From Balanoglossus misakiensis (lineage: Eukaryota; Animalia; Hemichordata): a stretch of DNA of 64,000 bases. A program made the translations under genes and the position numbers. The notes beneath the pieces were generated by a model. That model was given only the letters and a program-made list of their open reading frames with translations. It made no database searches and had not been told where the DNA came from. Each line of letters begins with the position of its first letter. The stretch's first letter is position 1. The stretch spans positions 12,466,127 to 12,530,126 of the forward strand of contig CM082585.2 of the NCBI GenBank assembly GCA_040954595.2. The letters are read 5' to 3'. Below are positions 1-64,000 of this stretch, piece by piece.

Positions 1-143
1 TGAGAGGGTCATTTATTTTGAAGAAGAAGCATCCTGGATAAAAACACCACTTGAGGACTTAATTTTTTATGGAGTTTTAAATGGGAAGTCCTACAGTTGC
101 ATTTAATACCAAATTTATCAAAGCCACAATACTCTACCAACAG

Positions 144-3100
144 GAAATCTAGCAAATCCAAGCAGCCAGCAGCACAACCAGAGCAAGCATCTGTCCAAGA
201 TGAACTTGAAGAAGAAATCAAGAAATTAGAAACTCAGAGGAGAGAGGCTGAGGAAAGGAGACGCCTTGAAGATGAAGCCCTTCAACAGAAGATTGAGGAA
301 ATTGAAAGGAAGAAAAAAGAAGAAGAAGAAAGAAAAAGACTTGTAAGAATATTACTGTTTCTTGATCCTCATCTGACTAAATCCAGCTGGATTGCAAGAT
401 AGAATTAAGCTCTTTGAATTGATATGCCAGGACGTAAAGGTCACATAGGGGTCAAGAAAGTGGCCTATACCGTGATGAAATAGTAAATTTTTTGTTAATT
501 TATTTCAGGAAAAAGAAAGGAAACAAAGGGAAGAGGAAGAACGAGAAAGAAGGGTGAGTGTCACTCGTTCTTTGCCGGTTGAATTTGAGATTGGCTAAAC
601 TCTGATATTTTACAAATAAAACTGGAGATATGTTGTGATTACAGAGACGCTTAGCTGAAGAAGAAAGAAAGAGAAGAGAGGAAGAAGAGAGAAGAAGAAA
701 AGAAGAAGAGGAGAGAGAAAGACAAGTAGGATATGATGTGACCTTCATGTCTAGCCTCCTCAGGATAACACATAACATGCACTGAAAACATCTTATGCAG
801 AGATTATTTAAAAAATAATTTAGTACATTAGTTTATTTTATGACAATTTATCTATTGACAGGAAGCAGAAGAAAGGAGACTAGAAAATGAAAGACGGCGG
901 AAGAGACTGGAATTGATGAGACGAAATGAGGAACAAGTCGAAAATGACAATATTGATGACTTGATTTCAAGACCAGAAAACTCAAAAACTGAATTTGAGC
1001 TTGGTGAAATTGAAACTAAACAATGCATTGAAATTGAAAACAATGATAACAGAGAAACTCGACCAAAGAGTTCTGGCGCTGAGCCAGATCTTGTGGCCAG
1101 TATTAAAGAAAGACCAAGTGATTTGGTTATCAGTGGGGTGGCATCTCCTGAAAGTTTGCCTGCACCTGTAGCACCCCCTAGAAGGAGAAAGACGAAGAAG
1201 CCCACCCCGGAAGATGGTGCTGGGGTTAGTATGGCTGTAGTCATGATGTAACATGTGATGTCACTGGTCAACTCAGTGGCTGTTCAATACATGATGATGT
1301 TTATGACATCCCTGTCAATACTGAGAGATATTCGTCCGATGAATTGCTGTCAAAGTCAACATGTAATATGAGATATCACTGGATAACTTCACTGCTGAAT
1401 TGCCTGATGAAAGAGTTTATGGCGCTTTGCTAGATTAGTGGTAAAGACCCCTTGAGATACATGTAGACAACTCCCTTACTGACAGATATTAAATTCTCTT
1501 TCTTAACAGGATGCTGCATCATTGAATGTAGAAACAAAACAACAGCAACCGCTGCAGCAGCAAGAACTGCAACAGGAAATGAAACCTGTTGGACTGCCAG
1601 TGTCAGAGAGACCATTGAGTGAAGTCTTGACACCAACAACAACCATTGAAAGTATTACCAAAGAGTTAGAATATTCATTAGATTTGGCCAGCGCTATCAA
1701 GGGTGAAAACTTAGTTCAACATGAAGTAAGTCAGTCAACAGACTAAGTTCTTTTTATTCTTGTCTCCATCCAGTTTTGTCCAGTCCTGTTGTTTTAGTCG
1801 TGTGTTTGACTTTGAATAACTGTTTATGAATAAATATTCAGAAGCATGAACATTGTGTAGAAACATCAATAAAATGATTATAATATTCATTCTTTCTGTA
1901 CAGGATCTAGAGCAAATAAAAGGCAAATCTAAAGCTGATGTTGAAGGTGTCTCAACTGATGATGGTGTTTTAGAAGCAGGTGAGACTGAAGTTGATGGAA
2001 AGACATCAGAAGACAAAAGTCATAAAGTTACTGGTGTTAAAACAGATGATGATGAGGATCATGTTAGTCAAAGATTGATCATGACCGGTCGGACAATATC
2101 AGGACAAATACTGTCAGATGAGGTAATAAGAACGATCAATTGTATTAATACCTTTATTACAGGTCACTGTATGTTTGTTTGTCTGTTTGAACACCACGAG
2201 TGAAAATCAATGAGTTTATTGAAATATATGAAAGAATATTAACATGTCTTGAACACTTTGTGTTTCAGGAAGTTCTTTCACAAGTAATAGTGAAAAATCT
2301 GGACACTGGGGAGAAAATATCTTTGGCTGAAGCGGAGGAGAAATTACCCAAATGTATCAATCCACTTGCTTTACATATCATGAGGATAACATCAGAATAT
2401 GTCAGGTTTGTGTGTTGCCCGCCAATCTTATTGCTTATTGTCGTTGCTACTGGTACACTCAATAAAGTCTCTGTTAGCATGAATGTAGAAAATACAGATA
2501 TTTTCTAGTTCAAGGACAAGGTTGAACTGTTGTTCTTAGAGCTCTTCTACATTTTATATAATATTGAACTGAATTGTTTTCTTAATTTTGCTCACAGTAA
2601 TTCCAGTCTTCACAAAGATACTTATTCTGATGAAGAGATGGAAGAAAAGACAGGATTGGCCTCAACACATGAGAAAGTAAAACAGACAACGTAAGTATTC
2701 AGCTTTTGATAATATGCTTCAGTTATAGAAAAAATATGTACATTGGGCCATTTGAACACCTTTGCCTTCCATAACCTTTACATCCTGGCATTCAATGATC
2801 CATGTACATGTATAACCTTTACATCCTGGTATTTCGTAAACCATATGAGTCTTTATATTGAATTACTACTTGTTAGGTTTCGACTGAAGAAAATAATTGG
2901 TAAGACTGTCAACAAAACTGTGAGTAAATTTAAAGAAGTGACAAAACATGAAGAAAGTTCCTCCTCAGATGATGAGACTATGATGCCCATGGACAATAGG
3001 CTGATAAAGGTAAGTCTCTGTGTGCTATCACTTGATATAAGGTCAGTATTTGGTCAGATTAATTCATACATGTTTTACTGGATTAGGATCTGTTGACATA

Positions 3101-5929
3101 AAAGTCCAAACTATGCCAGAGAGGGCGCCCTTACCATCTTCTGCTTGATAGTGACATGTATCATTGTTGGTCATCATTGTTTTCCAGTTTCTCTATCCTT
3201 AATTGCTGTATTTATAATTTTTCAGGTGAAGGCATGTTCTCACAACAAAGGGCCGTATGATTTTGATCAAGTGAAAATGACACAAGATTTGAGTGGTGTA
3301 CATGTGGGAGCAGTGTGGACCATGAAATTTTCATATTGTGGCAGGTTGCTGGTAAGTACTTCGAACACCATTTCACCATGAGCAAAATCTCCTAAGTACA
3401 CACTTTGCCACTGGGCATGTCCTTTCTCACCGGATGTACTCACTATAGTCTTTTTCACCAATCCTCACTATATTCTATCAGGCAACTGCTGGACAAGATA
3501 CTATACTTCGTATCTGGGTGCTGAAAGATCATTACAGCTATTTTGATGACATGAGACAGAGATACAACAGCGAGTCTAGAGTTTCACCCAGTCCTTCACA
3601 AGAGAGCATCAATTCTGGCACATCAGATCGAGAAACGGATCACGCAGCTGTTATGGAGGATGATGAGGCGACTGTTTTTGCCCGGCGGCCATTTTGTACT
3701 TATGAAGGACATACTGGTGATGTCTTGGATGTTTCGTGGTCAAAGGTCAGTTTGTAGTGAATTCCTCTCGAGAAAAGTTTCAAGTGTGAAGTTCTCAAAA
3801 GACTGGAGTTACATGAATTAGCATTCACCTGTGTTGGAAGATAAAGATTGTAAGTGTTTGCTTGTAGAACAACCCATGTCTTTAGAAAATGCCTTTAGTC
3901 TAAGTTCTTCATGTTTCTCTTTTTTCAGAATTATTTTATTTTGTCTTCTTCAATGGATAAAACTGTGCGGTTATGGCATATATCAAGGCGAGAATGTCTC
4001 TGCTGTTTCCAACACATTGATTTTGTCACAGCAATTGCATTTCATCCAAGGGTAAGTGAAAACTACCAACAGTTATGTTTCTCTGCAGAAGTGTGAATTT
4101 TTTCAGGTTTGGAAATTGAATATGTGATGATAGACTAGGATTTTCTTTCATAGTGCAAGAAATGACCTCAAAATTGTCTTCTAACTATTTTTCTGTCACT
4201 AACAGGATGATAGATACTTCCTGAGTGGATCTCTAGATGGTAAGTTAAGACTCTGGAATATTCCTGACAAGAAAGTCGCGTTATGGAATGAAGTGGATGG
4301 TCAGACGAAACTCATTACAGCCGCAAATTTCTGTCAGCAAGGCAAATTTGCTGTGGTTGGTACTTATGATGGTAGATGTGTGTTCTATGATACAGAGGTG
4401 AGTTGTTGATTTGTGGTGGAGTTGTTTATTTGTGGTGAAGGGATTTTTTTGTGTCCATCAGAAATTTTGAATTTGCACTTGCAGGACAATTTGTAGGTGA
4501 TTGTGTACCTTTAACTACCAGGAAAGACAATACTATTTCCATTTTCACTTCACCATGTATACGGCCACCTTGTGTCAATGCTGCGTACTGTATAAAAGAG
4601 GCACCCTAATGAGAATTACACAATATCAGTTTATTCAGCATTAAAGAATCCCCGACTATCTACATTTCCTTTCTTTTTTCCCTGCATCACAGCATTTGAA
4701 GTATTTCACTCAGATACATGTCAGATCAACCAGAGGAAAGAATGCTAAGGGTCGAAAGATAACAGGAATTGAACCCCTTCCAGGTCAAGACAGGGTAAGA
4801 TGAACTTGTGTTTTTCAAAAACCAGAATATTTATATATAGAAGAGATCTAGACCCTAGAGAATTTGATAAGTGTTTATAAATTGTTAATTATGACTTTAG
4901 TGCAAACTATGATAACAAGATGTATACTGTATTTCTCTAAAACATGTAGGTGATATGAGTTGCTCACTCAATGTTACAAAATGCTTGACTTCTGCGTTTG
5001 TTGTTTCCATAGATACTGGTTACATCCAATGATTCCAGGATAAGATGTTATGATTTGCGAGATCTGACGCTTGCTTGCAAGTACAAAGGTTGTGCCAATA
5101 ATAGTAGCCAAATCAAAGCTAGTCTCAGGTAAGATATATTTAGGTATTGTTTGGTAATATTTTTATTCGTTCAGCGGGGGGAAGTACAAGTGATGAAATG
5201 GTCGTATTACCAAGCTTGGGACTTTTGCTACATGATACACCAGAGACAATCTTCTGATGGGTAGGACGTAGTTGACCCAAGCACAGGGCAAACAATAGTT
5301 ACCCAAATACACACAGGTTTTACCCCATGATCCAAAATACATAAGGTTGTTGAAGCCCTAGAATGCATCACCCACCACTATGTTTGTCTTTATAAAAGTT
5401 TGTTTGGAGCTTTCATTTTCTATTTTGATTTCAGTCATAATGCCAAGTACATAATCTGTGGTTCAGAAGATAGATGTGTATATATCTGGAAGACACACCA
5501 TGATTATACTAAGTTTACTTCAGTGAGAAGAGATCGTAATGATTATTGGGAAAGTATTAAAGGTAAGATATTTAGTGAGATGCTACTGTATCATTGTGGA
5601 AAAACTTTTGCAGCATAAATAGAAGAATATCTTTACACAATTTGTTGTTCTATGAATCCGATTTGTTATTGTTTTGATTTGTGATTCCAACAGCACACAC
5701 AGCTGTGGTTACAGCTGCAGTCTTCACAACCAACCCATCACTGATCTTGAAACCTAAAGAAGACAACCAGTCGGACAAGAAGGTGGATGAACCCCTTGGA
5801 GCTGAAGCAGCCTTGAAGAAAAATGACAAACCTCCCAAGAAAGGAGAAGTCTTTGTATCCGCTGATTTCAACGGAGTCATGAAAGTGTTCATCAGTTATC
5901 CAAAACAGAAATCCAGTTCCCATTTTTAA
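144..5929 (+). CDS. WDR44: WD repeat protein 44 (Rab11-binding protein), about 17 exons in window, 5' end lies upstream of the window
   Basis: GT-AG exons encode WDR44-like peptides: [123 protein letters not shown]. Stop TAA ends at 5929. Confidence 0.95.
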
Positions 5930-7859
5930 AAAGTACACTGATATGAATAAAAGAAGATACCAAATTACTCCACCTTAAAAAATACATGTTACAGTACACA
6001 GGTCAATATTTGTTGACAACTAGAGTTGTAATCACCATAAACTACAATGTATATGTTTTTGATTTAAGAAAGATGGATGTAAGACTTTGCTCCCTTACTT
6101 GACATTATACTGGAAATATACCTCACAGAGTGGCTGATATGGAAACCCAAGTTGTCATTGATCATCTGTATTTTTCATCAGATTTTGTCTCTATAACCAG
6201 ATATTGAGATTGTATCTGTCCCAAAATTATACATTGATGTGTATTTCTTTTATGTGATCCGATGTATGTATATTTACATTTGAGAATTTCATCCCAATTG
6301 AAGACTAGAATTATGATTGTTTTTTAAAGAAAAGTTTAATATACGGTAGGTAAGATGCAACAGTAATGCACTTTTGTTTTGTTTTTATTTGTATCATGTG
6401 CTTGATAGAACTTCAAAGTAATGTGAAAAATTGTTTTTTTTTAGTTATCATTATTGTATATCTTTGTTGGTAGATGAACTGTTGGACCTCATGGCAAAGC
6501 TCTCCAAAATATGCCAGTTCCATAGTCACTGCACAGAACATAGGTATGCATGAATATCATAATACAAAGTTTTTTGCTCTCAGAGACTGAACATTTTCAT
6601 GGTACATGTCAGAATAAGAGTCTGTGCTTTTCATGTCCATTCTTGTCTGTTTAAATACCGGTAAGCACCCAGTTCACACACACGCACATGCCCACATATA
6701 ATGTACTTGCTTACACACAAACTCTAAATGCACACAAACACACAGAAACTGAATACTTCCACAGTAATTGGCAATACCACAACAAATTGCTGATTTAGTA
6801 CCAGTAGTATGACAGGAAGTGACAGTATGTATGTATTATGAGTCATATTCTATAAGCATTTTTTCAGGTAATTTAATATTTTTACATCAAATAATTTGAC
6901 ATACAGCAGAATGTAAAGACAGTCCACATTAAAAACGCATTCAAGTTGAAAACAAAAACATGGCAGTACTGAGCACATATCTGGGTGGGGATAGGGGCTG
7001 TTGATTGTTTTGATGGATAATTATACATACATGGTAAGTGAAACTTCATTGGGTTTTCTGTGGGGGGGGGGGGTGTGTGCAAAAATATGGAGGGGACATG
7101 AACTGAATGCTATGAACCACACAAACTCTATTCACCATCTCCCCCTTAAACTTTGCTCAACAATTCTCTCAAAGTAAGTATTTATTATCTGTTGGTAAAA
7201 AAATTCTTCTAATGCTGTTCTAAATGGTCACAAAAATAGTTGTACTGCTCAAGTTCATGATACACCAAAATGTTTACAAAACAGTATACAATTGCCATGC
7301 AGGCTAACAGCAAAATAATAAATCACTGGCTCATTCATATCAACATGTCTTCGAGCCGTTCAATTGAAATTCATTTGAGTGATTATTTAGGTCATGGTAA
7401 AGATAATCGCGAAGACACATTCATGGCTTTAATTGTTTCGATTGTACAAATTTCCAGAAACTTGGGAAGGTGTCATACAAATGCAAAAGTACCATTGGGT
7501 AGCTGGCTGTGAAATGTTAAACATTTGCATAGAGGTTCCCAAAGTCAGTGATGAAGTTTTTTTATAGCCTTGACAGCAATTGAGTGGATAGTATATTTTA
7601 AGCAATATATGCAAAAGTTTCTGACAACTATCAAGAGTTTAATTGCACAGTTAGTAGGTTTGTCAGAATCTTGATTTTGCTCATAAATAATGATAAAATG
7701 ACAATATTTTATGGCAAATGAAAATTGCATATCATAATTTATGATATACTGTTGGCTGCTTTAGAAATGGATATCCCAATCATTGTCAAGTTCATGTTGG
7801 TTTAGGTCATGGAAGTTGATTCTTGACAGCTGGAGCTAAGAATACTGCAACTGGTACAG

Positions 7860-8323
7860 CTATGCTAAATCTTCATCATCAAAAAGGTCATCAAAATCTG
7901 AAAAGGAATATGAATACATTATAACAGTACATAAAACTGAGTGAATGAATAGTGTATTTACTGAAATATACATTTGATTTGAGTAAAGTGAAGTCTTTTG
8001 TACCATTGAAGAAATCACTATGAACAGCTTTTTCATTGGCAGCTAAATCCATCAGAAGCCCTGCTGATCCACCAGCCTGTAATATGAAAAACAAAAGCAA
8101 AAAATTACATGTATGATACAACACTTCACATTCAGAGGTGTGAAAAGCACATTACCTGAAATCTATTTGTTCCAATGCGGCCTGTGGCTTCACAGGAATA
8201 TAAAGGAATACATGTACTCAACAAAAACGACCGATTTAAGCTTAACATTATTACCTCTTCAAGATCTACATACGGTCCCCCTCCTTCAGGGAACATCTCA
8301 TCCGCAACGACAGACGGCTTCAT
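7860..8323 (-). CDS. COPS9: COP9 signalosome subunit 9 (CSNAP/MYEOV2), 59 aa, 3 exons
   Basis: Exons 8323-8255, 8076-8004 and 7897-7860 (180 nt) splice to [59 protein letters not shown], close to known COPS9. Confidence 0.97.
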
Positions 8324-8744
8324 CTTCAAAACCTATGTATTTTTCAAGAGATCACAACGGAAGAAGCAGAGGGGTCTGGGTAACCGAGACTAAAGGTAAC
8401 TTCAATATCTACTTCCGGGTTAGCTCTTCTAATAACCACTGACACCCCATTGATGGTAGTTCAACCCATTCAACCCTGTATATAGAGAGCAAGAGGTAAT
8501 ATTTCTCTGCAAAATTGTGACGTGATTATAGTATAGCTTTTAGATAAGTCAATAAACAAATTGATAAGACAGTTGAAGTAACTCGTTGCAAACAAATCTT
8601 CTAGATATATCATCGTTGGGTCGTAGCAACATTTTATGGAACAGCATTGGTCTGACACGAATGGTCCCGTGACTTTACGTACGACAACCCCACTTTGAGG
8701 AAGGACTTGGATCGTTGCTGTTGATCAACCACATTTACGCCAAA
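8324..8744. promoter_or_regulatory. Bidirectional promoter region between COPS9 and LAMP
   Basis: Divergent ATGs about 420 bp apart. ETS-like CTTCCGG near 8412. CLEAR-like GTCCCGTGAC near 8665. Confidence 0.6.
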
Positions 8745-11700
8745 ATGAAGTTTTTCATCGCGTCTTTCGGACTCATTGCTGTGCTGTTGGGTAAGTTAAG
8801 ACTAATTTTGTGATTCGTATCTCAGATCGGAGTTAATGTGTACTGGTGTTCGCCTGATCATTGCCAGTGGTCCATCGCACCAGGCATGTCGATGTCTCCA
8901 TGATCAGGCTCACATCACCATGACGGAATCATCACGTGTCCCGCTTTTCGTTTTCGTTTTGATGAAAACTTTCGGAGATCAGGATATTTACGAAGAGACT
9001 CACAATCATTAAACTATAGATCTATCCAGAAAAAAATTCCTGGGGAATTTTCCGATGTATCTCAGTAAGCCGGAACAAGATTGAACCTAGAGAGGTCATG
9101 TGAGACTGAGAGACCATGAAATTTATTCTGCGAACTTTCGGTGACCTCGTACTTTTCTTGGTCTTGCGAAAGCACTCAGCGTTGTGTCACTAACAACTTT
9201 GAAGTAGACAGTGCTTGCATCATATGACCAAAACTTAATTGCATAACATCAGAGCAAGGTTTGAAGTTCACCATCGATTTGGTTCGTAATCTCATGATTT
9301 CAGGGGGAGTTACCCAACCCCATAGGCGTACACGTAAAATGTACATATACACCATACGACGTATTGCAGTTGCATAGAATTGTTCGGATTTATTCGATCA
9401 CACATTGAAACGATAGCCATCCACATAACCTGGTAAATCTGGGCCATCTTTTGTTGTTTTCTGACCGTGAAACAGTGGGTGCCACTGTTCCAGTTCCAAG
9501 CTTTAGACATTTCCCCATAGCGTTAGGGTGTCTGACACCAACTTTTTGTTTGTTAAACAAAGGAGTTGTCCTTGAATCAAGGGCATGTTTCAACTGGACA
9601 ATGGAGGTCTCCAACTTGCTGGCATTTGACTTTTTCCAACTGCAATAAAAAGTTTAATATTTTATATGATTTGAACTATACACCTCACAAAACCAGGAAG
9701 TTAGCACACAAAACTGGCTACACCCAAACCTCTAAAAAGTGGTCCAATTACCTGAACAAAATTTTACAATTTTTGAGCAATATGTCATCACATGGTTGAT
9801 GTTCTATCACACACATGTGTTAGATTCATTAAACCTAACCCAGACCACAGTGTCTCCTTGGAGGGGCTGTGCCCAGACTGACTTGTAGTTTTGATCTACA
9901 ATGTAGATAAAAGTACAGGTTTTAATTTTTAATGTCCCAATAGTATGTCTGCAGTGTGAAGTTAAACTTTTTACCCCTGTGATGTTATTCACCCCATTAT
10001 TTTTAGCTGTTAGACTTGACAAGTAATTATAATACATATAGAGGCTGGTATTATGTAAGAAGTATGAATCTAATCTGTGTTTGCGAAAACATCTGTGATG
10101 GCTACTAAGAATTCCATGCTAGTGTGTCTGGCACAGTCCAAACCCTTTGTGTGATGGTTAAATTATAACAAAGCATGGCTTCTTCTAGCCAAGGGATGAG
10201 ATGTGTCTGAAAAGTTGTATTTCAGCTGCAGGGCAGTATCAGATGAAATATTTTGTCTCAGTCAGAAAGAAGATGGTTTGTAGAATCGGCCACAACAGAT
10301 GTGTGCGTACCATGTGTCTGTCCCTCTTACTTGTTGTGATTGGTTGCCTGCAATAGAAACTTTAAATATACCATTTTTATCCACAAATACAGAAATTGAA
10401 TTATAAGTAAATACCTCAGCCTGTAGGATATCAAATGTACCTGTGGACTTAAAAAGTCTGCTGGTAGAGACTTTATGGGTAATCAAGTTATTTGTTGTCT
10501 GTGCAGAAATAGATGCCACTTGTAATACGAACAGATGGCCATACTCTCATGCTACCTGGCCATATTTTCACTGTCAATCAGAAGTGGCTTTTTGGTATAT
10601 CCTGTCTTTGGCATAATTTGTCTCATTAAAAGAAAATTATAGTAAGAAGATGGATAGATACTGCTGTTAGCAGTCACTTACCAGAATATCCTGGTTTGTT
10701 GTTTTATAGCTGCGGTCTGTTTGGTTGATGCACAAGAGAACAACATGACCACTGCAGCACCAACCACTACAGCAGCAGCCACAACCAGTGGCACTACAGC
10801 AGCTCCAAACACAACGCTGGCTGCCACAACAGAAGAAGCAACAACAGTCGCACCAACTCCAACCCAACCACCAGATGATACATTCAGAGTGCAAAACAAA
10901 GACAATGCCACCTGTCTGATCGCAAAATTTGGAATTGATTTCAAAATCACATATATGACCAAATCCAACACAACGGTAAGTATTGAACTGTTCTGCTTCA
11001 AATCCGTGATCTCTTTTCACCGGTTTTCTCTGAGTCTACACCCGAAAGAAAACCATGTACAGTGTTCAGTGTTTACACCAGCTACTTTTACCGGCCAATG
11101 TCTCTACTCAAGTAGACATACACAAGAGATAGACAAGGACATGAAAGCCTCCATCAAGGATGCTCATAAATTTGCAGATAGGGAACTGTGTTCATTCAAA
11201 TGAAGTCCTTCAAATCTGTCTACATTTGGCGTACTGGTGATTGTGTGAAGGTAGTCTAGAAATTTGAGTCTCTATCATTCAAGAGATTCAACAGGTTACA
11301 TGTTTTCACATGGTGCTATTTTGTTGCCCATTTTGAACAATCACTGCTCAGAAATTTGAGATTCCTTTTAATTTAACACATTTCTGTCTTCTAAGGGAAA
11401 CCTTATTTATGTATCAATTGCAAAAAATAATATACATGTATTTTTTAATTTTCCAGGCAACTGCAAACATTGCATTACCACTTACTACAGAAGTAGACCA
11501 AGCTAAGAGCATGTGTGGTGAGAATTCCTCAAAACTGGCATTGACTGTGCCAGACTCAGCTTTCAACTTTACCCTTGAATTTGTGAAGGACAAGACAAGC
11601 TATTATGCAAATATGACAACATTGGACTACACCCTAGACGATGAACACTTCCCAAATGCAACCAACCCTGGTAAGTGTGGCATGTTGTGTAGGACTTGTA

Positions 11701-13370
11701 TCGACCTCCAATCTCCACACATAGGAACAAACACAAACACACACTCTGGGTTGTCCTGCGAGAATGATACATTGTGGATTTTAGACAAAAAAGCTGTTTT
11801 TTGTTAACTTCAAAAGGAGACTTATCAGGTTTGGTTATTTTTTTCACAGGGCAAGTGGTGACAGCAGTTTCAACTCAGCATCTGTTTGAGGCTGCACTAA
11901 CCATGTCCTATTCCTGTCGATCGGATCAGATCTATAATTTCACCAGTGGCAATGTCGGTATGCTGACTCATGATGTCCACATTCAAGCATTTGATGTCAA
12001 AAATAATAACTTCAGTGAGGGTGAGTTTCATGTGTGTCTGTCTTTGTTTGCTCTTTGTTTGTCTGTCTTTGTTTGCTCTTTGTAACCCTACTATTGATTC
12101 AACACAGACTGACTGCAGTTTCTTGTACAACAATTTGTAAAGCTCTGTGCCCAGTCTGTCCATCATGTCCTCCATATAAAATTGATGTGATGACGCTATT
12201 TTCATTTTGGTTTCTGCAGCTGATGTATGCGCAGCAGACACTCCATCAACCAGCAGCCCCGTCACAACTGCCTCTGTTACTACGGCAGCACCCACTCCTC
12301 CTCCCTATGGCAACTGGACTGTTAAAGACTCCAATAGCACCGTGTGTATGATAATGAAGTTGGCCATCCGGTTTAACATCACCTATTTAGACAAAAACAA
12401 CAAGGTAAGAGATGAAATAGAATAGTTAGTGTCATGTATCTGTCATCCAGCCAACATGACGTGTGACAGTAAGTCATAAAAACATAAATGTACATTAATA
12501 ATGTGACATGTATGTTGTTACAGACCTTATTCAGTGTCATCGATGTGGACCCAACGCAGGTAGACACAAGCAATTCCAATTGTGAAAACCACAGCAGTTC
12601 CAACTTTGTGCTCATCTTTACAAACTGGGATGGTTGGAATATGTCCATGAAGTTTGACAAGACACAATCAGACAAGTATGCTATGGACAAGGTGACCTTG
12701 AACTACAAGTACGATGACAAGTTTCCCAATTCATCACAAGAAGGTAAAGCACATTCTTTCAATCATCCAGGCTTCATTTGGAACGTCTTGGAATCTAAGA
12801 CTGCATGGTGTGTTTGTCATTTGGGATATCTTGATCTAAAAATTATTTGGTTTGGTTTCAGGTATGGCTGTGACCAGTCAGTCCAATACTACACAACTGA
12901 GTGTTTCTGTTGGATATTCCTACAAGTGTGACAATGAACAGGACTACCATCTAGACAACAACACTATGGTGATGCTCAGAGATGTTTTGCTTCAGCCATT
13001 TGCCAGGGATGCCAAAGATGGTGGAATTGGAGCTGGTGGGTATCTTAGTTGAAATATCAGTGATCCATTACGATTTTGTGGAATTTGTCTTTTGCATGAC
13101 CTCTCCATGACCTTATGTCCTGGTGGAGTGCCAGTTTAATCAATTTGAGTTACCAACTGCACTGTAATATATAATTTTCATATCACAAATCTACCAAATA
13201 TTTTCTTCCCATTTAACCCCACAGCTGAGGACTGTGAAGCAGACCAGACAACCAGTAACATCGTTCCCATTGCAGTGGGATGTGCCCTTGCAGGTCTTGT
13301 CATCATTGTCCTTATAGCATATCTGATCGGTCGTCGTAGGAGTCACGCCAAAGGATATCAGTCTGTCTAA
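8745..13370 (+). CDS. Lysosome-associated membrane glycoprotein (LAMP1/2-like, two LAMP domains), 8 exons
   Basis: Exons about 8745-8790, 10710-10975, 11457-11670, 11850-12020, 12220-12404, 12524-12743, 12862-13036, 13224-13370. Signal peptide, Thr-rich segment, two Cys-paired LAMP domains with a Pro/Thr hinge, many NxS/T sites, [26 protein letters not shown], tail [12 protein letters not shown] (GYxxPhi). Confidence 0.95.
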
Positions 13371-13947
13371 TGAACACCAAGTTTGTTTGAACCCTCTACA
13401 GCTGGCCAACACCCCCCTCCTGTGTTGAAATAATTTAGTTTCCCACAAGGAGATGCTAAACATTAGGACAGTGGGATTGTTCAAAATTTAAATTAAACTA
13501 GAGGACTTGTCATTGGTATGCACTCTTTGCCCTTGTACTTGTAGAAATAGTTGCTTTAAACCATACCAGTGCTTTCTGTAGAGGGTTCAAATATAAAACA
13601 GTCAGATCAAAAAATCTTATAAAAGTACTAGACAAAGTTCACCAATCACAACTTTTTATTGGTTGTAAATTTTTTGTATAAATTCATAACGAAGATGGTA
13701 CAATGGATATACAAGCTTTTTGTCAGCCGTTGCTTTGCAGTTTTGAAAACTTGACAAACGGCGTACATTTTTTATCAGACAAGAGTCATCTTCTCATGAA
13801 AATCATGGAAGCAGCAAGTAAGTGGCAGAGTTTAATTAGCTCTTGCTAAGTGAACCCTGTAAGTTTGTGATAAAGGGAAGTAGTTGTGGTTGTCCATGAG
13901 CACTGGTATGGTAATATAATATCATGAAATTGAGTTGAAACCAAGTC

Positions 13948-14038
13948 TAACCCTTTCACCCCCAGTTCCCTCTTTACAGGTCCAACATTACCATAGAAAA
14001 CAGTGTGTTTGAATTGAACCATGGTGGTGAAAGGGTTA
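13948..14038. mobile_element. Short MITE with piggyBac-like ends in the LAMP 3' region
   Basis: TAACCCTTTCACC ... GGTGAAAGGGTTA terminal inverted repeats. Flanks are CTAA and TTAA. Confidence 0.6.
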
Positions 14039-16338
14039 AAGACAGGGAAAATGTCAATGTCTGTTCTGTACATTATTAAAAACCAAATATAGCTGTAGGT
14101 TTAGGCATAGATGTTTGGCTGAATGAGACAAGCAAAAACCTTGAGCTTTTGTTGAAAAATGCACATATCTATTATTAAACATTGACTGTTTTATTTCGAA
14201 TGCTTTAGATTCTCATTAGAACAGTCTCCTCTGGAAGAAGTCTGTAGCCTTTAGTGTTATTATAGTATGTAAGAAAAGAATTATGGGAAATAAAGCTGGG
14301 GTCAGAGTTCAGACTGGTAGGGATTTGGACAACATGTCGTGGCTCACAATACTTCCACACTCATTCATGGTCCCCAGTGGTACCCTCTTTTGGACCATGT
14401 AGCGCATCCCCTTTTAATTGAAGCAAAAGAGATCAGAATCAATAGTATGTATTGTTGTGTCATTACCTTTGTTGTAATCAAATTGTAGTTTTCAAGTACA
14501 TTATTCTCTTATTTAGGGTTATAGTCAATTTACAAGATATTTTTGAGATTTCCCAGTTTTTAAACCACTGGAATTGTTCAATGCACTCTGAAGCTTGACT
14601 TTTTGTGACGATGATAGGTGGGTCTTCAACTCATCAATAGTTATGATTAGGAAAGAATTATTGTTCTGCAATATTTCTCTTGAATGAAAATTGTCATTTG
14701 GAATTGTAAACAGACATGGGCCCCTGAAGTTTTAGTTGATAGGTGGAACAGCAAGGCAATTTAAACACTTTCACAGATGCTATTGAATTTTTTAGTCCAA
14801 CTGAGAACATTACCAGTATAGTCAACAAGTATGGGGTGGAAGGACATATGGGCACTTTCTGCAGTTTTAGAAAGATTTTGTATAATTACTTATGATTTCA
14901 ATTTTTGCATTTTTCAGTTTTCCATGATGAACCTTCTCACTTCTTATCAAGAAATGAAAAATTATTTATTTAAACTTTACCTCTCAAAAATCAACAAGCA
15001 AGAAATTTACTGATCTGAGGTTGTTTCATAGCTTATCAGATTTTTGAAGTTGCCATGACATTAAGGTCACATGAGATACTGAAAGAATCATGAGTAATAG
15101 GTAACCATGGCAACATATTACTTTCTGAAGAGTGATTATCATTTGCGATGTACCATTTCTTTGCTGGTGTGTAAAGGTTTCATCAATATGGGATGTTTTG
15201 TGTAATGTAGCAATAATCAGGATATTTTGCTCAAAAGCAGAAATGTTACATCTGAAGTAGAACAGAGCTTTGTTGCTGATAGTTTCTGTTCTTGTTTTTT
15301 GGAGAAAAAAATTGAAAATCAGTTTCATGTATTATGAAAATAGAGGATTTGAAGAAATTCATTAGTTCTTGCAGTAAAAGTGCATTTCTTGATTCATTTT
15401 GTAATAAACCAGTTATATTTAGTCAGAATCGATCTATCATAATAAAAAACATTCATTTCAACAAATCACTTTTAAACTTCTGAAAATTAAGTTTATTGTC
15501 ATGATTCTATGCTAATTCTACTACTTTTGCTAATAACATAATAAGCAACAAAATGTAGGTGGGGGAGGGGGTCATTTAAAAGTTCACAGTTCAGCTTGTG
15601 GCCTCCCTCCCCAGAAGGAATGCTTTGGCACTTATTGAAAGGAATGCACCATTTGTAATTTCTGTAATTGTTAAAAGAAAATGCTACCAAGTGTAGCATG
15701 GAGTTTGACTTGAATTTTAATTTGACAGAAAATAAATGATTGAGCCTTGTGATAAAATAATCAGATTAGTGTGGTTTTTAGTTTCTAACAGTTTGTGCAA
15801 ATGTGTTGTGTTGCAGGACAGTCTCTAGCATGACCACAGTTAATGAAGGTGTTTTGAAGCCTGATCAAGTCAGGGAAAACTCTGGTTTTCTGGATAATTT
15901 GCCTCCAACTTGCTTTTGCTTATTTATAAGCTGTGACATCATTGCTGGAAGTCTGCATCTGTAAGAACTCAAAGTGTAGTCTATTGTTGCATTTACATAC
16001 ACTGTTCTTTACTCCACTTTTTTTCACCTGCTGAGCATTATTGATTTGTCACACTTTCATGCCGTGAACAGCAACCACCGATGTTCTTGCGCTCTCCATT
16101 TTGTGAACAGGGCGAAAGCTAGTCACCATGCATGGAAGCCAACTTTCATTTCTTGTTGAGAGGCAGATAGGAAGAATGACAACGTTGGTGGCGCCACAGA
16201 TGTATGGCGTCATGAAGTATGAACCATGTTAGTCAAATTTTAAAAGAAATCCGTCACAGACTGTACACAGTGCCCCTTATCTTGTATACGTGGACATTGG
16301 ACATACTGACTACTGTACTTGCGACAAAGGATTTGAAA

Positions 16339-18355
16339 ATGATGCCTCTCAGAGTGTCAGTTATAATAGTTTTAGGTAAGTCAACTACAACTTTTCTTTA
16401 AGTTGGTGACTTTATGGAATTTAGTCATATTAGGTAAGAAATTGACTCGACACGCATTGGCCAGGGATGATCTTATTGTATGTCTCAAACCAAGAAATGT
16501 GATGCATGCAAATAAAACAAGGTGAAGACCCGCGTAAATTACCATTCATAAAAATGAGTGCCTTTGCATAATGCACGGACATAGTCAAACAAAAATAACA
16601 AATGTGTACATTTTGTTTTTTGGTGTATGATATCTGAATAGTAGCTTAGAACATTCAGACATATGATAATCATGTGATGTTAAATGTGAACAGACTTCGA
16701 CCTTTGGCCCATTAGTTTCAATAATTTGGCAAATAAAGCAAACGACTGGTATGTGAGTTCTGTATAGGCGGATGATCTCATGCATTTACTGAGAAGGGGA
16801 CGTTGATCCCTGGATTATGTTGGATTGGGCTGTAAAAGTATTCTGGTGGTGGAATTGTTTTCTTCTCAGTAGACGTAACGCAGACAGCTCTTCTGTGCCA
16901 TTCTGACTTTATCAGATCGTTTTATGACCTAGTAACATGTCGAACACACGTCTACCCTGCAGACATGATTAGATACACTGTATCAACGTGTAGATCAGGA
17001 GTTGTTATGACATCAATGGGTCCTGGGTGTCAACCAAGAGAATGCCACAATTAATTGCTACCACTTTAAATATCCAGTGAAGAATGACCTTGTCTTGAAG
17101 AGCTGATAAGAGTTTTCTGGTCTTAATTTTAACCATAGACTTCCCTCTACTGTCAATGTTTTAACCTAGTGTCCCTGTTTGTGATCCACGCAGTGATTGG
17201 TGCATTCGCTCAAAATGACACCACTACAGTTGTGACATCGCTACCAACAACGACGGCGGAATCGTCAACAGTCGGGAAATGGAACGCTACTGACGATGAT
17301 GGCAAAGTTTGCATTCTCGCTGAAATGTCGATGGAGTTCATAATCCAATACACCAAAAGCGACAAAACTCAGGTAAGTATACTTTTTTCTGGCGTTATGT
17401 TTGCTCAATCTCGTCAAATGAAAGTTTTTATATCATGATGACATGCTTCATTTCAGGCTGAAGTCAACATCCATTTACCGACAGATGCGGACTCCTCAAT
17501 GTCAATATGCGGTAACGACACATCTGCTCTGATATTAAACTTCTACGATGGATGGAGTGTCACCATGGGTTTTGAAAAAGATTTTGACCAGAACGAATAC
17601 TTCATGTCTGAATACACTCTGGATTATATTTACGACGGACATTTTGAAGATCCCAATGAACCAGGTAATGCTACTTTGATATAAATGGGGTGAACATTTT
17701 CTTAAAATGAGAGTAGTTTTCAACATTTCATATAGCTTGATTCCTTTTCACAGCTTTGGACTTTTGAATGTTTCTCTTGATTCTTGACTAATGTCACGTT
17801 ATTGCAGGTACAAGTGTAACTGCGACAACACAAGACACAGAGTTTACAACACCAATCGGCGAATTTTTCAAGTGTGATGCCACGAAAACTTTCATTGTCG
17901 ACGAACTGGTTAGCGTTGAAGTGTCATATTTTCTCATCCAACCGTTTGCATATGACACAGACGGAGAATATGGAGAGAGTAAGTGTCTGTATATCTCTCT
18001 GTCGGTATATAGATAGGTAGGTAGGTAGGTGTGCCTTCCTACCGTCCACCTGCCTGTGTGGCTCTCTTTCTGCCTGCCTGCCAGTTGCCTGCCTGCCTAT
18101 CTGTCAGTGTGATAATGATTTGCCACTTCATGTATTGGCCTTTTCTCGTCAGTAAGTTACAGAGGCCATGAATCAAATGAATATTTTACATATTTTTCAT
18201 TTCCTTTTTTGACAGCCAATACTTGTGCAGCTGACGTCGTTGACGACAATTTGATCGCCATCATCGTTGGATGCAGTGTTGCCGGCCTCCTCATCATTCT
18301 TGTCATATCCTATTGTGTTGGAAGGCACAGGAAAAAGGCCTACTCCTCAATCTAA
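16339..18355 (+). CDS. Single-domain LAMP family protein (tandem paralogue), 5 exons
   Basis: Exons 16339-16375, 17170-17372, 17457-17664, 17808-17978 and 18216-18355 splice in frame. Signal peptide, short Thr stretch, one LAMP domain (CILAEM...SICGN...FKCD...TCAAD), TM LIAIIVGCSVAGLLIILVISYCVG, tail RHRKKAYSSI*. Confidence 0.9.
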
Positions 18356-18931
18356 TTAAAGCCATTTGGGACCATAGCGTAGGTCAAAGACCGCGTTTCC
18401 GATATTATCTTCAAATCGGTGACAGAAATGAAGAAGGTGTATTTTGCTGGCCTGCTTCAAATTTACTTGAAGTTACCTGGATTCCCCTGACAGCAACACT
18501 ATGCTACTTTTACTGTGCATCTTGGTTTGTTTTAACCATGCCTCTCCCATGCAGAAATTGTCAATTTCCCCTCAGACTGTTTCTTTGTTCTTTTCTGATA
18601 TTCATGCAATGTTTTCTGGGAGGAATTTTTTCGAAGGATGACTATTAAGTTCTCTACTGAATTGAAATGTTTTCAGTCTAAATCTTAACAATTTGAGACC
18701 AAATCCAAATGGAGAATTTTAGTTGAAGGGGTTTCATGCGGTTTTATCTAAGTCAGTTTTGGTTGCGGGTAACAATTTTACAATTTCTATACTTAGGGTA
18801 TACGTAGAAAAGAAGTGTGGTTCACGTTGAAAGGGAGACAGTTTTTTTAGTCATGAGGAGTATCAAGCAAAGTAGAAACATATGAACTTTTCATTTGAAT
18901 GCCAGTGGTGCTTCAGCGACGGACAGACCTT

Positions 18932-18993
18932 TGTCTTCAAGAGTTTAGCCCATTCCATATTAAACAGCCATACACAAATTTTCAGACATGTAT
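18932..18993. repeat. 62-bp exact direct repeat, copy 1
   Basis: TGTCTTCAAGAGTTTAGCCCATTCC...TTCAGACATGTAT is identical to 19597-19658. Confidence 0.9.
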
Positions 18994-19305
18994 TCAACCA
19001 GTCTATGTCCAATATGAACTACATAAATTTCAGGAAACAACAATATGACAAAATACACATGAATTTAAAAAAAAGTCTTTAGTTGAACTAAATACCTGAC
19101 AGTAAATAATCGTTCAGAGTGCAATCATTTCCAAATACCTGAAGGTCTAACTTTAGACTGGTCTTGAAAACATGCTGAATGAAGTGTGCAGAGTTGAATG
19201 TCTTCATTCATACTTAGTATACACACCATGAGAAAATATATTGTAATCTATTTGGTAATAATATTATCTTTATGGTCAAAAACAGATTGTATGTTAAGAC
19301 TATCA

Positions 19306-20173
19306 TTAATGGCTCTCAGATAACTTGTTTGGTCTAATTGGCTTCGAGTTTTCTTCTGTGCCCTGTAAGTAGAGACAAATACAGTAGATGTAAGTTGATG
19401 GAAAATGAACTATACAATAATTGAACAAAAATGCAGTAAATTTTCAGTCACTTCAACTACACATCCATGGCATGCAGCTAAAAGTTAACAAAATATGCTG
19501 GAGTGTGAAACAGTCCAAGTAAAATGTTCTTGACACAAGTTTACCATATTAGAGCCAAAAAATTAATTGAAAGTGATTTCAATTCACAAACATCACTGTC
19601 TTCAAGAGTTTAGCCCATTCCATATTAAACAGCCATACACAAATTTTCAGACATGTATCACACCAAATGTAGGGACAGTGAATACTCACTTCACTTGGAC
19701 TGTTTAAAACAGGCACACCATCCTTTGTTTGGTAAGAGCACTGGGCGACCATTCTCTTTTCTATGATGTTGTTTTCATAATCTACCTCTGAGTCAATTTG
19801 TAATGAACTTGATTCCTGAAACAAGAATGTGATCAAATAGTAAGTTTAGCTATAGGTGACATTTTAACATTTAAAATAGTATGTACGACTGTATATATAT
19901 ATATATACACACACATGCATCACACACTTGTTAATACCATACATATTGCAAATGAGAGTCAAAATTTTAGTTGAAAATAAAATAGCAGCTCATGGAAAGG
20001 TATAGTCATGCACTGATGTTCCTTTGCTCTTCTACCAAGGCATTTGGAGTTTAAGAGTGTTGGGACATGGAATCAATACTACCCTACATGTATCTCTATC
20101 TTGTCACAACACCCAAACGTTTTATCTAATCTCTTACCAGGTATTTTGATGTACGCACTGTTGCTGTAGCCAT
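19306..20173 (-). CDS. Unrecognised 72-aa microprotein, 3 coding exons
   Basis: Exons 20173-20138, 19815-19690 and 19362-19306, with phase-0 introns, GTAAGA/GTGAGT donors and pyrimidine-rich acceptors. Product MATATVRTSKYL-ESSSLQIDSEVDYENNIIEKRMVAQCSYQTKDGVPVLNSPSE-GTEENSKPIRPNKLSESH*. ATG context is GAAATGG. Confidence 0.6.
19597..19658. repeat. 62-bp exact direct repeat, copy 2
   Basis: Identical to 18932-18993. Lies in an intron of the minus-strand small gene. Confidence 0.9.
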
Positions 20174-21996
20174 TTCCACTTAGATACTGACTTCCACCTT
20201 GTGATCTAGAAAAACAAGAAGTGATACTATGTGTTAATTCCAACTGAATATATGGACTTCATTGGCCAATACTGTCTCTACTGTCCCCCGACGCTGGTCT
20301 TGTTATTATCTCACTAGGGTATTAAATCATCTTAACCCACAAAAGAAACCTGTGACGTTTCTAAATTTTTGCATTTCTATTTATTTTGATGACGGTTCCC
20401 TTGAAAATGGAGAAGTCGCAAGACAAATTCTTGGTGCAGATTAACGATCATCAGTACTTTGCCATGAAGATCATCTTGGAGAAACACTCGCGAGTCTCAC
20501 TTGCCAGCTCTCGAATTTTCTTACTAGCGGCAGAGAAAGAGGGCAGCTGCAGGTTGAGGTAAGAGCTGGCTGCCATTGAAGCTATAACACTACTTGTTAC
20601 ATTCAAGTGTGACAATCTATCATTAATTTCAAACACAAACCTATTACGGGCCCATTAAAAATCTGTTACTCCTTAAATATGAGGTACCATTAGAAAACTA
20701 ATGGAGAAATTCGTAGGTCCAGGACCATCCACTCAAACTTCAAAACAATTTTTTAAAAACTAGATTTAACAACAAAACTTTAAAAATGCTCCAAAGGGAA
20801 CTACATTGTCTATAAAGAACACATCCCGGACTTTGCGAAATCGGGCAAGCTATCTCGGGGAAACGGACCCTGTTTGCCCGCGAGTCTGTATTGCGAGTTT
20901 GGGGCGCGTGGGTGGCTCAACAATAACCAGACACACTTTATACATATGGCCCGAGTCATTACTTACCGGGTAACGGTTACGGGTATAGGCTCTGCTCTTT
21001 GGTGACAACTCAAGGCGCTGGTTTGGCCACTGATCCACTTCAACCAACTCTTCCGTGAAATGGTACTAGGCCCCAATAGGTCTAGTTGTCTCGTAATCTG
21101 CGTAGGAGGCCAGAAACTCCCCTCAAGTTACTTTGACAAAACAACATAAGTGACAGACATAAGACAGTGACTACCGGTTTTGGAAGTAAAAGCCATTTCT
21201 CAGAAAAGCGGAAGATGCGCAAATTAGGAATTTTAAGATTCACCAAATATGGGCATGAGAGGTTTCACCCACTGCCCTTCCGGTACCCGGTGATCAGTAG
21301 GTCTTTAATAACGCATGAAAAGTAAAATAAAAGCCAGAACTGAACCGGTGAATGAAATAAATTGTTCAAGGGTTTGCCATGATAGTATTGAAGTTTATCC
21401 CAAATGTAAGTTTCATTTATTCTCTTGTAAGAATTACATTTATGAAAGAACTGTATTGCTTCAAGGGACTGGTATTGATCTTTCAATTAATCTACTGGTG
21501 TCCCACGCGAAAAATACAACATAAGAAAGCTGATGGATGTCAATCCTCTAAAAATTGACATCTTCTTAAAAAAAAAAACAAGTTTAGGCCTAGGCCTATT
21601 CTGCTCAGTCAAACCGTACCATGGCTAAAACTTGGTTTTGTTTAACAAGTCATCAAAACCCGAAGTGCTAACATTAACGTTAGTCTCGGAAATTAGTCTG
21701 ATTTATTAGACCAGGAACTGGCCCAATGTTCATTTCATCGTTCACGTACAACGTGTAGCCGAACCAAGCCACGTGTCGACATACTTCGGTAGGGATTCCC
21801 TGGAAGTGGACACACGAAGTTACGTCACAACACGGAAGTGACGTTTGAGCGTATCCACACATGGTTCAAGGTACAGAGCGCACGTACAGAACCTAGGCGA
21901 CGAGGAGGAGAGTTTTTCGTTTCTTGACTTTGAAAAACGTCGCTATAGTGATCGGAAAGGTGTTCCATTTTTAGAGCAGGCGGTAAAATAGGCGTC

Positions 21997-24900
21997 ATGA
22001 GACAGGCTCACCTTTTCGTACATCTTTTCCTGATTTCTTGTGGAATTTGTGGTAAGTAGTATACTGCACGTAAATACAATCACTTTACTCTGAGTCCGAG
22101 AATGGATCTCAGCATGAACACTAAACGGTCACTTTACCTCGATGCCAAATATTCTACTGACTTTTAACATTGAGCACTGTTGAGAGAACGTAATTATAAA
22201 ACCACTAATGGTATTTATTCAGCCATTATTGACAAAAACCGTGTGGCCGAAAACATACATGTATCATTTGTGGAGCAAATTACCTTTCAAGATTGCATGT
22301 TCGTAACTCGCATCCATTGAGCCCATGGTCACATCATTAGAAATATTTTAAATGCTTGACCTCCAGTGTGTCGATTCTTAATAATCTAAAGTCATTGTAA
22401 GTAGTGGGATACAGAATAATTCATGATTATGTTACCTCAGTGAGTGTTTGTTGTACCAGGTAACTTAAAATGCACATCAATGTACATTGTATCGATGTAC
22501 GTGGTACCAGCCATTGCAAAACCATCTGAGGTACCGCCAGGCTTCATGGACAGATGGTTGAAACTAATCTGCTCTGTTGTATCCACTAACGCGTCGATTA
22601 TTGATTCAGTTGGCAGACAAGAAATTTACTTGTTCAGTTCTATGCTTGTTTGGGTGATGTTTAGATGTACAATCGCCAGGCCCGCTTTAGGTTGATTATC
22701 TTTAGGGATAAGTGTTGAGATGTTTTACCTAGATCTGTCTGGAAATCTACAAGCCAACCCCAAGAGATAACATTCCTTCATTACCACACCTTCCCAATAT
22801 ATCAAGTTGTTTAGTAAATGCAATATTGTGATATGGTCGTCACCAAAACATTGAGGTCATATCCTAGAGGTGATTGGAGTGATAAAGCAACAGGAAGTAT
22901 ATAAAAAGGATGGGTGTATTGTCCGCAACTTTGAATCAGGTTCAGTTGTTTTCATCACAGAAGTGGGCACAAGCAGATCAAATAAGCATTTAACATTCGG
23001 AATATTCATACCAAGGAAATATTAGCTACCCAAGAAATATGTTTTTGTTTCTTTAAATGAAGAGATGCAAATGTATTAAAGGAATCCATATATATGTAAG
23101 GCAGTAAACAGAAGGCCATTGTGCACTTTGAACAAGCATGAGTCATACTAATTGTCAATTGACATCAAAGATATTGTGATATGTAAAGAAAGAACCTTTC
23201 CTGACTTGTATCCTGTACTTCATTACTTGATACCTGACTTTGATTTTTAAGGTCATCAGAGGAAGTGTCAAATGTATGTCAGATCAGGTCAAGCTATGGT
23301 ACTCAGTGGTAGTGATAAAATTACTAACATTGAAAATTGTGATAAATGTTTTGTTCCTGCCCACATAGACCAGTTGTGTTTTCTTCTGGTGTGACACTGG
23401 ACATGTTTACGTTTAGCATGAGAATGGAGGAGGGTAAACCATTGATCTTTTTCACCTGGTCATTGATATGCTAATTTGTAAACATGTATTTGATAAAAGT
23501 TAGCCATAAGTGATATATTTCCTTCAATACAACATGAATTGGATAAAACTCGTAACAAACGTTGAGCTCACAGTGATTTGAATGTATTGTAAGAAATTTA
23601 GAAATGCACTGGGTTGTAAAATAATTAATTATCTGAAAAATAGTGGGTGGACGAACTAATGGAGTGGTCGAACCGAAGGATTGATTACGGTAATTAAATT
23701 GTGCATAAGTGATAAGTTATTGCACCAGATGTCATGAAACTTGATAGACGTAGTGTTCTTTATGTTATGTTCGGTGGATGGTATTACATTGTTCTACATG
23801 GTTATAACTTCAAGTGTTGGTAATCAAAGTCCTATGTACTCAGTTTGTGTTGGGAACTTTGGAATGTGGTAAAGAAACCGAATTGGACACACACAAGCAC
23901 AAAATCTCACTTTTGTCAGAATGACTTGGTTGACACAAAGACATACTTTTTGAAAGAACACACAGCAGAAGGGCAGTTAACAAATGCACTGTGGCATTGT
24001 GAGACCACTATCTTCACAATTCTTTTGTTGAATCTTTCTGTTTGCTCATGGCAAGGTTACAGGCAATACAGGTAAAGTGGGAAGGTTAAAATCTAATTTT
24101 AGCAAGTCTGTGTGGCAAGGGCATCAAAATATAAAGAGTTACGTAAGCCTCCATATAGTGCAGTTTTGTAATAAGAGTATATCATAATGATGACATGGTT
24201 ACAACACTGGTACAAAAATTCAATAATCATGAATTTACTTCTGTAGTGGCCGTATTTTCTGAAAGACACAGATTAGGTGCTTGGTTCATGAACCTCACTC
24301 AGAAGAAAAAAAGAATGGTCTCATGGGTCATAAATCAATGGGTTCAGGGTACAAAGGGTTAAGAAACAACTACAATTTTCTTAGGTTTACATTCTTTTTG
24401 AAAGTTGTTAGTTTCCGGATAAGAAACTGTTCCCCAAAGTGCATGGTTTAGATTTACCGTACTATCAAGAGGAAACATCTGCAACTAAAGAGTATGTGAT
24501 TAACACACAAGTGGCAGGAACTTAAAAAAGTCACGGAAAATCATTGTTTCCTGGAAATGGGTGTAAGCAGCAATCGTAAAAATTATCTTAGGAATATCTT
24601 CAGAATTTGCAATTTGATCTTTGACCTGCTTGAGGTCTCATCATCTGTCAGATATACAAATATTCTTATATATTGCACATATAAATAAATGTTCTCATGA
24701 CACTTTACAATTATTACCCCTGGTCACTGGTCCTACATTACTTCCACTCAGCTTCCTAGGGAGCAAACTATTGCAGCTGTAATCTGCCACATTGATAATT
24801 TTTTTCTGCCTATATCTTACAGCAGTCAAGGCTCAAAGTGATGACTCCAGTTTTATCAAAGGACCAAGGCTTATATGGATTGATAGGAACTCTTTTGGAA

Positions 24901-27900
24901 TATCATCCCGAATTGTCAACGTAGAAGGAAATGGCACAGAGCTTTGGAACAAACTGGACAAGTCCTCAATAACCATGATTTCTCAGTTACTTCATGAGCC
25001 ATCACCATCATCTAAAGTTGCCATAGATTATGACTACGATGACCACTACATTTTCTGGACGGATCCTGGTTATAAGATGGTGAAAAAGGCCATGCTTACA
25101 AGTAAAGGCAATATCACAGGTCAGTTTCATCACCTCTCTGTTGACTCAAGATTTGCACATTTTAAGGAGATGGTCTTATAGGTTGGAAAAGTGGACAGGA
25201 ATTCCTTTTTCATTATATGCGGCCTGTTTGAAATGAATGTCTGCCTGCATCTTTTGCCTGAATGTTATGCACAGAACCTTGATTCTGTTTAAAATTCTTT
25301 ATATGCAACTCTAGGTGTATTTCATGGCACATCAAACTATGTAGAAGGCATTGCTGTTGATTGGTTGAATAACAAAGTGTACTGGACTGATGCTGCCTAC
25401 AATTGGATCATGGTTTCTGACTATGACGGCACTTACTACCACTGTGTTGTTGATACTGGACTTGATAAACCAAGGGGTATTGCTGTTAATCCTCTTACAG
25501 GGTAAATGAAAAAATCTTTGTCATCCTTTCTGATTTCCGTTATAACAGTCTGCTATGTGAGTTGCCACTTTTAACACAAGGTCATTTGTTTTGTGTCAAC
25601 TGGCATGTTACAGTTTCACATTTGAATTGATGTTTGGTTTCATCATGAATGGCACCCTCTGCAGATCAATTGAGGAAATGTTGTCACACACCTAGAGACG
25701 TACCACATCAGAAGTTAAATAAAACTGCTGATCTGTCTATTGCTTCATCCATATTTTTGCAGCTATCTGTTCTGGAGTGACTGGGGTAAAGTTGCTAAAA
25801 TCGAAATGGCAACTCTGTCGGGTAAGGACCGTGTGGTACTCATTGATGAAACAACACATGGAGCAATCATCGGGTTACCTAATGGCTTGACTATCGACTA
25901 TGAGGAAAATAGGTGTGTATTGCTCTGATTTTAAGTCAATCCAGTGAAGTGAACATCTCAAAGTTGCTTATGTGGTTCTATACATATTGTTAACAAAGTT
26001 GTATGCATGTATTTTCTACTGATCCCACAAAAGACAATTATTCTCATTTTTTTCTTCCACTTTTAGTTTGTACTGGGCTGACAGCAGTAATGATAACTTG
26101 TACTCAGTGAAATTAGATGGTGTAAATGGGTCAATTCCTCACAATAGAATACGTCTGGTTGGAACAGCAGATACATTTGGTCATTTTTTTGACATTGACC
26201 TTGACAGTGTAAGTAATTTAACAACATCTTTGTAAGCTCTTCATGCTCCATATGGTATGTTGTGAAATGTTGCTACATGGATGGAAATAGTTGGGTAAAT
26301 GTATGGAGTATGGTTTCATGGTCTACTCATGATGTTCTGGCTACAATATAGTTTACAAATAGTGGAGAGTTAAATATAACATGAAATTGTTTAGGCATTC
26401 TTTGCATGTTTGATGTTAAAGAAATTAGAACAGGATAGAGTTTCTTATCCTTTTTTCTTTTTTGTGTGTGTGTGTCCTCAGAATTATTTTTTCATCTCTG
26501 ATTGGGGTAACAGTGCCATAGACATTGTTCCTCGCAATAACCTTGATCAAACAAAGTATCTACGTCCAGGTGGTATGTTTAAACCGTACGGGGTTATAAT
26601 GTATGATGAGGACCAGCAACCAAAACAGTTAAATGGTAAGTAAAAATGGATTTTCTTTCAATCTATTTGATGTTTTTTGGCCAATGAAACATAGAGAGCA
26701 TATGCCATATTCTCAATTATGCCATGAAAATACGTTCATTTTTAGTCTGTAAGTTCCCTCTCTAGAGGTCCAACCTAAACATAGAAACAATGGTTTTGGA
26801 CTGAAAGATTTTGTGATAAATTACATGTATTGGTTATGCTTTCTCCTTATCAGTGAGTTGCAAAGTAAACAATGGTGGGTGTAGTCACATGTGTCTTGGT
26901 GATCCAACTGGATACAAATGCAAGTGTTCTATTGGTTATATGCTTGCTGATGATGGCCACACCTGCAAGAATCGTAAGTTACCTTCTGTATGTTGATGTA
27001 TTTTGAATAGAAAGTTATGGTTAGCTTTATATATGAAGGATAAAATGTAAAAGATTTGTTCTGTAATATGTGACAAGTTGGATCAGTCAATAATTTTTCC
27101 TCACCCCTCTTTTGCAGAAACCTCCCATATCCCTTTGATGCAGTTATTCTTTGCCGACTCAGATGGAATCTGTGTTCTACCAGCCAATGTGGCAGATATT
27201 GCCATCAGTGACACACAACCATACAACTACAACTGCTTCCTCAATGTCAGTGTGTCAACATTTGACTATGATACATACAAGGAGAAATTGTTTTACTTTG
27301 ACAAGGTACAACAATGCATCATGAAGTTCAGCCTTGTAGACGGAGGTGCACCTGTAAAAGTCATTAAGGCTGAAAATGTCACAGGTTAGTTGATTAAATC
27401 AATATAAAGGTTGACCAAACCTGGAGCTTGCAATCCACCTGCTACAGACCAATACAAATGCAGTTAGATTTCAGTTTCTGATTTTCTTACTCTGTTTCTA
27501 GGGATTGCAGTTGATTGGGTTTCATCGAACATTTACTGGACTGATATTGGAAAACAAGAAATTGGTGTTTCCAAACTAGATGGTACCTACAAGTATATTG
27601 TGCTGCAGGAAAATGTTGACAAGCCAACAGCTATTGTGACATATCCACAGAAAGGGTAAGTTGTAAACATGAAATTGCACTACACACAGGGCCTTTTATG
27701 GAAACACTCTTTATTGAATGTCGATTTGTTTGTCTCATCCTTGATTTCTGTGTCGTTCTACTTTGTGTGTGCATAGATATACTATATGGCATCTCTGCTG
27801 GGAACTTGTAGATTATACTCATGGTGAAATCACATTTAAAGGGGTCTATTACCTTGTTAATGTTAACAATAAAATAACTTGAATTGCAGGCTTCTGTACT

Positions 27901-30900
27901 GGGCTAATAGCGGAGCAAACCCTCGCATTGAGAAAGTGGGAATGTCTGGCAGGAATCCTGAAAGTTTTGTCAGTAAAGATATTGTTGAACCAATTGCTCT
28001 CACCATTGACTTTGTCAATGAAAGGTAATAAAACTTTTTATGTCATTGGTGTTATGTATGCAAACAAAATCCATGAAATAATAGACTCTAATACTAATAT
28101 ACTTTTAGCTCCAAATGTGGTAACACAAATAACAAACATTTTTACAATACATCATACAGGCTGTATTGGGCTGATGGTGGACTAGGAACTGTGGAGTATA
28201 TATCACTGACAGGTGGAAATAGACGGCCACTTCTCAATAGTCAGACAGATCATAGTTACCGTGGAATCACAGCTTACCAGGTAATGAACCTAAACTCAAC
28301 CATACTTGTGGTTTCACTTGTGTTGATTCATTCCATTTCACGCTCAAATGTTTCTTCATTTCTCACCTTCCGTCCCCTCTTCCTCCATTCCAGGATTACT
28401 TTTATGTTTCAGAGCAGAATAATGAGTGGATTGTTATTCTAAATAAGGAGGAGAAGAAGCATACACGATCACTGAAAGTTGAGGGACTTGGTGCTATCAA
28501 GTTTTATGATAAAAGTTTGCAGCCCATGGAAGGTAATCATTTATTTATCAATTTGATGAGTAAACAGGCCTAAAGCCCAATAACACATTTTATTTTGTGC
28601 CAAAGTAAGGGCTTTTCTATCTTCAGCAAAATTCTTTGTCATTTTCTTTGTTTGTATGTACAAATGTAAAAAGATTGATTTAATATGGTTTACTTAATAG
28701 AAGTCCAATCAGGTGGAGCATGTGATATTGACAATGGTGGCTGTGAAGAGTTGTGTCTGCCAAGTCCTGATGGTCCTGACTGTTTCTGCCAAGAAGAAAA
28801 TGATGAAACTGGAAAAGTGTGCCAGCCAGGTAATAACATCCTTTATTACTGTTATATGTAACTGAACCACAAGAATTTCAGTGTTACAGTTGTACTGGAA
28901 TGTTGGCTGAAAGTGTTACCTTGCCACATCCAGTAACAAAGCTAAACATTCTTTTATTGTCGTTTTCCAAGGCCTCCACCTAAAGAAAACAATGGACCTT
29001 TGTTTCCTTGATATAACAATGAACAACTTGCATATAGGATATCATGTTGCAAAATGAAGCCTTGACAAGATTGTTGGATTGAGATATTCTTGTTGAAATC
29101 AAAATCAGAATATGAGACACTTTGCAAACATTGTAGCTAAGCAGCTATTCTTACCAGGTTTTCAAATGTTTTTCCCAACAGTATTGCGATGTCCAACCTC
29201 ATTTCTTCATGGCCATGTTACTGAGGACTGTGACAACACCTATGGCAAAACATGTGGCTTTGTTTGTGATGAAAACTTCATACCCACAACAGATGAGCTG
29301 GAGCCTTTGGAATGCCAATGGGACGGACTCTGGAACAGTAAAATCCACAAAGATAAACTTTGTGCATTAAGTAAGTGAAATAGTGTTGACAAGGAATTAT
29401 GAAATACATTTAGTTTCGCCTTTAAAAATGACACTCCCACTACATGAAATATCTTGAACTTGCTGTTTAGATTCCTATGGTCAATAGCTTTTGAATGCTG
29501 CCATAGAAACCAAGCAGATAAGAAAACCAATTGTCAGGCAACATTGCAAAGCACAGTCATTTATTGCATAAAGTAGTGTATCTTGTGTTGTTGGTTTGAG
29601 TTGAGGGTGATTCTCTCTGACCCAAGTAGCTAACATTTAATGAGAAAAAGGCTGTAGTTGACTTCTTTCAGGCTCATAGCCTGTAAATTTAGTGCATTTT
29701 CCATGACATTGTGTTTGTGATAATTTCTTTATTTGCTCTTTCTACAGATTCATCTCTTGATCACTTTATTTTGGTTGCTGATACCCATCAAATCATGCTT
29801 ATCGATGTCATCTCAGACGGGGTTTACAATTTCATTCCACTGCCAATCCAGGAAGTTGTTAATCCAGTTGCCATTGATTTTGATTTTGTGGAGGAGAAGT
29901 TGTACTGGACTGATGCCAATCAAAGGAAAATATACCGAGCTAATGTAGATGGATCTAACAAAGAAATCATTGCTGAAGATGTACAAGGTACCACAGTGTT
30001 GACCAGAGTGGCCTGTTTGTCTCGCAATTAGTTTTATTGCATTTTCTCTTTTAATGTGCAACCACTGGTAATAACATGCCAGTGTGATGGAAAATTCCCA
30101 TCGGAATTCATGACTGAAATTTCTTGTGGTCTTCATGCCATATTTTGACATTGATATTTAATTAGACACATGTTCAGTGATGTGTTTATTTTATACAGTC
30201 AGGTAATTCTTCCAATTGATTTCAGAGGTGCAGCTCTGTTTAAATTGTACTTTATCTTCATTTTTCAGTCCCAGATGGTTTAGCACTTGACTTTGTCGAC
30301 CAACGAGTCTATTGGACTGATGCTGGTAGTGAAAAACGTATTGAAAGATCATATTTGAATGGAACAGACCGTGAAGTTATCATCGGTGATCAGTTGGAAA
30401 AACCAAGGGCTATAATGATTGACGGCACAAATGAGTAAGTGAATTGCCAGACACTGAGGTGGTTCTTGTGTTATATTGTCAAGGGCCACAGGCTTGGGGA
30501 GCACCAAGGGAGAGTTAGTTGTATTCATACCAATTCATATTCCAAAGATCATAGATAAAATATATCTCATTGGCCACTTCCAATAGAAGATATTTTGTGA
30601 TCATCATATTACATAATGACAGCTCTTTTCAAGCTAATGGATGTATTTTCATGTTTTTCTTAGATACATGTATTGGACTGACTGGGACCCCAAAGGGGCA
30701 ACTATCAACCGAGCTAAACTGAATGGCACAGACAGAGAAGTTCTTGTGAATACAGGCCTCACCTGGCCAAATGGCTTAGTTATTGATTTATACAGTAAGT
30801 GTTTCCTAACAGATTGTTTTCTTGCCCTAATACACATTGCAATTTCCCTAGACTTTTACTTCATTGTCATTGTTACACAGTCAGTCTTAACCCTTTCAAG

Positions 30901-33214
30901 CCTGGCTTTCTGGGAACGTATCCGAATTTCTCCTATATATAGGATATCCGGCCAGAAAGGGTTAATCAAGAATGTGTGATGCTTAACGTAATACTCCCCA
31001 TTTTCCTCAGCATTTTCGTTTCAGTTTCATTTTTCTTTACATCAGCTTGACTTAACTAGGACCATGCATGTATTTCTGTCTCTTTCAGCCAACAAACTTT
31101 TCTGGTGTGATGCCAGCCACAATATAATAGAGTCAAGTAATCTTGATGGTAGTAATCGCAAAGTACTCATTAACCTTGGAGAATCTGCTCATCCCTTTGG
31201 TTTAACACTTGAAGGAAACAATCTATACTGGACGGATTGGGTAGAAAAGCATGTCATGACGGCAAATAAATTCACAGGAGGAAAAATCCACTCCATTGGC
31301 CAAGGTTATTTCAATAAGCCTAATGACCTCCATGTTTACAATAGAAATGGATTGATAAAAGGTACCTTACCTCCAACTTCAACAAAACAAGGTATGTAAT
31401 TCTTAATTAAACTAAAATGCATAACACCTTCATTAAAGCCTTGTTATCCCAAATCTGTCTTTGAAGATTTTAACTGCATCATGTTGCAGAAGCAATGATG
31501 TCATAGGAGGCAGATGTGCTGTGTGTTTTTAAGTGACTGTGAGACATTAACATTTGCTTGACAGCAGAAAGTATTTACATATGACCAGTAAGGGAGCAGG
31601 ATTTGTTTGCATGTACAAATTTTGGTGATCTTTGACCTGTTTTTGTAGATCTGAGTTCTGTTGTACTTGGTAATTTATTGTTTGGTCGATATGGATCAGT
31701 AAGGGGCCAGAATTTGTTTCAATATTATGAGCTAACCTTTGACCTACTTTCCCCATATCTCAGCATCTATTGAAACGTACCGCACACTTTGTTCTTGATT
31801 GATGTTGTTGATCAATAAATGTGCAGAGTTTGTCTCAAATTAATTTAGTTTACCTTTGACCTGCATCTTTCAAAAATCAGAGACAGTGTTGCTGATGGTG
31901 TACATAAACTGTACGCACTCTTCTGCCCATGGGATTATTTCATTTTTATAATCTATTGGTTCTGCTTATTATTTTAATTGCATGCTTTGTTGTCGTCAAT
32001 TAGGTCATTTTAATGTTCTGTAGCAGATTGTTTTATTAAACCCATTTGCATGCTATGTGTGACCTAACTTATTTCATTGTATTAAAAATTCAGTTCATAA
32101 TCATTTCTCATATAATAAACATAGGACCAACTACAGAGAAAGTTAAAACAAGCACAACAGATAGCTCCCTGATAACTAATCCAAGGAAAGCTCCCACAAG
32201 TTCAGATATAGGTAAGACAATAGAAAAAAGTCTTTGTAGTGGGGGGTGGGGGGTGTATCAATTGCCAGGTCAAAATCTGTCAAAAGAAAATTAACACAGA
32301 GACAGGAAATATCTTAGGCAGGATAATGTTTATACAAATGAATTAAAAACATGAATTACAACAAACTTGGCCCATAAAGTTAATCATTTTGCTGTAACAG
32401 GTAATTTTCCAAGCACATGTTAATTCTGACGCTTTCTTGCAAATGCATACCTTTCTGGGGGTTTTAGCTTAAGTTTGTTACATACCCACTGAGGGAATTG
32501 TCTATTGCTTGCTGTTTAATGTTGATATTGTACAGTTAAATATACCATGTCAAAAGATGATTGCAGTAGTTTAGTATAGTTATTCTATGTGGTGAGACAT
32601 ATTCGTCATCTTAGTTTTCTCACACATCCAGGGAAAACAACAGAATTGCCAGCATCTAGCAAACCAACGAAGGCGGCCAACAACACAGGGACACCAGGAC
32701 CACATTTTGCAAATTCACACAGCCTTGTTTTACTGCCTGTATTCATAGTTGTGGTGGTTATTGTGTGCATAGTTGTCATTCTGATAATCTATCTCAGGAA
32801 AAGGTAAGATATTTACTCTCACTTTTTATAGAGGGCATCCTTGTTGTACATGTGCCTTGATTTCGTGTTCTCTGTAATCTCCTATCCCTGGCACACTACA
32901 CATAAATTTAAGCATTTTTACATAAACGACATGGAAATTAAAATAGAATTATTTGTCTCATTTAATTTTTACTTCTCCATAGACATAAAACCCCATCCCT
33001 ACCAGCCCGCATGAAGTTTGATCGACCTGTCTACAAGAATCTAACCGAGGAAACAGACAGTGTTCTTGCTTATTATAGAGATGATGAAGCTGAGTTAGCC
33101 AACTCACAAACTGGCAGTACGCAGCAGAGTAATGGTACTGCCCCTCCACAACTAGGACAGTACTCACGGCTTCAGTTTGATAATGGCAACGAATACGTGA
33201 CATTTAGCCAGTAA
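21997..33214 (+). CDS. LDL-receptor-related type I membrane protein: signal peptide, three YWTD beta-propellers, two EGF, one Sushi/CCP, S/T-rich stalk, TM, endocytic tail
   Basis: First exon 21997-22051 ([18 protein letters not shown]). Many YWTD/FWSD/YWAD repeats. [15 protein letters not shown] and [15 protein letters not shown] exon RCPTSFLHG...CGFVCDENF...[34 protein letters not shown]. Tail [14 protein letters not shown]. Stop ends at 33214. Confidence 0.92.
30887..30965. mobile_element. Short piggyBac-like MITE (TTAA target site) in a receptor intron
   Basis: TTAA-CCCTTTC ... GAAAGGG-TTAA. Confidence 0.65.
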
Positions 33215-33235
33215 TCAAATAAAAGCCAAAAACTG

Positions 33236-33261
33236 TTCTTCGGAGTAAGAAGCTCTAAGAA
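33236..33261 (+). promoter_or_regulatory. IRE-like 3'UTR stem-loop, copy 1
   Basis: TTCTT-C-GGAGT-AAGAA-GCTCT-AAGAA, 21 nt after the stop codon. Confidence 0.7.
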
Positions 33262-33367
33262 TTCCATTGATGCTTTTTAAAGATTTCTTTGAAAGAGATC
33301 ACGATACATTACTCTGCAGTTTGGTCTCCAGCTACCAGAGTGCTTTCTGTCAAGACGATGATTTGAA

Positions 33368-33393
33368 CTCTTCGTTGCCAGAAGCTTCAAGAG
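33368..33393 (+). promoter_or_regulatory. IRE-like 3'UTR stem-loop, copy 2 (two U.U mismatches in the upper stem)
   Basis: CTCTT-C-GTTGC-CAGAA-GCTTC-AAGAG. Confidence 0.55.
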
Positions 33394-33522
33394 AGAACAA
33401 CGGCTATGTGACTGTGAATTAGTATCTGTACATAATATATGTATTATGTACAGTACCCCATCTCTTAACAACTTTTGCCAACAGAGAACTTTGAAAGTGT
33501 AACAGTTTTTGTATTTTTGAGG

Positions 33523-33549
33523 CTCTTCGAAGTTAGGGTGCTTCAAGAG
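33523..33549 (+). promoter_or_regulatory. IRE-like 3'UTR stem-loop, copy 3 (6-nt loop)
   Basis: CTCTT-C-GAAGT-TAGGGT-GCTTC-AAGAG. The lower stem extends by AGG/TCT. Confidence 0.7.
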
Positions 33550-34620
33550 TCTACTGTAAATACATGTGTACACCCCAAGAAACTACTTTTATTTTATGTC
33601 TCACAGGAGATTTAAGACAGTTTTTACAGTTACCAAGAAGAAGAATCTTGCAGGTATAAATTAATATAAAAATACTGTTTAAAAGTTTATTATTAGGACT
33701 TTGCCAGCTTCTAATGTTTTTGAGGCACTTTACCCACTCCAACATACAGACATCTAAAACAGTTTGAATTGAAGTTTGTGTCTGTATTAATACAAAACTT
33801 GGAAAGAATGTTGAAAGGTTCCTACACCAGTCACTGTAATGCAGTGAAGTTGTCGTTGCCTTCATAATATCAATATCTGTCTAAATAAAGTAAAAAGTGT
33901 AACACCTACCTTTATTTCCATGCTACCTTAGTTTTTCTTTTGTGTAAATTCAACCAAAGTTATATGTGAGAAAATTGGACCTTTTTATACCTGAAAAACT
34001 ATTTCTATAATTTCCACCAAATGTTTCTCTGTTTATTGTATTTTATTTTTTATTTTATCTACTGTCTAGCCATGTTTAAAAATAGTGTGTAGTTTTTGTT
34101 ATCCCCAACAGCTCCATTCTTTGCAGTCATTACTTAGTCACTTATTCATGTGAACACCTGGATAGTTTTTCCAGCAATGATAGAACTTGCCTTCTATTTG
34201 TTGATCTATAATATATGCAACCACCTGGATGTTTCATTTGACCAATGAATGAAAGCTAACTTGGTGATATTAAAGGATCCCATGCATAAATTAAGTCAGT
34301 TCACCTCTGCAGCCAGACTGGCCACATGTATGAACTGACGATGTCTCTGTACAATTTCAGGTTAGTTTTTCCTTGTACTTTACATGTAGCTTGAAGCTTT
34401 GTATTTTGGTGCATTTTATTGACTTATTCCAGCTCAAGTAATTGGTGTATTTTGGTGTCCAGGCGGATGAAAATATTTATATTTATTGGCATCAATGAAA
34501 AATGAGTGTGACTGATGTAGAAGCCTGATTGCAATTCTTGTCAACAAAGATTTTTTTCTCAAAATGTACAGTCACTATCAGCAGATATTTGACGAGGGGA
34601 GGCTGGTTGGCAAAAATATA

Positions 34621-34649
34621 ACCTATTCGGAGCAAGAAGCTTCAGAGGT
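34621..34649 (+). promoter_or_regulatory. IRE-like 3'UTR stem-loop, copy 4
   Basis: ACCTATT-C-GGAGC-AAGAA-GCTTC-AGAGGT. The lower stem has one bulged A. Confidence 0.65.
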
Positions 34650-35568
34650 CTATGCAATAATGTAGTACCAAATTTTGTAAGTTAAGATTTGTCAAAGTGA
34701 GGATCGTCAACATTTCACTGCTGAAGAATTTTCTTCATCAGTCAAAGGGGTGTGTTTGATGTAAACAATAAGTTAATTTAAGGTACCTTGTTGAGGTTCA
34801 TGGTCAAAGAATTTTTCATGGGAAAGATCAGTGGACAGGTCTTTCTGTGAATTTTATTCTGTGTCACCAAAATCTGTGGTACAGGAAGTATGTATTTGTT
34901 TTTGAGGCTTAAAGGGACAAAGTAAGGAAAGTTTACTTTAAAAAATGTGTAAGTGTTGCCTTGCATAACCTATGGTCATTTTCATCTGAAACGTGGGTCT
35001 ACTGTTTGAATTTTGAATGAATTACCCATGCAAACCTCGCATGCTATCTTAACTGCAATTCGAGCAGGTGCTAATTAACAAAAAGCCTGCCTAAGTGTAT
35101 GAAGAATTGTACTGGGTGATTGACTATACAATGTAGCTGCCTTTTTCTCTCTGCTTGTTATTTCTTTCCTCAACAAATTCAGTATATGAGGGATACAAAC
35201 ACACACTCTATGGGACATTGTGTGGATTATTTTAGATACAAGGTTTTTCTGTTTTGTAGGAACTTACTTGGGTTGGCTATTTAGGTTAGAAAGTATGCTT
35301 GAAGTAAATATTTGACACTTGCATTTTGCCAGTCTTGACTCCTTACTATTCTGTGTTTGGAAAAACAAAAGAATTGAAGACAATTATATTTTGTCAGTGA
35401 GGGCGTGGTGATGGTCAATTCAGGCACAGGGTCCCTGTTTCTGTAGTTTAAAGCTTATGTCTCTTAATTAGTAATATGTTTTATTAATTGTTGTGATAAA
35501 AAATGTCTTGATTGATCAAAAGTTATTTGTTGCATTATCATATTGGTCTTCAAAACCGTCATTTACAG

Positions 35569-35594
35569 CTCTTCGGAGCAAGAAGCTTCAAGAG
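35569..35594 (+). promoter_or_regulatory. IRE-like 3'UTR stem-loop, copy 5
   Basis: CTCTT-C-GGAGC-AAGAA-GCTTC-AAGAG, extendable by CAG/CTG. Confidence 0.7.
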
Positions 35595-36803
35595 ACTGGA
35601 AATGTAATCATTTTTACAAAATCAAAAGACAGTCTCTGAAAGCAATTGAATAAAATTAATATTCTCTCTTTGCCGGAGTTCCTGTGTAATTCACGTCTTA
35701 AAAATTTGTCAGTAATCAAAGTTCATGTAGTGCTCCTAGCCCAATTGCTTGGCATGTCCTGATTCTGATAAGTCAAAGAAAAAAGATTGTATTTTGCAGA
35801 AAGTTCTGCTAACTACTGATTGAAAACAATCTCTCAGATGTAGTTTGTTCCATTAATTTTTAAATTTTGGTTTGTAAAGTCCTGGAGTGTTGTCATGTTA
35901 GGTTAGGTTAGGTTATGTTGTTTATGTCATTGATCATGATGTCATGCTTGTATGCTTTGATTGAATATGGTTTACTTGTCATGTTTTGAAAGTAGTATTC
36001 AAGAGATATGTACACAAAAAAGAAAATGTTAACCAATGACAACTGTTGATTCCACTTTATAAAGGAATCATGGGCATACTGTCAATTTGTCCAAACTCAA
36101 TCCCCGTGTGGACTAAGTCCATATGCTGCTAGTGTTACCTGATTTGTGTAATGTGTCTCTGGCATCAGTATGCACAGTTCCAAACACAGGCCATCTTTGA
36201 ATATGTGCAAATGGTAAACTCATGTTCAGAAAATGTACTATATGTTCTAAGAGAACAGATTTCTCTAAAATTGGACCATGTAATCTTTGTCTCCCTCCAA
36301 AGCAATTTATTGGATACTAGTAATCTGCCCATTTTTTATACAGGTTATAGTAGGTGCAGTGTATTGAAATGAAGTCTATACAAATGTCTCCTGTCTATTT
36401 CCTAGTTCATAGGTTTTCCAGGCTATTAAGTAAAACTAACTTTTTCACCAATGAGTTTTGAATCTGTTTTGTAAACATTCATAATCGATTACATACTTTT
36501 GGCTGTTTCAACATGGCCTGTGATGTTCTGGTTCATACCAATGTCTGAGTTTCCGTTAATGTTGAGTTTATGGTCATATTTTAGTGGATTGAACTTTGTC
36601 GTCAGGTTTACAATAAAGATGAGTTTGTAGAGTCCTATCATTTATGTTTTCTGTGCTTTGTGAGAAAACTTTTCATGGTTTTCTTATTGTCTAAAGAAGT
36701 AATCAGTGGACCTGCCACAATTAGGTATTTAAATGGCATAAATTTGTGTCGTATATAGCAGTTACGTCACTCACACTGATCGCGGGATGCTCTCATCAAG
36801 AAA

Positions 36804-36841
36804 TGTGCCCCTTTAAGTGGTTTGTGCCCCTTTAAGTGGTT
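36804..36841. repeat. 19-bp tandem duplication
   Basis: TGTGCCCCTTTAAGTGGTT x2, between the convergent 3' ends of the receptor and NALF genes. Confidence 0.85.
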
Positions 36842-39800
36842 TGGGTGTAAATGAAAGACACAGGAGTCAATGTTAGTATTAAAGTCAGCCTTCCATTAGA
36901 CCACATTAATGACAAATGTTTGAATACTTCACAAGAAAACTGTACAATCACTTTATTGTACGTTATTCAAATGAATGGAGACTATCGGGTAACTAAGACT
37001 AGTAAAGGATGTTATCAGTACAGGCACACAATTTGGTAGGTAGAAATCATTGTGAAGTTTCCATTGGCAATATTGTCAAGCAAATCAATTTAACATCTCA
37101 AACTTCTTAGGAATAAATACCGGTAAATAGAAAAGAATTATAGTGAAACCTCAGCCATGTTTACTAGACTTTCTTATTTTGCTGATAAAATAATGCCATT
37201 GGGGTTTCATTCAATTCAAATATGTCACATTCAACCCGTAATGCAAATCAATGTCGTATAATCTTGCATTAAAGTATGTTATTTCTTGGACAAATTTTAC
37301 AGTGGTTGTTTTACATATGTGTATAACATTAAAGAACAAAGATCACTATAAATAATTTGTAAGTTATCAAAACTTGGTTAAATTAAGGGATCTTCACCAA
37401 GTCTGGCAAAATGTTAAAAGTACACGATACAATTTCCTAATTTCTAAAGCAATTCTGAAAATGGAAAGTGTTCTAAGTCACAAGCACCTTTCAACACATT
37501 TTACCAGAAACTTTTTCTCACCCCCTTTATATGTGACACACAATGCAGTATTTCTGAAATCAAAATTCTGTTTTATTTTTTTCAGTTTGGAAAAAAACAT
37601 GGCTGCAATTACAGACAGAACAATAAAACACTTTCTATGAATGCTTCAGAATTTTTCCCTGAATGAGCCAGTACTTAAAACTTTATCACTACATCTGTTT
37701 CTCAGTATGATAGCCACTTAAGCCCAAGCACCTGGCTTGATACTGTCACTTTTAATTACATATTAATTAAAATTAATTTTGAGTAAAAATTATACATTCT
37801 CCCATACATGCAAAAATCCCTAAATTAACTACATCACCAGCCTTATTGATTAAAAATTACTTTGTAAAATACACTTGACTTTCTTACTCCAATGGCTACG
37901 AAGCTGGCCATGAGTGAAAATGTAGTAAACTAGAGGTAGGGTTTATAAGGTGTCATGAAGGGTGGGCAGTTGGATGGGAATGGTACTGAACCACAGACAG
38001 GAGAGGAAACCCTCCGTGTGCAGTCTATGACTGAATGGGAAGATGGATGGGAGGTGAAAGGTGGAAAGCAGAGGTGGGTATAGATTATGGTGAAAGGTAC
38101 AAATTTGTCCAGCAGTGTTTTTTATTTTTTGCTCGGGTGGAAAACTCGCTGAACTACAGCAAATGGTAGGCACCAGTAGGGCTATAGCCACTGGAGATGT
38201 TTGGTAGAGGTTTTTGTCAATGCTGTTGTTGTTTTTTAAGGGTCTTCATAAAGACAGAGTTTGTTCAGGCAGGTTTCACTGCTGTAACATAATTGCCCCT
38301 GTCCCAACATTAGAGTCTTATACATGGTCTTGGATAGAAATGGATTAACTGAGCTGCCACCTGTATCAAGAAACACTGCAAGACTGATTTGGCAATTGTA
38401 TTGAACCTGGTGATTGGAGTCTGTGTGCAATGTCAGTTAGGATTGAACATTGGTAACTACATGTCAAAGGATGGGTTTAAGTGAAAAGCTAAATCTGTAG
38501 TGGAAAGGTGCTATTAGAGAAGAAAGAAAGAGGCCACAAAATCTACAATGAATATTCACAAAATGATTGAAGGAAGAAAATACATTTCAGTATTGCAGTC
38601 ATTCTTTAGACATCAAAACATGAGCAATTCATCTGACTTCAATGAACTTCCTGTGATTGTCAACTGTGCCCGAAAGAGGGCGATCTACACACAAATACTT
38701 GCACTTGCTGAGAACAAACGTGAAGTTGTCTATGAATAAACACTAATGCCACAGCTCATTATACAATCTATTTTTTAAAGTCACAGATATGGGAGTGAAA
38801 TTACATGTTCCTTAAAATCAAAAGTACATTATCATCTCTTGAGTATTTATAAGTAACAGTAGTAGCACTATGGACAAACCGATTCAAATATTAGGGGTGT
38901 ATTACATTAAATGGGATCACACTAGTTCAATAGAGGGATAGTTAAGTTAATCATTTGATTGATTTGTTGGTTGGTTGATTGATCGATCGATCGATCATTT
39001 GATTGGAGGAGGGATGCATTCCAATGGAGGAATATAATAAATATTGTGGCAAAGTCAACTGGGTTTTTACTGTACATGCAGAAAAGTACCTTATTTCAGC
39101 TGCAGTGTCACATGATCTAACATAAGGAATATGGTTTTCCACCTCAGTTGGGTAATGAACCAAAAACATGCTTTGAAAGCAAAGGTCAAAGTAACTGGAA
39201 ATATAAGCAATACTATATGTATATATATCACCCAAAAGCATACAATGCGACTTTCTTTACACTCCCATGTCACATGATTGCCAAGTTCAATGCCACCAAT
39301 TGTTGTACTTAAACTGAAAGCTAATTTGGAAAATGTTTGGTTTTGAGAGAGAAAGAAATGCCGGAATGAAATTCGGTGACACCAATGTTTCCATTATTTT
39401 GTAATACTGAAACTATCACATGATTAACAGACCAAACCAAATTATGTCATAGACTATTTGCAGCACTCTTGTCAGGATGGTTTTGATTGGTCAGTTCCTC
39501 CCACATCTGTTGTAATTGTTTCAAAATGATAATCCACTAATCACTCCAGTTCATTAGAGTGAGTTTGTAGTGGCCATTACTTTGACATCAGATCATTAAA
39601 CCTGACCCTTTATCACCCAATCATTACATTTTCTCTGAGACATGGTGACAGCAAATTCCATCAAACTTTTTTGTAACGTATCTTGATGAGATATGACTTC
39701 TTTCAAAGACATTTGCATAAAACAAGATCTATGAAAATGAAAGCATGTTTGCCATTTTAGGAATGTGCAGTTACAAATCAAACCAACAGCACATTTAATC

Positions 39801-41079
39801 ACGGGTAATTTTAACTTAATGAGCACAAGATTTGCAACAGATACCAATTTCAGTTTGTGAAATAATGAGTATCTGTACAAAGAAAACTGTCAAACAACAT
39901 GTGTATGTGTATAATTAGAAATATTATTTCAAAAAAGCATCTGTGCTTTTCAATAACACTGAATGTGAAATGATGTGCGATTCCCAAAATATGGAACTGA
40001 TCTTAGTTTTGTGAAACATGTTCATGTTTTTTTCTTTATGTCTCAGTGAATTACTGAATAGCTTTCTATCTTCTTTCCAGATTATAGCAATTGATGCTCA
40101 TAGTTAACATTTGACTGGACAGTTCTGACACAACACATCAAATGACTGTAAAAAGGTATTTGTTTCTTATTATTCAAAACTCATATATCTTGACTGACCT
40201 TTTTACTGTGTGTGGCTTATTTCACCATAGCATCTCTACCAGATCAGGGCGTTATTTCCTCTTGGACAGGGTATTATTTCTACCTTGTCAGGGCATTATC
40301 TCTTCCATATCAGAGTATTATTGTAATCATAACAAAGACATTTTACACCAGAGTATTATTTCTATCAGGACAAAGACACAAACATGACTTTGAAATAAGT
40401 TCTGCTTTTAGTATATTTCCCGATTACAGAACATTATGACCTTGGAAGGGAGCCCACCACGTACATTCCATTCTAACAAACTTGATGAAGTTACCTTTGC
40501 CATGATATGCATGTCCACATCAAAATACCAGTATATACTTCATATTACTAGTACAATAAGTATAAATGTGTATTATCATTTTCCTGCATAACTTTTTGTT
40601 GATAACTCTGATCTATGCATACACACTCCCCCTCCCCCCGACTTGCTGAAGACATGCACTGCTTTACAAGATCATAACTTCTTCAGTTTATAGTTTAATG
40701 ATTGGTTGAAACTATGTGGACACTTACACTTTTGTAAGAAATAAAGTGATTGGTTAGCTCAAAACCACATGACTTGACAAAGTTGGTCATTTCCAATCAT
40801 GTGACATCAAACTGCAGAATGAAAAGGAGGGAGTACTCAAATTTTAAATGATTATTTTGCTGCAGGACACATCATCTTGAAAATTTGATTGTTGGCTGGA
40901 ATTCAATATGATGGACAAGTAAATCAAATGAGCAAAACAGTGATGAAGTCATTTTACATGGCTACACAGGCACTACATAGTAGAAAATGCTCCATACTTG
41001 TGGTATAATACAAAGTACAAAAAATTACCATCTATTTGGGGTTCACATTATAAAAATCTCCACCCCAGCAGACCTTATA

Positions 41080-44000
41080 CTATGTATAACCAGTTGTTAG
41101 GGAATACAGTACTGTCCAAAATAGGATGCATAATAATGCTAATAGATGGTGTCCATGGCAACAAACAGATGCTGAGAAAACTGCTGAGGAAGAATTTGTA
41201 TTGTTCATCACTTTAAATGTACAAATGTCACTCTGATCTACAACTGTCATTGAACTGGTATTGTCATTCTGCGCGGCACATCCAAAACAAGATGGCGGCG
41301 TATCGTAAATATGGTTAAACTTGAGGTCCCGTAAACCTGAAATAACACAAAAGCATGAAAAATTAGAAAAGAATTAAACCCATTAACATCCATCTGAAGC
41401 TATTAATTGTAAACAGGATCACTTGGATTATATGGTAATGTGTGATAGTTGAAAAAACATGACACATGTGGTAGCAGAATATTTGAATGTTATGTGAGAC
41501 TCACCTGGGCAGACAAATGTAGGTAACCCTGTATATGTCATATTAGGTAGTAAATAAGGGCACCGAGCTGTAACTTTTCCACAGGTGTTTAAACAAGGCC
41601 GAACTTTTTCACCATTTTCGAAAAAGTTTAACTCTGTAGCACAAATCCATTCTCTATACGCCTTCTGCAAAAAAAAAAAATTAAACAGATTTAGTCACTG
41701 ACAAAATAAACACAGGTCACTGAAAGGGTGCCAAGGTAAAAATACGAGAAGTATATGACTGTGAGAAGGCTAATACTACTGGGGTTCCCAAATAATTTAA
41801 TTGAGAGCTGTTTGTGGACATATCTTTGCTAAACAGCAATGTTCAATTCCAGAAGCTGGTTCCCTATCCCTTCCCTTTATTGACATGGAATTTGGGAAGT
41901 TAATATTTTGTCAGTGATTTCATTACTATACAGTACTGTATAATGTACTATACAGAGGAGAAAAGGGTAGTGTAAGCAAAGCTATCTCCCAATAACTTAA
42001 CATAATACAACAAGAATGTCAGTAAGTTTGAAGTAATTAGAAGCAAACCTTTCAACTTCTACTGCATGTTTTTACCTACGAAAGGTCACATGATGTCTGT
42101 GACAAGTTGACCTCAACATCCATGTATCTGACCCTCTGACATGATGGAACATAAACATCCTTTTTCGCAACTGATCTAAAAACCATTTACTGGTAGAAGA
42201 TCTGAACATTCTCTTAATGGTCTTTTCACAACATGTAAAACATTGCCCCTTTTGCCTGCATTTTTCCTTGGTGCTTTGCCATCAAATTATCAAAATTGGT
42301 TTCACTGCAACATTATGTCAGAGGTCAAATATCAGAAATCCATATCATGTCAAACTCTACTGAATGGCAAAAGCATGTGTTCTTTCCGAGGCCCATCAAT
42401 TTTACTTCACACCAGCTGGAGTAAGGTTGATTTATTTGGGTTTTTTCTTTAAGTTATTCCATTTGACCTTAATATCCTTTGTTGACAGGGCTGTCAACTA
42501 ATTAACAAATAATTGCACAGGTTTAATACACAAACAATAAAGTCAATTGGCTAACACCGGGCCAACCCAACGTTAGCCCAGTCTTAGCTAATGGGAAAAG
42601 AACACTTGCTTATGCTCTATACTGTAATGTACTGTACTGTATTGTACTGTAATGCACTATACTGTACTGTTTGAGGTTTAGAGTCAACCACACGGTAAAG
42701 CCAGGCAAACCTAGATTTTCCTAAGCACTGCGAGCTTGTATGATATACAGTGTACTCAAAATGGTTTGTGATCTACATGAAGAAAGTTGGACTGGTCTGC
42801 CTATTTAGCTAGAGTGAACCCCTGAATGACATTGACAGTGAGATTGATTGACTTTGGGGGTCCGACTGATATATGGACAAGACTACATGGGGTTAGACTG
42901 TAGATCTATGGGCATATAATTAGACTGACCTGAGTCCAGACTTATAGACAGTCTACATATGAGGTTTGACAGAATTATACAATAAGACTGTGGAAGTTAC
43001 TGTACTTTTACCTAAATACGGAGACTGTCATATCTGCACCTGACCTGATATGAAGTGTAATTAAGCTGAGCTATTGTATCAAAATGAACTCAAATCAATA
43101 AGTGGTTAGATTGATGTATATTACACTGAAACTATAGACAACACAAGTTACCATGACAACACTGCACACATGAATGGTACCATCTTTCTCTGCTTTAGTG
43201 GTCCTCATGGCATCATAAATGGCATTTACTCTTTTATGAAACAATTTCCACATAAATCTTCTAACATTTGCTTTTATCTGTATGTGCAAAGGTCTGTTCT
43301 TACCAATAATCTTTGTTGTAAATACCTACAACATAAATGTTGAAAAAGTAACTATTACAAGTTGCAGCCACTATCCTTGTACAATTTTTACAGAACACAA
43401 ATTTGATTGCTTAATTCCAATGTTTGATGTTAGTTACAAAGTATCATTTGCATCTAACCCCAAAATGGTAGACCATTTACCATGATGAACCTCCCAAGTT
43501 CCATGTCAATTTCTTGTCTTTGATATTCATAGTAAAGTGATATATACAATACAGGGTGATCTGAAAGCCTGGATTTTTCAGAAAAAGGACATACACATGT
43601 GTTGGCTGAGTTTCTTGATTGGAAAGAAATCACTGTTGATTTTTAATCTTAACTAACGACTATAATGTTATCAGTGGTGAAAAAGAGAACACATTTTCAG
43701 GAATAGTGGTGTGTGAAAAAATCTCATTAACTGATATATGTTCCAGATATAAAATAAAATTAGTCATTAAATTAAGAAAAGAAAAGCATTAATTCTCATT
43801 AATAACCTGTCTTCTGCAGGTATGGTTGGGTCAGATCAATCAGAGATTTAAACTTGTCATGTGTAATTGTGTGTGTTCCATACCAGTGAGCTGTAAACTG
43901 AAATATCTACTTTACAGATATTGCACACACTGGGATAATGTACCCTCATTTTTCAAGACTTCAAATCAATTTGTGATGATGACATCGGTGGCAGCAATGT

Positions 44001-45362
44001 CCTACTTCAGCCAATCTGATGACACAAGTCATACCTTAATACAATTAATGTTATGTATTAATTGTGACTGTTTGTATTATTTTTAGTATATGTTCTTAAT
44101 ACCTATTTGTTATCATTAAATGAAAAGTGCTAATTAAAACTGATATAAGTAAGACAGGGTGACAATGTTGTCCTCTAGATTGGGAGTGCAGAAGAAAAAT
44201 AATGAAGTATATAAAATTCATCAGTCCACGCTGCAACCAGCGGATATTCTATGCGTAGCTGGTTTAGCTGTTCATGTGAGAGGCCTACAAAAGGGGTGTT
44301 TCTAAATGCGTTGTAAGTGCGTCGCCGTTCAAACATTATCAGTGTAGATCTCCGTCATTGGCATACATCGAACGTTACTTTAGCTTCGTCTTTACACGTC
44401 GAAAATCGGGCCTGAGGGAGTGATGGGGCATAAATTACTAACATATTATTTTTCATTTGCTAAAAATTGCAGGACTCTATCTGATAAAAGTAAGCCTACA
44501 AAAAGGCTACGAAAATGAAAGATAATGCTTGCACGCAAAAGTATTTCACATTGAACGTTGGAGCCGGGGCCGGCTGAATATATATTGCATATGATGCGGA
44601 GAACGAACAGCGTAAAGCCGCCCTGTATATATCCAGCTTGCTCGCTTGCTCAATTATCAAATGTCTGGGAGTTATTCACTCAAATGGCCTACAACAAAAG
44701 ATGCTTTTCAAACGGAATGTGCTACCAGTACAAAACAAGAGGCACTGCTTAGAAACTGCTACAAAGGTGCTCAATAGATAGGGAGGGTAAGCGATTTCAT
44801 TGCAAGTAACAGTGTCGGAGTTTCTACTTACCAGACAATCCTGGCATCCGAAAATGTCAGAAAATCCATGGCCGCAGTCATAGCGACCAAGTATATCTTT
44901 GAAATCCTGGTACATTATTTTTACTGAGGTGTCGTTAGCTATTATATCGTGAAGACAGGTTCTACACTCCTCGGGTTTTGACAAAGAGAGGCAGTTTTCA
45001 CTAGAATCAGAAAATAAATTTGAAAAGGGAATGGAGGTACAAAATGGTAACCCAATGTCGTGTTGTTGCGTTCTACAACCAGCTGTATAGTTGGTACACA
45101 ATTCGTCTACAAATTCACCCGTCAAATGAAAACACTGTTCTCCTTTTCCTAAGCTATTATTACAAGATGATGTGACAAAATATTCACGTATTGGCGAGCA
45201 ACTGGAACTAGTTCGCCAGGCGAAGACGTTTCCCAAATCCTGGTTACTCAGAAGGATGGTGAAAAATAACAAGGATGCAAGACTGAGTCGCCATCTTTGT
45301 AAAAGCTCCTGATAAGGCCTTTCAGCGACGACAGCACCCCCATTGTAACACCCAAATGACAT
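41080..45362 (-). CDS. FAM155: NALCN channel auxiliary factor (NALF/FAM155 family), 3 exons
   Basis: Exons 45362-44832, 41664-41505 and 41336-41080 splice in frame. Diagnostic QRWRLSLASLLFFTILLS. Cys-rich domain ILGRYDCGHGFS...CQDCL-KAYREWIC...PCLNTCGKVTARCPYLLP...GLPTFVC. Hydrophobic C-terminus LLALLCILFWTVLYSLTTGYT*. Confidence 0.93.
42617..42672. repeat. Degenerate (ACTGT)n microsatellite
   Basis: TACTGTAATGTACTGTACTGTATTGTACTGT... in NALF intron 1. Confidence 0.7.
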
Positions 45363-47606
45363 ATTTCAACAACAGGGAATCGGTCTTCTGCGTTCCTCAT
45401 GAAAGATGCTTAAACCCAACGGGCGATCGACAGGAAAACCGACGATCAGTTCCTTGTATTCCGTCAGCACGCACTTCTATTCCTTACTCGGCGTTTCCCC
45501 GCAAACGTTGAAATCCATCAATGGTTGTGCAAAAACGCAAGATCCTTCAAATAAATACGTTCCCAGTATTTCCCGAAGCTGTTCCGTGTTAAATTAACAT
45601 CTTTGAGGCGGTGACAAATGCCGATTTTCGTTTGCAGAGATACAGAGACTGCTAGGCGATGTGAACTCCATTTTATTCCTATACCGTCGCCGCCATCTTG
45701 ACCACTTCCGAATTCACTCACTCTCAACGCGCATGCCCGTATTAATTAGGTTAATTAGTTAAATAACTGAGTCCGTTATCACGTGTAATTTCAGCACAGT
45801 TTTAAATTTACACGGACAACATGTTTTCGTATTAAACCGAAAGGCTTAAGGGTCGGTGGTTCAAATTCTATGTCCGCCTTTAGTTTTTTTATTTTCGTTT
45901 ATTATCATTATTATTATTTTTCATCTGGGGCGCCCTTTCGGGGCTTATGCCTAATTTAGTTATCAATTTCTCTGCCGTACCACCTGTATCACCCACGTAG
46001 ATAGAACTCTACCATAACACAAAAAAGTATAATATTGACATGATACCTCAATAGCTCACATTATTTCGTACTTGCCGGCCATTATCACTGACGTCATTGA
46101 AAGTCACAAAAGGCTTTCGTTCATTCAATCAATCACGAATACAACTATATTTAATATATATATATATTAAATATATATTAAATATGACCTTGAATTCTTA
46201 TGATTTTTGTGTTGTGTTGTGTTGCCGAATTTTTGGTTAGTCCTTTATTAATAGGTCGCTCCGTGATCTTGCCATCGCTTTACCACTTTAAAAAGCACTA
46301 TTTAAACATTCAGTCTCAAGTCTTCCCTTCACAATATCAATAATGACGCTACTCGTTAATAGAGTTTCATCGAGCCAATTTGTCGCAATTCACGTAAAAT
46401 TAACTTTCATTTTTACGCAAAAACATTCTTTGTAAAAAAAATAACCTGTTTTAACTGTAATATTGTATATGAATACCGTAATGTATTGGATAACCGCCAC
46501 TATCGTATCAAAAGTTTGGGCAGAGCCAGCGAGAGGGTGTACACCCGCATAATTTTAGACTTTGAGTGCGTTCTGATGCAGATGACGTTGAAAATTTTGG
46601 AAGGGTCCTTCTAAAGGAAAGTTTTAAACTAAAGCCCATTTTGTTTCCCCCTCCCCGTTCGCAAACTTCAGTATGATTCCATTGGGATTCTACAAACGGA
46701 AAACCAACAAACGCATGTACAGAGAGCTGTCAGATAAATGAGTCACGTGGTACCTAAAACGACTTGAGTGACCGATAGAAAAACTGACACAGAATAAATT
46801 CACCAACGTAAAAGTAATTCATCGACAAAATGTTGAAGACCCATCTCTGCTGTTGCGTAATCACGGATACTCCGACGCGACGCGGCGTCGACAGCAATTT
46901 CTTGATACCGCCCTCTACGACGAAAGCTGTATTTACTCGAGGTTTCGTTTTACGCATCTATCGTGATTACGGGATTTAGAATAGGATACATCATGTTTTC
47001 TCAGCACTGGGATGACTATGAACAGAAGTACTTGAATAATTTAAATCAATTCACTTGACAAATCATGGTATTAAGGTTCCACCTCTAGTGGGTATATAGG
47101 CAGCTAGTTCATAAAAGTTGAGCACATTTCGATGTTTTGTATGGTTCACATCGAAGACAGTTAAAGTAGTTGGTAGTTGGAATAGATGGAGACAGAGAGG
47201 CTACATACAATTCAAAACAATTTATTTCATTCAACAAACTGCAAAAAAAGAAGAAACACATCTAGTCTAGGTCAAGTCTCTCAATAAATGAATAAAGAAC
47301 AACATGCCAAGTTTTTCTATTACTACTATAATGCTGGAGGTAGCTAACATATTGTAACAAATTTGAACAAAATGGGTTCAGACATGGTAGAACATGGATC
47401 CAAGACACACAGACAAGTCTGGATGAGCCACGTCCAATACATGTACATCTTCGTATAAAGTAAGTCTTTGTAGGAGCCGTGTATTTCTGGCATCCATGGT
47501 AGTAAAGGTTAGAATTTCAAATCTGCATTTATAACAATACAATTCCTCTACAATCTATAAAGACACACTGCCAGTAATTCCTCAGTCGACTTTACACTGT
47601 TTGGGT

Positions 47607-50600
47607 TCAACGACAGAACCACAATCTTAGTGAATTGTCTCTTGTTATTTGATTTGATGTTACGATGTCATCATCACTGTCACTATCTGATGCCATAGGA
47701 ACTGGAAATTTCCTTTCTCCTGATGCAGTGGCCATGATAGGAAGGGACGGATGTAGACTGTTGAAAGTAAAACAATACAAAGTTGATGAAAAAGTAACTA
47801 GCCAACTAAGATGAACAATAAAAGTAAGTCATATGCATGTTGTTTTATGAAGGCAAATAATGAACAGACTGTTCAGTCATGATTTGCAGTGTCAGGTCTC
47901 TTTCCAAGATCTAATTGGCGCCCTCTAGGGCTCCAATGAATTTTTATGTCACCCTGCCAAACAGAGAAAGAGAATTTTGTCAACAGTGAACTGTGCTAAG
48001 TGAGGCCTTACCTGAGACCATTCACAGCATCATTATGTGCAGCATATGTCATTAACGGCAGAAGTGTTGGTGTACCATCGCTGCTTCCAATAACAGCTGC
48101 AGTGGTGTCCCATACTGTTACCACACTATCCTGATTTCCAGATGCTATGTACTTCCCAGTACTATGTTGGCCAAACATTCAAAGAATGAATTTTAAAAAT
48201 TGACAATTAAAAACAGCCCAAAAAATGAGAAACATGGGTACATAATTGTGGAGTTATGTAGATAATCTCTCTCAATATACAATACACTAGATTAAAAAAA
48301 CAGAATCATGTACATGACCACAGTACATCCCACCAGCCATTTTTGGTATGTGTTCGGTCTGTCATGAAATTGCTGAATTCAGTTTTGTATAGAATATGTA
48401 ATCTAATTTATCCCAGTAATGACTTCAATCTTTCCATTGAGTTTAGATGAATAGCTTACCTATCGATATCAAAGTATACTCTTTGATTTGAAGTTGCACC
48501 TCGTACCATTCTGTACAAAATACCACTTGGGTTTCGGATGTCCCAACATAAAATTTCTGAATCCTAAAAAAGATATCAAACATTTTACTGTACATGTTGG
48601 TGCTCTCTGACCATAATATTGATGATACTCTCATCTTAAGCTCACAAATGTTAGAGTCAGCGATCACAATCACTTGTGCAGGCTAAAGATCATGATATTG
48701 CCCCCACTGTCAACTACATCACACACAGTCAACAAAAAGGGTTAAACTTGGGTACGATTTAAACACTGAATGGCAGGTTTGAATCAAACATTCATCGATA
48801 GCAATACTTTCAGATAGCAAACCCTTTTTGGTCAAGCAGACTGGGGGCTGATTAGCCTGATACACAAAAAATGTAAGGATATGAGGGGGATGTTTCTCCT
48901 TTAGAGTTATACAGTGACATGAATCCCAGAATGGATTTGACTTACCTTTCTACCGCCAGAATACAGCAGATTTCCATCTGGAGAAAACTTCAAGTGAGTC
49001 AAACCACCTTGATGTCCACCCAGTAGAAATTCAAGTTTGCCTTTAGATTCACTGTAAATCCCAACTAAATTAAAGGAAAGGTCTGTGTGAATCACCAAGA
49101 GAGGTGCCTCACCACAAGACTTAGAGTGATGCCCACACATAGTCGTGTAAATTGGATGAGATTAAATCTGTATCTGAGTTTTTGCTATAATGTGTATGGA
49201 AGTAAACAGTCAGCAACGATTGAGCCAAGTTTATATCGATTGATTTATTAATGTTAGAAATAAACCAAGCAGTATACTAACTTGCATAAAAAATAAACAC
49301 TAATAATAAGTCAAATAGACATGTCAACACTTTTCATTGTTAGTCAGCTGTTTCACCAAGACATGTTTCGTATCATTAAGTGTCAACATGAGGCAAACAT
49401 TGATGGCGCCCTCTGGAGAGACAAACATGAATCTTGTTCAGTGCATCAACAGTCAACATTTGAGAGATTGGAACAAAGATTCTAGCCTACAACATCTCAC
49501 CCAATTTGCAGTAAGAGCCAGCTGCATACAGCTTCAATTGCTGTGGATTCATTGCAATGCATGAGATTATGCCAGCTTGTCCCTTCTTCTTGGCTGAAAG
49601 ATTTGATTCAACAATACGAAAGTGACAATGTCATATTACACTTTCCAACTATCAGCAAAAATTCAAATTTCTTTGTGTGCTACAACAATTTGATCAGTAA
49701 ATCCTGAAACATAGACAGGCAAACATGCAGACAGGAAGGTAAACATCCACAAGATTACAAAAAAACAGTTGACAAGTATAATATTATTCTTACCATGTGT
49801 CAGTCTTTCTTCACAATCTCTGCCAGGTCTATCTGTATAAAACACCCTTATCTTTTTATTAAAACCACAGTAGAGTTTCTTACCATCCATGCTAAATGCC
49901 ACAGACAATGGTGACACCATCTCATCCTATAAAAAGTAACATTTTATTCAGAGTGTGACCTCATTTCTGATACCAACCAAAATGATTTTATGTATTTATA
50001 GAATTGATATACACAGAGAATAGACTCCGAAATCCTAGTATTAATGTAGAATACAAAGGTATGGGTGGTTGGCTGCTTTGTTGGATTGATGGATAAAACC
50101 ACCAAACAAATGTACTAAACATTTACCAAATGATCAAATGCTCGATATGTACATCTCAGCTGTCCAGTGAATGCATCCCACATCTGTATAGGGTGATCAC
50201 GAGAACTGCTTACAAAGCTGGAAGATGAAGGTGATGTCACATACGTTTGTCACTGCAGATATCAAAGATGTTTCAAAGTACCACTCTGCAATTATTTTTT
50301 TTTTAAATCAAGTTTTCCACCTACATTATTGTGATCTGTAACTTGGTAGAAAATGAGACCAAGAGAAGACTGTTGTGACAAGAATTCAAGACATATTTGA
50401 AATTTACCAGCATGTACTTGGTTCTGTTGACTTCATTGGTGGATACCATGCATAGTCATAAACCAGTTCTCCAACCGCAACACTAAAAACGTCATCCATT
50501 TCTGCTAGGTCTGAGTACTGACCATGATAGATTTCATTTGGCAGATTAAACACTCTCAGTTTGTCATCATCACTGTTAGTTAGAATACAGGTGCCATCGG

Positions 50601-51708
50601 GAGACCTGATTGGAAGAAATATAAAGGTTAGTGACACACAATCGTCAGTGAAAAATGTACAAGTCTTGGTTGTGAATTTCCACAGCGCCATCTGACAGGC
50701 AACTATGACATGATTGAGTTAAACAACCTATATCCCATGTTTTACACATAGGCACTAATAGCAGGTGTGATTGTACACATGAAATCTCAATAACAGTTAG
50801 AAAGTAGGTCAGTTTTGGGCTAATGTTCTGATCTGTACTATACCCAGAATTCCAAACTATATAGCAAAAGGATTAATGTTAATGGTTGTAAAATTTACCA
50901 TCCAGAACTCACAAAAGAATATTATGTTTTCTTGATCTAAATCTGACCTGAAACTGAACACTTACCATTTACAACCTTTCAAAAAGTTGGCGGGAAATGC
51001 ATCAAAACTTCTCCATGCTCCCGTCATTTGAACAGGGAAGGTGTGAAAACCAAATGAGTAACTGATGAAATATAAAATATTTAATTTAGACCAGTGCTCA
51101 TGAAAGCGTAGTTGACAAGCTTGTGATAGTTATCAGTGACAGGTAAATGCTTTGCTAACAATAACACGCAGAAACTGGACCAAACACTGGCAGGCGTCTG
51201 ACATAAAATTTGGAAAGGAATGCTTTGTTTTGATGACTCTCTTCTGTAATGTTTCTTGGAAACCGTACAGTAAAATCCGGGAAAACAGAATAACACAAGT
51301 GAGCTAATCATGTTTATAATGATAGACACTGATACAGCATAAAAAAGGTTGTCCTCACTGTTTAACGTCGATTTCAATTTCATCAGTTTCAGTCTGGGCT
51401 TGCTGGATTTCCTCTCCTTCATCAATCATTGTCTCACTCTCAGCAGTTTCTTCAGTGATACTTGTACTGCTATTGCAATCAGAGTCTTGATCCTCTTGGC
51501 TTTGTAATGCATATTCTTGAGGATTACTCTCCGCTTCAAGTTCAAGTAGTGTTTCAAGAAGCTCTAGATCTCTTTCATCCATATCATCATAACACTCCTG
51601 TGCAGCATGCACTTTTGGCAAGCGCTCTTCGCCTTGTGACATATCTCCAGAATGACTCACTCCCTCATCATCAGATAAATTACGTGTGTCCTTTTGTGAA
51701 CTTGTCAT
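47607..51708 (-). CDS. WRAP53: Telomerase Cajal body protein 1 (WD40)
   Basis: Acidic N-terminal exon 51708-51359, then [129 protein letters not shown]. Stop at 47609-47607. Probable non-coding first exon with donor near 52160. Confidence 0.95.
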
Positions 51709-52676
51709 GTTGAGCTTCTCGACACTTTCTACACGGTAAAATTTGTTTTAATATGAAAAGGGTTAACGTTATAAGTACTCTCAGTTTGACCGTAGAGGGC
51801 ACATGTTGCACAAAAACATTAATGGACTCTGCCAGAAGCCTCATCATGTGGATCGAGTTGTGCGTGCCATGATACTACATGTAGTAGTAAATAACATTTG
51901 CGATAGTACACCACGGTTACCTCGTGCCACAATTTGAAAGTTTCTGGTTGTCAGTACAGTGACACCGACATTGTACAAGGCGTAAGACACACAGCCCTGC
52001 CACGCAGAGCTAGACAAGACCATGGACATCTTTTTACGTCCATGGTGTAACTAAACCGGACAAGATCCACCGCACGTGGACCCGATCTACGGACTAGGAG
52101 GTCGGATTTGCAGTCTGTTCAGCCAGTTAAATTTGTGTTTGTTTGTACAAATGTACTCACAATCTCCAGGATCCACTCCTGTTATTTGGTTCGACGTGTT
52201 TCCAAAAAAAGACACATTCTCTTTTGAATGATCATTCCTAGTGAATTCCAGTATATGATTCATTTCGGATTGTTTGGGTTGAGTAATTACATTAAATGCG
52301 TTGTATCATGGTAGGAATGCAGTAGATTCATACGATTTTATCACTTTTAAAACAAAAGCCAGAGTTAATTTAATTTTATATTTGTCCATGTACCCATGAT
52401 TTTAGCGTTTATAAATAGATTTGGAGTATAATCGAAATCTACTGCGAATGAAAAGTGACAGGTTGGTGTAAACATGCCCTAGCTATTGGGCACATACGCT
52501 TGTGCATTCTAGAAACAAGCATGTGTGAAAACGAAGTGTTAAAAACCCCCACCAAACTTTAAGTTTTGATATTATTCGGAGACTCTGGGTGGCATATCGA
52601 ATTGTAGCTGCAGTTCAGTAGCTCGATGTTTTGCCTAGGGGCAGACGGCAAAACCACAAACACACAGGCAAAACTT

Positions 52677-52764
52677 TAGCTCTGCGTACAGGTCTGTGTG
52701 TTCCCGGCGTTACACGGTGGAGGCCGTGTAACGCCGGGAACACACAGACCTGTACGCAGGGCTA
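52677..52764. mobile_element. 88-bp palindromic MITE with 9-bp target-site duplication
   Basis: 41-bp arms (52677-52717 and 52724-52764, 1 mismatch) around a 6-bp spacer. TSD GCAAAACTT at 52668-52676 and 52765-52773. Confidence 0.9.
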
Positions 52765-54237
52765 GCAAAACTTGAGCTACTGAACTCCGCAGCTAAGCGA
52801 ATTGGAACCTCCCACGGGCGACTGTGATAAATAGGCCCCTCCCCTGATTTTGTTATCAAACCATTGGCACGTGAGATTTGCTGAATAATCGAGAAGAGAT
52901 TTACCTGTTTGATAACAGCCATCACCGTTCATTAAAACCATGGTCTGAACAAGGTGATCCCAAATCATGTCACCTGTGTTTGACTTGTCAGCTACGATCG
53001 TATAGGTTGTCTGGTATTATCCCAAGTGTTTATTTGGATAAAATTTAACTTGGATTACGTTTCGAGACAGAATGTATCATGTTGAACTTTGACTTAGTTT
53101 CCGAACTATAAATTGAATGTAAGGTTAAAGGTTGCTACACATCTCCAACGATCCGGTACAGAGAAAGGTCAACTGACACCGGTAAGTGAGCTTCGCTCAT
53201 CTTTAACGTAGGGCTATACACTTACTACTGGAGATGATATAGGAGGATGTTAACACCTATGTGATCGTTCACACGTTCAATAACTCTGAGTCAAATTATA
53301 TAGATACACATGTGCTGGAGGCGACACATTTTGAAAAAAAAAGTTCAAAGAACGATCACTGCGTGAGATGTAAACGCCTGGAGAGACATAAGATGGAGGG
53401 AGTCGAGGTGAGAGAAAGATTTCAAGTCTCATAAAACTGTCAGTCTCACAGGATAAAAATGAATATATGCATATCGTTGAAACATACCCTCGCTCAAAAA
53501 CTCTCCCTCGATAACTTTATATACTGGTAGTCACGCGCTTGCAATTGGGTCTAGATCGACGCCTGGTCTCCGGGCTAAATTGGGTCACGCGATAGACTGT
53601 TATCACAGTGTATACAACACTGCAGATGGGCATAGTTTGTGGTGCATATGGACAGAATAACTTTGGTCAATTCTAACCATCCAGTAATAATAATCACTTT
53701 CAGTAGTTATAGCTGATGGTTTTGTGAGTTGGTCTACATTTGATTTTTTGGTCCTATTTAGTAATCCTCGCTGTGGGCGACTGATTAGATTGCGAACACA
53801 AAATCTTGGGTTTTGCCCTACATTCGTTACTCATTAACATATTGGGCAGACTGACATCTTAATGGCACACACGACTTAGATGTAATCTCTGTTTTAATTT
53901 TAAAGTTTCACAAAACACCTCGACCCAGTTCGAGAGCTGACATTCAGTCAAGGGTCACTTCAGTAGATAGAGATTGCTCTGCATTCTACCATTCAGAGCG
54001 TTGTGGTTGTTATGGCCTAAGACGCTGTATCTGAAAGTCGCCTGGTCAGGTGGAAAAAAAAGGAAAAGACAAGTTAGTTTCATCATCAAATCCACAATGG
54101 TCGAAGTGAAAGCGACTGTGCTGCGGCTCGGTTTGTTGTGACCAGTCTTTCATGGTGATGAGTCTCTGCAACATCGAATCAATTTTCTCTTTACAGGCCT
54201 ACAGCAAACTCAACTTTTCGTCGAAATAGACCTAGTC

Positions 54238-56165
54238 ATGAGTAAAGCTGATAGCAGAAGTGGAGCCAAGGCTCTTTTTGAACTTATCATAGGATTTCAA
54301 AAATCAAAGGTAACTGTCACTAATGTGATCAATTCAGAGATGTTGCCATGGGAACGTAAGGGACCGGTCGTAACATACCATACGCATGTGCGCGCGCGAA
54401 TTTTCTGCATTGAATGATGTCAACATTTTGAATAGAATGCTGCTAGAACGGTACTGCTGGGATAATATATGTGTACTTCAACGAGGTAGAAGTGAGTAAA
54501 CCATGTTTTTTTTCAGAATAAACTTGCTCACAAATATAATTTCTTTGGATTGTTTGCTGGTGACTAACGAATCTGAAATTTTCTTTAGGTTTTGTTTGCT
54601 GCATGCGAACTTGGTGTCTTTGATGTTTTGGCAAAAAGTGGGGCAGGAGGCCAAACGACAGAACAGCTTGCGACTGAAATGTCTACTGATGTCGATGCCA
54701 CGGAAAGGTTTCTCAATGCCTGTGTCAGTTTGGATCTTCTGAAAAAGTCATGGAATGATGACAAACAAGGTGAGAATAGACATAAAAATGGATGGCAAGT
54801 AGATCAGTGGGCGAGCCAATTTTTTGTCAGACAGTAATATCTATGGTGATGGGTGGGTGAGTTGATGGATGGATGGCCGGACGGATGGACGAATGGGCAG
54901 ACGAATATAGAGAAAGACAGACTGAGGCTGGGGTAAACTTTTAAGGTATTATTTCTTGATTTTATGAGCAAGTTTATTGAGTAGCCTTGCTGTAAATGCT
55001 CGTTGGTTACGTTTCAGCACGAGCTGAAACAGAAAACATCTTAAACATTGTTTAATACCAGTAACACGTTTTAACAATAAACCTTTCAGCACTGTATTCT
55101 AACTCTGAGGCAGCTGCAGCCTACCTTACATCCGACGCCGAATCGTCTCTGAAGGGTTTAGCACAATTTGCCAATAAGACGACCTGGCCATTGATGACAA
55201 ACTTAGAACATGCCGTAAAAGAGGGTAAAGAGCAACGTAAGAGGACCTTTGGTGCTGAGGGAGAGAAACTCTACCAGAAAGTCTACGCAGACGAAAAATA
55301 TACTCTTAATTTCTTGGGTGGAATGCACGGATTCTCAACGATGGCTGCTCAATCTGTAGCTAGGGCATTTGACTTGTCTGAGTTTAAAACAGTTTGTGAT
55401 TTCGGAGGTTAGTCGAGAAATATTGGATTTTGTCAATTAATATATCAAGTTAACACCATATACCTTACATTTTTTCTCGATTATGCCAAGTTCACGAATT
55501 TACGAACTTGGGTTTCTGTTAATTTTCAGGCGGAAGTGGTGCACTGGCTTATGAAATGAGTCTGCTCAATCCTCAAATGTCAATCACAGTCCTCGATCTC
55601 CCACCAGTTGCCACAGCAGCCAAACATTTTGAACCCAAAGACGGCATCAAGCGTAATGTACAGTTCTTAGCTGGAGACTTTTTCGTCGATGAGTTGCCGG
55701 AAGCCGATCTCTATGTTTTCTCGTTAGTTTTCCATAACTGGCAGGCCAGCAAAATTTGCCAGTTACTGAAGAAACTGCATAAAGTGTTGAAACCTGGTGC
55801 GTTGTCTTTGAAATATAGCAATACCTTTTTGTATTATGTAGGCGATATGTGTACATTATACCGGCTTGTTTCCGATGCGTAATTTCAGCGAAAAACGCCA
55901 TACTAGCCTATTAATGCTAAAACAAAACGTTTCAATATTCCAACCACCAGGTGGCGCTGTTCTTGTCGCTGAGCACTTGTACAATGACGAAAAGACGGGT
56001 CCTGCACAAGCCGCGATGAGATGCATGATGATGTTGGCAGGTACAGAGGGGAGAGAGCGGTCAGGTGAAGAATACCGCCGAATTTTAGAAGAAGGCGGGT
56101 TTGGAGACATAGAGGTTAAGCGTATGGGATTTTTCCAAGATGCGATTTTGGCGAGACGAAAATAG
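54238..56165 (+). CDS. ASMT: Acetylserotonin O-methyltransferase-like (class II O-MTase), 5 coding exons
   Basis: Exons 54238-54309, 54589-54769, 55090-55407, 55530-55796, 55951-56165. Motifs VLFAACELGVFDVLA, AFDLSEFKTVCDFGGGSGALA (SAM motif I), GDFFVDELPEADLY, TEGRERS. Orthology versus ASMT-like paralogues is not established. Confidence 0.85.
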
Positions 56166-56978
56166 TTTAGGCCTAGATGTACGTATTCAATTTTCAGACC
56201 CCTCTTTGTACAAACCACTCGAGCGATAAAGCTGGTGAAAATTCTCCTCTTGTGAACGGAGATGCTTTTCTTTTAGATATTTTTATCGGATGTATATTTT
56301 GCAAGAACACAATAATTTTTGGTGCCAATATAGTGACTTGTCAAGGATCGAATACGCTTCGTCCGTCGTTGCAGTGAACTTTATATCTTCTTTGCTGGTA
56401 GACATTGTGAGAGAAGTTCAAATAAGGCGAATAAACAACGTTATTTTTCACTTGCAACTACTTCTATTTGAATTAAAAATGTGGTATTTTAAAGAAAGCA
56501 GCTACTTAGAAACAACATCCAAAATTTCCCAAGTGTATTCCACAATAAACAGAACGTAGGCCTATATATTTTTCAATCCGCGCCATCACCAGTTTTTTTA
56601 TTATAGTCAATGTGTTTATTAAAATTAATAAAATGGTGTAAGAGTTGTACAAGTATGGTCAGCGTTATAAGAGTAAAAGTATAAATTCTTAAATTCTTAA
56701 ATAACGACGTCGACGACGACGACAATGATGATGATGATGTGCACATTTATACCACTTTATTTATCCGTCCAAATAGCCTAATCTCACATTTGCATCTGCA
56801 ACTTTTGTTTTTGACATGACATCGCGACTCGACACCAAATATTCAGGCTTAGGCCTACTCCGCCACGACAACCACAAAAAGGCCGAATTGAATCTTTTCT
56901 GCCAACACCCAAAGTCAATATTTCACGGATAGTAAACGTTTCATCAGTGTTTCGCAGAAGGTCAATCTGCACTTGTTG

Positions 56979-57568
56979 TAGCTCTGGACTTATGCGCTGT
57001 TTGGGTCTACGCTGCTCTCCGTCCCCCACAGCTATGGAGCCATGCGTAGGAAATCCTGTTGGGTTGCGGAGCAAAATGATTCGCACCGATTTTCAAACAA
57101 TAAACTACATGAACATGTACATAATGTTGTCAGAAATAAAGATCGAACGAAGATTTCACAAATGGGAACCTACTTGACGTGTTTGTCGCCGAATCGTAAA
57201 CGTCGTTAACGCAACGCCGTAAAACTGGTGACCCTCCCATACAAACACGCCGAGTAAAACACGTGTCGATCACATGACTTAAATGAAGGTGAACGTCCAT
57301 GTTTGCATGGGAGGGTCACCAGTTTTACGGCGCTGCGTTAACGACGTTTACGATTCGGCGACAAACACGTCAAGTAGGTTCCCATTTGTGAAATTTTCGT
57401 TCGATCTTTATTTCTGACAACATTATGTACATGTTCATGTAGTTTATTGTTTGAAAATCGGTGCGAATCATTTTGCTCCGCAACCCAACAGGATTTCCTA
57501 CGCATGGCTCCATAGCTGTGGGGGACGGAGAGCAGCGTAGACCCAAACAGCGCATAAGTCCAGAGCTA
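56979..57568. mobile_element. 590-bp foldback element (MULE/Foldback-like) with 9-bp TSD
   Basis: 269-bp inverted arms 56979-57247 and 57300-57568 (about 3 mismatches seen) around a 52-bp spacer. TSD CACTTGTTG at 56970-56978 and 57569-57577. Confidence 0.92.
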
Positions 57569-57631
57569 CACTTGTTGCAGATCCGTATTCAAAACGTCGG
57601 GTCAAAGGTCACTGTCCCGGGACCCTTCAGA

Positions 57632-60600
57632 ATGGCGGAGTCCGAAGGGGTGCCAGTGAGCGTCCGAATTTTAGAAAGTTTACGGATCAAAATAGGTAAG
57701 GTTTGAAACCAGAGACATGAACTAACACAATTCATAATAGTTTATGTTGAAAAATGGCCATGACTTGAGTTATTTTGAATTTTTTTTTCGTAAAGTTGTC
57801 GTTTGTAGGTCAATATTGTGATGATTTCCTCGTGTGATAAAATGTCGTTCATCGTTCCTTGTGTTTGGAAGCTGTCAAAAGCACGTCGCGCCGTTTACGT
57901 CCGAGTCATGACCATATTGCTAAGTATGGCTGGATTTTCTGGCTAAACTTTGTTAATGTCTAACCAACCGGTTTGGTGTGATATTTTGTGTCGGTCGCTA
58001 TTTACGCTAAAATCGAAAATGTTTCACCAACTTAACCATTCACCCTAGAGGAGAAGAACCTATATTGACAGGATTACGTATACGGTACGTCCATGCATGA
58101 TGTAGTAGTACCAACTCTTGAAGTTGGAAAAATAAACAACGTAAAACATGGCACGTATCATTTAATAACAGTGACCTTGTTTTTGCAAACTTATTAGCAT
58201 TTTCTTAATGTAACTTTAACATAGTGGGTCAATGTTTTATTCGAATGTCTTTGCAGCTTTATTTCATAGCTGCATTTGGCAAACTATAACATCTATTTTT
58301 CTCACACTACTGGCATGCTTGGAGTGTGAGAACAGAGTGTGAGAACAAATTGTTCTCACACTCTCACTGAATCGAAAGCTGTATATGACGCGAGCGCTGA
58401 TTGGTTGAAAAAGCCTTCATTTGCAAACGCGCACTAAATGTTATCCAATGGCGCGATGTGTATTACAGGGACAGAGACTACAACATGCCCAGACGACAGT
58501 TCCGGAGTCATTTATTCAATGTTTTTTAACAAATTTGGCTAATTTGTGACCGTGTGAGAAAAATAATCTCACACACCAAGGACCTGGGATCATATTTCTC
58601 ACACTCGACGGGGATATTCTGTCCCACACTCGCCTGCGGCTCGCGTGGGACAGAAAATCCCCAACTCGTGTGAGAAATATGATCCCAGGTCCTTGGGAGT
58701 GTGAGATTCTATTAGTCTTGTTCATGCCTGATGCAGTTACATGGGTGCTACAGGGCGGAAATTTGGATGGGTTGAGTTGTGCGGTTGGTCTGTGTAACTG
58801 GTTGAATGCAATATACACATACTGTAACAGACATGTTGTGTGCTAAAAAATAGAAAATACATTAAGTACATTTTGTATTCATGGCACCACTTTCATTACA
58901 ACCAGGGTTGAGCTATTATCCACTAGCCCGAGCTCATGGGTCAGTAGATTTTATGACTGAGGTAGCCTGTAGCTTTTTTTTCTCTCTGAATAGCTTGACC
59001 ACAGTAAGACTTGCCTGACATATAGACAAACCAGTTGTTTGGGGTACAGGTAAGCTGAAAAAATAGCTGGAAAAATTTCAGAAGTGTGGAATCTTGATCC
59101 AAGGGCAGAGCTCAATGTTGGAGTGGGAAAGATGGTCGAATTCCTTTGGGAGAAGAGTAGCTGGATGGGAAAGGCAGACACTGGCATTGAACTGATAGGC
59201 TAGGCCGGGCTGGTTGACCATTATAGTTACTAGACATTGGACTATAATAATATTTATCATATTGCATTAATTTTCAGGAGAAGTCAAAAACTTAGGTGGA
59301 CCTAGTGGTGGTAGTAAAGATTCATTTTGTTCTGTCAAGTTAGACCAGGAAGAGATTTATCGTACTGCAGTTCAAGAGAAAACAAACAAGTAAGTTGAAT
59401 GTGATTCAAACAAATATGTTTATCCTTGATGAGATCAACTTTAGAATGTTTTTGTTTCCCTCCCCCCCCCCCCCCCCCAAAAAAAAGATCACGATTCACC
59501 TATAGAAAATGTCCACAGGAAAGCACTAAGCAATACTGCATTGAATTGCATATAGATTATCAACGGTGTCACCATCTCATTAATTAAGTTAACTGTTATT
59601 CACGAATTGATTAAATGTTCTGCCAAAGAGGGAAGTATCTGTGAATTTTGACCTTTTTTTTTCATTTTTGTTCTGTGTATTCTACTAAATAGCAACAGAT
59701 TGTTGCCTATTTCAGGTTACATCATGAAGTACTATTAAACATTATAGTTTTCATTTGAAGAACTAATATAACATAGGAAGTGATGAGGAACTTGGAAACT
59801 TTTCCATAATAATTGTATTATTTGTACTTCTGCACCATTACTATGTGAACAATGACATTAATATATTTGATTTATCTATAGTCCATTTTATGCAGAAGAA
59901 TTTGAATTTGATGTTCCAAGAAGATTTCGGACTTTGGGATTCTACATTTATGACAAAGACCGCATGAAACGATCAGATGCTGTGATTGGTAAAACCAGTA
60001 TACGTCGTGATGAGTTACATCAAAACCATGGACATGATCACTGGCTCAGCTTAAAACCTGTAGATGCTGATTCTGAAGTTCAGGTATCAATTTTCACACT
60101 TGTGATGAAAATCCGACATTTGAAGGCATAAGGTGTTTTGATTGAATATTTGAACTTATTTCTTTAATTATACTTTAATATAAAAATCAATAACTTTGTC
60201 TTTTCACAGGAACATATTTTGTAAACTTAAATTATTGACAAAAGATTATTTCTATTTTACAGGGTCAGGTGCATATAGAAATCCGTTACAATGAGTTGTT
60301 GAGTGAATCAGGAACATCACTGAACAAAGTTGCCGTAAGGTAAGTGGCTTGAATTTTGTCAGCAATTAAAGTGGCATCAATATTTATTTATCAAGGCCAT
60401 AATTGAGAGACAAACAAATTGACATCATACATTTACTGACAACATGCACAATTTTCTATTTTCTTCAATTTTTTGAATGTTGGTGTTACAACATACAAGT
60501 GCCTACTTTACCTCATACAAAAAACAACAACAAAAGTTTACAGTGATAATTATAACTGTGATTACTAATTCTGCACACTTTCATTTCAGAGTTATTGAAG

Positions 60601-62920
60601 GAAGTGATCTGACTATTGTTAATGGACAATGTGATCCTTATGCTACAGTGACGTACACTTCGCAAGCCAGGCAAGTTACTGAACTCTGATCCAAGACCAC
60701 CTTTCTATGTAATATTGGAAAGAAAGCAATGCACCATTGTCTAACAGTGACAAATTATTTTGACATAACCAATCATTTGTTAACTTTGTTCTGAAGTATA
60801 GATTTTGCATGTAACTTTCTTTTTTACTGCAAAATCTCTGTTCACTATTAAAATGTTCATAACATGATTGTTGATTATATTTGGTAGGTCTGAAACAAAG
60901 AAAACAAAAGTACGAAGGAAAACAGTGAATCCTCATTTTGATGAAATGTTTTCCTTTGAGGTAAGTGGTGATTGTTTTGTAATGATGTATTTATGATCAT
61001 TGTGCAAACAATAGAACAATGTCATAATCGTTCCAGTGTTGTGTAATAATTACAAAAACAACAGGTCTTACTTCAACTTTTTCTCATGTTGACAGCTACA
61101 AAGACAGTCCAATTCCAATGGTGATAAAACGTCATTCCAACCACTCTGTACAGAAGATGTCAGTAAAATAGAAATTCGGTAAGATAGCACCTTCTCGAAG
61201 TTTAGCTGTGTGCGACTTTTATATGAAAATTTCTGGTATAGATCTGATCAGTATTCGTTGTATGTCTATTTCTGATATTGTTTTAAATTTTATATTTCTG
61301 TGTTTCATGTAATTTTATCAATTTTGCTATGCAGTCACACTTTTTTATTCATGTTGATTATTCACCAATTTTGCATTTAATTAATTTTATTTCTAATACA
61401 TTGATTAATCCATGAATTGTTATGGTAATTCCTTCTTCAGAGTATCAATATGGAATGCACTTAATGCATCAATTCTCAGCTCAGGGAAATTCAATGATGT
61501 GTTCATTGGAGAGGTGAAGGTGTTGCTAGGTGATATTGATTTCTCCCATGGCAACCATAAGGCATGGTAAGAATGACCAGCTGAGTTATTTCTGTAAAAA
61601 TAAGGAGTATTCCATTTATACATGGTACTTGCAATTTCTAGGCCAATAGACCTGGAAATGCCTGTATTTTGTTTCTATAGTAACACACTTCCTCAAAGAA
61701 GATTCTTGCAGATTACAATGTCCTCCAACTATATTGAGTGTCAGTTAATTAATTTCAGACAAATTAAGGATCATCTTAGAGTACTGTAGTCAGTTATTAA
61801 CTTCAAGGTTTTGAATAGATCTATAGTTTAGTCTGGTTGTCACTTGGCGGCGTGATGGTCCCTAGGCCAGAAGCAAAAACTGAATTTGTTTGTGGTACAT
61901 TTTAACCCCATAAATCTGAACCTGACACCCAGAATCAGAAATACTCTATAGTAAATACTTTGACAAAATTTTAACTGTATCAGTGTATGTTATCATGAGT
62001 TTGCATCTTGCGGATGTGTTTTATTAGCACAAACCACACTTTGATCAACATGCTTCTAAAACATTGATTCAGTAAAATATACTGTCTTCAGTTAAATGTG
62101 CGGTTACTCAGACTTTGCTGTGTATCTTTCTACAGGTACTTCTTACGTCCTAGGGATACACCAACAAAGTCTTCCAAGGGAGAGTTGGGGTCATTACGTG
62201 TACAAATTCACTATCATGAAGATCATGTCTTTCCATCTCAGTCTTACCAGAATTTAAAACGAATTTTACTGAAATCACCAGAGGTGAAGGTAAGAACCAC
62301 TACATATGATGTGATTTATTGCACTTCAGGCGATGATTTGGTGTCATATGTTAAATGTTTGTTGCTTTCAGCCAATTACGTCCAGTGCAGCTTACCTCCT
62401 TGGTGAAATCCACAGAGACAAGCAAAGTACAGCAAGGTCCTTGGTGAAACTCTTCTACCATCACAACTCAATCATTGATCTGCTAGGTGCATTGGCTGAT
62501 CATGAAATCTCCAAAACTTCGTAAGTATTTAGCGAAGTGTGATCCAAAAATGTTGTTAACCAATCAATCATATCAATAAAGCAGGATTATAAAATCTTGT
62601 TTTTCAAGTGTTCTATCAATTGTCATTATATTTCATAATGCCACTTCATTGATTGCCTTGAACTCCCAAAATATGATAAATAACTTTTTAATAGTACAAT
62701 GTCTCAATGGCACATTTTATTATCTTTCAGGAATAGTAACACATTATTCCGTGGAAACACATTGACAACAAAATGTATTGATGAATACATGAAACTGGAA
62801 GGACACCATTATTTACAGGATACACTAAAGAAGGTCATCGATGAAATTTATGAGGAACACTTGCCATGTGAAATTGATCCTCTGAAATTACGGGATGGCG
62901 AGAATTTACAGAATAATCTG
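57632..62920 (+). CDS. RASA3: Ras GTPase-activating protein, GAP1 family (C2-C2-RasGAP), 3' part beyond the window
   Basis: [27 protein letters not shown]...[92 protein letters not shown]...[14 protein letters not shown]. Confidence 0.93.
58294..58714. mobile_element. Non-autonomous palindromic element (A...A' plus terminal hairpin; possibly Crypton-like)
   Basis: TATTTTTCTCACAC (58294) is inverted at 58552-58565, followed by an imperfect hairpin of about 144 nt (58565-58708) centred on CTCGCCTGCGGCTCG. Multiple CTCACAC/GTGTGAG motifs. Confidence 0.65.
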
Positions 62921-63047
62921 GTAGGTTTTGATTGTAGACTAGACCAGCCTTATAGCAACTTAGTCCATCTCTCTGTCACATGGAAACCTAGTCACATTTC
63001 TGTAAGAATTTAGAATAATTTCCAGTTAATACTCATCACATCAGTGA

Positions 63048-63776
63048 CCTTATTATACACCTACTGCTGTAACCTATGGAGTTCCGTAATACAATAATTC
63101 GCGGTATCACCGTACAATAATTATTCAAATGAGGACGCGGAGTCCAATAACACCAGGGTTATTGGACGCATTGTGACTTTGACCTCACAGGACTGGTGAT
63201 AAATGTAAACAATGATGATATTAACCCTACTCTGACAAAAATTTATATAAAAAGTACACAGCCGTTATTAAACAAAATTATTGGTGACCCAAGATGCGAA
63301 ATAAGTCAAAATCCAAGCTGAAATTTCAGTCGAAGGAATCTGTGAACGAACAGGCGAGCGCGTTTATTTCAAGTTCCAGCCACGAGCTCAGCGCAAGCAG
63401 CGTAGAACGTCGCGCGCGAGACAGGCAGTTCGACACTAGCATCACCTGATGCGCGAGGTGAAGGCGCGTTACATCATGGCGGTGTCTGAAAACTAGAAAG
63501 TCCGATAGCGGCCAATTTATTCTTTATCGTTCATGAAGAACGTTCAGAAAAGGTGTATAATAATAAGGTTATTCACAAAAAACCGGGATTTATGTCCTCG
63601 TACGTCGTACGCTTCGGTATTGTCCCATATTTGTTTCATATTTCTTTAAAGAATATTTTTTTCTTCAAATCTTTATTAGTTGTAAATCCACATCAGAGTA
63701 TTCCACTGACAATACCTCCGCTGTACGATGTACTTGGACATAAATCCCGGTATTTTGTGAATAACCTTATATTATT
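63048..63776. mobile_element. Non-autonomous palindromic element (A...A' plus terminal hairpin; possibly Crypton-like)
   Basis: CCTTATTATACACCT (63048) is inverted at about 63551, followed by imperfect inverted arms of about 65 bp (63559-63624 and 63708-63776). CpG-rich interior inside an AT-rich intron. Confidence 0.65.
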
Positions 63777-64000
63777 AGAATGTTTGGTATAAAACATGCA
63801 AAGAAATCTTTTAACTGCTGTAAAACTGACAGGATGGCAAAATCAAAGGGTGTATTGTAAGTCTAGGTTGACATTCCACATCAGAGTTGTACCTCTGACC
63901 TTTGGAAGTAAAGGTTTACGGAACCAACATTGCTTATCATTTCAACACTTCAGTACTCATTCTATAGAAATATTTCCTGACGGAAGTCAGTGAGCTATAA

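Follow-up and report, generated by a model that had tools for sequence, protein, structure and literature searches.

An array of five bulged-C hairpins behind the stop codon in an LDLR-superfamily receptor gene of an acorn worm

Few multi-copy structured switches are known in the 3'UTRs of nutrient-uptake mRNAs, and the chief example is that of the transferrin receptor gene, TFRC. Dispersed hairpins with a shared tip are also found in the 3'UTR of MAT2A, where they are read by METTL16 and tie the mRNA level to a metabolite. In vertebrate TFRC, five IREs (A-E) are recognized by IRP1/ACO1 and IRP2/IREB2, and IRP bound to these 3'UTR hairpins shields the mRNA in a graded manner from Roquin-dependent decay (PMC8058555, PMC4931119). 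Here, we describe five hairpins with IRE-like geometry that lie behind an orphan receptor gene of the hemichordate Balanoglossus misakiensis. They were examined in a stretch of 64,000 nucleotides (assembly GCA_040954595.2, contig CM082585.2, positions 12,466,127 to 12,530,126 of the forward strand), which is called the window below and to which all coordinates refer.

The five copies begin at positions 33236, 33368, 33523, 34623 and 35569, all on the + strand and all 3' of the stop codon TAA (33212-33214) of the receptor gene. They are confined to 33236-35594, or approximately 2.4 kb, and none occurs in the remaining 61.6 kb of the window. When both strands of the window are searched with the pattern TTCGNNGYNAGRN{1,2}GCTYY, five matches are obtained, each of them an array copy, and 100 of 100 dinucleotide shuffles of the window yield none, a comparison that is post hoc because the pattern was drawn from the copies themselves. 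By construction, a covariance model made from the five copies gives each of them a high score (43-50 bits); its best match elsewhere in the window has 11.7 bits. A test that presupposes no motif finds four similar 26-mers as a family within 33215-35670; no family has more than three members in any of 20 shuffles or in any of 26 fixed tiles of the window, and two of these tiles cut through the hairpin array.

All five copies carry an unpaired C with an AG 7-8 nt 3' of it, and the GCT that opens the 3' arm is another invariant part. The flanks are unrelated, and the likeness among copies ends at the stem edges. A preliminary description of this DNA, made from its letters, had reported five dispersed sense-strand copies after the stop codon, unrelated flanks, the invariant C and AG, and a motif noticed nowhere else in the window, and each of these observations holds. 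Its coordinates were right for four starts; copy 4 had been placed at 34621, and its register begins at 34623. The proposed stem consensus also requires correction at copy 4, whose lower stem (CTATT/AGAGG) departs from it with one A.A and two U.G appositions. The multi-copy hairpin element behind this hemichordate-type receptor gene is real and apparently undescribed. The literature searched, outside of which most subscription papers lie, contains no description of the element, of the receptor or of a propeller-transferrin complex, and nothing on an IRE with ferritin in Saccoglossus or on IRE pentaloop deletion with IRP1.

Predicted folding varies considerably among the copies. The third hairpin (h3, 33523-33549) has a bulged C at 33528, a perfect upper stem and a 6-nt loop, UAGGGU; with a folding energy of -15.9 kcal/mol (z -3.4) and a pair probability of at least 0.90 in seven of seven sequence contexts, it is the only copy that folds in every one. 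The fifth (h5, 35569-35594), which has a bulged C at 35574, perfect stems and the loop AAGAA, folds at -15.3 kcal/mol (z -3.3) and has a probability of at least 0.88 in five of the seven contexts and of 0.15 or less in two. In the first (h1, 33236-33261), a 5-bp lower stem, a bulged C at 33241 and a 5-bp upper stem support the same loop, AAGAA. Alone, h1 folds at -8.8 kcal/mol (z -1.9). Its pair probability is 0.97-0.98 in local contexts and 0.07 or lower once pairs may span at least 100 nt, and it forms in five of the seven contexts. Competing folds are predicted for both h1 and h5. The fourth copy (h4, 34623-34648) again has the loop AAGAA on a perfect upper stem, with its C (34628) in an internal loop and its lower stem broken or shifted, the extended stem starting at 34617; predicted probabilities are 0.78-0.99 for the upper stem and 0.05-0.28 for the lower (z -1.7). 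The second (h2, 33368-33393) is degenerate, with its C at 33373, two U.U mismatches in the upper stem and the loop CAGAA, and is predicted not to fold (z 0.16; pair probability of 0.33 or less in all seven contexts). Of the five, h1, h3 and h5 are predicted to fold with a clean single C bulge.

If the copies are aligned to the bulged-C fold, pairing is seen in 47 of 50 stem cells, a number reached in only 10 of 500 shuffles; the exceptions are two U.U cells in h2 and one A.A cell in h4. Seven cells are G.U and none is A.C, which points to an RNA signature of the sense strand, and the + strand folds more stably than its complement in four of five copies. The earlier statement that variation preserves pairing holds, but the covariation is weak and not significant. 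A two-sided change relative to the commonest pair type is present at only one pair (reached by 101 of 500 shuffles), and 63 of 500 shuffles match the covariation score. This weakness, together with the partial breakage of copies 2 and 4, might be expected if the hairpins were neutral relics without function, left by the local copying of a short palindromic repeat or of the decayed end of a mobile element. We consider such an origin improbable, because five copies on one strand within 2.4 kb are accompanied by none in the rest of the window, mismatches are of the G.U-tolerant kind on the sense strand only, and a similarity that stops at the hairpin edges is unlike that of a duplicated segment or transposon. 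The preliminary description had named a common, strand-indifferent genomic repeat as a reading that would refute it; within the 64 kb, matches lie only in the array and only on the + strand, and dispersed copies may exist elsewhere in the genome.

An alternative fold was also considered for the first copy. The stretch 33488-33511 (+ strand) is a weakly predicted long-range partner of the 5' half of h1, and their duplex reaches -18.3 kcal/mol, with 5 of 300 shuffles as good. A fold that has this long-range pairing and lacks h1 and h2 is favored by about 6-7 kcal/mol over one that contains both hairpins. The whole segment 33220-33515 has a z of -3.67, or -1.9 without the palindrome described below. 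A designed conformational switch between this stretch and h1 was dropped because the pairing was notable in one of nine partner tests.

Selection might instead act on a linear site, such as a microRNA target or a site for a single-strand protein, with the hairpin merely gating access to it. Such a site would most probably be located in the 3' arm (GCUUCAAGAG), which is the better kept of the two arms, or in the AGAA loop; h2 retains the 3' arm where its 5' arm no longer pairs, and AGAA and UAGGGU resemble Tra2 and hnRNP A1 sites. However, all five copies also keep the unpaired C and the 5' arm, at fixed spacing, and isolated 3' arms are not found elsewhere on the + strand of the region, where the four matches all lie inside hairpins. 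A linear site is therefore judged quite improbable.

The gene that precedes the array was modeled with 21 exons (21997-33214, + strand) that encode 1188 amino acids in one open frame, all introns being GT-AG. Its product is predicted to be a type I protein comprising, in order, a signal peptide, YWTD propeller 1, an EGF domain, propeller 2, a second EGF domain, a Sushi domain, propeller 3, a Ser/Thr stalk, a transmembrane helix and a tail of about 80 amino acids. Pfam searches with single exons returned PF00058 (LDL-receptor class B) and PF00084 (Sushi), and a protein search with exon 27120-27383 found no match. There are no LDL-A repeats in the gene model, nor is PF00057 in the Pfam list of the Ptychodera flava cluster (orthologue P0092), so any cargo would bind the propellers. 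The name LDLR-family receptor given previously can be kept for the LDLR superfamily, whose YWTD propeller-EGF modules, single transmembrane helix and tyrosine-based sorting tail are all present, and has to be withdrawn for the core family (LDLR, VLDLR, LRP1/2/8), whose LDL-A (complement-type) ligand-binding repeats are absent.

Among 336 gathered proteins, the closest relative is P. flava XP_070538616 (P0198), which is 67.6% identical over 1194 columns, and the remaining family members are at most 41% identical. A quick tree of 35 rows pairs these two proteins with a support of 100, and the receptor groups there with what appears to be an expanded enteropneust family (P. flava, Glandiceps and Saccoglossus paralogues and some unnamed rows), apart from LRP4 and LRP5/6, a placement that by itself points to an enteropneust hemichordate as the likely source of the gene. 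An Atlas cluster of look-alikes contains 81 proteins, with molluscs commonest among the six of known phylum; as a lead, the receptor family may be wider than the enteropneusts. Propeller 1 is the part of the ectodomain best kept relative to the orthologue (80%). In the P. flava isoforms (P0198, P0092 and P0199), the stretch matching stalk exon 32125-32211 is absent from isoform X2, and isoform X3 stops before the transmembrane helix, a predicted soluble form without the last exon and its 3'UTR.

The last coding exon (32983-33214, + strand) encodes the cytoplasmic tail. This tail is identical to that of P0198 at 68 of 75 residues (91%) and ends at the same final residue, which fixes the position of the stop codon. 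Within the tail are FDRPVY, a variant of the LDLR-type motif FDNPVY, and three YxxPhi motifs (YKNL, YSRL and YVTF), and the best non-orthologous tail match (P0083) bears FDNPVY. Motifs of the FDxPVY and YxxPhi types are endocytic signals when present in tails, and the receptor is predicted to be endocytic.

We infer from the sequence that the hairpins are part of the mature mRNA, within its 3'UTR. A candidate poly(A) signal, AATAAA, lies at 35649-35654 on the + strand, 55 nt after h5, and would define a 3'UTR of about 2.45-2.46 kb that holds all five copies. Another AATAAA (33218-33223, + strand) follows the stop codon at a distance of only 3 bases and precedes every hairpin, and its use would produce an mRNA without the element. 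There is also an AATAAA at 33884, after h3, and an ATTAAA at 34269. Choice among poly(A) sites before h1, after h3 or after h5 could yield mRNAs with zero, three or five copies.

Two further features of this region are a perfect 12-bp palindromic hairpin at 33426-33453 (+ strand), which is possibly part of the element, and a pair of motifs of the Pumilio type. The first of the pair (33427-33434, + strand) is inside the palindrome, 33 bases after h2, and the second (33555-33562, + strand) is 5 nt after h3. These two in 2.46 kb of UTR, against 11 per window strand (0.17 per kb), were noticed post hoc. Perfect palindromes with arms of at least 12 bases occur at four distinct places in the window (33426-33453, 46146-46175, 52706-52735 and 58335-58363).

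Other genes and repeats in the window can be summarized briefly. Directly upstream of the endocytic receptor gene are two tandem genes for LAMP-like (lysosomal membrane) proteins, at 8747-13371 and about 17170-18356, both on the + strand, with Pfam Lamp2-like luminal matches below cut-off. The protein of the first gene has two luminal domains and GYQSV at the end of its tail, and that of the second has a tail ending in AYSSI. Pfam also identified a WD40 protein (3449-5618, + strand), a MYEOV2-like protein (7891-8151, - strand), a second WD40 protein (48907-49161, - strand), an O-methyltransferase (54589-56165, + strand) and a C2/RasGAP protein (59871-63013, + strand), and none of these Pfam-identified neighbors is an obvious iron gene. 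An open frame of 229 codons (44676-45365, - strand) has no Pfam match. A perfect 19-base tandem duplication is present at 36804-36841, and a near-identical stretch of about 60 bases was seen by eye to be duplicated at approximately 18932-18995 and 19598-19660.

Searches were extended beyond the window as well. With the tail exon, 260 pattern matches were found in metagenome contigs and no locus was confirmed. The hairpin motif matched 11 metagenome contigs once each, and 10 of the 11 matches fall within open frames of 264-805 codons; none is accompanied by a second copy above 10.3 bits or by a match to the receptor. Being single, mostly in long open frames and with no receptor nearby, these matches are read as chance. 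Viral contigs contained no match to the hairpin motif.

Despite their IRE geometry, the five hairpins are not members of the IRE family by the family's own criteria. Five features are set out in PMC8466369, and two of them are present here. The bulged C8 is a C in all five copies (in an internal loop in h4 and unstable in h2), and the five-base-pair upper helix is found in four, h2 being the exception. The remaining three fail. No copy has the C14-G18 cross-loop pair, these positions being A.A in h1, h4 and h5, C.A in h2 and U.G in h3. The A15-G16-U17 triplet retains A15-G16 in all five copies and U17 in none (AGA four times and AGG once), and the N19 U/C bulge with its six-base loop is seen only in h3, the other four loops having five bases. 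No copy matches any of the 19 C8 loop patterns of SIREs 3.0, as given in Table 2 of PMC12230718 and applied in our own re-implementation with four G8/U8 motifs left out. The Rfam IRE models gave no match at E of 10 or less in 33000-37500 and none at gathering score in the window. Three unrelated weak Rfam matches in 33000-37500 (E 1.6-9.2) do not fall on the hairpins, and no Rfam family of any kind reached its gathering score across the window. As for location, the copies are in an animal gene, on the sense strand and after the stop codon, in what is presumed to be a UTR. The proposal that they are IREs read by a standard IRP is not supported, given the three failed features and the lack of any SIREs motif or Rfam IRE. 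The caution that came with it was well placed: the loops are non-canonical, four of them of 5 nt, and a binder other than IRP is the more likely case. Any link of the array to iron would be one of geometry only.

The hairpins might still be divergent IREs, read by a lineage IRP1 or IRP2 with relaxed or shifted loop specificity whose binding at low iron would stabilize the mRNA of a receptor for an iron carrier of the transferrin or ferritin type. C8 and A15-G16 represent three of the four base-specific IRP contacts, their spacing is kept in five of five copies, and the 5-bp upper stem is perfect in four. On the IRP side, A15, G16 and U17 are contacted by residues S371, K379 and R269 (PMC8466369). 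If the missing N19 is ignored, the four 5-nt loops are one substitution away from SELEX motif 11 or 2, but deletion of N19 lowers IRP affinity by 100-1000-fold and destroys regulation, according to PMC8466369. The h3 loop is one substitution from SELEX motifs 8 and 10, and a loop with U14-G18, the arrangement found in h3, binds IRP in vitro, yet U14-G18 in human FTL does not regulate in vivo (PMC8466369). Precedents for departure from the canonical form are the A14 of the functional Pfn2 IRE (PMC12230718) and the G8 IREs used in some invertebrate lineages (PMC8466369), the latter indicating that IRP specificity can drift, and five copies in the 3'UTR of an endocytic receptor parallel TFRC. However, C14-G18 and U17 are missing throughout and neither SIREs nor Rfam recognizes the copies. 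Moreover, SIREs-detectable IREs are reported for most non-insect invertebrate ferritins (PMC8395497), so the usual IRP would be expected to prefer the usual loops. Divergent IREs are regarded as unlikely, though less so than neutral relics or a linear site.

A bolder joint claim is that acorn worms have a transferrin-receptor equivalent derived from an LDLR-superfamily propeller protein, controlled by iron through the five hairpins and an IRP with a rewired loop code. The loops would then be true AGA triloops with no C14-G18 pair, and the protein would be the iron-uptake receptor that has been missing in invertebrates, its traffic and its regulation both having converged with those of TFRC. 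We find this combination decidedly doubtful. If the cargo is iron, the manner in which invertebrates without TfR take up protein-bound iron would become directly testable.

The explanation that we prefer, and to which we would give an even chance, is that the hairpins make up a docking element, present in several copies and not described before, at which a non-canonical RNA-binding protein sets the level of the receptor mRNA, as in the TFRC array. An element bound by some RNA-binding protein, which the preliminary description had allowed for, is the simplest reading of repeated bulged-C hairpins with IRE spacing. One such protein, probably not a standard IRP, would dock at all five hairpins of the presumed 3'UTR; like IRP, it would touch each of them at two points, the AG at the apex and the bulged C, and its occupancy would set the stability or translation of the mRNA. 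Several copies would permit a graded response, as in TFRC, and binding would depend on how well the cell is supplied with the receptor's cargo. Speculatively, decay could be promoted by the two Pumilio-type motifs near h2 and h3, as a counterpart of the TFRC instability hairpins.

Several observations argue for this docking element. Unpaired determinants at a fixed distance, in several copies with unrelated flanks and on one strand, are most simply accounted for by a protein that reads two points, and an IRE shape without the loop letters that IRP requires suggests docking by an RNA-binding protein that is either altered or of another kind. Three of five copies keep AAGAA even though it breaks three IRE rules, which suggests a reader with another specificity; the SIREs-type IREs reported to be kept by most non-insect invertebrate ferritins (PMC8395497) make this retention an argument against a standard IRP. 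Recurrence far beyond chance and restricted to the array within 64 kb, the G.U-only wobble and greater + strand stability, the orthologue-confirmed stop codon, the AATAAA after h5 and the conserved tail with its sorting motifs all favor docking as well. The case is weakened by the covariation result, the unfolded h2, the competitors of h1 and h5 and the post hoc nature of the Pumilio-type motifs. An element without the pseudo-triloop, in which three of the four bases contacted by IRP are retained at their usual spacing, would indicate a new RNA-binding regulator or an IRP of altered specificity. The array would also offer a handle on an orphan receptor family, since a signal that alters hairpin binding would be a candidate for the receptor's cargo.

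Each of the known systems resembles this locus in some respects and differs in others. LDLR-superfamily members (LRP4, LRP5/6, megalin, and LDLR and VLDLR for the tail) share the YWTD propeller-EGF modules, the FDxPVY-type tail and a Ser/Thr stalk, one exon of which is alternatively used in P. flava. The receptor differs from them in that LDL-A repeats are absent, a Sushi domain precedes propeller 3 and the N of the tail motif is replaced by R. The MAT2A array has a different loop, whereas the hairpins have bulged-C geometry and the window contains no Rfam match at gathering score. Closer in local form are the non-canonical IRE of the Pfn2 3'UTR (SIREs motif 19, loop AAGUUN), which has C8 in common with the array and A14 in common with its AAGAA loops, and the SELEX motifs, which share C8 and include AGAA at 15-18 in motif 11 and a UAGG-type loop in motif 10; however, Pfn2 and SELEX motifs 8, 10 and 11 have six-base loops, mostly with a 14-18 pair, and none equals the array loops (PMC12230718). 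The comparison with TFRC (PMC8058555, PMC4931119) is the most extensive. The TFRC loops are CAGUGN, whereas those of the array lack C14-G18 and U17 and, in four copies, N19; in addition, the array is spread over 2.4 kb and follows a gene for a type I YWTD-propeller protein unrelated to TfR. In both systems, an endocytic receptor, predicted as such in the acorn worm, has five hairpins behind its stop codon, with a bulged C, an upper stem of 5 bp, A at position 15 and G at position 16.
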